A stretch of 58,558 bases of DNA, counting the filler, from Dugesia japonica (taxonomy: Eukaryota), in NCBI GenBank assembly GCA_001938525.1. It is 5 parts of 5 records of this genome, joined end to end, with 100 filler letters (N's around TTAATTAATTAA, not from the genome) between each part and the next. Parts side by side here need not be neighbours in the genome. Positions count along the whole stretch, not along the records: positions 38,999 to 49,145 come from MQRL01484283.1; 4 more parts are not named here. The stretch is one strand, 5' to 3'. The position numbers and the translations under genes were made by a program. Under the pieces are notes generated by a model. That model had not been told where the DNA came from and searched no databases. It saw only the letters and a program-made list of their open reading frames with translations. Below are positions 1 to 58,558 of this stretch, one piece after another. Each line of letters starts with the position of its first letter. Positions within the stretch are counted from its first letter, which is position 1.

Positions 1-319
1 AAAATTTTCAAAAATTGCATAGAAAAAAAATATATATATTTGTTCAAATTTATATTTTTAGAGTCTAAAATGTAACAAAACAATAAACTTTAATTTATAT
101 ATATCATATGTAATCAAAATAATAAAATTATCAAACGGGATTTTATTTTGAAATACAAAAAGAATATAGAAATGCATTTGGTAAGCAGTTTAAATAAAGT
201 CAAATTGAATAAGGAATTTTTAAATTTTTAATAATTTTCTAAAAAAAAAAAAATTTCAAATTATAAAATAACTAACCAACATAAACAAAAAATTAACAAC
301 AAAAAAAATTTTAAAAAAA

Positions 320-423
320 AAATTCTCGTCAAAAAACAAATTCTCGTCAAAAAAAAATTCTCGTCAAAAAACAAATTTTCGTCAAAAAAAATTCTCGTCA
401 CAAAAAAAATTCTCGTCAAAATT
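320..423. repeat. Tandem ~17-19 bp repeat (AAATTCTCGTCAAAAA) x6
   Basis: Six near-identical units read directly; they resemble the TTTCCCG(C/T)CAAAA units at 21325-21446 in the Polinton subterminal region. Confidence 0.8.
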
Positions 424-464
424 AAAAAAAAAAAATTTCTTACCCCCCTGAGGGGGGTGGGGGG

Positions 465-736
465 ATTGAGTCATGCTGATCTAGAAAAAAGATGAGTCAC
501 CCTGATCTAGAAAAAACGATGAGTCATCTTTATGACTCATACTTAGGATTGATTTCCTTTGTTTCACGATTCGAAGAGTCATACTTATGACTCATACTTA
601 TCTAGAAAAACGATGACTCATCATTATGACTCATACATATGACTCAGTGCCTTTGTTTCATTTATCGATGACTCATACCTATGACTCATCGTCTTTGTTT
701 CAGTCATCGATGAGTCATACTTATGACTCATCGTCT
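465..736. repeat. Array of ~12 TGAGTCA/TGACTCA motifs in both orientations
   Basis: GATGAGTCAT and TATGACTCAT units, often as inverted pairs (e.g. gatgagtcatctttatgactcat at 518-540); runs into an N gap. Confidence 0.75.
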
Positions 737-790
737 NNNNNNNNNNNNNNNNNNNNNNNNNNNNNNNNNNNNNNNNNNNNNNNNNNNNNN

Positions 791-2130
791 GGCATATGTG
801 AAAACATTGAAGAAAGCTGACGGATATCAAGGAAGATTGTTGGAGCAAGAGAGATTTTAAGAAAAGATTTCAAAATCTTTGAAGCTATCGTCGTGGTGAA
901 GAACTTGAGATGTTCTTTAAACAAGTGGAAGACTTGGTCGATAAATGTTTAGCAAATGGAGAATCGATGAATAAATAACTCATGTCAAATATGCTAATAA
1001 CTTTCGCAGATAGTAAAAAAGGAGATGAGATAATCATGCAAAAATAGGAGACAGTTGGAAATATAAAATAAACACTAGTTTATAAAATTGAAAGAAAAGA
1101 ACCTATTAACGTTGTAAAGAGTTACGCGTGACTAACACGTAAAGAAGGTACCAGAGACAGAAGTTGAAGCATAGAAAGAGTTACAAAAAGAAGAGAAGTA
1201 CAGTGTTGGACATACCAACGTTATGGACACACAAAAAGAGAGTGTCCTGAAAATTCACAAGTGAAATGCTAGACTTACAACAAGAAAGGACACTTAATTA
1301 GAAATTTTCCACACAAGAAGCCATCAAAATGTTTTGGCTGTGATAAGATTGGTCACATCAGAAGGATGTTCACAGAAATTATATGTGGTAGATGTAAAAT
1401 ACCAGATCACAGAGCAAAAGAATGTTATTCGAACATTAATAAAACAAGACTAGAAGAGAGAACACACAATTTTAAAATTGGACAACAAATATAAGATTGG
1501 AATCAGAACAAACAAATCCATGCAGAGAAGAACGATGATGAGAGTGAAGAAATATTTTATGGGAACATAGTAGAAATTGTAGATTCAAGAAGAGAATACC
1601 GCGATTATTCAGAATAATGTGGATTTATTTCTGGGGACAACTGGGACATTGGATGCACACACTTAACGAAGCATCGAATAATCACTAAAGGAGATCAAAT
1701 AAACATAAAACCATATCGTCAACCAATGAATTTAGAAGAGAAGATTGAAAAAGCCATCAAGAATTTTTATGATAACGGTATCATCCAGAAGTGTAATTCT
1801 CAATGGAATACACACAATTAGTGTGCGTTTGGAAAAAAAATGATATGCAATTATGCTTAGACTTAAGAAAGCTCAATGTAATAACATAAAGACAAGCTTT
1901 TCATATGCCAAATGTGAACGAATTGCTGGATGCTTTGGAAGGCGCACAGTATTCTAACTCAAAAGAATTAGGAAATGCATACTATCAAGTGAAACTGAGT
2001 GAAGACTCTCAAGAGAAGATAGCCTTTTCAACCAAACAAGAGAAATATTGTTTCAATAGAAACCCTTTTTCATATTGTGGTAGCATCAGGTACGTTCCAG
2101 GAAATTATGAATAAGTTTTTAAGAAAAATA
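791..2130 (+). pseudogene. Degenerate Ty3/gypsy element A, 5' part: gag with CCHC knuckle remnants and RT N-terminus
   Basis: Knuckle remnants CWTYQRYGHTKREC (~1204) and CFGCDKIGHIRR (~1330); INIKPYRQP; ORF 1905 MPNVNELLDALEGAQY..LGNAYYQVKLSEDSQEKIAFST; many stops and frameshifts. Confidence 0.85.
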
Positions 2131-2142
2131 AAATGATAAAAA

Positions 2143-2350
2143 AAGAAAAACGCTATCCTCATTAAACATTTATTTAAGACAAAGTTGCTATCAAATAAAA
2201 AACTAATTAGAAAAGTTNNNNNNNNNNNNNNNNNNNNNNNNNNNATTATTTTAATTATTTTCTTGAAATATTTTAAATTTCAAAGATTTTATAAATATTT
2301 TAATTGCGCATATAAATTTGAAATTATACAATTCAAATATCATTCTCATA
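2143..2350 (-). repeat. 3' LTR of element B (distal end truncated)
   Basis: Matches 6155-6362; directly abuts the polypurine tract. Confidence 0.88.
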
Positions 2351-3054
2351 TCCCCCTTCTTTAAGATATTTTCTGATCTTTTCAACATTACTTTCCATTG
2401 TCCGACTTAAATCATCTCGAACCAGATATCTACGGTTATGTATGTTTTTAACTACAAAGAAAGGACCTACAAAACGATCCTGATCTTTATTTCTCGTTTT
2501 CTTCTTGATAAGCACTGCATATCCAATAGCGAAAGTACTTTTCGTTGGATACGTAACCTTTGGTATATTGTTAACCTTCTCCAGCTTTAGTTGTCTAGGT
2601 GGAAACCACCTTTCTATGCTGATTTTTCTACCAAACACCTGTTGTTTTCTATACTGTCACAATCCGAAATTGTCCGAAATGGCCTTTCTACATATCCATT
2701 CGCATTGTGGTGATAAGGACTTAAGAAAAATAGCTTAATATTCATCCCAACTGCAAATTTCTTCATTTTTTGTGATTCAAATACCTTTTCACAATCTTTA
2801 TGAATATATCTCGGAGCTCCTACCTTTAATATCCAGTAATCTTTCAATACACAAGTTATTGACTCTTCATCTTGTTTTGCTGTTGCTGTTAATAATATAT
2901 ATTTACTATTCTGGTCGAAAATTGCCACGATATATTTCTTTTTATGGAACGTTTTTGGCCATGGCCTTGCTATATCAATATATATTCGCTCAAACGGCCT
3001 CGCCGACTCGGATTTTATAGTTTCTTCTTTAGTTTTAGTTGTTACCACCTTCAC
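2333..3054 (-). pseudogene. Gypsy integrase (rve core and C-terminus), frameshifted
   Basis: RPFERIYIDIARPWP..KYIVAIFDQNSKY, SPYHHNANGYVER, RFVGPFFVVK. Confidence 0.88.
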
Positions 3055-4268
3055 ACGCTAACATGCTTTTTTTCGTGTGACATCATGAATTTTACACAAG
3101 TGCCACATGCCTGCCTTGAGAGAAAATCCACATTGACACGTTTGTCGCTCTTCTGATAATGTAAATCAATGTCTAATTCACTGAGGTAATTGATCCAATT
3201 TTGAAATTGTGTCGTTATAGGTTTCTTTGTAGTTAACCTAAACGTAATCGCCTTATGATCTATTCGTAGAGTGAATCTTCGCCCATAAAAGTAGTGACTG
3301 AAATGGTTGAAAATATAGAATATCGCCAGCAACTCCTTTCTTGTTATACAATACCCAAATTCATGGTCATTCATTGCGTGTGATCTATACGCTATCACCT
3401 TTTCTTTTCCATTGTTGTTAATTTGTGATAATACGTCACCGATTTTATTGTAGCTTGCATACATATTCGGTATGAATTCTCTCCTGACATCTGGAAACAC
3501 TAAAATTGGTGGCTTCGTCAATGTTTCTTTCATAACTCTGAATGAATTTTCGCAGCGCTGTGTCCATATTAACTTCTTATTATTAACACTGCACAGTTTT
3601 TCTAGTTCTCTAGCCTTCTTTTCGTAATCCTTTATGAATCTTCTGTAATAGCAACATATGTCAAAGAAACTTCTCAATCCTATTACGCATTTGGGCCTTT
3701 CGTATGTCTGTATTGCCACCAATTTTACTGGATCGGTCTGAATTCCTTTATCACTTATGATGTGTCCCAAACGTTTGCTCTCCTTTCTTAGCAAATGACA
3801 TTTTGACGGGCTCAAACGTGGTTCTGCTTGATGTATTTCACTAAATACTTCATCCAGTGTTTTATAATGCTCTTCCAAGTTTTCTGAATATATTGGAATA
3901 TCGTCTAAATACACTTTTGTTCCTTTTGTTGTACAAAAAACCTTTGTCATGAGTTCCTGGAATGTCCCAGGCGCTGCAGCTATGNCAAACGGCATTCTAT
4001 TGAAGCAGTATTGACCTGANTTTGTTGTAAAAGCTGTTTTATCTTTTGACTCCTCTTCTAGCTCTACTTGATAGTAAGCATTACTTAAATCTAATGAGCT
4101 GAAGAATTTCAGGCAGTCTAATCTATCCAGAATCTCTTCTGCATTTGGCATTGGAAATGCTTGTCTTTCCGTAATAGCGTTCAACCGTCGAAAATCCAGA
4201 CAGAGACGAATATCTTTTTTTCTTTTTTCCAGATACATATCAACAGGGTGTTCCATCTTGAATTGCAC
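3051..4268 (-). CDS. Gypsy reverse transcriptase plus RNase H
   Basis: RLCLDFRRLN, LDLSNAYYQV, KTAFTT, RMPF, VYLDDI, ELLAI..FSHYFYGRRFTLRIDHKAI. Confidence 0.93.
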   Translation of the reverse strand: MQFKMEHPVDMYLEKRKKDIRLCLDFRRLNAITERQAFPMPNAEEILDRLDCLKFFSSLDLSNAYYQVELEEESKDKTAFTTXSGQYCFNRMPFXIAAAPGTFQELMTKVFCTTKGTKVYLDDIPIYSENLEEHYKTLDEVFSEIHQAEPRLSPSKCHLLRKESKRLGHIISDKGIQTDPVKLVAIQTYERPKCVIGLRSFFDICCYYRRFIKDYEKKARELEKLCSVNNKKLIWTQRCENSFRVMKETLTKPPILVFPDVRREFIPNMYASYNKIGDVLSQINNNGKEKVIAYRSHAMNDHEFGYCITRKELLAIFYIFNHFSHYFYGRRFTLRIDHKAITFRLTTKKPITTQFQNWINYLSELDIDLHYQKSDKRVNVDFLSRQACGTCVKFMMSHEKKHVSV

Positions 4269-4477
4269 TTTAGTATAATTCTATTTTCAAAAAAATTCCG
4301 TACCCCTTCGTTTATCTTATTCTCAAAGTTCATAGGTGTCCTCCATGGCTTCCTTCTTTTGTTACTTTTTTATGCTTCACCAGTTTTGTGCATCCTACGT
4401 CCTATTTGTCTGTCATAAAGATATTTGAATATTTTCTTATCAACTTTTTGGTTGTGCAATTTTCGCATGTATTTATC

Positions 4478-5080
4478 TCACTCAGCTTTTTGACATCTTT
4501 TTTCATCTGTAATAATCCTTCCAAAATGCGACTCGATACTGCAAATCTGATCTTGATTATATCTTTTTGCTGTATCTATCCAATGTAGTTCTAATCCAAA
4601 ACTGGTCTGCAACTCAATGCAAACAATTATGCTAGGGATTACTTTTTCCACAACTATGAAATTAATCCATCTAGTCAAAATGTCGATCCTCACTTCCACC
4701 TAAAATCTTCCTTTGGTGATTAGTGAACTGTCGTTAGCGCACCGTAGTCTGTTCTTGGCTGTTAATAACGAGACATCCTTGAATTTGTTAAACACATCCA
4801 AACCCATCACATTAATTCTTGCTACGGTATCCAGTAGGCATTCAAACTCCATGCTTTGGATCTTTATAGCAATACTCGGTCTACCCTGCATTATATCATA
4901 TCTAACAACACCTTTACCCCATTCTTTCACTGTTGCGAAAGTTGGTTCCACTGATGTTTCTCCCTTGATTACTGATATCTCTTTCTTAAAAAAATTAAAA
5001 AATCGTTCTTTGACCTCATCTTTTATATTATTGATATGACTACTTTTACTATAACTATTGATATTTTGGGGATCACCCAT
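4478..5080 (-). pseudogene. Gypsy aspartic protease (disrupted)
   Basis: FECLLDTVARINV (DTG-like active site), LRCANDSSL; in-frame stop at about 4700. Confidence 0.8.
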
Positions 5081-5099
5081 TAGATTTGGAGTTCTACGG

Positions 5100-6110
5100 C
5101 TCCGACCATTTCTCCTGTTAATGGAGCCTCTCCTTTTGGGTTACTCCTTGATTCATATACGTTTGCGTCATATATATTGCTACCATATCTAACGTCTTCA
5201 TATCTGTCGTCCTCATATTTCTTGTTACGTGTCTCATCATCTCCACTGCATTGATGTTAACATGTCTACCCGGATTTGGGATCTTTTTTACCTCATTTTT
5301 CTTATAATCCGAAGGATATTCGTTCCATCTCTTGTACTCTATCTTTGTGAAACAGTTTTCAATTTTATGACCGCTTTTGTTGCATTTTCCGCCCTTTATC
5401 TTGTTTCACTGTTTTCTTATATGCCCTACACTTCCACATGCATAGCATGTAGGAGGCTTTCTGTCTGGGCACTCCCGACTTATGTGTCCTAATTTGTGAC
5501 AATTACAAAATTTTACTTTCTCTGTTTTGAACTCTCTTTTGGAATTTGACCCTTTGAAGGTTGATTCCTGCATCATTTGTATCGTTCTTTTTGGTTCCGT
5601 GTATAATACCTCCTTATAGGTACACATCACGGTTATTCTTTCTGTCTTTTTGGCGATTCTTTAAATGTCTCTGATAGTTTCCTTTATTCCTTCCGGTTAA
5701 GAAGCTTTTTTCATCAGAATTTCTTTCTTTGCCTTCTTATGTGCCGTTGCGTTTATCAGAAGTGTTGATATTACCGACTCTTTTGACAGATTATGTCTAA
5801 GCAGTTTATCTGCCAGTTTTTCTACGTCGTGAAAGAATACCTCATTATCAGTATCACCCTGCCTGTAACGAATTCTTCAAGGTCTTCAAAAACGTCTCTT
5901 GGTCTTTCCACTAATAGTCGTAGCCTAGCTTCATACCCCTTGAATTTGTTCTCTGATGCTTCATATCTTTCTTCAAGCTTCGGGTCAATCATCTTACTGA
6001 TTACAATTTCTGGTAAATCTTTGGGAGTTTTGGCCACTTTGAAGAATCGACCGACATCCCCCAAGAATCTGTCCAGATTGTCGCCTAACTTAAAAGGTCT
6101 CGGGTGTAAC
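5100..6110 (-). pseudogene. Gypsy gag with two CCHC zinc knuckles
   Basis: FCNCHKLGHISREC and CYACGSVGHIRKQ; N-terminal LHPRPFKLGDNLDRFL; frameshifts. Confidence 0.8.
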
Positions 6111-6154
6111 AAATCTGTAACTAATTTTGAGCCTGACGTGGTCGTTATATTAGC

Positions 6155-6362
6155 AAGAAAAACGCTATCCTCATCAAACATTTATTTAAGACAAAGTTGC
6201 TATCAAATAAAAAACTAAATAGAAAAGTTATAATATTCAAACAAATNNNNNNNNNNNNNNNNNNAATTATTTTCTTGAAATATTTTAAATTTCAAAGGTT
6301 TTATAAATATTTTAATTGCGCATATAAATTTGAAATTAAACAATTCAAATATCATTCTCACA
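6155..6362 (-). repeat. 5' LTR of element B
   Basis: Begins TGTGAGAATG at 6362 on the minus strand and matches 2143-2350; true 3' end lies somewhat left of 6155. Confidence 0.88.
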
Positions 6363-8074
6363 CTTATATGTACGGAAACAAAGGATCAACACTACGAAAT
6401 AGTCAATAAAGTATTGACAGAAATTAAGAATGCTAATCAAGGTGTTATTCCGGAGAAATGCCAATTCCTACAAAACGAGATCAAAGTTTTGGGACACACT
6501 ATCAGTAAAGAAGGTGTCAAAACAGATCCAACTAAAATAGAAGCAATTAGGAATTTTGGCAAACCAAAATGCGTTAAGAAGATGTGAAGATTTTTGGCAA
6601 TTTGCAATTACTATCGCTAAAGATTATTCGAAAAAAAGCTAGATTGCTGGAACAACTGTGTAGTGGACCGAATAACAAGAACATTGAATAGGCTAACAAA
6701 TTAGAAGACGTTTTTAATGGAATAAAAGAAGCATTAATGATGTCTCCTATATTATTTTTTCCAGATATAAATAGAGCATTTATTTTGGTTTCAGATGTAA
6801 ATTTCGACACGATTGCAGCAGTACTTTATCAAAGAGACAGCAAGGGACAAGAAAGAGTAATTGCATATGGATCACACGCAATGACGAGTCATGAGAAAGG
6901 ATATTGTACTACGCGGAAAGAATTACTCACAATTTACTACTTTTGTATTTATTTCAAACATTATTTATATAGAAAAAGATTTATTCTTAGAATAGACCAT
7001 AAAGCTATCAATTTTATGTTGAATACCAAGAAACTGATCACATCACAGTTTAAAACCTAAATTAATAATTTGAGCAGTTTAGATAGAAAATTAGATTATA
7101 GAAAACGAACGCTTCATACAAATGCGGGTATGTTGTCAAGGAGTAAATGCAATACATGCACAATCCCTAACGTCACATGAAGATCGCAAGAGTGGGAAAT
7201 TAAAAATAAAGATGTTAAATACAGTAGATATCTAGGAGAAGCAAGAAAATTTTGGAGAAAATGATGAAAGAACGTGGATACCTAATAGAAGAGGTTATAA
7301 TGAGGATACACCATCTATTATGTCATGCTGGAACAGAAAAAGTAGCCACGTGTGTAAAACATAAATATAACACGAAACATTTGTGGAGCAAAGTATAACA
7401 TGCCAGAAAGCTAAAGTGTTGACAACAAAAACGAAGGAAGAAACGAAAATGACACAGCCAGCCGATATATTTGAGTTGTTATTTATAGATATGTGCGGAC
7501 CACTTCAGGTAAAAAGAGGTTGAAAAAGATATGTTCTCGGTATAATAGATCAATGCAGTAAGTATGTAACCTTGATAGCAATGGTAAGACAAGATGAAGA
7601 TACCATACGGAAAGCAATAATGGAGAAGTGGATATTAAAGTTTGGGTGTCCGAGAGAAATTAGAGTTGATTGTGCAATAGCATTTGAATCTAAATCAATG
7701 AAAGATTCTTGCATCTAAACATTGCATCGGATGTATTGTCAGGGATAGAATTTTCCTTGAATGCCTCAAAACAGAAGACCATAGGGAAAACCCCAGCTAA
7801 AACCGTATTTGGGGAGAGAATAAGCAGAGAAAAATAGTACGAAACATATTCTCAAAGAGAGCACAAAGAGCAAAATAAAGGGGTACTAACCAAAATAAAA
7901 TTCAAGGTCATTGGAGAGATCATAATGAAAGTTGAAACTAGAACCAAGATCGCTATAAAGAACCCTATAAAATCAAGAGGAAATTTCATGGCAAATGTTA
8001 CATCCTGGAAGATACGAACGGAAAATGTTTTTTAAGTAACGTAGAAAAGATCTAAAAATTTCTTAAAAAAGGGA
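6363..8074 (+). pseudogene. Degenerate gypsy element A, 3' part: RT C-half, RNase H, integrase
   Basis: LICTETKDQHYEIV resumes RT just after the YxDD position; PILFFPD..KELLTIYYFCIYFKHYL; HHLLCHAG; LFIDMCGPL; PPT AAAAAAGGGA at 8065-8074. Confidence 0.87.
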
Positions 8075-8270
8075 TGTAAGATAGTTTTTAAAAGCAGATT
8101 TGACAGTTTATTTTTACTTTTGACAGTTTTTTTCTTTCTTTGTTATCAACATGAAAATGTAGGATTTAAAACTGATTTTTTAAATTATTTTTTGTAAAGA
8201 ATTGTTTATGAAATCGAAATAATACGGCTAATAACCAATTCTTATTGAATAAAACATTAACGTCTTTACA
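8075..8270 (+). repeat. Probable 3' LTR of element A (~196 bp)
   Basis: TGTAAGA...TCTTTACA termini immediately after the PPT; AATAAA at about 8248. Confidence 0.65.
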
Positions 8271-8299
8271 ACAAAATGTCACCAGTTCCTTCATAGCTA

Positions 8300-8650
8300 T
8301 TTCATTAAATTTTTAGTTTTCAAATTAGCAAAAAGCTTTGTCCAGAGATCAACCCAGATTTAGAAACATTTATAGGATAATTTATGGGAAGGTTTGTGTA
8401 GAGATTAACTATATCAAAAGAAACCTTAATTTTCTTATATAAGATAAGTTATTTATTTTAGAAGCAATTTACGAATTCAAAAGTATCTTTAAAATCTCTA
8501 TCATTGCATATTAATGATTGAAGGATTTTGTCAAGAATTTTTGCAACTTTACATTGCATTGTTTATTATTAATAAAACCGGTTTTAAATTGATGTCTGGT
8601 TTATGTACTTTTGGTAAACCATACAGCTTTGAAGGCTGATATCCATAGCA
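8300..8650 (-). pseudogene. Penelope-like retroelement RT fragment
   Basis: Manual minus-strand translation gives PSKLYGLPKVHKPDINLKPV and VSFDIVNLYTNLP, typical Penelope/Poseidon RT motifs. Confidence 0.8.
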
Positions 8651-9631
8651 TAACATGACATTTGAAACTAAACTATTTACGCGAGCTCCTTTTTGTTCGA
8701 TTGATTGTCATCATTGATTGGTAGTGGTACACTATTCTTTCTAGTTATTAATCAAAAACCGTGTTATTCTTCAAGGAAACTTTGATACTTCGAAATATTG
8801 GCGTTCAGTAAAAAAAAATTATGATTGAAGTTACAAATTATTTGATTTTTTAGTACACAAGCTCATGGAACTATTTTTTACCGATCAAAATATTTCTGAA
8901 TAAGTAATAATTTTGTTGTTAATTGGTTGGTTTTATTTTTTTAAAAAAATTTTAAAATCTACTCTTGTATGAATTTTACAGCGTTATTCTGATTTTATGC
9001 GAATTACTTCAATCAAATTCAAACTTGTGTATGTATGTGTAATAATAAATTAATTGAAATTCTCGTTTATTTATGCAGTCTTCAGTTGCATATATTTTTT
9101 AATTGATTAGTTTGCAGATTCTCTGTCTTTAATTATAAAATTACTGAAACTACCCAATACAAAAGTCTAAAATCGTNTCATGAATATTATTGATATTTTC
9201 GTCGTCTTTCTGTATGCTTATAAACAAAAAAATAAGAAAGTTCGTTATTTAAATAATCAAATTTAACAAAAAAATACCAGATCAAAATATTTATTTGTAA
9301 TAAATGTTTGATTAAAATGTCAGTCAGCTTATCAAATCAGTTTATCTAATCCTTTTTTCTATATTGTTTATTATCGAATGGATTTGTTTCACATTTACTT
9401 TCATTACCAGTGCAAGGCTCTGAAATTATAATTTAATTTTCAAAAATTGAGATTCTTATATTTATTATTATTGATTATTATTCTTATTATTGATTATTCT
9501 TATTATTGATCATTATTATTGATTATTATTNNNNNNNNNNNNNNNNNNNNNNNNNNNNNNNNNNNNNNNNNNNNTTAATTAATTAANNNNNNNNNNNNNN
9601 NNNNNNNNNNNNNNNNNNNNNNNNNNNNNNA

Positions 9632-11710
9632 CCATAACGTTTTTCTTATACTCCCCGTCTAATGATCTCATGATTTGCTCTGTTGTTCGAAGATGTAGAT
9701 GTGAGAGTACTGAGGTTTTAAATAAAAACAATCTCTCGCTTTCAAATAATGCCACTTCAGTAGCACCACCAGGTTTTAATCCATAGATGTAAATGGGCTC
9801 GTTTACCTCTTTTTTATTAACAATTTCAACTGGTGAACAAATTATATATTGTTCGAGTGGTTTTGGCCATTTTAGCTTATTCAATGCTTCTAATAAGGCT
9901 TCCACCGTTGTATTCTTTAATGACAATTTTCGAGGAATATTTTGGTATCCAAATCGGTGATTGTATTTAGATATTTGTTCTTCCATCAAATAAGCCAAAT
10001 TCATACAATCATGTGCGGGTTTTATCGCTTCCATCGCACTAATTTTATAATCAGTCGTAGTTGACTCTTCTAAAATTTCCTTTTCAAATTCATCGATCAT
10101 AAACTTCCATTTTAATTTAGTTGTCACATCTATTTGTTGTTCTTCCAATTGTTGCCGCAGATACTCTTGTTTCAATCTTTCAAAAGTTTTCTGCTCCTGA
10201 TTCTGCGTCTCTTGTATCATATTTATTTGATGTTGAGTTTTGGCTCTGCTATTATTTATTTCCTGCTTTAATGCTTCATTTTGCTGTCTCATTTTCTCAA
10301 TTGTTGAATTTAAATTTGGTTTTGCATTAAAGTTATTATAGTTTGTTTNATTACCGTCGTTCCTGAAGCAATTTCTANTAATATGTCCTGACTTATTACA
10401 TATATAACATACCGGTGGCTTGTTCTGAAAACAAGTTTCTGCACTATGTCCGGGTTTCTGGCAAATTGTACAAATTTTTATTGTTTTTTCTGGCGGTCTA
10501 GATTTGCACTCTCTTGCTCGATGTCCAATTTTTCCACAATTATAACAAGTCATATTTGATGATTGCCAGTTCACTTGTTTGTTGTTATTATTATTTTATT
10601 TAAAATTATTCGTTTGCCATCTCGTATTCACAGATGATAGTGACTTCAATAATGACTTAGCTCTTGGTATAAAATCAGATACCTTCGGAGCATCTTTAGT
10701 CTGTTCATCTTGTTCTTCTATTTGGAACACTTTACCCACTTTTGGTTGAAGAGCGTCAACATTATGACATACTCTTGCTGAATTTATGGCCAACTCTACT
10801 GTTTGTGGTTGAGTTAAATGCACATGTCTGCATTTCTCAACCCTTTTATAAATGCTCCAATTATAACTCCTTCAATTATATTATCTCCCATAGCTACTTT
10901 CCGAAATCTTAGCAATTCAGCCGCATATGCTTGAAATGATTCATTTTTATGCTGTCAACTGTTCATAAAATCTTGCATCTTCTGACCTTGTAATGCAGGT
11001 GCTTTAAAAATATCTAATAATAATGTTTTAGCCTCTTCCCATTTTTTCACTTTATCTTTTCAGTGGCTTTATCCCAATAAATAGTTTTATTAGCTCCAAC
11101 TAAATACAGTTTCTAAATACGCTCTACAGCTGTTTCATCCCTCCAACGACATGCATTGATATGAATTTCATAATTTGGGATGAAATCGAGTATTTTATCC
11201 GGATCTCCGTCATATTTATCACCACTGAAATCAGTTCTCCATTCTTTGCGTTTATCGTCCAAATCCGATTCATGTTGTCTACTATTAGACGACATTTTAT
11301 TTAATTTTTGGATTTTTTCTTGATCGCTTAAATTTTCCGCATCACTCTTTGATTCCGAATTTGGTAAAAAAAGCGACACAGGTACTGCAATATTTGCTTT
11401 ATTGGCTATTGAATTATCACTATATTCACTATCTGTTATATTTGTATCTACTATCTGATTTTGATTATCAATATTTGACTCTGTTTATATATTTTCTCTT
11501 GATTCTGAGGATTCCCTTGTTATTGTCAAAGTAAAGCAGTTAGGTGATTGATTTGTTTCTGAGGATATTGGCGTTATAGATGTCCTTGATTCCTTTCTTG
11601 TAAGTGATGATGCTCTTTGGGATTTTGGTTTGTGCTCTTTTCTACTTCCAACAGTAGATCTTGTATAATATCTGGGCTTTTCCGAATTTTCAATGGCTAT
11701 CGTAGTATAA
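9632..11710 (-). pseudogene. Long gag-like gene with capsid-like domain, three CCHC knuckles and a coiled-coil C-terminal extension (element C)
   Basis: KYDGDPDKILDFIPNYEIHINACRW (retrotransposon gag start), PQTVELAINSA, CYNCGKIGHRAREC / CTICQKPGHSAETC / CYICNKSGHIxRNC; split over ORFs 11113-11379, 10596-10823 and 9579-10574. Confidence 0.85.
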
Positions 11711-14700
11711 CAGTTGTATTGTTCTCTTTAATCTACAATATAATAATATACTGTCCTTTTCCCTGAAATATAAAATAAAAGCTTCTCGGCCTATGCATAT
11801 TAATTAACAATAAAATAATCAATTAGCTTTAATCTTAACTTATTCATTTTTACTAATTCCTCTATTCAGTCTCTAATCTTAGAATTAATGCTTATTTCCT
11901 AGTTTTTAAAATGATACTACATTTTATGAATTATCAAATTAACTCTTATAATCGAATTTTACACCTATTAATTTATTATTTTTCAATACTATTCAATCTA
12001 TGCTTAAATCTTATGTTATCTATTTTCTTAAATAAATACTAAAATGTTTTTAATTTAACTCAATCTTTTTAACTGGCGCTTATGCAGTTTATTATACTAT
12101 ATTTTATTTATCGTTTTAATTTATTCATTTATTTTCTTATATTTTATATTGCACTCTGATTATTACAAATTTTTTTAAATTATCTCTATTTCGTTTGCTT
12201 CTAATTTTACTTTACATTTGTCAAGATAATATTTCAAAATTTCTCTTCTTCAAAATTAAAACCTTCGATGCTCTAAGTTTGGTTTTCTCGAATTTATGCG
12301 TAAGTTCAACTAGATTCTACGATCCTTACTCACATTGGGATTTTCTTTCAAATCTATTTTATTCTTCTTCACTCCAAGCACTAATAACNGCTTGATTTTC
12401 TCTCATCCTCCTAAAATATCTGCGAGTTTTCTTTCAAACTCAAGGCTTTCTTTCCAAGCCCATTTCTGATTTCCGAGTTTTCTTTTAAACCAAAAACTTT
12501 CTTCCAAGCTCATTTCTAAGGTTCTTCTTCACACTTAGCCCCAAACTGTTGTGTACTTCACATGAATTAAACTTTCATAATTTTTCAAAGATAATTTTCT
12601 CAAGTTTCCAGATTCCCATAAAAAGAATACTGCTTCTAAAATTTCCAACAAAACCACTTCAAATTCTTTTCTTTCCTTCCGCTAAATTTCTAAAATTTTC
12701 AATAATAAAATGATTATGTGAAGTACCCATGCTAACATAAACAACGCTCCATATCAGCATATATGTGATAAAGACTTCCAATCTGAATCGATAACACCCT
12801 GCTCGCAAACTCTAAAATTTCGTAATATAATTCCACGATATAAATAATCTAAAATAATTCCAATAATAATTCGAGTTTTCGCTATTCAAATGAGCTACAT
12901 ATGTACCCTACAAATGTATTTTCTTGGCAGCACTGAAACTTTTTGCGGTCAATTAAGATTACTCGGATCTCATTTCGGGAAGATCCCATCCCAGACTTGA
13001 GAAGACCCTTCTCAAATCTTAAAATCCCTAGACGAACTTCGAGCAGTAAATCCGTAAGGGAGGACTACGTGCGGTCCCATACGCCAAATGAACTGCCTGG
13101 ATGGTCGATCCAAAAAAAATGTATCGTCCACTCATTACTGCCGGTGCATATCATTGTTCACATTACAAACACATTCTTCCGGCCTCAAAAGATGAATTCG
13201 AGAGAATTTCGAGTTCCCACGCTGCTTATGCGTGGTGACGCAGCTCACAGTGAAACTCCAAAGAAACACCTACTGTCAAAACAAAAACATTTTTACCTCG
13301 AGGTAGCTTTCCATAAGTCTAAATTGTTTCGTCAATCTTCGTCATTAGACAGCCATTCTCGTTTTCCTCATAAAAGGTGATCAATCTTCAGATTCCAAAC
13401 TACTGACTGTGTGCCCTAATTTCTTAGATCAACTCCCCAACTATTGACGCCTTTAACATGGTTCATATCGGTGATCCTATAGTTAACTTTTTATAACTCC
13501 TAGGTCTAAATGTTACCCAATCGCCCCAATCTTCGTTCATTCAATTGACCAGTTTCGATAAATTTTATTCTACCTGTGCCGTCTGTCCAATACCCTTCTT
13601 GCACTACCTGACTAAGTGTGATTTCAATAAGAAAAATAAAATTAAAATCTTCAAAATTCAAAATTTCTTCCAATCTTCCATTTACTCATCTTAATATATA
13701 TTATCCACAATTATTCTCTCAGAACAATCTTAATTTCTTCAAAGTGCAACATTTGTTGAAATCACAATTTATTTTCCAATCTTCAACTTGTTTGGGATAC
13801 AATGAAGCTTCTGTTGAATATTCATTTAACTTTTCCAATTTTCTGTTACTGAACTTTTTATTTTTATTTCTGATTTTTATTATTTTTCTTTTTTGTTGCA
13901 ATTTCCTATTAACAAAATTTTATATCTTTTTATCATCACTTTTTCCTTAAACCAGTATAATCTTCCTTCAAATGCCATAATACTTTCTTTTAATTTACTT
14001 ATTTTACTGCTCTACATCACCTCATCATTAATGTACTATTAATTATCAAAAGTTCATTTTACATTTAAATAAAGTAACTCATATTTTCACGTTTTATTGA
14101 TTTATTATATTTATTCTTTTCTTTATGATCTATCCTTATTAATATTAATTTATTTTATTAACGTGTTTATCCAATTCAAATGTTAATAAAACTTTATTGT
14201 CACCCAAATTAACATTTATTACCAAGTATTTCAAATTCCGCAAATTTTATTTTCCCTAAACGTTTATTTGTTTATCAATTCAAAATTATTGTCATTGCCG
14301 CTTGTCAAAATTTTTTTTTGTCAAGTCCTAATTATTAGTTAAGATTTCACTAATATTACTTAAACATTGTTCAAGTTTTAATATTATTTAAAATTATCAA
14401 TTAATAATAATATATTCGAATAAAAATTCATTACGAGTTGCCTGCTTCTTAATTTCATACCCACCTTTTATCTTTCATAACCAAGTAATCTGAAAATCAG
14501 ATATTAAGCAATTTGCCACTTTAATATTTTACGAAATTAATTAATAAAAGGTATCCAAAGATATTAATTATTAATCAAAAGGTATTCAATTTAAATATAT
14601 TAAACTGCCAGCGATTTAAATTATTTATCGTTTTAAACAAAAATCTTCAGTTAATCGCAAAGTTATATTCAAAATCATTCATTTTCATCAGATAATAGTC

Positions 14701-15016
14701 AAAAGGTATTCAAAATGTCAGTACTATATTCAAATTGTGCCATTACAGTTTTGTCACAAAAATTAACCAACAAAAAAAATGATTATAAATCTTTGTTTAT
14801 CACTAAACTCTTCATAATAATATCTTTGTTGTTGTAAACAAACAATTTCAGAAGTTTTAAAGAATTTGTAAGGTAAAGTTTTCAGGAGAATTCTCGCGAT
14901 TTCGAAGGTTTTTCAACACAAATTAACATCTTGGAGAGTTATATGAAGGAAAAATAACATGCTAAATACTTTATTTAAAAATAACTGAAGTTATTGATTA
15001 TAAACAACAAAGTTTG

Positions 15017-15277
15017 TCAGACATCCGAAGACAAATCAAATCGCATTTGTCTTGGGCGCCGCAATCGTTCAAGGTCGTCAAGTTTCTCTTTTTTTCCTTC
15101 TCCTTCAATCAATTTCTCTAGTCTTTTTGCCTCTTTGTCTTTATCTTTTAGAATGTATTCCATTCTGGCTACTCTTTCGGCCAACCGGCTCATCTTCATC
15201 TTAAGATCCTTGATCGTCTTTCTTAACATGACAACCTCTTTTTCCAATTTCTCATTGCTGCTCTGATAAAAAGCCAC
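15017..15277 (-). CDS. Small coiled-coil orphan protein in the element C leader
   Basis: Intact 86 aa ORF with heptad pattern (LEKEVVMLRKTIKDLKMKMSRLAERVARMEY); higher GC than flanks; AATAAA downstream at about 14970. Confidence 0.45.
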   Translation of the reverse strand: MAFYQSSNEKLEKEVVMLRKTIKDLKMKMSRLAERVARMEYILKDKDKEAKRLEKLIEGEGKKEKLDDLERLRRPRQMRFDLSSDV

Positions 15278-15283
15278 GCGTTG

Positions 15284-15493
15284 TCAGCGGGTGTATTCGA
15301 GGCACCTCTGGATGGTGAGCTTTGTAATGAGCCTCCGATATACGGGCCAATGGACCCAATATTTTCCATCCTGGTCAATGAAGTCATCATCAGTATCGCT
15401 ATCGGGTGGACTGCGCGTCGGGCTGGAGTTTGGCAGGGTTCTGTCTTTTGTTTGCTTATCTTGGCTGGTCATTCTACAATAAACATTTACCAT
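15284..15493 (-). CDS. Small orphan protein (S/P-rich, acidic) in the element C leader
   Basis: 69 aa, GC-rich; separated from 15017-15277 by one in-frame stop, so possibly a single gene originally. Confidence 0.4.
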   Translation of the reverse strand: MVNVYCRMTSQDKQTKDRTLPNSSPTRSPPDSDTDDDFIDQDGKYWVHWPVYRRLITKLTIQRCLEYTR

Positions 15494-17069
15494 TAAACAC
15501 TGGTGTTACATACGCATATATCAAACCAACGATAGATATATAACTTATTATATTGGGCTTGTAAATAATTGAAAAACAGCAAACCAACACAACTTGTAAA
15601 CCCGACCCAAAATTGAAACTTCAATTTAAGTTAAATATTCAAGGGTAAATAATTCTATCATCAACTTTCATTATGGTTAATAATAATTAACATTATCTTT
15701 TTATTCGAAGTAGAACAATTTTATATCCAAAAAGGAACCAATTTAACTATGTTAATCCACATTATCTTTAACATCGTTTTAAGGTAAATCAATATTAAAT
15801 AATTTCACAACTAATTTCAATTTTCTTTTTCTAATCAGTATTAAAAACCACATTTAAAGGTGTATTTCATCATTACTTTGCAACACTTTAATATTTTAAT
15901 ATCCCAATTCAATGCAGTCTATTGTTATGAAAATCTGTGTTTCATTTCATTTATTTTAATTATTAAAATTTAACTTTCAATTTTAATTAATCATTAATTA
16001 ATCAACTGATTATCTCTAATTTTATAATTTTTTTTCTGTGGTTTAATACATTTCTACCACAAAATTTCCGATCTTAGTACTATGTCGACTGTTCAGTTTG
16101 ATTATTTCTTATTATTATCTCTTATGCTACTTTTTAGTCAAAACTCATTTCATTGCTTATATCAATACTCTTATATTATCATCCCAATTTATTGTCACTC
16201 TATCTTACATTAACATTTTATACAGTGTCATTTTTATTGCTTCATAGTCAAATTTATCTTTATCGTCATCAAGATTCTCTGTTATCCCTCGTTTTATTTT
16301 TAAGTGTTATCATTATTTAAAATTCCTCATAATACCCTTCAGTGTTTGACTCAAGTTTCAGTATTATTTTAAAATCATTAATTAATAATAAAAAAATAAA
16401 ATATGATCATAAATTATGACGAGTCACTTGTCTCTTCCTCTCATACTAATTTTTGTTCTTTATGACCAATTGGCAGAGAATCATAGCTCAAGTGATTCGC
16501 TACATAATGTTAAGGAGTATATTGAGTGTATCAAAAGGTGATATTTCAATTTAAGGCGAACATTCAAAGTTAAAAAATAATTTTGTTCTCAATTTAAATT
16601 ATGGTTAATCAACAATAGCGCTATCTTTTCATTTAAGGTAAAACCATTCTAGTTCGACATAAATCAATTTAAACTTTGTTAGCCAATAAATAATTTCAAT
16701 ATAAGTTTAAGCTGTATCGATTTTTTACCAGAAATAAATCTTTTTTAATCAACATTAACTTCAACGTCATTTTTAAAGCAAATTCATTTTCAATAACAAA
16801 ATGTTCTATTATCGATTTTATTTTATGAGTAAATTTTTAATATCAATTAGTTTCTCATTAATTTTTATTTATGATCATCAATTCCCACTATTAAATTTAC
16901 GGGTGCATTTTATCAATTATTAAAACTCATTTTCATTTATGCCAACACTTGTCATATCTACTTGTTATCTAAAAATTAACAAAATGTCAAAACAAGGTTT
17001 GATGAGAATGATAACTTATTTGATCCCACAAAAAAAATTTTGTTTTGAAATGTAAAAAGCAAATAAGCG

Positions 17070-17087
17070 ATCCCGGTTGAGCCCCCA
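17070..17087 (-). promoter_or_regulatory. Primer-binding site complementary to the tRNA-Pro 3' end
   Basis: Minus strand TGGGGGCTCAACCGGGAT, 16/18 identical to the MLV-type Pro PBS TGGGGGCTCGTCCGGGAT and including the CCA complement. Confidence 0.85.
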
Positions 17088-17090
17088 AAA

Positions 17091-17186
17091 AGTAATATTA
17101 ATAATAATAGTAATAATAATATTAATAATGATAGTAATAATAATAGTAATAATAATATTAATAGTAATATTAATAATAATATTAAT
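17091..17186. repeat. (TAA)n-like simple repeat at the expected 5' LTR position of element C
   Basis: AGTAATATTAATAATAAT units between the PBS and the truncated capsid gene. Confidence 0.6.
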
Positions 17187-18337
17187 GCCGATGTTGTTAA
17201 AGCTTTGGCAAACTTGATGTCCAATCTCAAATTTCCTTGTTGAGGTAATTGACTCTGATTTATATCGAAATCTGGAGCAAGAATAAATGTAAAGAAAGGA
17301 TAATTATCCTTAAAATCTTAAAGTGTTATTCCACAACTCATATTCTTTTCCAAATATCCCATATTTCTTACTATAGATTGCATATTTTTTGTAGCATAAT
17401 TATCGTTTGACAAAATCTTGAGTATATATTTCTGGATAATCAGTGTTTTTCGTCAAGGAAACGGACACAGCATCTAGATTTTAAAATGTTGAACTCTATC
17501 TTTTATAGCTACCATTATATTGTTCACCACTTTGAAACGTAAACAGAATAAAGCTAGGTAATCGACGATCACCAAAGATTTGTTCCTTATAAAACGATGA
17601 ACTATCTTTACTAATTGCAAATGCAACGACTTACTTGGCTCTTATTGGATAAACAGCATTTTGATTTTTTAGACCCATTTGATGAGCAATTAATACTTAG
17701 GGCTCAACACGTACATGTCTAACCATTAGTTTTGCATCTAGTAATACATATTTAGGTTGATTGGCTGCAGATTCCAAACAAATATCAGCCTCTGCTTGTT
17801 TCAATCGAATATGAACATTGACAACAAGAATAAAGTATTTCGGTAGATCCATGAAATCAAGTTGCAATGAACCGCAAGAGCCAATTGTTTTGATATTTTA
17901 ATAGACTTTTTTTTATCTGCTTCTGATCTATATCCCATTGCTGAAAGACAAATATTTTTACTATCACCATTATAATTTATTATAGTTACAATTATTGCTT
18001 TGTGAAGATAAGATCCATTTCCACCCTCAATTTTGAAATTATTAAACGAAAGAATTACATCTTTAAAAAGAGTATGCAGCATATAATTACTAGGAACTGC
18101 ATCATGAGTGTCAGTCAAATCTTTACCAGCCTTATCAACCACCTTCAAGTTAATATACAAAAAAGTATCATTCAAATCCAAATATTCTCTTTGAGATCCA
18201 TTTATAAAAAACTCAACGTCACTTTGTGATTCAGAAATTGCATTCATAGGAAAGAACTCTTCGAAAGTAACACTTTTAATTACAGCTTGAGGAGATGGTC
18301 GATCAAAAATACATAATTTAGTTTTAGCGCAAATCAT
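17186..18337 (-). pseudogene. Polinton major capsid protein (double jelly-roll), frameshifted
   Basis: LCIFDRPSPQ..EFFINGSQREYLDLNDTFLYINLKVV, PSNYMLHTLFKDV, and C-terminal GNLRLDIKFAKAL match the Polinton MCP pattern. Confidence 0.88.
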
Positions 18338-18779
18338 TTTTCAAATATTGTTCCATGGCCTCTCATTCGTTTGTTTATACGTGATCCATAAATTTTCTTA
18401 CGTTTTCTATTATTTTGTAATGTCGTGACTTGATTTGTTAGCATATTAGTTATTTCAGATGATATTTCATTAATTATAAATTTTGCGGTAATATGTTTGC
18501 TACTTTTGGAATCATACTGGTTACTCCACTAGGTAATAATGACATATCATTTCCAAGTTCAGCTAATGCATTTGATTTCAATGTGAGTAATATTTTTCCG
18601 TCATTATCTAGTACATCCTGAGCTGTTTTCATACCAAAAGAACCAATACGTTTAAGAATCGGTAAAGCAAATCTACTTATTGTTCTCAACCAACCAGATC
18701 CATATTACTTTCCAAGAAAGTAAGATAATTTTCCGCCTGCTTGACTAGTACTATACAATGAAAAAATATCAGGATTCAT
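18334..18779 (-). pseudogene. Polinton small virion core/amphipathic protein (QxGG, YGSG motifs, basic tail)
   Basis: MNPDIFSLYSTSQAGGKLSYFLGK*YGSGWLRTISRFALPILKRIG...RKRKKIYGSRINKRMRGHGTIFEK; its stop overlaps the MCP ATG. Confidence 0.7.
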
Positions 18780-19802
18780 TATTTAGTTTTCTAAAATGTA
18801 AAGTTAAATGAGTTTTTGAATGTTTTGGAAACTTGATTAATTATCCGTTATCATCACGTATATTAATGTCTATATTGTTTATACATGATTTTGCAATAGA
18901 TAAATACATTGGATTATCAACTATTAATTGTACTACTTCATAGGTTTCATGCTTTTCTATCCATACTGCTTTCAATAAATGTACACTAACATCTCTTACA
19001 ATTATAGGTTCAACAAGACTACTATAGATGAACATTTGCTTATGTAATTTCATTATTTTCGATTTAGTAATAGCATTGAACTGACCTCCATTCATATCTT
19101 CAGGAGCATATTGTTGTTTGTCTAATCCCAATGTTTTTGTCAAAACATTATCAAATACAACTTTTTTTACATCATCTTGTAGTTCTAATTCAAAATATTT
19201 ATCTGCATTTATAAGACATTCCTTAAATATTTGAGTACAATTTTCCGTCAAATATTTACTTAATTGTTCCAATTCTGATATGTAAATATCATCTCTTAAC
19301 TGAACAGTATGATAATTCACCATTGTATTAGCCACTTTAATTTTTAATTTTTGAACTGTTTCATCATTTGTAAAGTTTGTATAGATATGACCGAACTTTT
19401 TTGTTTATTTGTTAGATTTAAATCCTAATCCAAATGAGTGTGCGATATTTGCATCTTCAAATATTACAACATATGGAAAATCACAATAAAATCTTATGAG
19501 ATTATTTTCAAATATTTCAAAATTTTTATTTTGATCAACACTAAGAGTTTTTACCTTGTTATTTATTGTTACAGTTATTTCATTCAATATATATATTTTG
19601 CAGTCATGTATTCAATTTTCGACTTGCTATATACCAGAAACGGTGAATATAGAAAGGTGAAGTCCATCGTGGCAAATTCCCAACCACCATCCATATAAAT
19701 AGGATTTTGTAGCTCGACAATGAATTTACTAGCATTATTCTCAGGATGAATAAGTGGACAGCTATCACCCGGTAATAGTGTCTAGAAGTTACTCGATTTC
19801 AT
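18769..19802 (-). pseudogene. Polinton minor capsid (penton) protein
   Basis: N-terminal LPGDSCPLIHPENNASKFIVELQNPIYMDGGWEFA; C-terminal MFIYSSLVEP..PMYLSIAKSCINNIDINIRDDNG..THLTLHFRK. Confidence 0.85.
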
Positions 19803-20820
19803 TTGAATTTTCTTCTTGATTGACTATTTGTGATGCCAATATCCAACTTGGTTTTTCGTATCCATGCCACTTTACGTAGTATTGTTTATTTTTTCCTGAT
19901 CCTTTTGATTTGATTATTGCTTCTATTCTTTATATCTCTGGTGGTAGAATGACTTGTAATTCTTACTCATAGAATTTTCCTTGCACGATATTAACTTCAT
20001 AATCTTTAATAACATACATGACCGGATTTTTGTTTTTGTTATTTGAAATACTTCATGACTCCAATTACTATTGAAATTCTTGATAAATGGTGAAGCTGAT
20101 ATCTTTGAGATTCTTACATGATCGCCAACTTTATACTTTGGTTTTTTATTTGCTTTTGAATGTTTTTGCAATATCCATAACTTTAATTGATCTTGCTCCA
20201 TTTAATTCCTTATGACCAGAATGATTATAACTATGAATAAGTATCAGTAAAACATTTATCCAAGTCTTTTTACCAACATGCACAAAGTACTTTTTCAATG
20301 CATCTCTCAATGTGCGATTAAATTTCTCTACATGTGCAGCTTTATACTGAAAGAATACACTATAATGATTTATGGATAGATGATTTATAATTTGTTTCAC
20401 CTTGGAATTGTGAAATTCCATACCCAAATCCGTTTGTAAATTATCTGGATGCCCATTTTTAAACATTGACTTGATTGCTGGTTCCATATCATTAGCAGAC
20501 TTTGATTTAACAGGAACAGCTCTTGCAAATCTACTGAATATATCAATAAATGTCAAAATATACTCGTATCCTTTATTAATTTTTGAATATGGAATAATTT
20601 CCATTAGATCCATTTGCCATAAATCATCAATACCATATGTTTTATATGCTCTTGTTGGAAATCTTTTCAACATCGGCTTGTTCAGGCTGTACGCTAGTTG
20701 TCCAGATAACCACTTTTTTTTCTTTCTTTTCGTTTTTTGAGCTGCTTTCATCAACTTGTCTACGCCTCGAAAACCTGCTGGGTTTTTTGGATCCGTCTAT
20801 ATTGTTTTTAGTTTACCCAT
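19789..20820 (-). pseudogene. Polinton retroviral-like (rve) integrase with C-terminal chromodomain
   Basis: DDLWQMDLM, YILTFIDIFSRFARAVPVKSK, LQTDLGMEF, VEKFNRTLR, PKYKVGDHVRISK, YYVKWHGYEKPSWI; a few stops and frameshifts. Confidence 0.93.
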
Positions 20821-21324
20821 TACTACAATTCGATGCAAATTTTAAGTCAAAATTTGGTAATAATTGCAATCCGCCCATTGTTTATTAATATATTAGTCAA
20901 AAGCTTTAATTGTTTGTTTAATTTGATAGACTGCATCATTTATTAATCTCTACATCTAGTTTTTTCTTTAATTTACTCATAATTTAGTATATTGTTTATA
21001 ATTGAAAGTTAAAAACACACTAAAAATTACGTGCCTGGGAAATTTTTATTAATAAATGCAAGTTAGATGCAACATATATACACTAAAATCACATGCCTGA
21101 GAATTTTTATTGATTTTTTCAATAAATCCAATAGGTATGCAACTCAGATGCTACTCATATGCAACACACATACATTGAAAATCACATCCCTCTAAATTTT
21201 AGACTGCCCAATTCCTTTCAAAATATCAAGACAGTCTCATAACATGCTAAATATAGAAACTCCCCATGCTAAATATCAAGACTGCTCCATCTCATACATA
21301 AATATAAAGTCTGCTATAAAAATT

Positions 21325-21446
21325 TTAATTTCCCGTGCAAAAATAAATTTTTGAATTTCGCACCAAAAATATTTTTTGAATTTCCCGATAAAAAAAAATT
21401 TTTGAATTTCCCGCCAAAAAAAATTTTAAATTTCCCGTCAAAAAAT
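21325..21446. repeat. Five ~24 bp subterminal repeats TTTTGAATTTCCCGCCAAAA (E2F-like core)
   Basis: Units read directly upstream of the integrase. Confidence 0.75.
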
Positions 21447-22349
21447 AACAAGACTGCCCTTTTCCCTGTTCGAAAAATATGAAAACACACACTTACCAGT
21501 CAAAAATACTCACAAAATACTCAAAAATGCCATTACTTTCAAAAAATTCATCAATTTAAGCAAAAACAGCATTTTAAACCAAAATAAAGATTTCAAAAGA
21601 TTATGACATCATACCCACCCAACAGAAAAATTTCAAATAATTATTTAAAAATCTGATAATTAATTTTCTTTCAACACATAAAACTCTCTCCGTCCCGAAA
21701 TTTTTTTTAACACATTTAAACTACTTTCAAAAATCAACCAATCAAATTAAAGCTCTTTAAATAAAAATCAAAGCACATTCGACATACTAAATCTTCTCCA
21801 TCACATTACCTTTGTAACAACATATCTACCATTCAAATCCAATAACACACTACAAACCTAAAACCTCTCAAAAAACACACCACAATAACTCATACGACAG
21901 TTCCGTGGAACCACTACCCTTCTAGCGAAGACCATCCATCCACACCATAAGTCCTTTAAACAATATATAGCCCAAATTTTGGTCCAACAACAAACAAATC
22001 TAAAAAACTTTAAAAATTATTTCCAAGATCTCCAGCTCCTCCTCGAGTCCAAAACCATTATTTCACACACGCCCACAACCACACACATAAACTCAACTTA
22101 ACCTACTTTTTAAAAAGCCCTTAACAACCCAAACACAAAAAAATTTTAAAATTTAGAAATACACACACAACCACAGGATCAAAAAAACTGATCCGATCAA
22201 AAAAATTTTGATCCTACAACTCTTAGAAAAAAAACTAACCAAAAAATCATAACACAATCGTAATGTGTTACCGAGCTCACCTGCTTCCGGGGGGTTCATC
22301 CTAAATTGTGCTAGTGCGCTAATGTGCCGTAAGGCCACTATTACCTACT

Positions 22350-22635
22350 TGCGCCAATATTGTGTTTTCCAGATATAAACAAAAAATTTATATTATATAC
22401 AGATGCCAGTTTCGGTAAAATAAAAGCAATATTGCTACTGAGAGATAAGGAAGGAAGAGAAAGAGTTGTTGCCTTTGGATCACACTCAATGACAAGTCAT
22501 GAAAAGGGATTACTTTATCACACGAAAGAAGTTATTGGTTGTTTAATACTTCTGTATGCATTTCAAACATTACTTGTATGGTAGAAGATTTACTTTTAGA
22601 ACAGATCATAAAGCTCTAACTTTCATGATTAAGAC
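22350..22635 (+). pseudogene. Gypsy RNase H fragment
   Basis: APILCFPDINKKFILYTDAS..VVAFGSHSM..HFKHYLYGRRFTFRTDHKAL. Confidence 0.85.
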
Positions 22636-23968
22636 AGTAGATGGGTAGTGGGAGTCATAGCCAGTACCCATTCAGTAACCCCCTCCCCGTGACATAAGGA
22701 AATTTAATCTTAATGCATTTTGTTGGGAAATTGAAAAAATGATATCATATTAGGTAATATTACGAAATGGGATTAAGTGGTTATAGATTTTCCTGTGTAT
22801 TTAGTTGAGAAAATATTTTGAACAAAAATTATGTAATAACATTAATTTCATCGTCGAGATTTTTACGTAATAGGATTAAGTGCCTATACATTTTCCTGTA
22901 GTTTTACTTTGGAAAATTTTTCAAGCTTATTAAGCGGCAAAGTAACTATACATTTCCCTTTGTTTTAGTTGGGAAAATTTTTCAGAATTTCTAGGCAACA
23001 ATATTTTTTTGAATTTTTAGTTGGCAATTTATTCGGTGGTAAATATGGGTAGGTTTTGGACAATTTTGCTAATTATTTACTCGGTTTAGGTAATATTGGT
23101 AGAATCTTTCTCACATTAGTCAGTTTTGGTCAGTTTTTGGACGATTTGGGCAATTATTTACTCACAAGGATCAGTTTTAGGTGAATTTTAATGATAAGTT
23201 TGGGTTGAATTTTAAGGAAATTCATGTGAAAAGTTGAATTTGTTTAAATTTTCAAGTTTTTTAAAATTTTTTAGGGAAATTATTTATAGGAATCCTGGCA
23301 AACCATTCATGTTGTTTAAATAATATGAAAATTTAAAATTTTTTATATGAAATTTTTACGGGAATCCGGGTGAACAGTCTAAAGTTTTGAAAAAATATGT
23401 TCTATATATCAGATTTTAAAGATTTGTATACCAAACTGCTGAGAATTTTTCACAAATAAAAAATTTTCGAAAACATTTTCCTTCTTAAATAAGTTAAGTA
23501 TTTCTTATATAGACAATTTTACGCTAATTCCAAATATGTTAACCTAAAATCGCCAAAGTTAATATTCTATGAAATAAATTGCGTTTTATAATGAAAAAAT
23601 CTCAAATTTTGAATTTTTATACTCAATTTTCTCTGCGTACATAACTCGTATGGTTTCAAATTTGGTAGTATTTTACTCAAGAGGAAATAGTGACTGTGTA
23701 AAGTTAAATTATAGTCTCGGCAAAAATGCTTCCTGACGAATATGTACAGTCGTCCTCCCGGATTTGGTAACATTTTTCGAAAATACCAAAAGTACCTCAA
23801 AATTTATCAAAATCGATACTATTTGATAGGAACGTTTACAGTGAGTACGAATAACACAACAAAACATCATCAAACCTAATAGATAAAAAGTTATATGGAA
23901 AACAAGTACTTAATTTGGGAGTCTCCAAGAAACAGAAAATAGTTTAATAATTTACTTGATTCAGCCTT
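22636..23968 (+). mobile_element. Truncated left arm of the non-coding Polinton-derived family
   Basis: Starts AGTAGATGGGTAGTGG; long blocks match 41575-43163 (e.g. CTCAATTTTCTCTGCGTACATAACTCGTATGGTTTCAAATTTGGTA). Confidence 0.82.
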
Positions 23969-24403
23969 CAGTCAACAGTGATTAGTGCTCAAGAGAGATA
24001 AGATTAGACTATGAAAAAGATTTTGAATCATGAGTTATGAGATAGTTTACACTGAAGCTAAATAATAAATTTTGCTTTTCGAGTGCAAACGGAGAAATCG
24101 AAAGCAGTTCAGGACATTTCAACATTTCATTAAGGCAACAATCACGAAAGAAAGACAACAGATTGACCGTTCTTTTTCCGGAAACCGGATTTACAATGAA
24201 CGCAACAACGCAGAAGATGACTGTAAAGATCCCGGCTGAGATTTTATTTGGAAAGAAAATTAGCAGAGAAAAGTGGTATGAGTCAGACGTTTCAGATAGA
24301 ACTAAAGAAAAAATAAAATTAAAGTGTAAATAATAAATGTACAATAAAACGTTTGGAAAAGATTTTAAAGAAACAACACATGGAAAAGAATCAAACTGGA
24401 TAT
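23969..24403 (+). pseudogene. Gypsy integrase C-terminal fragment
   Basis: MNATTQKMTVKIPAEILFGKKISREKW, similar to the integrase tails of elements A and B. Confidence 0.7.
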
Positions 24404-24814
24404 AGTAGGGGGATAGTGGCGCACGGTCATCAAAATTTTTAAGCAGTTATCGAGGGACCCCCCCCTCCCCTCGGGGGGCTCGGAAACACATTCCGCTTGA
24501 GCTGCGTTTTTTTAACTATGATTTTTGTGTTGATTTTTTTTTCTAAGATTTTTGGGATCAAAAATTTTTGATCGGATCAAATTTTTTTTGATCGATTAGT
24601 TTTTTTTGATCCTGTTAGTTTGAATGTGTGTATTTTTAAATTTTAAAATTTGTGTGTGTTTGGGTTGTTAAGGTGATTTTTAAAAAGTAGGTCAAGTTGA
24701 GTTTTTGTGTGTGGTTGTGTGTGTGTGTGAAAGTGTGGGGAAATGAGAAGGAGGAGCTGGAGATCTTGGAAATAATTTTTTTGAGGTTTTTATGATTTGG
24801 TTGATGTTGGACAA
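24404..24814 (+). mobile_element. Polinton terminal inverted-repeat segment
   Basis: Starts AGTAGGGGGATAGTGGCGCAC; 24517-24814 is an inverted, diverged copy of about 21980-22251. Confidence 0.78.
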
Positions 24815-24958
24815 NNNNNNNNNNNNNNNNNNNNNNNNNNNNNNNNNNNNNNNNNNNNTTAATTAATTAANNNNNNNNNNNNNNNNNNNNNNNNNNNNNN
24901 NNNNNNNNNNNNNNTATAATATAATATAATAATAATAAATTAATTAATTAAAACGAAG

Positions 24959-27900
24959 GTTGAAGTTGCACCTTACAAAGAATCCAAAATAAAGGCTTTC
25001 GGACCTGGTTTATTGGGAGGAATAGTAAATAAACCTGCATTTTTTGAGGTGGAAACAAATGGGGAAACTGGTGCTTTAGGTAAACTTTATCAATTATAAA
25101 CTTCTCTTTAATGTTCGGTATAGGTTTTTCTATTAAAGGCCCAAGTGAAGCAAAAATAGATTGTATAGATAATGGAGATGGTTCAGCCAATGTTACTTAC
25201 TGGCCAACAGTTCCCGGAGAATACGCGGTACATATATTATGTGATGATGAAAATATTCCAAATTCTCCATATATGGCTCAAATACAACCAGATATGAAGC
25301 TTTTTGATCCATTAAAAGTATTTAATACAATTTATACTTTTTCAAAGAAATTTTGCATAGGTTAAAGCGTATGGTCCAGGTTTGAAATCAGGAATTTCAA
25401 CCAATAAGCCAGCTGATTTTATAATAAATGCTAAAAATGCTGGGTCTCCTTCTAATGTAAAAGCAGAGTGTTTTGATAATTCTGGTCAAAATGTTCCAGT
25501 ACAAATACGAGATAACAATGATGGCACATATTCATGTCGTTATACCCCAAAATCTCAAGGCAAGCACAATGTAATCGTTTCATATGGAGGAGTTAATATC
25601 CCCGAAAGTCCTTTTAAGGTTTGTACTTCATTATTTTTTCGTTAAAATTTTCTAAATATAGTGAATAGCTTATATCTTTCCCTTTTCCATTATAAAATCT
25701 CAGAATAAATGAAAAATAATTATAAAATCTTTTATGTGGTTCAGATACATCGATTTTCGCTTTTTAATAACAATTTATCGTTTTTATTTAGAACACACTT
25801 TTTTTTAAAGTAAATACTAAAAAATATAAACTTTAATCAATTTTTATAAAAACAATTAAAATATTCTAAATACTTTTATTGTATTTAAATTTTTAATTAG
25901 TTTTGATGTAATTAAATTTAAATTACTCATAAAATTTTTATTTATATAACCATTATTATTTATTTCAGGTAGATGTGATAGAAACAGGAAATTTTGAAAA
26001 TATTAAAGTTTTCGGTCCAGGGATTGAAAAAGCTAAAAGGGATAGTGAAACATATTTTATAGTGGATTGTATTCAAGCAGGATCAGGTTTATGAATTTGC
26101 ATTATATTATTATTATATTATATTATTATTATATTATTATATTNNNNNNNNNNNNNNNNNNNNNNNNNNNNNNNNNNNNNNNNNNNNNNNNNNNNNNNNN
26201 NNNNNNNNNNNNNNNNNNNNNNNNNNNNNNNNNNNNNNNNNNNNNNNNNNNNTTATATTATTATATTATTATATTATTATATTATTATATTATTATATTA
26301 TTATATTATGTATTGTATTAATTTTATTAATTTAGGCGATATCGGAATAAGTGTCCTCGATGAAAAAATGAAAGACGTTCCTGTTGTCACTGATGATAAT
26401 GGTGATGGTACATTTAAAATTAAATACACTCCTAAGACAGCTGGTCCTGTTTACACAATTCAAATATTTTTTTCAGATACTGAGATACCTAGAAGTCCAT
26501 ATAAAGTTCCTATTGAAAATGATGTGGATATTAGAAAATATAAAGTAGAAAAATTGAATACAAGTAATATATTTCCTTTAAATTTGTATTGTATTTTACA
26601 TTATAATAGTTGCACCTATTGGACAATTAAGTGAATTTGAAATCTTGACACCAAATAAAAATACTAAACTTCGACCAGAAGTAATTGTAAAAGGTCCAAA
26701 TCGAAAAGTACCAGTTAAAATGCAAGAAACTTCTGATGGTTATCTGGTTGGTTTTACTCCAACAGCTTTAGGGTCTCATATTGTATCAGTTGAAGTTAAC
26801 AACAATCCTATTGATAAAAGCCCTTATAAAGTAATAGCAACTGATAGCATCAATTCTCAAGAGTATACTGATCTTGAAACTCCACTAGCAATAAGTGCAG
26901 ATTATGCAATTGATAATATGTCCCAGAATAAAGTACAGGCACCTCTTCATAGTGCTAAATTTGCTCCAATAGAAAACAGTTTTGTTAAATCGTTTTCAAA
27001 TCCATCTCAACAGAAAAGTATTTTTGAACCAAATATTGTGAATGAAGAAATACTAAGACCTGTTCACAAACAAAGTGAAAGAGTAAATGATTTATTACTA
27101 TTTTACTTTCCGATCTATACATGTATTTAGACAGGAATAAGAAAGCCAAATGTTATAGCATATGGCGAAGGTTTATCGAAAGGCACAGCTAATATACCAG
27201 CATCATTTATTATTGATAGTACTGAAGAACCTCCAGCGCCATTAGGAGTAACAATCGAAGGTCCAATGGAAGCAAGAATTGATTATATTGATAATGGAGA
27301 TGGAACATGCAGTGTTAATTACTTGCCAAAAGAGCCCGGAGCATATGTTGTTAATGTGTTGTATAATGATGAGCATATAAAAGATAGTCCATTTAATGTT
27401 ACAGTATATCCAGATTCAAAAACATTTAATATGAGCGATGCGTCTAAAATAACAGCTTATGGGCCAGGCTTAAATCCAGCTGGTAAGAATTAAATTATAT
27501 AGATAAAATACCTTGAATTGAAATTTTACAATTTAAGGATATTATATGCTTTTGATTTATTCCTTAAAATGTAATTAATAATGGACCTGCTATTTATATG
27601 GTTTTCAAAATATTTAACATTTTTTTAAATGTTTAAATTGCTTACATCTTGTTTTTACTTATATACTTCAAATGAGGATTATTTCAAAAACAAAAAGCAT
27701 TACTGTTTACAGTGATTTAAGGTTGTTAATATGCAATAAATATGACAACTGCAAGTCTGCTCGAGAAATATCAGAAGAGCTAGAATTAAATTATTATACC
27801 ACAATTTCAATTATCAAAAAATATACAAAAACGGGAGTCGTTAATTCTGAAGAGGAAATGCGGAATAAAAAAATCATTAAACTCTATTGAGTTCAATATT

Positions 27901-30900
27901 GAAGANATTATTAAGTCTGATGTATCTGTCTTTTTAAAAGAAATCAAACAAAAGATTAAAGAAGCTTATAATAAGGAACCTTCTATTTCGACTAAACATA
28001 GATTAATACAATCTTTTGAATATAGTTTCGAAAGGCTACAATTAATACCAAATCGACGAAATTTAGCAAATAATAAATCAGTCAGAAGTAATTTTGCTAG
28101 AAATATGCTTGAAACAGAAACCAATAAGATGATATTTATTGATGAGATGGACGATAATTGAGCATGAGGAGAAGATATGAGTGAGGACGTTTTGGAGAAA
28201 ATCCAAAAAAAATGTTAAATTAAAAAATGTAAATTAATTTTGAAAAGTTCAATAATTTTCTAAGTTCTAAATTTTAGTTTTAGATTTTCAATATTAATAT
28301 AAGCAGAATAACTTTTCTTATTCAAATGTACGCCATACATCATATAAAATGTAATTGCGCTACACATTTCATTGATGATTCCATAATAAGAGAAATTGGA
28401 ATTTATAAATCTAAGGATTAAAAAATTAAATCTTTGGTTATTTTAAAAAGAAGCTGAAGATTTATTAAAACACATTAAATGAGGACATTAAAATAGCAAA
28501 ATTAATATAATTGAAAGTGATTCGTTGGAATATCAANAATCTNTTTTTAAATTTATTCATTGAAAACTAAAATCTCAGTTTTTAAGAAATCGAGAAAAAC
28601 TGAGCTTTATCCATCGTTAGATACATAGACTTTATTAAAAAAAATGTTATTTTTCGAAAGTTGTATATGTTCAATTTTAAAATAAAAATTTAATGTACCA
28701 AACAATTTTTTTAAAAAGGTCTTACATAAACAGAAAATTAAAATTCCATAATATTTGAATATGAAATCTATTAGTTAATAAATATGGTTTTAAATGTTTT
28801 AAATTTAATATTAAATTTTTTTATATAATTAGGTGTTTTTAAAGATTCATTTTCAAAATTCACTGTAAATGCAAAACCTGTTGATTCTGTTGGAAATGGA
28901 GTTGTTAAAGCTATAATTTCTAACCCTTTCAATCAACGATCCACGTGTACTATTGATAATAATCACGATGGAACATATTCATGTAGCTACTCACCAGCAA
29001 TTGAAGGTTTTTCAAGTATTTAAAAAGCAAATACTTGAAGCATATTTTAGGTCAACATAAAATTGATATAACTTACGATGGAATACCAATTGCACAAAGT
29101 CCATTTTCTGTACCAGTTTTTCAAGGAAGTGATCCATCCAGAATCAGAGCTTATGGTTCTGGACTCGAAGGAGGCATAACAAAAATACCTCAACATTTTA
29201 CCGTGGATCTAGAAGGAGCTGGTCAAGGTGGGCTAGGTTTATCAATTGAAGGTCCAGCTGATGCACAAATCCAATGTTTTGATAATAAAAATGGGACCTG
29301 TTCTGTTCAATACTTACCCCAGAAGGCTGGATCTTATGATATATCAATAAAATTTAATGAAAAACATATTCCAGGTAAATCAGTGTATTTTTAATTTAAA
29401 CTAAATAGCTATTAATAATTTAATTTTTTTCAAAAATACTTATCATTAAACATTGTTGGGCAAAATTATTTGAAATATTTATAAAACTTTAAAATTTGGA
29501 AAAATAAAATGAGTACCTGTTAACGAAATCGATGCTAATTATGTGTGAATTAAAGGAATATGATCCAGATAACCATTTACGAAATAAAATCTCAAGATTT
29601 TTAATAAGATTATAATCTTAAAACAACGTTCTCAACATGAAATGGCGGAAATAACTTGAATGCGAAAAGAAACAAGGTTGCTAAAAATAAAATAGAAAGG
29701 AAATTAATATCGAATGACAAGATAGATCGTTATTTGATATTAAAGAAATTAATTAAGGTTAATGTAAAGGTGAGTAAATTGTTAATTTGTTTTGAATATT
29801 TATTTCAGCTATAGTCAATTTGAAGTAAGTTTGATTTTATAATAAATAACATAATATTTAATGTATATAAACAAATAGATAACAATAAACCAAAACTTAA
29901 TTAACAATTCACATTTAATAAATTATACAATTTTGATTTTACAATCATGTGTCTTCTATAAAAGCAAGATCAAATTTTTCAAGATTTCGAGAACAATATA
30001 TAGACGCTGAATATAATGCAATTATAGTACTACAAATGAATGATAGTAACAAATTAATTTAATTAACTCTTACACTGTATTTTAATTTATTTTTATAGTA
30101 GCTTAAGTTAGTTAAGAAACACAAAGGATAAATTTTATAACCAAATTTACTTTTGATAAAATCCAAGTAGATAAATTTCATTCAGCTCCATAGAAAAGTC
30201 TATGTCAAATAATTAGTTATTTGGTAGACCTCGAAATTTTTGTAACTAGATTTATTTCTAAATCTGTTATTTTAGGCTTATGTACATTTTTTGAATACAT
30301 TCATAATAATTTAAAATTATTGTAATTTATTTTTAGTAATTAAAATTTATTTACAATTGCAATTATTTCGAGAATAATTGTTGGACACAACCATTGATCG
30401 TTTTATAGAATTGATTTAAAATAAAAGCTTCGATCAAAATTTGTTTTTTTTGGTTTTTGATAACAATTCAATCACAATTTGTTTTTAATAAATTAAATAT
30501 TTTAAAATTTCCATGGGTTATGCAGTAAATATTTTATAATTTTAAGGAATTTTGTATTAATGCAAAATCTTTCATTAATTATGTTTTAAAATTGTAATTT
30601 GAACAATGTTTATAATTATTTATTTAATTACCTATTTATTTATAAAATCGATTTATATTTAAAAGATAAATATTTTAAATTGATTTAAGATGAATAGAAA
30701 TGTTTTTAGTGTATTTTATTAATAAAATAAATAATTAAAAAAATAACCATTTTCCTGAATTGATAAAATTTTTATTATCAATTAAACTCAATCTAAAAGT
30801 TACGTTCTTTATAATATTTCACGAGGGTGCCTCGCGTTCAATTTTAAAAAATAGAAGATAACGTCACTTATTAGGAAATGATGTGATAGTAATTTAAAAT

Positions 30901-33900
30901 TATATGAATTGAACAAATTACAATTTCGAGTATTTTAGTACAATGACCCAGATCATTTAGTTATAAATATTTAACAATTCAAAACGTTCATATTAAATTA
31001 CTTCTTCAATATTAAATATTGATTTTAAAACCAATGATTTATTTAAGTTATTGTGAAGATTTTTGAAACAGTTCTAATTTTAGGTAGTCCATTTACTGTA
31101 CCTATTCGTGATCCAATCGATGTGAGCAAAGTTAAATGCTATGGACCAGGTTTAGAAAAAAATGGTTCCCGAATACACAAACCATCAGAATTCACCGTTG
31201 ATGGAACCAAAGCTGGAGATGCTCCTTTAGAAGTTAACATAGTTGATACTTCAATGAAAACGTCGAAGCCTGCACAAATAATTCCAAGATCGACTCCCGG
31301 ACTATATGATGTCACATATATTCCAGAAAATATCGGAAATTGTGAAATCGAAGTTTTATACAACAATACACCAGTTCCTGGTTCTCCGTTTATACAAAAT
31401 GTTTTAGATTTGTGCGAACCGGATAAAGTTATTGTAACAGGAGAAGGTGTAAGGCCTTGTCGCGGTCATTTAATTGCTAATAAAATTCCATCGTTGTTTA
31501 CTGTTAACACTAGAGATGCTGGAGAAAGTGATTTAGAGTTAATGGTTTTGGTAAATAAAATTATAAAAAATGTAACTTCTGTACCATTCTGTTCTTAAGG
31601 GACCAAACAATGAATCAGTTAATTTAGATGTTGAAAATCACGGAGATGGTACATTTACATGCCAATATAAGCACGAATTACCAGGAAATTATACAGTAAA
31701 AGTATTATATGGCGAAAAAAATGTGTCTGGTTCACCATTTATAGTACCTGTCTACTCTGAAGCAAAACCAGAACTATGTTTTATTGAAGGTAAATTTACA
31801 GGCTTTTTTTAGTTTCCTAGCTTAAAAAATATTTAGCAACTTAGGAATTTGTTTTAAATTTTTAAAAATAATTTATTTAAAATTTATAAAATTTTTAAAA
31901 TAATGAAAGTTAATTTTACATTATTTCTGTTTTATTAATTAATGAAGTGTTAAGTATATTTATAGTAAAACTTTTTGAGTTAAATAATTTACGATTTTGA
32001 TTTTAATTTAATTTAAAGATCTAAAGGTTGTTCAAAAATAATTTTCAAGTTAAATTTCTGTTATAAAATAATTTGTAAATATAATTTGCTATAGGTTCAA
32101 TTCCAAATGAAGTTCCTGTTGGTAAAGCTGTCGTAATTCCAGTTAATACACAAAATTCAGGAGATGGAATTTTATCAGCAAAGAATATAGGTCCAATGGG
32201 TAATATTATTCCATGTTCCATTGAAAATGAAAGGTACGGGCATTCTACGGTATCATATATTCCTCAAAAAATTGGATCATATGAATTGCAATTATTGTTT
32301 AATGATCAACCTATTCCGAATGGTTCAATTCGACAATATGTAAGTAAATCACTTCATAAAGTAAAATTCTTTTTGACGTTAAATTAAAAGCTAATAAAAA
32401 TTATTTAGAAAAATTTAAATAGAAATAGTATTATAATGAAATTATATAATCTTTCTAATATTATATGCAATGGAACCTCAGTTTTACACGCGCGTAATTC
32501 AAGTTTCTCGTATTTACGGGCATTCTTTTTCCATTTCTTCAAAACATTAAAAAATTTTATTATTACGTTCGGAATATTTGAAATTCAATTAAATTTAAAC
32601 ATTTAATTAAAATTGCAACGATTGACAATATTTGAAATGAATATTGATAATCATAAATATCTTATTGTTATTTATGGTTACGTGTAGTCATTATCAAGAT
32701 CACAGAGTGGAATTGGTGGAAGATTTTTGTTGTACCTAGTCAGAGGCAAACAAACATAATTTTTGTCATTGTTTATTTGACTCAAAAGTATCGATCGAAA
32801 ATATTTAGCAAAAAATTTAATATTTTTTGTNNNNNNNNNNNNNNAATTTATTTTGGAGAAAATTAAGTTAAAACATGTTAACTGTTCTTTTCATAGCAAA
32901 TTCGAATGTCAGTGAGAAATTGCTTTATTAGTGACTGGAAAAGCATAAAACTTTCAATTTTCAAAAATTTCAAGTCATTAATAACGAAATATGCTGCATA
33001 TAGAAAAGCTTAGATGACTGCAAATCTATTTGAAAAACACCTTATTAGCTTAACTCTTTGCCTGTCCATATAGTAAATTATTTTACATCATCATACGTCC
33101 ACGGTAATAATTTTGTTCAAATTACGTAAACCACATGTGATGCACAGAGCAATATTTAAATGTTCTGTGCATCACATATGGTTCACGTAATTTGAATAAA
33201 ATTATTATCGTGGACGTAAGGCGAAGTGTGCACCACATATGATGCGTAAGCGTATAAATTTAAACGTCTGTGCATCATGTGATGCACAGATCAGTCAAAG
33301 AGTCAAATTCCTTGATGAGAGCTTATCCGACAAACTTAATATTGATAGTTGTAAAATTAGCTTTCTCCTTCAAACTGTATTAGCCAACTGAAATCATAGA
33401 CAAAATCCTTGCTTTCAATTATATTAAACCAAATCATTAAAATTAGAACGAGGTGAAGATCCGAAAAGATTCAAGTATGCAATGTATTACACGGTTCTGG
33501 TTTAGTGTGAAATTAATGAATGAAAAATCAAAAAATGTTTTTGGAAAGTTAGAGTAGCAACATATTATGGAACACTACGCCATTAATAGCTGGGAACAAG
33601 TTTTTGACGAACCCTTGGAAAAGTGTGGATCTCTACTTAAATATATCTGAAGTTTTGAAAATCGATGAAATAGTAGGAAATCATATCTACGAATACGTTA
33701 TACAACTCTCTAAAGATTTAAACTCAGTTCATTCAATCCAAGCGAAGAAGATGCTATGAGGTATATTGAGGACTTTAAGTACTATTACATTAACATTGCA
33801 GACACGCAAGACGAAATCTTTAAATAAATTTGTAGTACAGAATCAGTTGAATGCATCAATCCAATTTATGTGAATTTCTTAATAAAAATTTAATTTTGTT

Positions 33901-34695
33901 GAAATCCCGATTTACATTTTCATCTAATTAAATTTATTCTTGTAAATTTTTTCCAAAATATAAAAATATGGTTTCATTGTAATAACATAAAATTTTATTA
34001 AATTTTATAACTTTTATATATCAATGTTATCGATGTAAATTTTAATTTCGTTTAAAAATCAAAAGACAATTTCAGGATTTTCAAAAATAAATTATTAAGC
34101 TTGTTTAAAAACGAGTAATATACCATCCGGTACGATTTATTATTCAAGTGAAAACCATTAATAGGTTAGACATCTCAAATTTCAATACACTAAATTTGTT
34201 GCCTTTGATTGTTTTAATTATATAATTAGTAATGATATTCTCACACGTTCTACCAGCTTATTTCCTTGTTAGTTTATGTGTTAGTTTATATCAGTGATTT
34301 TCAACCTGTTTTCCACGGAACCCCGGGTTCCTCAGTCTCTAGTTAAAAATTTTGGTTACAATTTTTTAATAAAAAATATCATTATTCTTTAACTAGTTTA
34401 TTTCACTCTCCACGTTTTCGTCTTTTAGCTTTAATTTAAAATTTTGAGCACATCAGTGTTTTTAATTGAAATTTTAAAGCCTAATTCGAAAAATCACAAT
34501 TTTTAAAATTTGTTGAAATTTTATGAAAAAAATTGGGATCACACAGAAACAAACATACACCACTGAGTTTTTAATATATAAATAATTGAACAATTGGGGT
34601 TTGAATATATTTATTGAAAATTTTAAAAGGTATAATAAAAAGTCACAATTTTTGAAATTTTATGAATAATATTGCGCACAAACAAATATACGCCA

Positions 34696-34736
<41 letters not shown>

Positions 34737-37700
34737 NNNNNNNNNNNNNNNNNNNNNNNNNNNNNNNNNNNNNNNNNNNNNNNNNNNNNNNNNNNNNNNN
34801 NNNNNNNNNNNNNNNNNNNNNNNNNNNNNNNNNNNNNNNNNNNNNNNNNNNNNNNNNNNNNNNNNNNNNNNNNNNNNNNNNNNNNNNNNNNNNNNNNNNN
34901 NAGGAACAAGTATTTTATTCTTATATTGTTCTTTTGAATGACATTTTATTAATTTAAGTTTACAAATATTTTTAAAACTGAAAATAAATCTATTGTTAGA
35001 ACCGAATTTAGTACAGTGGATTTTAAATTTCCCATTGGACCTGTTTTTGATTATGTCCGAGGTAAACCAAAATTTGAATATACATTATTTTTATCTGTTT
35101 TCAGCAATAGTTAATTGTCCAAGTACTAAGAAAGATATACCTAGATTGATCAATAATGGGGATGGAACAATTACTATACAATATCAACCATCTGAAAGTG
35201 GTTTACATGAACTTGAAGTTTTATACAATGGATCTCCAATTACAGGGAGTCCATTTAAATTTTATGTGGATAACACATTACCATCGGGACAAGTTACTGC
35301 GTATGGACCAGGTTTAAGTTTTGGGCGGCCAGACGTTCAAGCACATTTTACAATTGTAACTAAAGATGCTGGTGCTGGTGGCTTATCATTAGCAGTAGAA
35401 GGACCCTCAAAAGCGGAAATTCAATGCTTAGATAATAAGAATGGGACTTGTGATGTCAGTTATTTGCCACTGGCTCCTGGAGATTATCACATTAGTATTA
35501 AGTTTATGGATAAGCATATTGCAGGTTCACCTTTTACAGCAAAAATTTTTGGTAACATATATTATTTAATGTGACGACAATTTCTTATCATTGTAGGAGA
35601 ACCTAAGAAAAGATCCCAAATTTGTGTAGGAACAACTAGTGATGTACCGTTGAAAATATCAGAAACTGATATAACAAATTTAAATGCAATTGTAAATAGT
35701 CCATCAGGAAGAGAAGAATTCTGTACTTTAAAGCGTTTACAAAATGGATATTTAGGTATTTAATTAAAATATATTAACATTATATTTTGACTTTTCATTT
35801 AAACATATTTAAGGAATTTCTTTCACTCCTAAAGAAGTTGGTGAACATTTAGTAAATGTATTAAGAAATAATAAACACATTCCCAACAGTCCATTTAAAA
35901 TCTATGTTAGTGAGAATGAGATTGGAAATGCTTCTAGAGTTAAATTATATGGGGACGGTTTAAGTGATGGTATGGTAAACGAAACATGTCAATTTATTGT
36001 GGATACGAGAAATGCAGGTAAAAAAATAAAATAATTTTAGAATTTAATGTAAAATTATATATTTTGCAACTAAGGATATGGAGGTCTAAGTCTGTCTGTT
36101 GAAGGACCAAGCAAAGTTGAAATTGAGTGTCATGATAATCATGATGGAACTTGTCTTGTTACATACAAACCAACAGAACCCGGAACATATATAATTAATG
36201 TTAAATATGCAGATTCAAATGTTCCTGGAAGCCCATTTGCAGTTAACATTGGTGGATATCCTAGTTCAAAACTCACAGAAAGAATAATGAGACATCAAGA
36301 TGCCGCCGAAGTTTCCCAAATTGGAAATGTTTGTGAATTAAATCTTATAATACCAGGTTATTAATGGCAACTATTTTAAAATTCATTTTTGTATTTAGGG
36401 TATAATCAGAGAAACATTACTGCATCAGTAATAAGTCCTTCGGGAATAATTGAAATGTGTGAAATAATCGCCTTAAGTGAAAATCAATTTACAATAAGAT
36501 TTATGCCGAAAGAATTAGGAATTCACACTGTTTCAGTTAAAAGTGAAAATCGTCATTTGGCTGGTAAATAATCGATTTTATAAATATTTTCACGAAACCA
36601 TCCTTAGGTAGCCCCTATCAATTTACAGTTGGACCCTTGATTGATGGTGGACCTCACAAAGTCCAAATTATTGGCAACGGTATAGAACGAGGATTATGTA
36701 ATGATATGAATCAGTTTACTATCTATACAAGAGAAGCTGGTGCAGGAAGTTTGTCAATTGCAATTGAAGGACCTAGTAAAGCTGAAATTGATTTCCAGGT
36801 AGATGTAATAAATAACTAGATATAAAGTGCATAACTTTAAATTAAAGGATAACAAAGATGGTTCTTGTGGAGTAACTTATAGAGTAAATGAATCTGGAGA
36901 TTACACATGTAGCATAAAGTTCAATGAGCAACATGTCCCAGGATCACCTTTTATATTGCAAATTGATGAAAATCCATATTCATCATTTTCTAGACCTGCT
37001 AAAAATGAGAATATTATATTCAATGATAGTCGATTTATCAGTATTGCTGCTCTTCAAGATCAAGGGCTCAATGTAGTTTTAAATTTATGTATTTCAAATT
37101 ATATGAGTTATTACAGATAGGAAGTAAAGCAAATTTTGTTATTAATTACCATGGATTGAATGATGGATCAATAAATGCTTATGTTGTATCACCATCTAAT
37201 AAAGAACAAATAGCTTCAATATCCAAAATTGATAGTAATCAATATAGTATTCACTTTGTACCTGTAGAAAATGGAATTCATAATGTTCATGTATTGGTTA
37301 ATAATTCTTCAATACCAGGAAGTCCTTTTAGAGTCGTTGTTGGTGAGGTTAAAGTTTCTGGTGAGGGTATTCATCATGGATGTACGGGTAAAATCAATGA
37401 GTTTTTTGTGGATACCTCTAATGCTGGAAATGGAGCTCTCACTGTCACAATTGATGGACCCAGTAAAGTTCAACTAAATTGCCAAGAAAATGAAAACGGT
37501 TACAATTTCACATATATCCCAAATATTCCGGGAAATTATACGATTTCAATAAAATATGGAGGAAATAATCATATTATTGGGTCACCTTTTTATGTAATGT
37601 TTTTAAAATTTTGTTGTGTGCTTTATTTTTGTCATAGGTGTCGGTAAGTGGTAATTATTATCAGTCAAATGATGCCATAAAAGAAACTAATTCTCTTACA

Positions 37701-38073
37701 CAAACTGTTCATATGATAAGCAATTCAACAAACAAAGGTCCTTCTAAACCATTTAATGTTAAATGTGAAGGTGATGGGTTACGAAGAGCTGAAATTGGTA
37801 AAAGAAACGAATTTATTGTTGATGCTGGATTAGCAGGTATTTAAAAAGTTATTAATTTATATAAAAACTTTTCAATTAATATTAGGTGGTGATGTTCTTT
37901 ATGTTGGTGTTTCTGGTCCTGTTAGACCATGTGAAGAAGTTAATATCAAACATTTAGGAGATAATAGGTTTCAAATAAATTATTTTGTCCAGGAAAAAGG
38001 TCGTCATTTATTAATGGTTAGATGGGGAAATCATGATGTTCCTGGAAGTCCTTTTGAAATTTTTGTACCTTAA
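24959..38073 (+). CDS. FLN: Filamin (Ig-like rod repeats through the C-terminal dimerisation repeat); 5' partial, multi-exon
   Basis: About 19 filamin repeats (KVKAYGPGL...DNGDGT..Y.P...G.Y.I.V.Y....IPGSPF), ending [10 protein letters not shown]. Exons deduced from GT-AG and frame: 24959-25079, 25124-25317, 25361-25618, 25969-26086, 26336-26563, 26610-27082, 27131-27482, 28833-29006, 29051-29374, 31084-31550, 31600-31789, 32095-32339, (exon in N gap ending ~34909), 35000-35061, 35105-35551, 35597-35755, 35814-36017, 36075-36356, 36399-36563, 36608-36798, 36848-37072, 37117-37593, 37638-37836, 37886-38073. Confidence 0.96.
27672..28200 (+). pseudogene. IS630/Tc1-like transposase fragment in a filamin intron
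   Basis: HTH ([24 protein letters not shown]), winged-helix region ([10 protein letters not shown]) and first catalytic motif MIFIDE. Confidence 0.75.
32469..33850 (+). mobile_element. Probable decayed pogo/Tigger-like DNA transposon in a filamin intron
   Basis: TIR-like CAATGGAACCTCAGTTTTACACG; remnant [10 protein letters not shown] resembles a psq-HTH start; very degenerate. Confidence 0.35.
33054..33302. mobile_element. Palindromic MITE with TTAA-type target site
   Basis: TTAA|CTCTTTG...CAAAGAG|TCAA; internal ~58 bp-arm inverted repeat at 33094-33218. Confidence 0.65.
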
Positions 38074-38564
38074 TTAAAAAATTAACTAGAATTATTAGAA
38101 GCAAGCATGCTGTGCTTTAATTTTTATGAATTATGTATGATTTTATGATGAATTTTACAATTTCAAATAAAGTAAATTTACCTTAACACTTTCAATTTTA
38201 ATTTTTTGTTTTTTTATTTTATTCATTATTTTAATATTAAATATGATATAATGATAATAATTTATTATTTTTATATATTTGGTTAACATTGAGAATTTAT
38301 TTGTCTTTGAAAATTATGTAATTCGTTATTTCCGATGTTTTATATATTTTTATCAATCAATCCATTATTTTTACGTTTAAATGTGGAATACGGCGTTCAG
38401 ATTAATTTAAAGAGGATGGCTTATAATGAATAGCGCACATTGTTAATTATAATAATTTAACAATTGAATTTCCTTTCATTTAATTTTGATAAAATTGAAG
38501 AAGATACGATATTGTGATTACAAAAAAGATTATATTTTCTATTTTATTACAATGAAATCAGAAT

Positions 38565-38898
38565 TTGTCACGAGGTTGCTATTGGGAATTTTATGCTGCA
38601 AAAGTCAGTAATTTGTACATAAAGTACAATAGTCAAAATCATGCAAAAGCACATTACAATTCAGATAAACATAAAAGTATGTTACTTGCCCAATTACAAT
38701 GTAATGAATCAATTTACATTAAACCAGAAATTAGAGATATTTTAAGTAAATATAAAGATTATGAAATTAATTATTTAAAAAATGTAAAAGTAGAAATGAA
38801 ATTAAATATAACTAAAATATTTATTGAACCAATTAGAGATCTTCACGTATTTTATAATCAAGTTAAAGAAATTATTACTAATTATTTTAATTTTGCTA
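38565..38898 (+). pseudogene. Fragment of a Polinton zinc-finger/pPolB N-terminal region (paralogous to 51244-51760)
   Basis: SQNHAKAHYNSDKHK vs RQNHARTHYNSDRHK; IRDILSKYKDYEI..KVEMKLNI vs IRELLKEYEDYEI..KVEMKLNV. Confidence 0.75.
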
Positions 38899-41800
38899 NN
38901 NNNNNNNNNNNNNNNNNNNNNNNNNNNNNNNNNNNNNNNNNNTTAATTAATTAANNNNNNNNNNNNNNNNNNNNNNNNNNNNNNNNNNNNNNNNNNNNTA
39001 ATTCCTGAACTCGTGGATTCCAACACCCAAGATTTTCGAGAGGAATTTATTGAAGAAGCAAACAGATATTATGAAATTTCAATGACTTAGAATCAGTTTT
39101 AACAACAGGTGCAGTCAAATTATATGAAACAGTGAATGACGCTATTTGACGAGTTTTTAGAAAAACATGTAAAGAAGAATTTTCAGAGTGCTGCAGATCT
39201 TGGAAAATATTTAATTAATATCTTGAAATATTGAAAACTCAATGAATTTTCAATTCCATTGTTGGTTTAATAAATAATTTAGTAAATACTTATAATAATA
39301 TAATACAAAGAATGATTAATATGACTTTAAATGGAGCATCATTAAATTCAAAGAAAGCCTAACTAAAAACCACATAATAGAGTTTATTTAATATATGAAG
39401 TATTTATTCATATAGAATAGTTTTTTTAAAATTAATTAATCTCGTAATAAACGAAAAATGAGAATAATTATAATACTAATAATAATAATTAAAATTACAA
39501 TAAACGTTTTTAGTCTCCTGAGTGATAGTTCCGTTTAAAATAATTAAAAAATTGAGGTAACATGAACTACATACTCATTAAAATCCTTAAATTGCAAAAA
39601 TAAACATTTAATAAACATCTTAAAAGTATAATCTTATGAATTTGTACAACTCAATAAAGAAAAATATAAAAGAAATAGATTGAAACAAATAAAAGTTAAG
39701 CCTAATTTAGTTATTTATATTTCTATTGAAGAAGTAAACTGTAATACAAATGACAATCTGAGCTTTGCGTATCTACTTAGTTAAACTTCGTTGAACTAAG
39801 CTTCTCTTAAAATAATACTTAGATAAAGAAATAATTTGATAGGAATAAATGATTTATAGTGTACAACATGCAAAGATTTAAAGGAAATAATCAAATTATT
39901 TCTGGAATATGAGTGAGTTCCAAGTCTTTTCGATATTAATCTTTAATTCACCACAGCATTCGACCTGGCTCTGTTTCGATTGGTTACATTTATGTTTAAG
40001 GGATTATATTTCAAAACTTCAAGAATTTATGTGATATCCTCTTCTGCCAGATCTCTGTTCTGGCTGTTGTTTTTGCTTGCTCAGTTTCATTTATTGCATT
40101 TTATAAACAAATAACAGATTGATTAAACACGAAATTCTAATTATCGATTAAAGTTTACTGGTCAAATATATCTTCAATGGCAATGTTACCCGCGGAGTTC
40201 GCTTCTGACTAATTATCGTACTCCTGCCAATACGTCCTTGTATTCGTCCAGTGATTTTCTGGTAACGTTATGTCCAAAAACATTCTGTTATTATGTACTT
40301 GTGGCAGTTCCTGTCTTTCGCTATCACTCACTCGGGTTTTCATTGAACAAGCAAGTTTCCTCCGCGGTTTTTTGCAATTTCTTATTAATTTTGACTAATA
40401 TTTTATATTTTCACTGCATTGCTATTAATTCTATTATTTCTCCATCATTTCTCTATAAAATTATTTATATTAATTCACTTAATTCATATGTCATTTTTCT
40501 CTAAATTTTAATGGTAGTTCTAGCCCAAAAAATATATCAAAAGACATAAATTACGCTTCCTAAAAGAAAGACTGCTTAAATTACGTAAAAACTCGTAATG
40601 GATGACTATATAAATAATAATTACAGAAAAGTATAATTTAATTTTGTATGGTCGTGTATTAGTTACAAATTGAGCTTCAAATATTTCTAACAATAATATT
40701 TTTAAAAAAAGATATTTAAAATATTTTTTATACTTCATAACAACTAGAAAATGTTACATTTAACAATTTTATTTTATATATTATGCTTTCCGCGAGTAAA
40801 ATATCATTTGTATATATCTTGATTATTTTCATTTTCTACATCAAAAATAATTAGATTTTTCTTTTCTTTCAGAAGTGAATCACAAAATAGTATATAATCA
40901 TTTTTATTGCCTAATGCTCCGTCTATAGCTTTAGAACCCTTAGAGCTTACTTTCAAAGCAGTTTTATAATTTGAGTGAGATCTTTTCGAAAATCACATCT
41001 TTCTTCTGAAAACCATTGAATTATTTCTTTCGAAATTTTAATACGTTCAGGAATTAAACGTTGTTTTTCAAAAATAAATAAAATAACTTTTTTTATGTTT
41101 ATTTTTGATAAAATTCCTATTTTAATAATTGTATTTCAAATTGAATTATTCTTGTTAAATTAACAATTAAATTATTAATATATCTACAAAGTATAGCCAA
41201 AAGAAAAAGGCTTGGCCAAAATATTGATTAAAAAGAACAACAATATTTGATCTTATGAATTTTAAATATTTTATTCTAAATAATATTATTTATTTAGTTA
41301 TTTCACTGATCAATGATTAAAATCTGTAAAGAAAAGAGTTATGTTAATGTTGACAAAACATTAACCGCGAATATTTTCAATGAATTTAAAATTATTAATA
41401 ATAACCAATGAAAATTAAATTTAATTAAGTTAATTTAATATGGGTTGTTATTTCAAAGTTTGTAATCAGAATTCAAGGAACTATCGTTCCTGAAGAAGGA
41501 ATAGCCCAGTGGTTCCCAAACCTTTTTAAATTTTCCACTGGAAGGTCCCTTAACAAAAAATAATTCACATCATGAGTAGATAGATAGTGGCGCACGAGAA
41601 CAGCACACATTTAGTAAGCCCTTCCAACCCCACCCAGTTAACGTAATCGGATTATTACATAAGTGTTTTCGTATTTTTCCAATGTAAATAGGCAGTGGCA
41701 CACATTTTTGTGCATTTCATATTGCAATTAATTTCTTCGCGACATTATTACGCAACTGTTTTCGTATATCTCAATGTATTTAGTTGAGAAATTATTTTTG

Positions 41801-44800
41801 CACACAAATTATGTCATCAGATTAATTTCATTGGTGAAATTTTATGTAAAAGGAATAACTGTTTTCGTATTTTCCTGTGTATTTAGTTAGGGAAAGTTTT
41901 TGAGGTTTTTTAAGCCGTAATGTGATGTTTAATTTTTCCTGTGTAATTAGTGGCGAAGAATTTATGGCTTTTTAAGCAGCAATATTTTTTAGGCTTTTTA
42001 GTTGGGAATTTGCTCGGTGAGGTTGAATGAGGTCAATTTTGATTGGTTCAGGTAAATTTGGTTGAATATTTCCTCNNGTTTGAGCAGTTTGGATAAATTT
42101 GGTTGGATTTAGGTAATTTTTGTGTGATTTGGTGGAAATTTCCTTCTGTGAGGTCGATCTTTGATTGGTTCAGGTGAATTTGGTCTAAATTTTTCTCGGG
42201 ATTAGTAATTTTTGGGTTATTGGTTGAACGTTTTCTTCGGTTTTGATTATTTTTGGAAATATTTGGAAGATTCGGTAAATTATTTACGCGGTTTAGGAAA
42301 TATTGGTCAATTATTTTCTCTGGATTGGCTAATTTTGGTCGTTTTTGGATAATTTGGGCAATTATTTCCTCACAAGGCTAAATTTTAGGAGAATTTGAAT
42401 GATAATTTTCCGGTCTGGCCAGTTTCGATTGAATTTTAATGAAATTCATGTGAAAAGTTGAATTTGTTTAAATTTTCCAGTTTTTTAAAAGATTTTTGCG
42501 GAATCCGGGCAAACCGTTCATGTTGTTCAAATAATATGAAAATTTAAAATTTTTTCAAATGAAATTTTTATGGGAGTGTTGGTGAACAGTCTAAATATTT
42601 GAGAAAATATGTTCTATATCTCAAATTTCAAAGATTTTTATACCAAACTGCTGAGAATTTTACGGCAATTATTTTACACAAATAAAAGATTTTCGAAAAT
42701 ACTTACCTTCTTAAATAGGTTAAGAAAGTGTCTATTCGATAGAGAATTGTTTGAACCTTAAATCGCCAAAGTTAATACTCAATGAAATAAATAGGGTTTT
42801 ATGGTGGAAAAATCTCAAATGTCGAATTTTTTATACTCAATTTTCTCTGCGTACATAACTCGTATGGTTTCAAATTTGGTATCATTTTACTCAGGAGAAA
42901 AAGGTAACTGTGCAAAGTTTAAATATCGTCTCGTTTAAATATCGTTTAAATATCACCCTCCCGGATTTGGTGACATTTTTCGAAAAATATGAAAAGTAAC
43001 TCAAAATTGATACTATTGGATGGGAGATTTTACGGTAAGTACGAATAACCCGGTTAAAAATCACCAAGCTTTATAGATAAAAAGTTATATTAAAAAACAA
43101 GTATTTTATTTTGGGAGTCCCCGAGAAACAGAAAATAGTTTAATAATTTACTCGATTCAACCTATTTTTTGTATTGGGTTTCCCACACTTCACTAGTACT
43201 CAGTTATCAAAGCTCTGATCACAGTGTTCTGATTGCCGTGCACTAGATTTCAATCATCAATGATTTTATTGAATATTGGTCTTTTCCATTACTTACTGGT
43301 TTGAATCCGCTATTTGCAGTTTTTTTACTAGTAGTAAATATACTGTTTAATTAATATTTAATTATTTAACCTATTCTAAATTTTCACTTGTAATTTTGAT
43401 TAATTTAATTAATGTTTAAGTTTTTATTAAGTATTGGTAATTTTTAAAAATTTCTAATTATTTTTTGAAAAGATTGCAAATAGTATTGATTGAATAAATT
43501 AAGTATGGTGAATTGATTAATTTTCAATGTGTAATTTGATTGAAACTATACCTCTGTAAGTAAATGTTTAATCGTGTTTTGAAAATAAATTAGATTTCAA
43601 TTATATATTTTTTATGATTAAATTTAAAATTTTTTGCGGTTAAATTAAAATTATAAAAAAAATGTTTATTAATTATTGATGCAAAATTTGAAATATTTTT
43701 AAATCAAATTAAATTTCGTATGTATTTTTTAATTAATGTTTAATTGATAATAGAAAAGTTTTATTTAGCATTGATTCATTAAAATAATTTCTAAACAATT
43801 ATTCGAAATAACTCATATAATTGATAAAATAGATTAAGCATGATGGATTTAATAATTTTCAAATAATTATCAGTAAAAGTACATACAACTTGAATTTATG
43901 TGAAAACACATTAATATTAGAATAATCTTTCAAATAAATAGTTAAATTATGCTTTTTAAATAAGAGTAGAGTATTAATGAAAATAAAAACTTAACTCAAA
44001 TTTAAGCATCAAAATAACTATTAGATATTGAATTTAATGCTAAATAGGAATAAAATGGTAAAAAATCGTCAATCTTTAACCTCAATGAAAATAGTTAATT
44101 TCAAACTTTAATTATAATAATTGAAATTTATATTAAGCATTAAATAATTTTAAATATTTATTGAAAGTAACTTAAATAATTGATTGAATAAATACTTTTA
44201 ATTAATTATGAAGAAATTATCTAAAACTTTAATGTTAAGTGTAAAATAAAATAATTTTAGACATTTTAAATAAGAAGTGAAAATTTAAGCTTTTCACAAA
44301 TAAATGCCTATTATTGGTACTTCTTTATAAAATTTAAACTTTTACAATTATATAGGGGAAAAATCTTTACAATTTATGGTTTCACATTCAGTAAATTCTA
44401 AAATAAATAAAGATAACTTTTTATTTTCAATGAGGATATTACAATAAATAATAATAATTTNAAAATTAAATTCAATGAATCAAATTAGCTACTCAAATAG
44501 TTATTGATTTGATTATAATTTTACTTTGAATAAAATTTCTTTGAAGATTTAACTAATTAATTTAAAAAAATATTTAAATGAATAAATTCATTGATTTTAA
44601 AGGTTAATACTAGGTTTAATTGGATAAAAGTTTAATGATTGAATAAATTTATGTTCCACGTAGTTGATTAATTGATTAAAAAACCTATTAAAAATATATT
44701 GTTTAATAGATATTACTTTATTAAAGTGAATAATAATTCAGTTTATTCGGGCTATTAGTTGTAAAGTATATAATAGAGTTAATAAGCGATGAACAGATTA

Positions 44801-44829
44801 AACCATTAACTGAATAATTAATAGGTAAA

Positions 44830-45075
44830 TGATGATAGCGTGCATTATGTTTTAGTGAGAGTTGTGTATGTCAAGAGCTGTTGGTAACTAGCATTGTGTA
44901 TGTTAACACTTGATTATAGTGAGTATTGTATATGTTAAGAGCTGTTGATAACGCGTATTATGTATTAAGACTTGATGAAAGCGAATATTGTACTGTTTGT
45001 ATGTTAAGACTTAATGATAGCGAGTATTGTGTTTGTTAAAACTTGGTGATAGCGAGAGTTGTGCACTATGACTTA
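44830..45075. repeat. Degenerate ~30 bp tandem repeat (GATAGCGAGTATTGTATGTTAAGACTT)
   Basis: About 8 diverged units read directly. Confidence 0.65.
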
Positions 45076-45304
45076 AACCATATTATAACGAATATTATAC
45101 TAAGTATGATTAATATGTAAATAATGTAGACTAGTTGAACTGACCCTATATTTTCAAAGGATTTTATTATATTAAGAGGGAAAATATGTCGATGATTGAC
45201 TGAATTATTTAGTTTGATTGATAGTACAATTAAAGTACAATTGTTTAAGTGAACAATTGGTAGATTTTTTATAGTCACTTGGCAGTATTAGAGTCATTAT
45301 TACA

Positions 45305-45720
45305 GTTTATGTAAATTTTAACTAGCTTTATAAAAGTTTGTGGACATTTTCAAAGATGAATAAAAAGTTCCTGAAAACTTGCAATGATGCTTAAAAAGTT
45401 CCTATAAATTATAACCAGCTTTAGAAAAGTTCATGTAAATATTCAATAATTTTGAAAAGGTTCTACTAAATTTTAGAATTTTTTTCCCGCTCTTTTACAT
45501 AGGATTTTATGAGTTTAGAAAATTCATGTAAATTTCGACTAGTTTTAAGAGTTCATGTAAATTTTTAACAATGTTTTAAAAGTTTGTGTAATGTTTCAGC
45601 GACTAGAAAAAAGTTCTAGTAAATTTTCATCAATTTGAAGAAAGTTGTAGTAAATTTTCAATCATCTTTTAAAAGTTCATGTAAATTTCAGATAAAATTA
45701 TTTGACTTCATGTAAATTTG
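45305..45720. repeat. Degenerate ~30 bp tandem repeat (AAAAGTTCATGTAAATTTT core)
   Basis: About 12 diverged units read directly. Confidence 0.65.
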
Positions 45721-47699
45721 ATAATACAATCTCACTTTTTTTTGTCATCATTGGTATTAGCTTCATCCCACTTTTTTTCATTTTTCAAACTTAATGCGAT
45801 GAAACATACTAAGAATGATGTGAAACCTGATTTGAATAATAAATAATTAAGTATTAATTGTTTGTCAATATGTTGTTCTAAATAATAAATTATAATGTAG
45901 TGGAGACTACTTACAACAATTGCTTTATTGAATAAATATGTTTTAATGGTCTTATATTTAATTATAAAAACCTATAGTTTTCATATTGAAACTCAAATTT
46001 TCTTGTTAAAACCAGTATTTTTATAATAAACTACCTGTTTTCCATTAAACCAATATTTTTAATGTGGAATAAACTGGCCAGACCGGAAAATTATCATTCA
46101 AATTCTCCTATTCGTTTCTATTTCTCTCCCCTTGTGAGGAAAAAAGTGCCCAAATCGTCCAAAGCTGACCAAAACAGACTAATGTAAGAAAAATTCAACC
46201 AATATTATCTAAACCGAGAAAATAATTGACCAAATTTTCCTAAACCGAGTAAATAATTTACCGAATCTTCCAAATATTTCCCAAACTAACCAAAACCGAA
46301 GAAAACCCAATCACCCAAAAATTACCAATCCCGAGAAAAAATTAGACCAAATTCACCTGAACCAATCAAAGATCGACCTCATTCGACCTCGCCGAAGGAA
46401 TTTTCCACCAAATCACACAAAAATTACCTAAATCCAACCAAATTTATTCAAACTGCTCAAACCCGAGGAAATATTCAACCAAATTTACCTGAACCAATCA
46501 AAATTGACCTCATTCAACCTCACCGAGCAAATTCCCAACTAAAAAGCCTCAAAATGTTTTCCCATTTAAACACGCATGAAAATACGAAAACAGTTAATCC
46601 TTTTTCATAAAATTTCACCGATGAAATTAATTTGATGTCATAATTTGTGTGCAAAAATAATTTCCCAACTAAATACATTGAGAAATACAAAAACAGTTGC
46701 GTAATAATCTCTCGACGAAATTAATTGCATTATGAAATGCACAAAAATGTGTGCCACTGCCTATTTACATTGGAAAAATACAAAAAAACTTATGTAATAA
46801 TCCGATTACGTTAACTGCGTGGTGGTGGGAGGGGCTTCCTGAATGTGTGCTGTTCTCGTGCGCCACTATCTATCTACTATCATGTTCCCCAAGCTTCAGA
46901 ATGGGTTATATTTAGGTTTACTATTAAATCTTTAATACGGATACATTTTTAAAATGTTTTATTTTTAAATTTCTATCTAATTAAATAAACTGTATGATTT
47001 GCACATAATAGCATTTTAAAGCTCAGAGATTTCCAAAAAATTAAAGTTGAACTTCAGCAGATAAGATTTTATAGTGTTCACCAAAGTTGTATGACGCAAA
47101 CCATATGCACAATCTCTTTCACAGTCCCAAAAAACACTTTCGAGTTCCCTAGTTTGGGAACTACTGGCATTGCCGAAATATTGAATAAAAGAAGAACAGC
47201 AGTTTTGATCTTTTGCTTATAAAATATTTTGTTTTAAATAAAATTGTTTATTTAGTTTTTTTTACAGATTAATAGTCAAAATATTTTAAAAAAAGTTTAG
47301 TCAATTAATACAATAAATATGCCTGCTTTGAAGAAGTTAATGGAAGCTTAATTTTAACTTTAAAATTTAAATTAGTTAATAATTCTGGTGATTCTAGTTA
47401 ATCTTTATAAATTCTAGAGAAACCCGTAAAATTTAAAAACCCAGGAAGATGACAAGGATACAAATAATATTCAATGTTTTAAAAATGTATTATCCTCTTA
47501 AAAAGTTTTATTTATTTATTTTTATTAATACGGTCATTTGGAAAGCAATGGCGGATCTTTGAATATTCCTGACTTTCAGGAAAATCTATAAAGAATATAT
47601 ATTTTCAATTGATTTTTATTTTAATATATATAAGAACCATGTTTCCTATAGATTGCAAAAGTTTATATAGGATTTTTGTCATCACTGTACAAATTAATT

Positions 47700-47990
47700 A
47701 TCATGAATAGACTCACTTTTTGTAGCATTTTACGTTACGATTTCAAACTGGGTCACAATCGAATAGAAACAACTGAAAGTTTAAACAAAGCGTATGGATA
47801 TATTACTCCAGCTCAGTGTAATGGGCAGAGATTCTAGAGATTCTGAAGTAGAAATAAGTATTCTAAAGATAAAAAAAGAACTGGGTGACTTTCTGCTGTT
47901 GATGATCATGTTTTAAAACAATTATTCCAGGACAAACTAAAGACAAAATGTGTCATAGATTTCATAAAAATGAAAATATTTCAATTAACT
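47700..47990 (+). pseudogene. Mariner transposase N-terminal fragment
   Basis: SILRYDFKLGHNRIETTESLNKAYG...KKRTG*LSAVDDHVLK resembles the Mos1-type HTH region. Confidence 0.7.
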
Positions 47991-49499
47991 ACCTCCAAAC
48001 TTCTCTCTTCAAAAGATATTTCACTGATAATTTTTGCATTGCATCATTACTTGTGTTGAAAGTTGATTATTTTTAATTACAACAAATATTATGAAGATTA
48101 GTCCTTTAAATACTTCGAAAAAATGATGCTTCATCCGAAGAAGTCTATGGTCAACAGTGGGTGTTCTAAAAATAAATAGAGTTCTATCGACCAATTCATT
48201 TATAAACAACTAGAGAAACTCTACTTGTTCGTATTGTTTTACGAAGAAATATTGGAAAAACAAATGCTGAAAATATTGAGCTTCCCTTATTTAGACTTAA
48301 TATTTAAAAGACTTGATTTAATGGAAACATTTGTTTCGAAAACATGGTAGTATTCTTTTCATTGGCTTTTAATTAAAAAAGCAATCAATGTTCTTTTAAA
48401 GTCCATATTTATTTGCTTTTAAACTATTTTAGTGATGAAGTTAAAAATCATGAAGAATATAATATTTTTGTACTTCTAAATTGTAAAGAAATATATTTTT
48501 CATAGATTTTAGCTAATTGTTTTACATTAATGTTTTTAGATTTGTATTTTTAAATAATTCAAAGAATACTTAAGGAAAGTTATACTTGCTATCATTTTAA
48601 AAATATATATGAAAAATATTTCAATTGCATAAATTGCATGCTCAACCTCTGAACTTTCTATTATGATGATCATTATATTTTACCTTGTCTACAGTTTCAT
48701 TCAATTCAATTTTACAAGAGTGGCATTTTAAAATAAAGACAAACGAAAACACGCCAAACAATGTTCTATACAAATCAAACAACAATGAAATATTTGTTAA
48801 AACGAAAGAAAAAAATAATACTTTATTCATAAAGAAAAACTATTTAAAATAGTATTGATTAAAATTTAATATCAAAAAAACAAAATTCATAAAAAATTCT
48901 ATTAAATCAAAGCAAAATCTTTGTAACTTATTTTAATTATTTCATTATTTCATTAAGTAGTAATCAGAAACTTTCTTAACAGACAGTAAAATATAAAATT
49001 TTCTCTAACAGACTTTATATTATAATTATAATTAAAAAATGTGGTCACAATTATAACTAATTAGTGGACAATGTCTTCTTTTATGATTGATTATTTCATA
49101 ATTACTTTTGAAATGTTTGCAGCATTAATAAATACAAGATACAAANNNNNNNNNNNNNNNNNNNNNNNNNNNNNNNNNNNNNNNNNNNNTTAATTAATTA
49201 ANNNNNNNNNNNNNNNNNNNNNNNNNNNNNNNNNNNNNNNNNNNNCATCAAGGGTAAGGTCAACCGCAATAAACTGAAAACCTACCATAGGGACGGTAGG
49301 GTTAAATTCTTGAAAAGGGTCCCCTGAGGACTGTTTTTGAGCATGGTTTTTTTAATATAATCAAAATGGTAATTAAATTTATTTTATTATTACTTTCTGA
49401 TTTTAATATTAAGAATCATCTATTTTCTCGATAATAATAAACTAGATGTTCAAACACAATTTATTTATCATTGAAATAACACAGTNNNNNNNNNNNNNN

Positions 49500-50910
49500 N
49501 AAAAATACAAAGTAAATATTCTCATTTATTAAAAACTTTTTGAGTCTGTATCTTGCTTCTATATTACACGGATAAATATTGTTATCCTCATTTTTCATCT
49601 TTTTCAATAGTCGGAATCCAAAAATTTTTTTGTAATTCTATTCCTTCTATTAAATTTGGCTGTACCCATTTTACCACAATAAATTTAACTTCTTTGCATT
49701 GATTTCCAAATTTTATTTCTACTTTTATCGTATCTACAATTTCAAGTGCACTGTTATTGGCAAATCTTAAATTATCTTCACCTTTTATTATATTGACTTC
49801 TCTTTCAAAAATATTCAAGCTCGCAACATTGACTCTTTCTACTTATTCTTTGAATCCCAACCGTTACACTTGGTATACTTTGCATCCTGTCAAAGTTTAT
49901 ATCTTGCTGCTTTATTTCTTCTATCGCCAAGATTTCATTACCATGTTTTTTATCATTTTTATCATTTATCATCTCTGGTTTGCTTTCAATCATTCTTTTC
50001 TTAATAAACTTGTAAACCTTTTCTTTAGAACTCATCTACTCTCTTGTCTTCCTTTCTTTCATTTATATTATTATCTACACTATTTTTTACTATAATTAAG
50101 AATATTTTAATTTTTTGTGATACTTAATTCAACACCCCGGAGCTTTGCCATTTGGGTATTCCTCCTTATACATATTCGCTCCTTCCTTTTAACAGTATCA
50201 TTTATCGTCATTACATGTACAATCTCTTCCATTTTTCTCAATTGTATTAGCATGACTTCCTTTTCTTCTTGTGTCGTTATTTGTATTAATTGGATAATAT
50301 CTTTGTTGGTCATTTTCGAATTATTTTTTGACATGTTCACTCTTATTCTGATAATTAAACTGCGTGCTCGTATTTGTGTAACAGTCTTCTACGTGGTGTC
50401 ATTTTTATTGTATCTTGAGCAACTAACTTTCTTAAGTGTTGTCAGACTCACAAGCATAGAAAGTTTTTAGCTTTCTAGACAACTTTTGTCTAAATGATAT
50501 ATTTTGTTACAGATTCAACATGTGATGTATCATCTTCTGTTGTTGCTGTTCTGCTATATCTCTTCATTAAAGCTCTTGATAAAGTTTATTTGTTCTGGAC
50601 TTCAGTGGACTGCATCTCTTTAGTTACGAACTACATTTATTTCTTAAATTTTTACTTAGACNNNNNNNNNNNNNNNNNNNNNNNNNNNNNNNNNNNNNNN
50701 NNNNNNNNNNNNNNNNNNCTTGACTTGATCTTATGTTTTATCTTTCTGTCATTAAAACTATTCATAATTAAATCCTTTGTTAAATCTTCTATGTTCGATT
50801 TGTAAGTTAATAACTTTTCTACCATTCCTTATATCGTCTTCCTATAGATGCTCACATAATCTCCATTCCTTCGATAATTTAGAGCTTCCTCCAAATTTTT
50901 AAGCATTGAC
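49500..50910 (-). pseudogene. Degenerate gypsy gag/protease fragment
   Basis: NLRFANNSALEIVDTIKVEIKFG..VKFIVVKWVQPNLIEGIELQKNF parallels the element B protease C-half. Confidence 0.65.
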
Positions 50911-50937
50911 GCAGGCTTGAAGAAAAAAAAATATAAA

Positions 50938-51180
50938 AATATTTTAATGTAGCATATTTTTAGTGTAAAATATGTGAAGTAATATTTTAATGTGACATAT
51001 TTTAGTGTAATATTTTTAGTGTAATATTTTAATGTGACATATTTTAGTGTAATATTTTTAGTGTAATATTTTTAGTGTAATATTTTAATGTGACATATTT
51101 TAGTGTAATATTTTAATGCGAAATATTTATGAAAAAAATGTAACACGAAACATGTGACATATATTTTGTGTGATAAAATA
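50938..51180. repeat. Tandem 13-15 bp repeats (AATATTTTAATGTGACATATTTTAGTGT) upstream of the pPolB module
   Basis: More than 12 units read directly. Confidence 0.8.
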
Positions 51181-51243
51181 TTCACGCATTAAAGAGGAAT
51201 ATTATAAAAATATATTTAAGAGGTTAAATTATTCCTTTAGAAA

Positions 51244-51561
51244 ATGAGTGATACAAACAAATGTAATAATTGTAATAAAAAGTTTAAGAGTTTAGCTGGG
51301 TTTAAAGCCCATGTTAGATTTAGAATATGTTATAGAGTAAATGAAGAATTTCAATGTGAAACATGTCGTAAAAAATTCAATTCAGAAAATGGTTTACAAG
51401 AACATTTAAATGTAACAAGATGCGGTAATCCAGTGATTGTACCATTATTCTGCGAAATTTGTAATAAAATATTTCAAAGACAAAATCACGCAAGAACACA
51501 TTATAATTCTGACAGACATAAAAAATGGTACGTAATGGTAATCAATCAGGTGGAGAAGTAA
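51244..51561 (+). CDS. Three C2H2/C2HC zinc fingers (probably the N-terminus of the pPolB ORF)
   Basis: CNNCNKKF..H, CETCRKKF..H, CEICNKIF..HARTHYNSDRH. Confidence 0.75.
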   Translation: MSDTNKCNNCNKKFKSLAGFKAHVRFRICYRVNEEFQCETCRKKFNSENGLQEHLNVTRCGNPVIVPLFCEICNKIFQRQNHARTHYNSDRHKKWYVMVINQVEK

Positions 51562-51844
51562 TTAATTCTAAATAAGAAATTAGAGAATTATTAAAAGAAT
51601 ATGAAGATTATGAAATTGAAAATTTTAAAGAGAGTAAAGTGGAAATGAAATTAAATGTAGATGAAATATATGAAACAGTTACTAATATTTATATATTTCA
51701 AAAGGAAGTAGAAGAAATTGTTACAAAATATTTTAAATATGGAAAAAAGATTCTTATAAGTATGAAAGTTAAATGCAGATATGAAAAAGAAATAAATAAT
51801 GAACAAATAAATAAATAAATAAATAATTATCCAACATTAAATTC

Positions 51845-54318
51845 TTTCAACTTAAGACCGAAAAAAGCTCACTTTCCATATGAATATGTGAAAGGAAATA
51901 ATATAACAGAAGTTGAAGAATTATTAAAATCAAACCGAACACCAACCAAAAAAGATTTCTTCAACACACTAACCCAAAAAGAAATATCTGATGAAAATTA
52001 TGCGTCATTTCTAATTGACTTTCGCGGATATAAAAATATGTGGTGTTACATGTTACACTATATGAAGTTAGATGTTTTAATTCTAGCAGATTTTTTAGAA
52101 AACTTTAGAGATTCATGTTTAAATAATATTCTTAAATTGGATCCAAGTTATTCATATTCGGCTCCAGGTTACGCATGGGATACAGGAATATTAAATGCTA
52201 ATGTAAAACTTAAATATGCCAAAGCTGAAACATATGATCTTTTCTTAACAATTGAAGATGGAATTAGAGGTGGATATTCTGTAGTTTTAGGCAATAGACA
52301 AGTATTTAGTTATAATAAATATAAAGATCCATATATTAGACAACTAAATAAAGCANAGTTTGAAGATTTAATAAAAATTATGAATTCAGGACAAGAAATT
52401 CCAGATCATTATTATGAAGATGCATTTATTAAATATTTAGATGAAAATAGTCTTTATGCAAGTTGTATGACTAAACCATTACCAACAAGTGAAATGAGCG
52501 AGTGTGAAAATTTAGCATATGAAATGTCAAATGATAACACTAATTATATTTATGAAGTTGATTTAGATTACCCACGAGAAATACATGATAAAACTAAATA
52601 TTTTCCATNNNNNNNNNNNNNNNNNNNNNNNNNNNNNNNNNNNNNNNNNNNNNNNNNNTAATTATCAAAAAAGTTTTAATAAGAAAATTGGAAAGGAAAA
52701 TATTAAACTCACATTAAATCATTTTAATAAGAAAAATTATGTTGTACTTGGATCAACATTAGATTTATATCTTCAATTAGGAATGAAATTAACAAAAGTA
52801 CATAAGAAAATTAAAATGCCAACATCTCCATAGTTTAAAAATCATGTTCACAAATTAGTGGCTTTAAGAAAAGAATCTAAAAGAATTAAAGATGTCTTTG
52901 GTGATTACATTTACAAATTAATGTTAAATGAATTTTATGGAAAGACATTAGAAAATTTAAGAAATAGATGCAACATAGAAATTGTAGATAATGACAAAGA
53001 CTATCAAAATTTTGCAGCTAAAATAAATTTTAAATCAAGTAAAATCTTTACAATGAATGAAAGTAATGAAGCAAATGTCGCGGCAATGCAGATGATAAAA
53101 GGTCATTTAAAATATAATAAATTTCCATATATTGGATTCACTATTTTAGAATATGCAAAAGAAGTAATGTATAATTTTGTATATAATAAAATGGATCCAT
53201 TTATTGGAAATGGTAATTATAAAATTCATTACAGTGATAGTGTAACATCTGACACCCCAATAATACTACGGAAAAATAATAAAGTTATAATAAAAAAGAT
53301 TTCAGAAATAAATAAATCTTACAGAAAAAATATTTATGATGATAAATATTATTCTTATCCAGAAAATTATCAGATATGGACTAAAAGTGGATTTACTAAC
53401 TTAAACAAAGTAATTAAACATAGAACAAATAAAAAGATTTATAGAGTTAGAACTAAATTAGGAATTGTAGATGTTACACAAGATCATTCACTATTAAATG
53501 AATATGTTAAAGAAATAAAACCAACAGATGTAACATGTGAAACTAAATTATTACACAATAAAATATTTAATATTAAAGATAATAAATTTACATGTAGTTT
53601 TTTAAATAAAATATTTTCAGATAAAACATCTTTAGCTAAATCATATTTTTATGGAACATCTTTAGGAATGAATTTAATTATTACAAAAAATTTTAAATTA
53701 ATAGAACCAACAGAAGAAATTGAAACTAATGTGCAAAGTGTAACATTTTTAAGAGAAGGTGTTTAAGATGTTTATGATATTGAAACAAGTGACGGATCAT
53801 TTAACTGTGGATTTCCATTAATAATAAAAAATACTGATAGTATCTTTGTGGAGATAAAAAACAGATATAATTTAACAAAATTACAAACTTTACTAGGAGA
53901 TGATTTATTTCAGATGAAAGACGAAATGCATAATTCTGAAATAATTCAAGCTAATTTTATAAAAGCAAAATCTTATGGTTTTACTTATATTATCAATGAC
54001 CGCGAAGTATTTGATTTAAAAAATAAAGGTGTAAAGAAAAATAATAAATTGTTGATGAAAGATTTTGATGAAGTTTTAGATGATCCAAAGAAAAAGATTT
54101 ATGGAACAAATTTTTCATTAAGATCTAGCTTACATGAAATTGAAATTGTAGAACAAAATAAAATTGCATTAATGAGATATGATGATAAAAGAATTATTGA
54201 AGATGATGAAATAACAACTTGGGGACATGGAAGAGAATATGAATGTTCTTTCTGTAATCAATGGCTTTTAAAATTAGACATGATAAACAAAAATTTAACA
54301 TGTTCTCAATTTTTATAA
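51845..54318 (+). pseudogene. polB: Protein-primed family B DNA polymerase (pPolB), with intein; a few stops, one gap, N-terminal exonuclease part deleted
   Basis: KAHFPYEY; ExoIII YMKLDVLILAD; IRGGYS; motif A YLDENSLYASCM..PLP; motif B YKLMLNEFYGKT; motif C YSD//TDS; FIKAKSY; KNKGVKK; YDDKRII. Confidence 0.93.
53239..53832 (+). mobile_element. Mini-intein (198 codons) in pPolB motif C
   Basis: Block A SVTSDTPIILR; block B IVDVTQDHSLL (TxxH); block F DVYDIETSDGSF; block G IIKN followed by +1 Thr. In frame with both exteins; one TAA at 53764-53766. Confidence 0.93.
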
Positions 54319-54325
54319 ATAAGAA

Positions 54326-54820
54326 ATGAGCAACCCTACAGAAGAAGAATTAGAAAAGATAGTAAATTCAAAGAAATGTAAATCTGTAAAGATCAANNNN
54401 NNNNNNNNNNNNNNNNNNNNNNNNNNNNNNNNNNNNNNNNNNNNNNNNNNNNNNNNNNNNNNNNNNNNNNNNNNNNNNNNNNNNNNNNNAATTATTGGTG
54501 CGTTAGCTGGAACAGCAGGAATTGCACCTGGAATTGCATCTACAGTTAGTAATTCTAGAGATGCAATAAAAAAACAAAAAGAGATCGATGCTTTAGACAA
54601 AAAAGGTAGTGGTATTTATTTAAATCCATGGCAAGGAAATGCAATACATAAATATTTAAAAAATATAATTGAAGATCCTAACTTAAAAGATATTACTAAA
54701 AATATTAAAGATCGAATTGAAATAATTAAACAAGAAAATGGTATTTATTTAAATCCATGGAAAGGAAATAGTATTTATTTAAATCCTTATAGAAATAGAG
54801 ATGAATACGAAACAAATTGA
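54326..54820 (+). CDS. Polinton small virion core/membrane-active protein with GxGIYLNP(W/Y) repeats
   Basis: Hydrophobic Gly/Ala helix IIGALAGTAGIAPGIASTV, short coiled coil, three IYLNP(W/Y) motifs. Confidence 0.65.
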   Translation: MSNPTEEELEKIVNSKKCKSVKIXXXXXXXXXXXXXXXXXXXXXXXXXXXXXXXXIIGALAGTAGIAPGIASTVSNSRDAIKKQKEIDALDKKGSGIYLNPWQGNAIHKYLKNIIEDPNLKDITKNIKDRIEIIKQENGIYLNPWKGNSIYLNPYRNRDEYETN

Positions 54821-55665
54821 AAATAGAATTAAAAGCTTTAATAAAAGGTCAAAAGAAATATAATGATTTTTTCTGTGGTAATGTTGTTGATTCAAGAGAA
54901 TTACAAAGTGAATTAATTATCATACAAAAACCAACAATTTTAGCAATAGAAAAATCTAAACTGATAGAACCAACAATAATGGAATCAAGAGACTTAACAA
55001 AATTCTTTTTAAATGAAAAAGTAATTCCATTTATTCCTGAATACTCAATTAAAAATATTGATGACACTGGAAAATTAACTCAAACAATTATTCCTAAGTT
55101 TTCTATATTAGATATTACCAGTGTTGATAAAATAAAAAGTTTTATGGAAATAACTTTAAAAGAAAATAAAATTTATTTATTTGAAGAAGAAAGAAATAAA
55201 AAATTCTTATTTAAATCGGAAGTTATTCCATACTCCGATGGAATATTTAGATTAATTTTAGGAAATCTAGATTCAACAGAAACACCTGAAGATATTGAGA
55301 CTTATTTAAAATTTATTGCTCCTATTCCAACAAATAGTGATTATATTAATAAATTAAAAACAAAATTTAGAAGGGTAGATATTGCTGCTGTAAAACCTAA
55401 AAGAGGAAAAAAAGAAAAAGTTATATTAAATAAACCTGTGCCATTAAGTGAAACAGAGAAATCAGAAACAGAATATTTAACAGAAGGTGATGGGTACAAT
55501 CCAATAAGTTTATTTGAAAAGTTAACATTATTAATTTCAGCTGTAAAATCTGGACATGATAATCTCTCTGAAGAAATTAAAANNNNNNGTAAAAAATTAA
55601 AGATGATGGGTTTAATATCTAACAAGATTTATGATAAATATAAAATGAAATATTTTAAATCATAA
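54817..55665 (+). CDS. Polinton conserved hypothetical protein
   Basis: C-terminal NPISLFEKLTLLISAVKSGHDNLSEEI..KLKMMGLI resembles the recurrent Polinton motif DPNELVDRLRLLIASKxAGN..EI..IxxELxExGII. Confidence 0.6.
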   Translation: MKIELKALIKGQKKYNDFFCGNVVDSRELQSELIIIQKPTILAIEKSKLIEPTIMESRDLTKFFLNEKVIPFIPEYSIKNIDDTGKLTQTIIPKFSILDITSVDKIKSFMEITLKENKIYLFEEERNKKFLFKSEVIPYSDGIFRLILGNLDSTETPEDIETYLKFIAPIPTNSDYINKLKTKFRRVDIAAVKPKRGKKEKVILNKPVPLSETEKSETEYLTEGDGYNPISLFEKLTLLISAVKSGHDNLSEEIKXXXKKLKMMGLISNKIYDKYKMKYFKS

Positions 55666-55709
55666 GTGCTTACGAAGATGTTAACATTTAACATTTTTCA
55701 CTTTACACA

Positions 55710-55779
55710 AAACATGAAACATTTTACATGAAATATTTTACATGAAACATTTTACATGAAACATTTTACATGAAACATT
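55710..55779. repeat. 14 bp tandem repeat (ACATGAAACATTTT) x5
   Basis: Read directly; interrupted by the LTR at 55780. Confidence 0.85.
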
Positions 55780-55950
55780 TGTTGGGGTTCTACCTGAGTT
55801 TGGAAAAGTNNNNNNNNNNNNNNNNNNNNNNNNNNNNNNNNNNNNNNNNNNNNNNNNNNNNNNNNNNNNNNNNNNNNNNCAGTTTACCGCGGTTGACCTT
55901 ACTCTCGATGGAAGGTACACGCCAGTAAACCTTTGACTTCGGGTTCTACA
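55780..55950 (-). repeat. Probable 3' LTR of retroelement D with upstream polypurine tract
   Basis: Minus strand: AGGGAAAGTA|TGTAGAACCC...GTAGAACCCCAACA (TG...CA termini). Confidence 0.6.
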
Positions 55951-56027
55951 TACTTTCCCTATTATTATTTAAGAAAATTAATAAATCCACTACAATTCTA
56001 ACTAAAAAATTTATTAGTAATAATACA

Positions 56028-56400
56028 TTAGATTAGATCTAAAGCTTCCGGATCTAACCATTGATCAGGAGTGGTGATGATAAGGTTAAAGGCCGCGATG
56101 TCATCATCGTCATCCCACTGGGTGGTGTTTGGGTTACCAAGTTGACGCGATAGATCGGCGATGTACTGCTTCAGGAAGTCGATCTTCCGCTGCAGTAGCT
56201 GCTTCGTTTCGTTTTCTAACGCCTTGGTCTGGGTAGCCAGGTCATTTTGTTTTTTGACAATAACATCTAATTTTTTTATTAGTAGATCTCGTTGTGCCAG
56301 ATGTTTTAGTAGGGCACGGTCGGCATTACGTTTTAGGTGACGTTCCAGGAGGAGGCGACGCATAATGCTATGGCATCGACGCAAACTGTTTGGAAATTGT
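56028..56400 (-). CDS. Orphan coiled-coil protein with acidic tail
   Basis: Open, GC-rich frame MRRLLLERHLKR..LENETKQLLQRKIDFLKQYIADLSRQL..WDDDDD; start uncertain. Confidence 0.5.
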
Positions 56401-56538
56401 ATACGAGGCACTAAAATTAAAATGAACATCAACTCAGGAAAATTTCTAATAGTAAATCTTATACAATTACTAACAACTATTAAAAGATTCAAAGACAAAT
56501 CATTTCAAGATATCAAATTTTATTCACAGAGTGACCAA

Positions 56539-56831
56539 TCAATGACTGCGGGGCGTTTGTGTACCTTTATCTACCATCAAAGGTTCCAATGGCATAGTCG
56601 CCTTTAGTTTTAGGATGTCATTTATCACTTTATTTCGCGGTCTTGATAGGACCGGATCATCTCCGTTAAGGACTCCACCTGGCTCTTCCATACCCGCTCC
56701 TGAGTATGGGAGGCCTCCATTTCTTTCCGGTGAGCCACACACTTCTTTCGGTATCGACTCACCTTACTATTAGCATTGGCAGTATCGGCTTTCCACTTAC
56801 GTTTTGATAGTCGATACAAATCCCAAGTCAT
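56539..56831 (-). pseudogene. Small orphan ORF(s), probably frameshifted
   Basis: Two overlapping GC-rich ORFs (56625-56831 and 56539-56742). Confidence 0.35.
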
Positions 56832-57152
56832 TTCACGATCTTCGCTATCCTCACGTATCTTTTATGTGGGTGCCGAACTATGATTCAATGAAGAGTGCAC
56901 TAAAAGTTACATAATCAAATATAGAATATTAGACACTAAAAGTCAATTCGAATGATTCCTTTATAGATAGTTTATTAAAATTGTAGAAAGTGTTCTACTT
57001 GGCCAGAAACAAGTTAACGAGATTATAACACAATTATATTATACACAAAAAATTTTATTTAAGCAATGTAAAATTATAGGAATTGTAAAGACAAGTTAAG
57101 TAGGGGAGGTAGTGTTTTCATCCGAACCCCCACTGGCCTGGTTTCGTAAATT

Positions 57153-57500
57153 CTAGAGATTATTGCCTAAATCCATCGAGAAGCTGGTGCTCTGAGATAG
57201 GTGTCCCAGTGGCACTGGAAGTAAGGAGGGCCCCTCTTGCCAATGGATAGTAACCTGATTGGTTACCGGGTCAACCGTCGTGACTCGATGTAGAACCTCA
57301 CGGCCACGATCGGGACCAGCCCATTCATAATAAGCCCGGCGCTCTCCGGCCGCCCATTCTCTCTCGTTTTCGGCGTCCTCCGGTGATAAATTTGAATAAT
57401 CCACCATGATGCCGGCAGTGCGGTCATGTGGGTTACGATAACGTTTGAAGACGGTCCGTCTGGTATACCGATCCCACAATACTTCCCATTTAAAATCCAT
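57153..57500 (-). CDS. Orphan 115 aa protein
   Basis: ATG-started, intact ORF, markedly GC-richer than its AT-rich flanks, with AATAAA downstream at about 57055. Confidence 0.55.
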   Translation of the reverse strand: MDFKWEVLWDRYTRRTVFKRYRNPHDRTAGIMVDYSNLSPEDAENEREWAAGERRAYYEWAGPDRGREVLHRVTTVDPVTNQVTIHWQEGPSLLPVPLGHLSQSTSFSMDLGNNL

Positions 57501-58558
57501 TTCTAAATTCTATAATAAATAGTCGATTAAGCCAGACCACAAAACAACAACATAGATAGTAAAAGAAACACTTAATTAACATTCAATTTGTTTTATTTAT
57601 GATAAGTAAACACGAGTAATAGAACGCAGTTTAATTAATAAGACCGCTGATTAAATTCACGCGACCGGAAACTCGATCGAAAGAGTGGAGCTACTCTTCA
57701 TCCAAGTCCACCCGATGTTCCAGGGGGAACATCTCAACGAAACATTGTAAATCAGTTTCGTCGGGGTGTTCGATGGTGCCGATGGTGAGCCAATAATTGT
57801 CGCTTCCGTGATCTACGTCTTTCCCACCGAATCACTTTCAGCACTTTGGAAAACTGATCAACCATGCGCTAGGACATCTATAAACAAAAATTACAAGATT
57901 GGTGTGTAGATAACCCATACAATCTGAGCACAATTGATACTTAATAATGTAGGGGTAGGTTCCCGGCTTGCCCGTGATTTATATCTAGCAGTCAAAGCTA
58001 AAAGAGACTACCTAGAACTGGANTCTTCCCTAGTTTGATCCTTTCTCTTCGAATCACTCAACTGGTAGAATGAAATTAATCTGGTATGTGTCAAAAACCT
58101 GATTCTCATTTTTGTACTTTTACTTAGTTCATTTTCTCCATTTATAGCGCATTGATACGGGGCGTATTGCTGTCTACTATAATCACTATGGAATGAACTT
58201 GGAAAGTAATCGATCATATTATTAACTAATAATATTATTCACCCGATAATATCGGTGATTCTAACATCACAGTTGTCGGATCGTTTTTTGGGGCTCAATN
58301 GTAGCTATTTTTCTCAATTTACCACTGCTACATTTCTACCAGTGTTGATTAAATGAAATAGGTGTAGATCGAAAAATACTATATTTTTACGTTTTACGGT
58401 ATTCATACTTTTGTTTCGTTTATTATGGCGGATTACTGTTCTGTGATTTCAAAAAGGAACAAATTAAGTTGTTTAATTATTGGCTTGAGTTTAGGAGGAC
58501 AATTTAAGCCCTTAAATGAATTTCAGAATAAAGAACGGTAATACTTATATTTAGAAAT

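Follow-up and report, generated by a model that had tools for sequence, protein, structure and literature searches.

The planarian LTR retrotransposon Burro/GYPSM1 (S. mediterranea) is described as encoding a retrotrans_gag domain followed by three CCHC knuckles and an Smc motif, with an ORF1 of 4,873 aa inside an internal region that can reach 25 kb (PMC6431247). That ORF, of about 4,900 aa, also carries BCL2, env, dUTPase, RT, IN, BIR and ankyrin, and the element exceeds 30 kb including LTRs; Ubi2/SUMO-like and MATH_TRAF domains are further Burro features (PMC6431247). An upstream accessory ORF, encoding MATH_TRAF, is described for Burro in one planarian, D. tigrina (PMC6431247). PMC13524379 reports a further set of planarian gypsy elements, Smed_errantivirus_1-6, of GAG-ENV-POL and HSV/gB type, with listed spans of 14.5-18 kb. 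The Drosophila MDG1 group (412, mdg1, Stalker, Blood) has small translated ORFs upstream of gag: sORF1, of about 110 aa, is predicted to form a helix-turn-helix, and sORF2, of about 70 aa, a hydrophobic helix. The group's transcripts of about 7 kb are not spliced, and a short one stops at a poly(A) site behind sORF1 (PMC11952523). Plant Ogre/Tat elements are large LTR elements with one or two extra ORFs and an internal region of 11-13 kb, their size coming mostly from the LTRs (PMC6431247). The initial annotation of the locus studied here held that ORFs 5' of gag are known mainly from Ogre/Tat, which overlooks both Burro (PMC6431247) and the MDG1 sORF1 and sORF2 (PMC11952523).

We analyzed a window of 58,558 nucleotides, made of five joined parts of Dugesia japonica assembly GCA_001938525.1, with a GC content of 28.6%, which fits planarian genomes (>70% A/T). 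Positions 17087-9633 probably represent a decayed portion, from the 5' end of the internal region, of a planarian giant gypsy LTR retrotransposon of the Burro/GYPSM1 type. The stretch combines the Ty3/gypsy traits of a primer-binding site (PBS) complementary to a tRNA 3' end and a gag with a capsid domain and CCHC knuckles. It also has the Burro traits of three CCHC motifs after retrotrans_gag, a predicted coiled coil and an accessory ORF upstream, the last encoding a different type of protein. Its features are collected in Table 1.

Table 1 Features of the retroelement stretch and its 5' flank.
Feature	Position	Strand	Remarks
rve integrase of flanking Polinton	20149..20796	minus	E 9.6e-11
Polinton/Maverick-type double-jelly-roll major capsid gene	17187..18340	minus	broken; not part of retroelement
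Complex AT array, period 6/12	17093..17186		94 bp; occupies expected place of 5' LTR
PBS, TGGGGGCTCAACCGGGAT	17087-17070	minus	complementary to 3' 18 nt of tRNA-Pro (15 nt + CCA)
Leader module A1	16534..16933	minus	62% like A2
Leader module B1	16098..16602	minus	61% like B2
Leader module A2	15609..16023	minus	immediately upstream of ORF-A
ORF-A, likely accessory gene	15017..15493	minus	one internal TGA at 15286-15284; C-terminal five-heptad leucine zipper
AATAAA	14970..14975	minus	about 40 nt past ORF-A stop
Leader module B2	14101..14624	minus	pairs with B1
GC-richer block	12840..13640		common to other copies at high depth
gag N-terminus and capsid region, broken	10596..11727	minus	Retrotrans_gag within
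Three CCHC zinc knuckles	10368..10547	minus	CX2CX4HX4C motifs at 10547, 10472, 10409
Long predicted helix (coiled coil) after knuckles	10062..10322	minus	structure model
Polyprotein continuation, no assigned domain	9633..10061	minus	open frame runs into gap
Assembly gap	9531..9630		element not found on far side

The proposed tRNA-Pro PBS was borne out. Its sequence had a single match in the whole window at ≤3 mismatches and none in 100 shuffles, and its complement without CCA equals the 3' end of tRNA-Pro genes. ARAGORN, applied to 99 metagenome loci carrying the T-arm/acceptor motif derived from the PBS, called tRNA-Pro at 61, another tRNA at 3 and none at 35; these loci belong to other organisms rather than being the host's own tRNA genes. 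Viral contigs yielded no exact PBS match, and its 3' motif was not found in supplement 1 of PMC13524379.

Directly 5' of the PBS, this copy has no LTR body, a point overlooked in the earlier description. Instead, an AT array terminates in ...ATTACT 3 nt ahead of the PBS, and on its far side lies a truncated Polinton capsid gene, which is cut at residue 382-385 of 406-408, where the array starts. A search of viral contigs with this capsid gene returned no related locus. The array may be a remnant of the LTR tail, or else a recombination or assembly junction.

The three-knuckle gag opening near 11700, more than 5 kb from the PBS, also held up. Retrotrans_gag (PF03732) matched at 11053-10820 with an E-value of 3.5e-6, which passes the cut-off, and zf-CCHC (PF00098) matched at 4e-13. 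Since the gag frame is open from 11727 and its first in-frame ATG lies only at 11295, the distance from PBS to gag is 5,343-5,775 nt. Reading through the N-terminal and capsid region requires a minimum of 6 stops or frame changes, where the null mean is 15.1 (0/200 shuffles). Past the knuckles, the predicted helix spans residues 8-94, with pLDDT values of 87-96 across residues 11-60; the coiled coil is a generic feature and matches no Smc family. The single-sequence model of the gag tail was poor past residue 92, and no PDB match was found at E≤0.001. A ubiquitin-like fold read by eye at 9950-9633 was unsupported by Pfam, PDB sequences and a second Atlas search; Atlas leads of 0.78-0.79, below the reliable range, pointed to clusters in which 15-38% of the members carry ubiquitin or Rad60-SLD. 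A protein search with the gag C-terminus found 0 of 687 candidates related (proteins of ≤2,000 residues being reachable), and a search of 1.84 billion representatives gave one match, to a hypothetical protein with tandem repeats, which was rejected as chance. Viral contigs searched with gag gave no related locus.

Between PBS and gag, the GC-richer blocks reported earlier are present, with GC of 0.41-0.51 at 15040-15439 and 0.35-0.47 at 12840-13639, compared with about 0.18-0.30 in the spacers. The coding-like block at 15017-15493 indeed holds a minus-strand ORF with one internal stop. ORF-A has 158 codons from the ATG at 15493, or 151 from the ATG at 15472, which sits 1 nt behind an acceptor-like TTTATTGTAG. 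It is the longest ATG frame with ≤1 stop, a length matched by 3/300 local shuffles in one among eight variants of the test. Its zipper gave the top five-heptad score within the leader and was equaled in 0/200 shuffles, using a score devised only after the zipper had been noticed. A stop-neutral codon model, which recovers 18 of 20 training frames, does not select the ORF-A frame, and a protein search found none of 678 candidates related. The AATAAA that follows is one of 27 in 11.7-17.1 kb, so it is a weak signal. Overall, ORF-A is likely a real accessory gene.

A second co-oriented, decayed frame had been proposed at 12.9-13.9 kb, and this part of the accessory-gene claim was not supported. 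The minimum-lesion path on the minus strand had 11 lesions against a null mean of 12.3, equaled by 71/200 shuffles; the fewest stops in any single minus-strand frame (14 vs 19.2; 24/500 shuffles) is a weaker test that points in the opposite direction. It is the plus strand that carries the longest frame without a stop in this interval (12937-13377, 147 codons), a length reached by 32/300 shuffles. An antisense gene candidate at 12885-13900 (+) had 5 lesions against 8.8 (5/200 shuffles), with 41/200 for its core at 12885-13600. Neither Pfam, Rfam nor fold signal was detected in the block at 12840-13640. An Rfam search of the leader RNA returned nothing at E≤1, and the lowest folding z over 106 leader windows (20 shuffles each) was an unpersuasive -2.7.

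Diverged internal duplications support the view, based on sequence, that the leader forms one unit. The two module pairs scored 98 and 103 bits, compared with shuffle maxima of 45 and 58 (100 shuffles each) and a maximum of 54 bits among 24 other window pieces. Contigs from four runs covered 30/30 bins of 10379-17092; run X8, which covers all 30, is only guessed to be RNA and was therefore not counted as expression. In run X1, 1,135 of 1,814 placed contigs were <95% alike, i.e. derived from other copies, indicating that the element is multi-copy. Such divergent contigs chain ORF-A to 16.3 kb (15347-15666, 15492-15992, 15876-16316), and others extend from gag into the leader (11175-11786, 11236-11814). 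The share of contigs running on into unlike sequence was 2-6% for X1, X4 and X6 and 11% for X8. None of the 15 joints listed of 54 connects the PBS end with gag.

Co-linearity of PBS, leader and gag is thus supported, not proven: the coverage by other copies and the duplications favor the continuity assumed in the initial annotation, whereas no single contig spans the whole leader. Among the 32 pieces listed of 5,484, some stretches are left unbridged, e.g. 12454-12940 and 16796-17092. It could be argued that PBS end, leader blocks and gag are pieces that stem from separate repeats or subfamilies and were brought together by nesting, recombination or mis-assembly, in which case a long leader would not be normal for the family. 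Consistent with this, depth differs by a factor of about ten within the stretch, with its minimum near the PBS; at the listed sites in 16.2-17.0 and 14.05-14.35 kb, X4 depth was 80-405 and 233-537, respectively, against mostly 1,400-4,500 at gag and ORF-A. The locus is moreover a pile of transposable elements, and AT arrays in other places coincide with breaks in the assembly. We nevertheless judge a composite origin unlikely: divergent contigs bridge several borders within the stretch, duplicated modules flank ORF-A on both sides, the minus strand remains rich in A throughout, in the leader (0.39) as in gag (0.42), and no pile-up of molecule starts or ends is listed, the 24 loose ends listed of 1,628 having 1-5 contigs each.

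The stretch is likely a decayed Burro-type copy rather than a new lineage, the likeness being to Burro as published in description only. The initial annotation took it for an unusual, unrecognised animal LTR lineage; this is not supported, as PMC6431247 already describes the gag layout, long internal region and upstream accessory ORF for Burro. A separate, undescribed giant lineage that merely resembles Burro would agree with the lack of a sequence match to any named element, and with the absence of a Pro PBS and a zipper gene from the Burro description consulted, yet it appears improbable, as those three traits speak against it and a protein of some 4,900 aa is beyond the reach of the blank searches, which are limited to 2,000 residues. 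The leader size is also compatible with Burro, because subtracting the 4,873-aa ORF from an internal region of 25 kb (PMC6431247) gives roughly 10 kb to be shared by leader and trailer. Less plausible still is a non-autonomous, LARD-like family that kept PBS, leader and gag and was moved by autonomous partners. The window indeed holds no pol for this element: the one at 2333-5140 comes with a separate gag and protease and was set aside for that reason, and its two-knuckle gag (5406-6181) does not align with the three-knuckle gag. However, the frame downstream of gag stays open for 321 codons into the assembly gap, as expected of a long polyprotein, and the interruption of that frame by the gap accounts for the missing pol. 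The "giant" size is an extrapolation, the visible part being only 7.5 kb before the gap at 9630, with pol, env, BCL2, BIR and the LTRs outside the window.

In intact copies, LTR-driven genomic RNA would be primed at the PBS by host tRNA-Pro. Because the long AT-rich leader would contain too many ATGs for scanning, ORF-A would be translated from its own short mRNA, which may be spliced or early-polyadenylated, judging from the acceptor-like site before the ATG and the AATAAA after the stop. Its product may be a small self-pairing regulatory protein, and the gag polyprotein would come from a different splice form with entry near 11.75 kb. The present copy is most likely dead, because its gag is broken and its 5' LTR was likely lost, possibly through deletion or a mis-join at the AT array. 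Complex retroviruses have accessory proteins of the Rev/Tat type. A tentative joint reading, which may well prove wrong, is that the Burro-type leader holds an undescribed accessory gene system grown by duplicating an AT-rich module of about 1 kb, with every copy acting as the splice or expression cassette of a small gene. Among these genes, one would encode a leucine-zipper regulator, a functional analogue of Rev/Tat-type proteins, and the LTR would end in an AT-microsatellite-like tail (...ATTACT) promoting recombination with other AT-rich elements.

The element type has already been published as a record-size animal LTR retrotransposon, and the present dead fragment carries small weight by itself. 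The modest additions are the tRNA-Pro primer site, the leader of duplicated modules and the zipper-type accessory gene; none of the three was found in the Burro literature searched, and they may be present in the original Burro publication of 2018 or its supplementary data. If expressed and conserved, the zipper gene would offer a handle on the processing of 25-30 kb retroelement RNA in planarian cells.

Compared with known systems, the likeness to Ogre/Tat, a plant lineage, lies in large size and extra ORFs, with no evidence of kinship here. Smed_errantivirus_1-6, compared by description only, are likewise planarian gypsy elements, and their spans come close to the length of the Burro ORF. 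The PBS entry for them reads "none"; this may simply reflect how they were detected, with 3-kb flanks and an LTR distance of ≤14 kb, and neither supports nor contradicts a Pro PBS. The MDG1 group is similarly an animal gypsy lineage with small ORFs upstream of gag, whereas ORF-A is a 151-aa zipper protein in a leader of >5 kb; no homology is implied. Unlike Burro, the present copy is broken, has no LTR at its 5' end and is interrupted by a gap, and MATH, Ubi/SUMO, BCL2, env, PR, RT, IN and BIR were not seen in the window portion up to the gap. The consulted sections of PMC6431247 give neither primer tRNA nor leader modules for Burro, and the upstream ORF in D. tigrina is MATH_TRAF rather than a zipper. 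With Burro1-4/GYPSM1, as described there, the locus shares one long frame in which retrotrans_gag is followed by three CCHC motifs and then a predicted, Smc-like coiled coil, an accessory ORF upstream of the main ORF and, probably, a very long internal region and a high copy number in an AT-rich genome.

Allowing up to 3 mismatches, the 18-nt primer-binding site (PBS) TGGGGGCTCAACCGGGAT occurs only once in the window, and none of 100 shuffles yielded a match. The complementary T-arm/acceptor motif occurs at 99 loci in metagenome contigs; of these, ARAGORN called 61 as tRNA-Pro and 3 as Ser or Gln, and gave no call for the other 35. From these calls the PBS is, at the sequence level, complementary to the 3' end of tRNA-Pro plus CCA, with the tRNA-Pro loci being those of metagenome contigs and not the host's own; no tRNA gene was found within the window. 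Downstream, the gag frame is open from 11727 and its earliest in-frame ATG lies at 11295, which gives a PBS-to-gag leader of 5,343-5,775 nt. The gag region at 11727-10596 cannot be read through with fewer than 6 stops or frame changes, compared with 15.1 in shuffles (0/200), and is therefore a decayed gene. Three CX2CX4HX4C knuckles follow the Retrotrans_gag domain, then a predicted long helix, and the frame is uninterrupted over 321 codons up to the gap at 9630. Pfam and PDB searches gave no assignment for the domain that follows this helix. The initial annotation's proline PBS, more than 5 kb upstream of a three-knuckle gag, was thus confirmed. The pol at 2333-5140 was not assigned to this element, since it is part of another, compact gypsy element that carries a two-knuckle gag of its own.

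We compared contigs of four public sequencing runs (X1, X4, X6 and X8) with 10379-17092 at 80% likeness. All 30 bins were covered in every run. In X1, 1,135 of the 1,814 placed contigs were less than 95% alike; most placed contigs therefore derive from other copies, and the element is multi-copy. A near-identical contig in X4 (1 other letter) had a depth of 9.5 versus mostly 1,400-4,500 at gag sites, values that do not represent copy number. Material running on into unlike sequence made up 2-6% of that placed from X1, X4 and X6, and 11% from X8. No site with many molecule ends was among those listed along the stretch, loose ends comprised 1-5 contigs each among the 24 of 1,628 listed, and none of the 15 of 54 joints listed connects the PBS end directly with gag. 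Contigs of diverged sequence bridge gag to the leader, and the leader frame ORF-A to 16.3 kb. Two diverged duplications score 98 and 103 bits; 100 local shuffles of each reached no more than 45 and 58, and 24 other pieces of the window no more than 54. Because of these duplications, sequence from near the PBS lies on either side of ORF-A, which independently supports, from sequence comparison, a leader that is one unit. The proposed continuity of PBS and gag is supported by these observations, but no contig covers the whole stretch, and several intervals are unbridged among the 32 of 5,484 pieces listed. Among the sites listed, those within 14.05-14.35 kb and 16.2-17.0 kb were about tenfold shallower in depth than gag, ORF-A and the GC-richer block at 12.8-13.6 kb. 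This pattern fits fast-evolving spacers amid conserved blocks, GC bias of the libraries or a 5' part confined to a subfamily. Near a tandem repeat of about 50 bp in the leader, loose ends and a 47-nt skip in other copies suggest length variation among copies.

ORF-A is the longest ATG-started leader frame with at most one stop, a length reached by 3 of 300 local shuffles in one of 8 variants of the test; its minimum-lesion count was reached by 1 of 200. Across the six leader frames, the highest five-heptad score falls in the C-terminal half of ORF-A (0/200 shuffles); this score was devised after ORF-A had been inspected. Pfam returned only generic coiled-coil matches below cut-off, and a stop-neutral codon model did not favour the frame. 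An acceptor-like TTTATTGTAG stands 1 nt ahead of the ATG at 15472 (loose AG-then-ATG sites number 19 among the matches listed for 11.2-17.1 kb), and an AATAAA, one of 27, lies downstream of the stop. We regard ORF-A as likely to be a real gene. The initial annotation had described two co-oriented coding-like leader blocks, and only ORF-A bears this out: the GC-richer block, despite high depth in other copies, gave an inconsistent co-oriented signal (minimum lesions, 71/200 shuffles; single-frame stops, 24/500). Its antisense signal was weak (5/200), and it had no Pfam match, Rfam match or folding signal.

No LTR body lies upstream of the PBS at this locus; instead, the ...ATTACT end of a complex AT array stands three bases ahead of the PBS. 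The array adjoins a broken gene whose product is 51-73% identical to ten proteins of 406-409 aa. The predicted model of one of these, P0002, matches the major capsid proteins of iridovirus, PBCV-1 and virophage (E 1e-12 to 1e-8), and the gene's relatives are accordingly modelled as a double jelly roll fold. Since an rve integrase lies 2 kb beyond this capsid-like gene, the flanking element is a Polinton. The capsid alignment ends at residue 382-385, precisely where the array starts, and the final 22-24 residues are absent from the entire window. Either a deletion took the remaining Polinton and almost the whole LTR, or the assembly was mis-joined at the array.

The window is gapped and crowded with transposable element fragments beside a filamin gene; in four gaps, a TTAATTAATTAA linker lies between N runs.

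Coordinates of features along the window
Feature	Position	Strand	Remarks
Compact gypsy element	within 2333-7060	-	two-knuckle gag, PR, RT, RH, IN, SH3-like tail
Second RT/RH piece	within 2333-7060	+	
AT microsatellites	9462-9530, 26101-26143, 34696-34736		right beside three gaps
gag	11727-10596	-	Retrotrans_gag, E 3.5e-6
Tandem repeat	12397-12563		
ORF-A	15493 or 15472 to 15017	-	one internal stop
Duplication 1	16933-16534 and 16023-15609		62%
Duplication 2	16602-16098 and 14624-14101		61%
PBS	17087-17070	-	
AT array	17093-17186		
Polinton, left part	17187-22350	-	rve integrase, intervening ORFs, truncated major capsid gene; AGTAG terminus-like motif near 22348 (by eye)
gypsy RT fragment	22354-22635		adjoins Polinton left end; resembles 6746-7026
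Inverted repeat arms	22061-24732		72-89% complementarity; about 2.3-2.5 kb between arms
Host filamin exons	26582-37644	+	Pfam Filamin matches in 7 ORFs
Likely non-autonomous Polinton-ended or foldback element	41575-46878		about 5.3 kb; inverted termini >500 bp starting AGTAGATAGATAG; tandem arrays of 31-32 bp in its interior; related to 22.7-24.5 kb
Likely another Polinton piece	51819-55665	+	protein-primed DNA polymerase B fragment (PF03175, E 2e-8), adjacent long ORFs

By the established cycle of LTR retrotransposons, an RNA running from LTR to LTR would be reverse-transcribed from a tRNA-Pro primer. Scanning through a 5 kb ATG-rich leader is implausible, so processed mRNAs would be the templates for ORF-A and the gag polyprotein. 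The MDG1 group offers a precedent, with a short accessory transcript ahead of gag that is polyadenylated early (PMC11952523).

Window GC is 28.6%, and A/T above 70% is given for S. mediterranea in PMC11410931; this composition and the layout of the element suggest that the host is a planarian. For Burro/GYPSM1, the giant gypsy-like retrotransposons of planarians, PMC6431247 describes a retrotrans_gag, an Smc motif, a 4,873-aa ORF1 and an internal region that can reach 25 kb, with three CCHC knuckles in S. mediterranea and an upstream accessory ORF in D. tigrina. PMC8532177 reports that planarians transcribe BURRO1 and that PIWI represses it. PMC13524379 lists six GAG-ENV-POL elements of S. mediterranea, with spans of 14.5-18 kb and PBS 'none'; LTRs separated by more than 14 kb would escape its method. 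Burro goes unmentioned in passages of PMC6338049 and bioRxiv 10.64898/2025.12.11.693146, and the PBS and leader ORFs may already be given in the primary Burro paper or its supplements. Rather than the unusual animal LTR lineage originally proposed, the element is probably a decayed 5' fragment, without LTR, of the known Burro type, likened by described layout: its gag-side features in the window agree with Burro/GYPSM1 by published description rather than by sequence.

Follow-up and report, generated by a model that had tools for sequence, protein, structure and literature searches.

The movement of Polintons, also called Mavericks, has so far been inferred from the genes that these elements carry. 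Within Repbase Polinton names, 'N1' denotes a non-autonomous family, and non-autonomous Polinton families were reportedly described by Kapitonov and Jurka in 2006. Published Mavericks have terminal inverted repeats (TIRs) of 46–1447 bp and a 6-bp target-site duplication (TSD), according to the accessible text on intact vertebrate elements (PMC8097293). One survey dropped Polinton-like entries under 10 kb (PMC4028283), and other Polinton surveys choose elements by gene content, at least in the available portions of those papers, so that gene-free forms would be missed by design. Gene-free Polinton passengers as a category are probably not new: a zebrafish family, Polinton-1N1_DR, is named like a non-autonomous Polinton in the accessible part of one paper (PMC9341505), and the element described here, which resembles it in having Polinton ends without autonomy (a comparison by name only), is thus likely of a known kind. 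The literature that we searched, on gene-free non-autonomous Polintons and on planarian Polintons (Repbase, Dfam and subscription papers lay outside the search), contains no description of the family itself. The supplements of a Dugesia preprint (10.64898/2025.12.11.693146) may contain a matching repeat entry.

The element lies in a window of 58,558 nucleotides from Dugesia japonica (GCA_001938525.1), the whole stretch of DNA that was analysed, which joins five parts of five records with filler letters between them. It spans positions 41575–46878 (5304 bp) within the part taken from MQRL01484283.1, begins with AGTAG at 41575 and ends with CTACT at 46878. Two copies of ATCATG flank it, at 41569–41574 and 46879–46884, the right copy being contained in a difference-free contig (46852–46990) in sequencing runs X1 and X3. 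The seventh bases beyond either copy are unlike, so the TSD is exactly 6 bp, and equal flanking hexamers would be expected by chance with a probability of 0.001–0.002 (about 0.1–0.2%). The left TIR (41575–42425, plus strand, about 850 bp) and the right TIR (46071–46878, minus strand, about 810 bp) align with 706 matches, 52 mismatches (p = 0.069) and 149 gap columns, giving 93% identity in aligned columns and complete identity over the first 37 nt. The left TIR opens with a terminal stretch of ~20 nt conserved with other Polinton ends, followed by a family-variable stretch (about 20–200) and then degenerate subterminal repeats. Sequence and alignment therefore agree with the initial annotation, which had proposed a complete 5.3-kb element with AGTAG...CTACT ends, TIRs of ~0.8 kb and a perfect 6-bp TSD. 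The AG..CT ends and long TIRs are as expected of a non-autonomous Polinton derivative, and so is the 6-bp TSD, seen at one locus only; TIR length and TSD also fall within the Maverick range as given in the accessible text of PMC8097293, which favours assignment to the Polintons.

The insertion is hosted by an older miniature element (41507–47166, unstranded), presumably hAT-like, which measures about 350 bp without the insert and has 15-nt inverted ends with one mismatch and 8-bp flanks equal at 6/8 positions. Its sequence has multi-copy depth at 46930–47010, and its other copies aligned from 46903 on only, that is, without reaching the pre-insertion site. The window as a whole is crowded with nested elements.

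Between the TIRs, the interior (42426–46070; 3645 bp, GC 0.23) is non-coding and is not decayed coding sequence. Its longest stop-free frame is 79 amino acids (shuffle mean 77) and its longest ATG frame 50 (shuffle mean 57). Codon periodicity stays at 0.2–1.5 in 15/15 bins, unlike the two decayed coding Polintons of the window, which reach 3.4–7.8 in 5/10 bins and 4.0–7.1 in 7/12 bins. No Pfam family was found in any of the six frames of the whole element, with stops translated through as X, and Rfam gave no match at E ≤ 0.1. A tblastn search with 12 proteins of the window returned nothing stronger than E = 0.04, and nhmmer found no match at E < 0.01 between the element and the coding remnants. 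Low-stringency blastn matches of the interior to these remnants (57–73%, 14 rows) were rejected as a product of AT-richness, as nhmmer gave none. The genes of an autonomous Polinton or Maverick (protein-primed PolB, rve integrase, capsid, ATPase and protease) are absent, and at 5304 bp the element falls short of the autonomous size range of 12–25 kb.

Along the plus strand, the interior starts with a non-coding segment adjoining the left TIR (42426–43163), common to a second copy in the window by blastn and alignment and with a summed depth of 60,000–474,000 in bins 42468–43139. A thinly covered stretch follows (43164–43330; summed depth about 500–2700 at the five listed sites, 43178–43287), a candidate variable segment or breakpoint, although two diverged contigs span 43163 colinearly. 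The very AT-rich, non-coding core (43331–44830, GC about 0.2) contains faint internal similarities of ~335–360 bp and has high summed depth in every bin. Repeat analysis places a degenerate 32-bp tandem array at about 44833–45075 and a degenerate 31-bp array at about 45297–45740; the number of 32-bp units differs between copies, and contigs with depth in the hundreds to thousands omit 48–180 bp there. The two tandem arrays and the AT-rich interior lacking a credible ORF were thus as initially described, and the decayed coding sequence that had been named as the contrary outcome was not found.

The same terminal motif, AGTAG-N-TAGTGG, occurs at the end of the element and at terminus 22349 of a decayed coding Polinton (17200–22349, minus strand) that contains an rve integrase with a chromodomain, a double-jelly-roll capsid-like protein and a 25/26-bp subterminal array. 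Five termini in the window carry this motif, against 0.125 expected (40 simulations). Because the motif closes a coding Polinton too, it ties the ends of the element to Polintons, adding to the Polinton-type ends, TIRs and TSD already noted in the initial annotation. The sixth terminal base is A in the element and G in the coding remnant, and the remnant represents another family, the TIRs of the two being unalignable past the end motif; alignment scores of the element TIR with two other TIRs in the window (23–28) are at shuffle level. A further Polinton-type terminus (24404–24814, plus strand) has a TIR 84% similar to the one in the coding remnant and extends into an assembly gap. No coding Polinton with the element's own TIR was found within the window. 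Exact-pattern scans for the element terminus and a conserved interior stretch gave no match in metagenome contigs or in viral contigs, an integrase search of viral contigs gave 19 pattern matches of which none was confirmed, and a search for homologues of the capsid fragment gave one match among 99 candidates, which was uninformative.

MITE-like elements typically reach very high copy numbers. Such abundance, together with homology to a coding Polinton that is limited to about 20 terminal bases, would also suit an element derived from a cut-and-paste transposon that makes 6-bp TSDs (IS3EU/GingerRoot or an undescribed superfamily), itself non-autonomous and with an incidental likeness to Polinton ends. 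The 6-bp TSD is indeed in common with IS3EU and GingerRoot, but as far as their accessible description goes IS3EU ends in TA..TA and GingerRoot in TA..TA or TG..CA (PMC10045372), against AG..CT here. Likewise, the TGTNR termini, 4–5-bp TSDs and TIRs of 40–270 bp given for Ginger1 and Ginger2 in the available text (PMC2836005) are all unmatched by the element. With 0.8-kb TIRs that suit Polintons and a terminal motif common to a capsid- and integrase-bearing element of the same window, we regard a cut-and-paste origin as very improbable.

The second copy, also of this family, is a diverged fragment of the left end (22636–23967, plus strand), located inside a gypsy RNase H region. From 22636 it is colinear with the element as far as 43163, over the first 1.6 kb, with 19% mismatches; it aligns well only from element position 41775 onward, and blastn matches 42262–43163 to 23055–23967 at 77%. 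The fragment ends at about 23967 and has neither a right TIR nor a TSD, its right part having been lost together with about 500 bp of the gypsy host. The initial annotation had inferred a family from sequence shared beyond the TIR. The sharing is confirmed up to 43163, but the family does not follow from it: a left end cut by deletion would be common to a gene-free or a coding parent alike, so this copy is no proof of a gene-free family.

Abundance was estimated from public DNA runs (four runs from three studies, the source of the assembly possibly among them), whose contigs are short, so that both ends are not linked over 5.3 kb and integrated and free copies look alike. The whole interior is thousands of times deeper, in summed depth, than the unique flanks: all 16 wholly interior bins have 62,780–385,023 in X1, where a single locus has a depth of 8.65, and the interior depth pattern is the same in 4/4 runs. 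A single-copy interior, another outcome that the initial annotation had set against its reading, is thereby contradicted. Summed depth does not serve as a copy number, because the result is 234–1436 after division by the largest overlap factor and 7,258–44,511 otherwise. Floors of 138–692 copies on one contig hold at 9 of the 22 listed interior sites and only about 5–104 copies at the other 13, a tally in which rows 43265, 43269, 43276, 44047 and 45776, all low, were counted as low without a calculation of their own. The abundance appears unusual for a Polinton passenger, with parts repeated hundreds of times or more. Depth varies about six-fold among the interior bins and nested elements crowd the window, as might be expected if the space between the two Polinton arms had been filled, at this locus only, by unrelated repeats of high copy number. 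That arrangement seems most unlikely, given that no bin is near single-copy depth, that the second copy is colinear through the first 1.6 kb and that the interior contains neither a pair of internal TIRs nor any clear edge of a nested element (longest inverted repeats 35 nt at 71–74%).

Contig loose ends accumulate directly behind 46878, with counts behind 46878/79/80 of 130/55/33, 136/64/37 and 131/52/44 and an agreement of about 0.42, which indicates many unrelated flanks at one sharp boundary. Each run holds more than 200 different flanks directly after CTACT, a count that pools both ends and all families with this end. Rearranged forms, with 43324 joined to 41966 or 42846 joined to 46313, are also present, so that no single uniform unit makes up the family. 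The copy at 41575–46878 appears oldish by its sequence, with TIR arms 7% apart and most related contigs 90–95% alike; younger sub-families are suggested by contigs that hundreds of copies have in common. In one poly(A) RNA run, 104 reads matched the right end but only one did so at 95% or more, and the reads therefore originate from other loci.

The strongest competing account holds that what became abundant is a family of coding Polintons of full length, whose non-coding arms are long, and that 41575–46878 is a one-off or rare internal deletion, made during or after insertion, with all genes lost and nothing gene-free amplified. The second copy demonstrates that local deletions strike such elements, and in coding Polintons of the window tandem arrays do occur within non-coding arms (about 1.5 kb from 22349 to the integrase). 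Mavericks reach thousands of full-length copies in T. vaginalis (over 4700; PMC12289875), and a Maverick expansion is reported in Dugesia (10.64898/2025.12.11.693146), both according to the accessible parts of these sources. Thin coverage at all five listed sites in 43178–43287 could conceal a breakpoint, yet diverged contigs run colinearly across 43163. The deletion would further require 5.3 kb of gene-free arms with both breakpoints outside ORFs, and no coding relic remains. It also predicts a junction between an arm and other DNA among the best-supported loose ends; the best 24 of 10,002 were, by eye, diverged versions of adjoining element sequence with no switch to unrelated DNA. We therefore consider such a deletion unlikely.

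On balance, the gene-free 5.3-kb element (41575–46878, the one full-length copy seen, with a TSD from one locus) probably belongs to a non-autonomous Polinton family that relied on the proteins of coding Polintons for its copying and insertion. Mobilisation in trans, like the label 'satellite', is inferred. More tentatively, and with somewhat less than even confidence, the gene-free unit may have been amplified to a thousand or more copies (megabases), outnumbering its coding helper, by means of the helper's terminal protein, polymerase and integrase. By analogy with Polinton biology, the ends would be the origin at which a protein-primed PolB and the terminal protein of the helper act, and the short tip repeats (AG-TAG/ATAG) are, we presume, compatible with slide-back initiation. 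The long TIRs could let the displaced strand fold back as a panhandle, and the linear copy would be inserted by the helper's rve integrase with a 6-bp stagger. The element probably originated when the non-coding arms of a coding Polinton became joined, and was afterwards amplified as a unit.

If this is true, the hundreds to thousands of dated insertions that such a gene-free family offers would be evidence from genomes that Polinton proteins need nothing but the ends to act in trans, as well as a large collection of target sites. By comparing the copies, the smallest set of cis signals for Polinton replication and integration would be delimited, and across families the conserved terminal bases (here about 20 nt) would be told from the variable ones. 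Should the gene-free unit outnumber its helper, much planarian 'Maverick' annotation would be passenger, and the reading of Maverick expansions in planarian genomes could change.

Among known systems, as described in the accessible text of each source, intact vertebrate Mavericks (PMC8097293) share with the element the 6-bp TSD, long TIRs and an AGTAG start near their (AGT)2//(ACT)2 motif, but they span 12.7–24.6 kb, against 5.3 kb, and carry the pPolB, integrase, ATPase, protease and capsid genes that it lacks; its sixth base is A, not T. Polinton-N1A_NV still encodes a capsid protein (PMC11296320), whereas the element has no ORF. The polB-less insect polintons (10.1101/2025.02.07.637071) are apparently still mobile, implying help in trans as proposed here, but they measure at least 12 kb, with TE cargo and other polinton genes retained. 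Transpovirons and Tlr1 (PMC5499653, PMC4028283) are likewise small, linear, TIR-bounded and helper-dependent members of the Polinton supergroup; they differ in encoding a helicase–pPolB fusion (Tlr1 also a capsid and an integrase), where the element encodes nothing, and transpovirons ride with mimiviruses. MITEs and LARD-type derivatives (PMC6431247 and general knowledge) offer the parallel of cis ends only, with high copy number attained through the proteins of an autonomous partner. MITEs are far shorter than this element, whose partner would be self-replicating and virus-like.

The element measures 5304 bp by sequence inspection, running from AGTAG at 41575 to CTACT at 46878. ATCATG abuts both termini (41569–41574 and 46879–46884) and the seventh flanking bases are unlike each other; the chance equality of two random flanking hexamers, computed for this target-site duplication (TSD), is 0.001–0.002. 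The terminal inverted repeats (TIRs; 41575–42425 and 46071–46878) are identical over their outermost 37 nt, and their full-length alignment comprises 706 matching and 52 mismatched columns plus 149 columns with gaps; the interior contains two degenerate tandem arrays with periods of 32 bp (~44833–45075) and 31 bp (~45297–45740). The AGTAG...CTACT ends, long TIRs, 6-bp TSD and two arrays described in the initial annotation are thereby confirmed. At the right junction, a difference-free contig covers 46852–46990 in two runs from two studies (depth 8.65 and 7.09). This contig includes 27 letters of the element against a 31-letter rule and the left-junction contig includes 9, so both junctions are supported and, strictly speaking, unbridged. 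None of the N spacers falls inside the element, which is real; its landing site is an older miniature element with ends that we take to be hAT-like.

The element encodes no Pfam family in six frames read through with X, and the longest stop-free and ATG-initiated frames of the 3645-bp interior (at most 79 and 50 aa) are at shuffle level (means 77 and 57). Codon periodicity is 0.2–1.5 in all 15 interior bins, whereas the two decayed coding Polintons in the window give 3.4–7.8 in 5 of 10 bins and 4.0–7.1 in 7 of 12. The method thus detects decayed genes in these remnants, and it detects none in the interior. A tblastn search with 12 window proteins reached a best E of 0.04, and neither nhmmer against the coding remnants nor Rfam returned a match to the element. 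The element is non-coding, as opposed to decayed coding sequence, and the AT-rich interior without a credible open reading frame (ORF) noted at the outset holds.

The motif AGTAG-N(2-7)-TAGTGG occurs five times in the window (22349 −, 22636 +, 24404 +, 41575 + and 46878 −), against 0.125 expected (40 simulations). The occurrence at 22349 is the terminus of a decayed coding Polinton (17200–22349, −) with a TIR, a 25/26-bp array, an rve integrase with a chromodomain, and then ORF remains of which the last is a double-jelly-roll capsid-like ORF; its second terminus was not found in the window. In the Atlas, this ORF falls nearest to clusters of Preplasmiviricota and of double-jelly-roll proteins (score 0.97), a match whose recognition value lies under the tool threshold and which serves as supporting evidence only. 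Past ~20 terminal bases, the TIR of this remnant does not align with that of the element (scores 23–28, the shuffle level). Comparison with a coding Polinton thus upheld the shared terminal motif but not a longer TIR relationship, making the remnant kin in its ends, with a helper role unproven. Published Mavericks have 6-bp TSDs, TIRs of 46–1447 bp and (AGT)2 or (AG)3 ends (PMC8097293). Membership of another superfamily is very improbable: IS3EU/GingerRoot elements also have 6-bp TSDs, yet are described as ending in TA or TG (PMC10045372), and Gingers as having TGTNR ends and 4–5-bp TSDs (PMC2836005). The element has termini of the Polinton kind. Next to the conserved tip, the first ~200 bp vary among family members (41595–41775 versus 22656–22795), and sequence further in is conserved.

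A diverged relative of the left end starts at 22636 and is colinear with the element as far as 43163, with 19% mismatches. It is located in a gypsy RNase H region, after which gypsy integrase sequence follows ~500 bp further along the host; a single deletion thus removed the right part of this copy together with its TSD. Because it is a left end alone, a gene-free and a coding parent are indistinguishable from it, and it fails as proof of a family rather than a one-off deletion, the role first assigned to it. The termini at 22349 (−) and 24404 (+) have TIRs that are 84% similar and face away from each other; the 2-kb gypsy fragment between them also contains this copy, placing three Polinton-type insertions inside ~2 kb.

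Contigs of four of the 24 public runs listed (three studies) were aligned to the whole element, and contigs of four runs (three DNA or unlabelled contig sets and one RNA run) to its right end. In one run, X1, summed depth was 62,780–385,023 over 16 of 16 wholly interior bins and 3–53 in the outermost flank bins, and the deep-interior pattern was repeated in the other three runs; summed depth is not copy number, the brackets being 234–1436 to 7,258–44,511. A firmer copy floor comes from dividing the average depth of a contig by the depth at a single locus, the result to be halved if the locus is heterozygous. For X1 it was 138–692 at 9 of 22 listed interior sites, spread over 43552–45798, with 570 further rows outside the listing. 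The other 13 gave ~5–104, five low sites being classed by depth rather than by calculation. Low-floor sites are often positions where this copy departs from almost all others, and five cluster at 43178–43287, which may be a variable segment. The proposed multi-copy interior is therefore substantiated by depth in every interior bin and by the highest floors. Identity of the 33,932 aligned X1 contigs to this copy was at least 99% for 2642, 95–99% for 7450, 90–95% for 15,049 and below 90% for 8791, so this copy is a diverged family member.

At 46878–46880, 218, 237 and 227 contigs in three sets have loose ends, where alignment to the window stops. Their base-by-base fall-off and agreement of ~0.42 are as expected of many unrelated AT-rich flanks meeting one sharp boundary, in a count that merges both ends and every family having the same tip. 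An origin of this locus by a rare deletion inside a member of some abundant coding Polinton family, with which the truncated copy at 22636 is equally compatible, is unlikely: the best-supported 24 of 10,002 loose ends appear by eye to be diverged neighbours of adjoining element sequence, and the strongest joints, contigs linking two separate places, are mostly small skips within arrays and TIR repeats. These observations favour, without proof, a contiguous gene-free family. That the interior is a patchwork has very little probability. Joints 43324 to 41966 and 42846 to 46313 are single contigs of depth 300–1000 in three and two of the four runs, respectively; with shorter sides of 18–40 letters, they hint at rearranged sub-families.

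The second Polinton-like remnant encodes a protein-primed PolB (pPolB; PF03175; 51819–54315, +) interrupted by stops and gaps, and the window motif scan found no AGTAG terminus for it. Within its polymerase motif C lies an intein-like insert (~53239–53832), which TIGR01445 recognises above its cut-off (E 8e-10) and which shows a weak match (E 0.012) to the split polymerase intein of N. equitans. Among 43 longer homologues, the top two are pPolBs from environmental sequence that carry both intein and LAGLIDADG domains; a limited literature search found no intein in an animal-genome Polinton. Arrays of 14-bp period (50938–51128 and 55712–55780) bracket the remnant, and a C2H2 zinc-finger ORF (51241–51558) adjoins its flanking array. 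A 115-nt match (75%) between the filamin 3′ flank (38706–38820) and the region upstream of pPolB (51555–51669) marks a fragment of a further copy of the intein-bearing family. The filamin gene (PF00630; 24960–38070, +) has many short introns, and its near-full-length matches, led by cestode filamins at 67–68% identity, are consistent with a flatworm host. At 313–736, a 17/18-bp array precedes an array of units containing TGA(G/C)TCA, presumably AP-1-like; these are possibly the end of another element. The N spacers (9531–9630, 24815–24914, 38899–38998 and 49146–49245) are assembly linkers 100 bases long, with a central 12-base palindrome; as the window comprises several joined pieces, neighbourhood across them is uncertain.

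We consider a non-autonomous Polinton family amplified by helper proteins the probable explanation. The terminal protein and pPolB of a helper Polinton would begin replication at the conserved tip, the long TIRs would permit panhandle formation, and the helper integrase would carry out insertion with a 6-bp stagger. For such a replication start, slide-back initiation is a model, as the panhandle is for long TIRs. A terminal-protein domain has been predicted for pPolB (PMC11161782). The points of note here are the abundance and the total absence of genes.

Non-autonomous Polinton families were reportedly described in 2006, and 'N1'-type names are said to denote them. Among published elements, one from zebrafish is named Polinton-1N1_DR (PMC9341505), Polinton-N1A_NV retains a capsid gene (PMC11296320), insect polintons without polB are seemingly still mobile (10.1101/2025.02.07.637071), and Tlr1, formerly taken for a non-autonomous Polinton, has been reclassified (PMC5499653, PMC4028283; for general context, PMC6431247, PMC12289875). 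In Schmidtea, piRNAs target Polintons (PMC8532177), and a Maverick expansion is reported in Dugesia (bioRxiv 10.64898/2025.12.11.693146). In the papers and preprints searched, no planarian Polinton family that is both gene-free and high in copy number is described. This abundant, non-coding, Polinton-ended element most likely represents a non-autonomous family that is itself new but belongs to a known kind; lacking genes, it is no autonomous Polinton and would work as the Polinton counterpart of a MITE or LARD.

What the first reader, a model, noticed from the sequence alone, without database searches (positions are those of the whole stretch)
53239..53832. Intein inside the catalytic motif C of a Polinton protein-primed DNA polymerase in an animal genome
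Seen: pPolB reads KIHYSD, then a 594-nt in-frame insertion, then TDSIFVE. Removing the insertion restores YSDTDS. The insertion has all splicing blocks: Ser1 (SVTSDTP), TxxH (VTQDH), VYDIET, terminal Asn and +1 Thr. Established: YGD|TDS is the pol-c intein site of archaeal PolB and of giant-virus PolB such as Mimivirus, and inteins are considered essentially absent from animal nuclear genes. Inference: an NCLDV-type intein moved into a protein-primed polymerase of a Polinton/adintovirus, perhaps during co-infection, and was endogenised. I know of no described case but cannot search. This copy has one stop (53764), so it is probably dead.
Basis: partly seen in the sequence, partly recalled or inferred. 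Interest (0 to 1): 0.95.

Follow-up and report, generated by a model that had tools for sequence, protein, structure and literature searches.

The report
Decayed intein in protein-primed polymerase gene
A self-splicing protein insert (intein) of the type known from giant-virus DNA polymerases sits in the catalytic motif of a broken protein-primed DNA polymerase gene on a small AT-rich insert in a eukaryotic genome, a host-protein class where inteins seem undescribed; this copy is dead.

Summary
Window 53239-53832 is a 594-nt in-frame insertion between the Asp and Thr of polymerase motif C (..KIHYSD | TDSIFVE..). It starts with Ser, has TxxH, and ends Lys-Asn before Thr.

It is a real intein. 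The ORF holding it finds 2778 proteins, best E 1e-38. NCBIfam intein_Nterm scores above its cut-off. The predicted fold matches almost only solved inteins. In 117 of 144 aligned relatives the intein follows YGD in classical family-B polymerases, and the named matches are giant-virus polymerases.

The host gene is a protein-primed PolB (PF03175 family, usually with an Endonuclease-VII-like domain). Named members come from coral, mite and mussel genomes. None of its 119 best relatives carries the intein, and the closest show the uninterrupted motif. Five other public fragments do carry it at the same site.

"Polinton" is not shown. The AT-rich block is about 4.85 kb, and no integrase, capsid, ATPase or protease gene was found. 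"Animal genome" could not be tested for this window.

The gene is a pseudogene: it has in-frame stops, one frame change at a masked run, and no N-terminal half.

Verdict: a new extein class for a known intein type. Moderately interesting.

The parts
53239..53832 (+). Mini-intein (198 codons) of the pol-c type. Ser1, TxxH, VYDIET block, Lys-Asn C-terminus, +1 Thr. No homing-endonuclease domain. Broken by one in-frame stop.
   Evidence: sequence. (E down to 1e-38). (both junction blocks match relatives). (TIGR01445, 39.2 bits against a cut-off of 24.5). (Hint fold; giant-virus polymerase inteins).
51621..54318 (+). Remnant of a protein-primed family-B DNA polymerase gene (the extein), covering only the C-terminal ~600 residues of ~1150-1250-residue relatives. 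Pseudogene: 1-2 in-frame stops in the exteins, 1 in the intein, one frame change that coincides with a masked run, and the N-terminal half absent.
   Evidence: PF03175: E 1e-5 and 1.5e-3, just under the cut-off. (tblastn with P0156, P0160, P0161 and P0277: best E 1e-99, 2 frames, outer bounds 51621/51807 to 54234). (counts).
51244..51561 (+). ORF with three zf-met/JAZ-type C2H2 zinc fingers. Probably the N-terminal remnant of the polymerase polyprotein, or a separate small gene.
   Evidence: PF12874, E 3e-17; relatives have a zf-met finger at the N-terminus of the pPolB (P0161) or in the gene just upstream (L004). Direct similarity is weak.
54326..54820 (+). ORF of unknown function, with a Gly/Ala-rich hydrophobic stretch and three copies of a G-x-G-IYLNPW-x-GN motif. 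Partly masked.
   Evidence: No family match.
54817..55665 (+). ORF of unknown function, 282 codons.
   Evidence: No Pfam or PHROG match. No homologue. AlphaFold2 pLDDT 33.
50938..51128 (.). Left border array of 14-nt tandem repeats (42-nt super-unit) at the edge of the AT-rich block.
55712..55780 (.). Right border array of 14-nt tandem repeats, about 70% like the left array in inverted orientation. GC rises from 23.5% to 39% just beyond it.

Best explanation
What it is. The insertion is a degenerate class-1 mini-intein of the pol-c allele type. It lies between the catalytic Asp and the Thr of motif C of a protein-primed family-B DNA polymerase (pPolB). The polymerase gene is itself a decayed, N-terminally truncated copy. 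It lies on a ~4.85-kb AT-rich block that appears to be integrated in a eukaryotic genome.

How it would work in an intact copy (inferred from the established mechanism of class-1 inteins):
1. Ser1 makes an N-O acyl shift.
2. The +1 Thr attacks the resulting ester.
3. The terminal Asn cyclises and releases the intein.
4. An O-N shift restores the Y-x-D-T-D-S active-site motif.
The polymerase would therefore become active only after splicing.

Mobility. Relatives in other pPolBs keep a LAGLIDADG-like segment. The lineage therefore probably spreads by endonuclease-mediated homing into intein-free alleles. The window's intein has no endonuclease domain, so it could only be inherited together with its element.

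Origin. The intein belongs to a very large family that lives mainly in giant-virus-type PolB, and also in topoisomerase-like genes. The likeliest origin is an ectopic jump into pPolB, made possible by the shared motif-C context. Direction, donor and date are inferred, not shown.
For: Sequence:
- The blocks and junctions were read directly.

Homology:
- Best E is 1e-38, with 800 hits at E<=1e-10.
- All 144 aligned relatives start with Ser, and 117 of them follow YGD.
- The stretch downstream of the stop matches the relatives' VYD(I/L)ET..G.G..(K/H)N|TDS block. Penultimate Lys is shared by 23 relatives.
- The hosts of these relatives are PF00136 polymerases, several with Intein_splicing, LAGLIDADG or Hom_end hits.

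Curated model and fold:
- TIGR01445 intein_Nterm scores 39.2 bits against a cut-off of 24.5.
- The AlphaFold2 model of the upstream piece has mean pLDDT 81.7. The 36 best PDB matches are all inteins, including NeqN (TM 0.72 over the target).
- BFVD names polymerases of Pithovirus, Marseillevirus, Megavirus, Klosneuvirus, a phycodnavirus, Heterosigma akashiwo virus and Pandoravirus.
- YGD|TDS is the pol-c allele position (position III), also the site of the N. equitans split intein (Ogata 2005, PMC549080). NEQ068 is the best PDB sequence hit.

Extein:
- It belongs to the PF03175 family: tblastn best E 1e-99 with P0156, and 501 relatives at E<=1e-10.
- None of the 119 best extein relatives has an intein-like segment, and 87 show an uninterrupted [YF]xDTDS.

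Other carriers:
- P0014, P0052, P0054, P0279 and P0280 carry the intein at the same site.
- P0052 and the intein-free P0197 have exteins 88% identical.

Decay:
-.
Against: - Pfam Intein_splicing reaches only E 0.15 on this copy.
- No curated C-terminal intein model matches the short downstream piece, though its close relatives P0078 and P0103 do not match one either.
- The penultimate residue is Lys, not the usual His.
- Fold TM-scores are modest (0.3-0.45), because the model lacks the last strands and has extra helices.
- Splicing has never been shown for any member of this pPolB-hosted group.
- Integration in the host genome rests on one assembly, and there is a masked run next to the right border.
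- The origin from giant viruses rests on which exteins dominate the hit list. The resampled nearest neighbour is unresolved: YGD 77, Toprim-like 61, other 32, pPolB 30 of 200.
Confidence: 0.85

Rival explanations
1. The AT-rich block is not part of the host chromosome. On this reading it is a free small linear plasmid- or virus-like replicon, or DNA of a symbiont or prey organism, joined to host sequence by mis-assembly. The 'endogenised' part of the story would then be an artefact.
For: - GC steps abruptly from 23.5% in the block to 29% on the left and 39% on the right.
- A masked run lies directly beside the right border.
- Both borders carry repeat arrays of the kind expected at the ends of a linear replicon.
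- The closest extein relatives lie on 3.6-4.4-kb metagenome contigs.
Against: - The polymerase gene is heavily decayed and lacks its N-terminal half. That is typical of a dead integrated copy, not of a replicating element.
- The family occurs many times on Mb-scale contigs and in annotated animal genomes.
- A second degraded intein-bearing copy lies next to a LINE-like reverse transcriptase ORF (L001).
Confidence: 0.15
2. The intein is old in this pPolB family. On this reading it was inherited vertically or exchanged only among pPolBs and was lost from most lineages. It was not acquired recently from a giant-virus polymerase.
For: - Intein-bearing pPolBs occur in at least three diverged sublineages: the window; P0279/P0280/P0052; and P0014.
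- Their inteins are about as diverged from each other (48-54%, with 68% within one sublineage) as from any other relative.
- A LAGLIDADG-like segment in P0280, P0279 and L001 would allow homing within the family.
Against: - None of the 119 best family members carries the intein.
- pPolB-hosted inteins are not each other's nearest neighbours.
- The intein family is far more numerous in PF00136 polymerases (117 of 144).
- Third-position GC of the insertion is lower than that of the exteins (15/198 against 46/288, p 0.008), a weak sign of a different history.
Confidence: 0.3
3. The copy is alive. On this reading the in-frame stop is a sequencing error or is read through, and the element makes a polymerase that matures by splicing.
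For: - All splicing residues are in place, and the frame is kept across both junctions.
- The ORFs downstream are open.
Against: - The exteins carry further in-frame stops, and the N-terminal ~530-630 residues of the protein are absent from the whole piece.
- Gene ends use TAA followed closely by the next start, so a code that reads TAA as sense is unlikely.
Confidence: 0.03
4. The insertion is not an intein. On this reading it is another in-frame insert, such as a nuclease domain of the kind described in Polinton pPolBs, a transposon fragment, or an unspliced intron.
For: - Pfam's intein model is below threshold on this copy.
- HNH and VSR nuclease insertions are known in Polinton pPolB2 (PMC10748475).
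Against: - The homology, curated-model and fold evidence all point to inteins.
- Both junction blocks fit the relatives' junctions residue for residue.
Confidence: 0.01

Closest known systems
pol-c allele inteins of giant-virus (Nucleocytoviricota) family-B DNA polymerases, e.g. the Mimivirus PolB intein (Ogata et al. 2005, PMC549080)
   Same: - Same insertion point between Asp and Thr of the Y-x-D|T-D-S motif.
- Same blocks, with 37-56% identity over the N-terminal splicing region.
- Many relatives are mini-inteins of about 200 residues, and a Lys-Asn C-terminus is shared by a subgroup.
   Different: - The extein here is a protein-primed PolB (PF03175), which shares little beyond the catalytic motifs with PF00136 polymerases.
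- The copy lies in a small decayed block in a cellular genome and is broken.
Archaeal PolB pol-c inteins, including the Nanoarchaeum equitans split intein (NEQ068/NEQ528)
   Same: Same position III. NEQ068 is the best PDB sequence match (E 0.04 with the single sequence, 4.8e-6 with the profile) and a good structural match.
   Different: Much lower similarity than to the metagenomic and giant-virus relatives. The archaeal host polymerases are RNA-primed.
Nuclease-domain insertions in Polinton pPolB2 (HNH in nematode/oomycete, VSR in marine nematode/mollusc; Jeong et al. 2023, PMC10748475), read by Krupovic et al. 2024 (PMC11071308) as possible traces of intein invasion
   Same: Selfish-element-like insertions inside the pPolB of eukaryotic virus-like elements. 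The extein family here also carries an HNH-superfamily (Endonuclease_7) domain.
   Different: Those insertions are nuclease domains with no Hint splicing domain described (the word 'intein' does not occur in that paper). Here the splicing domain is present and the endonuclease is absent.
Nuclear inteins of fungi and protists (VMA1, Prp8; Anaeramoeba)
   Same: Inteins encoded in eukaryotic nuclear DNA.
   Different: Those sit in live cellular genes and splice. This one sits in a dead copy of a mobile element's polymerase. Green et al. 2018 state that inteins are absent from metazoan genomes.

Membership tests
Intein (class 1, Hint fold) | Nucleophilic Ser/Cys as first residue (block A) | tested here: met
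   Ser at 53239-53241. All 144 aligned relatives start with Ser, in an SVTxDTP-like block.
Intein (class 1, Hint fold) | Block B TxxH | tested here: met
   VTQDH is present. T80, D82 and H83 are at least 90% conserved in alignment A1.
Intein (class 1, Hint fold) | C-terminal blocks F/G ending in Asn, followed by Ser/Thr/Cys; penultimate His usual | tested here: met
   VYDIET....Lys-Asn|Thr matches the relatives' block. The penultimate residue is Lys instead of His, as in 23 relatives (74 have His).
Intein (class 1, Hint fold) | Match to curated intein profiles | tested here: inconclusive
   NCBIfam TIGR01445 intein_Nterm scores 39.2 bits against a cut-off of 24.5, so it is met. Pfam PF14890 reaches only E 0.15, below its cut-off. 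No C-terminal model matches.
Intein (class 1, Hint fold) | Hint fold | tested here: met
   The model of the piece upstream of the stop has pLDDT 81.7. PDB ranks 1-36 are all inteins at probability up to 1.00. TM-scores are only 0.3-0.45 because the model is incomplete.
Intein (class 1, Hint fold) | In-frame insertion in a conserved host motif, absent from homologues | tested here: met
   P0156, P0160, P0161 and P0162 have the uninterrupted motif. None of the 119 best relatives carries the insert.
Intein (class 1, Hint fold) | Open reading frame and protein splicing | tested here: not met
   There is one in-frame stop inside the insertion, and the host gene is broken. Splicing itself is not testable with these tools.
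pol-c allele of PolB inteins | Insertion between Asp and Thr of motif C (YxD|TDS) | tested here: met
   The junction reads HYSD|..|TDS. 117 of 144 relatives follow YGD| and 95 are followed by TDS. The definition of the site comes from PMC549080.
pol-c allele of PolB inteins | Closer to same-site inteins than to inteins at other sites or in other genes | tested here: inconclusive
   Same-site inteins dominate the hits. Inteins in Toprim-like exteins are equally similar over the first 100 residues.
pol-c allele of PolB inteins | Extein is an RNA/DNA-primed family-B polymerase (PF00136) | tested here: not met
   The extein pieces match PF03175, and their relatives are PF03175 with or without PF02945.
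LAGLIDADG homing-endonuclease inteins | Endonuclease domain between the splicing halves | tested here: not met
   The insertion is 198 codons with no LAGLIDADG hit. It aligns along its length with a 204-residue mini-intein (P0078). Relatives P0280, P0279 and L001 have a GFF(L/M)GDG(T/S)S segment. In P0280 the Pfam LAGLIDADG_3 hit is E 0.005, below the cut-off.
Protein-primed family-B DNA polymerase (PF03175) | Profile match and homology to family members | tested here: met
   The window's pieces score 25.1 bits (cut-off 25.8) and 17.9 bits. Homologues P0047, P0160-P0162 and P0230 score 59-78 bits. tblastn best E is 1e-99.
Protein-primed family-B DNA polymerase (PF03175) | Complete exonuclease and polymerase domains; terminal-protein priming | tested here: not met
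   Only the C-terminal ~600 of ~1150-1250 residues are present anywhere in the piece. Priming is not testable.
Polinton / Maverick (adintovirus-like) | Retrovirus-like integrase together with pPolB | tested here: not met
   No rve or other integrase match in any tested ORF of the piece.
Polinton / Maverick (adintovirus-like) | Double and single jelly-roll capsid proteins, packaging ATPase, maturation protease | tested here: not met
   No match was found. The two ORFs downstream of the polymerase are orphans. Divergent capsid genes could escape these searches.
Polinton / Maverick (adintovirus-like) | 15-20 kb element with terminal inverted repeats and 6-bp target duplication | tested here: inconclusive
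   The AT-rich block is about 4.85 kb, with repeat arrays at both borders that are only weakly alike in inverted orientation. Exact ends and a target duplication could not be defined. The piece is 9.3 kb, so a larger element cut by the piece edge cannot be excluded.
Polinton / Maverick (adintovirus-like) | Family members lie inside Polinton gene modules elsewhere | not tested
   Contexts of family members from named animal genomes were not fetched. The four contigs seen (L001-L004) are short and show no Polinton genes.

The most novel reading that the evidence does not exclude
A living lineage of pol-c inteins, still armed with LAGLIDADG endonucleases, circulates among protein-primed polymerase genes of small virus-like or plasmid-like elements. 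These elements colonise animal (and perhaps protist) genomes. The lineage exchanges with the intein pool of giant-virus PolB and topoisomerase genes. If so, metazoan germline DNA does hold inteins. The pair P0052/P0197, with exteins 88% identical and one member intein-free, would then mark recent homing.
Probability: 0.35. Interest if true: 0.75.

Novelty: new variant of a known kind. Interest (0 to 1): 0.6.

Why it matters
- Intein alleles are thought to stay at one site of one gene family, because homing needs a long DNA target. Ogata et al. already found the archaeal-to-Mimivirus sharing of the pol-c site hard to explain. Finding the same allele type in protein-primed PolB extends that site fidelity across the deepest split of family B, where little but the six-residue motif is shared. 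It therefore speaks to how inteins reach new hosts.
- Reviews state that metazoan genomes lack inteins. The extein family has members in coral, mite and mussel genomes. A census could show whether that statement needs a footnote for endogenous virus-like elements.
- The element is a compact pPolB-bearing block, not an obvious Polinton. This hints at a poorly described class of small pPolB elements.
- The copy in this window is dead and has no functional consequence.

Tried and rejected
Rejected hypotheses:
- Alternative genetic code (TAA as sense). Gene ends use TAA, closely followed by the next start.
- Organelle or structural-RNA context. No tRNA and no Rfam match was found.
- Bacterial-type promoter and terminator scan. 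The count was no higher than in shuffles.

Searches that found nothing:
- Pfam, PHROGs and NCBIfam on the two ORFs downstream of the polymerase and on the flank ORFs.
- Homologue search for ORF 54817-55665.
- Its single-sequence AlphaFold2 model was unusable (pLDDT 33), so no fold search was run.
- PDB sequence search with the extein pieces and with P0160.
- NCBIfam on the short piece downstream of the stop.

Analyses that fell short:
It was replaced by identity ranking with column resampling, which leaves the nearest extein class unresolved.
- My impression that the left-flank minus-strand ORFs are retroelement gag/protease-like comes from memory and got no Pfam support.

Literature:
- No paper in the held library describes a Hint-type intein in a pPolB.
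- Kapitonov & Jurka 2006 and two Krupovic & Koonin reviews are not held. I have an unverified memory that the 2006 paper mentions an intein in a protist Polinton polymerase. If that is true it lowers the novelty.
- The organisms behind assemblies GCA_043755215.1 and GCA_044232415.1 and analyses ERZ25067548 and ERZ5540423 could not be identified.

- My script printed the ends of ORFs that lie inside the broken gene.
- fetched contigs of relatives of unknown host, before one search showed that the family occurs in animal genomes. None was fetched afterwards.
Full report
**1. The observation.**
The piece is 49246-58558. Translation of 53239-53832 gives 198 codons, in frame with what precedes (..Lys-Ile-His-Tyr-Ser-Asp) and what follows (Thr-Asp-Ser-Ile-Phe-Val-Glu..). 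The insertion begins Ser-Val-Thr-Ser-Asp-Thr-Pro, contains Val-Thr-Gln-Asp-His, and ends ..Val-Tyr-Asp-Ile-Glu-Thr....Lys-Asn. It holds one in-frame stop.

**2. Is it an intein?**
- First results were weak. Pfam gave only a faint Intein_splicing hit (E 0.15). The PDB sequence search gave weak hits to NEQ068, the N-part of the Nanoarchaeum equitans polymerase split intein, and to a phage PolB split intein.
- The large search was decisive. The uninterrupted ORF that runs from the N-extein into the insertion found 2778 proteins at E<=1e-3, with a best E of 1e-38. Most alignments begin a few residues before the junction.
- All 144 relatives that could be aligned to the first residue start with Ser, in an SVTxDTP(I/L)(I/L) block. 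117 of them follow Tyr-Gly-Asp.
- The short stretch downstream of the stop, read together with the start of the C-extein, matches the relatives' C-terminal block and their Asn|Thr-Asp-Ser junction. The unusual penultimate Lys is shared by 23 relatives, against 74 with His.
- NCBIfam's curated intein_Nterm model scores 39.2 bits against a cut-off of 24.5.
- An AlphaFold2 model of the piece upstream of the stop, built on an alignment of 26 relatives, has mean pLDDT 81.7. Its 36 best PDB matches are all inteins.
- In the viral structure library the best matches are DNA polymerases of Pithovirus, a phycodnavirus, Marseillevirus, Megavirus, Klosneuvirus, Heterosigma akashiwo virus and Pandoravirus, plus one iridovirus-like topoisomerase 2.
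- Pfam on the top sequence hits shows PF00136 with its exonuclease domain, several with Intein_splicing, LAGLIDADG_3 or Hom_end.
- Ogata et al. define YGD|TDS as position III, the pol-c allele. It is shared by archaeal PolI, Mimivirus and the N. equitans split intein.
- At 198 codons the insertion is a mini-intein. Among 69 relatives with both junctions located, 32 are 250 residues or shorter. The insertion aligns over 163 residues with the 204-residue intein of P0078.

**3. The extein.**
- The flanking pieces match PF03175 just below threshold. They are clearly homologous to PF03175 proteins: P0156 (777 aa) aligns at 42% identity, best E 1e-99.
- A search with P0156 found 501 relatives at E<=1e-10. 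Most are 1100-1300 residues, with an Endonuclease_7-like (HNH-superfamily) domain ahead of the polymerase. Many lie on Mb-scale contigs.
- The only organism names returned are Montipora foliosa, Tetranychus urticae and Mytilus galloprovincialis.
- None of the 119 best relatives contains an intein-like segment. 87 of them show an uninterrupted [YF]xDTDS. The closest relatives read ..KIHYSDTDSTF.. (P0156) and ..KIHFSDTDSIF.. (P0161).
- The 594 nt are therefore an insertion relative to the family norm, placed exactly at the Asp|Thr bond.

**4. Other carriers.**
- Five further public fragments are pPolB-type on the extein side and carry the same intein at the same bond: P0014, P0052, P0054, P0279 and P0280.
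- P0279, P0280 and the contig of P0014 (L001) continue into a GFF(L/M)GDG(T/S)S segment, which is LAGLIDADG-like. Pfam support is weak.
- Their exteins belong to sublineages other than the window's (34-40% identity).
- P0052's extein is 88% identical to intein-free P0197. This is a classical intein-plus/intein-minus pair.
- L001 is itself degraded and lies beside a LINE-like reverse-transcriptase ORF.

**5. Where did the intein come from?**
- Over its first 100 residues the window's intein is 50-56% identical to the best relatives of every extein class. In 200 column resamplings the nearest neighbour was YGD-type 77 times, Toprim-like 61, other 32 and pPolB-hosted 30.
- The family is overwhelmingly resident in giant-virus-type genes, which makes them the likely reservoir. 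Neither donor, direction nor date is shown.
- Third-position GC is lower in the insertion than in the exteins (15/198 against 46/288, p 0.008). This is a weak hint of a separate history.

**6. State of the copy.**
- Against full-length relatives, the window holds only the C-terminal ~600 residues. Nothing in the piece matches the N-terminal half.
- The aligned exteins contain one or two in-frame stops and the intein contains one. The reading frame changes once, at a masked run, so a true frameshift cannot be told from masking.
- The gene is a pseudogene, and the intein cannot be made from it.

**7. The surrounding element.**
- The polymerase lies in a 23.5%-GC block of about 4.85 kb (roughly 50936-55780). 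The left flank has 29% GC and the right flank 39%.
- The block is bordered by arrays of 14-nt repeats that are weakly alike in inverted orientation.
- On the + strand it holds four ORFs in order: a three-finger zf-met ORF, the polymerase remnant, and two orphan ORFs.
- Relatives have a zf-met finger at the N-terminus of the polymerase, or in the gene just upstream of it.
- No integrase, capsid, ATPase or protease was found in the piece. 'Polinton' is therefore not supported by what can be seen. A compact pPolB element, or an internally deleted fragment of a larger one, fits better. The piece is short, and contexts of animal-genome relatives were not fetched.

**8. Literature.**
- Green et al. 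2018 list eukaryotic inteins in fungal nuclear genes, algal plastids and large DNA viruses, and state that metazoan genomes lack them.
- Jeong et al. 2023 describe HNH and VSR nuclease insertions in Polinton pPolB2 and do not mention inteins.
- Krupovic et al. 2024 suggest that such insertions result from intein invasions.
- I found no description of a Hint-type intein in a pPolB. Kapitonov & Jurka 2006 could not be read.

**9. Verdict.**
- This is a real, degenerate pol-c-type mini-intein in a dead protein-primed polymerase gene.
- It is a known kind of element in a new class of host protein, and it is not a singleton.
- The host organism and Polinton membership remain open.

Noticed in passing
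window 50938-51128 and 55712-55780: Arrays of 14-nt tandem repeats lie exactly at the two borders of the 23.5%-GC block. They are about 70% alike in inverted orientation, and the best local match is not significant on its own. They may be the termini of a small linear replicon.
   Followed up: partly
window 49246-49276 and 55880-55910: A 31-nt inverted repeat (87% complementary). It is cut on one side by the piece edge and on the other by a masked run, so it may be much longer. It encloses the AT-rich block plus the left flank.
   Followed up: no
window 54326-54820: An ORF with a Gly/Ala-rich hydrophobic stretch and three copies of a G-x-G-IYLNPW-x-GN peptide motif (DNA repeats 54599-54786). 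No family match. Its end overlaps the start of the next ORF by 4 nt.
   Followed up: partly
window 54817-55665: An orphan ORF of 282 codons. No homologue was found among 5.8 billion clusters by the word-based search, and the AlphaFold2 model is unusable (pLDDT 33).
   Followed up: yes
proteins P0024, P0042, P0043, P0071, P0079 (..TDQD|S..); P0051, P0113, P0145 (..TEGD|S..); P0001, P0031, P0092 (..SAN|S..): The same Ser1 intein family also sits in other exteins. Some are Toprim-like motifs; BFVD names one DNA topoisomerase 2, and the motif reading is otherwise from memory. Others are at a second PolB site. Sequence similarity to the window's intein is equal to that of the pol-c-site members.
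   Followed up: partly
P0052 (L003) versus P0197: An intein-bearing and an intein-free pPolB whose exteins are 88% identical over 69 residues. This suggests recent gain or loss of the intein in that sublineage.
   Followed up: partly
L001:84-1557 and L001:7368-8010: A second degraded pPolB gene carries the intein, here with a LAGLIDADG-like segment. It lies on the same 8-kb contig as a LINE-like reverse-transcriptase ORF, so it is probably another endogenous copy in a eukaryotic genome.
   Followed up: partly
window 53239-53832 versus 52858-53238 and 53833-54315: Third-codon-position GC is 7.6% in the insertion against 16% in the exteins (Fisher p 0.008).
   Followed up: yes
window 49588-50825, minus strand: A run of short minus-strand ORFs in a T-rich stretch looked to me like a decayed retroelement gag/protease. 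Pfam gave no support.
   Followed up: partly
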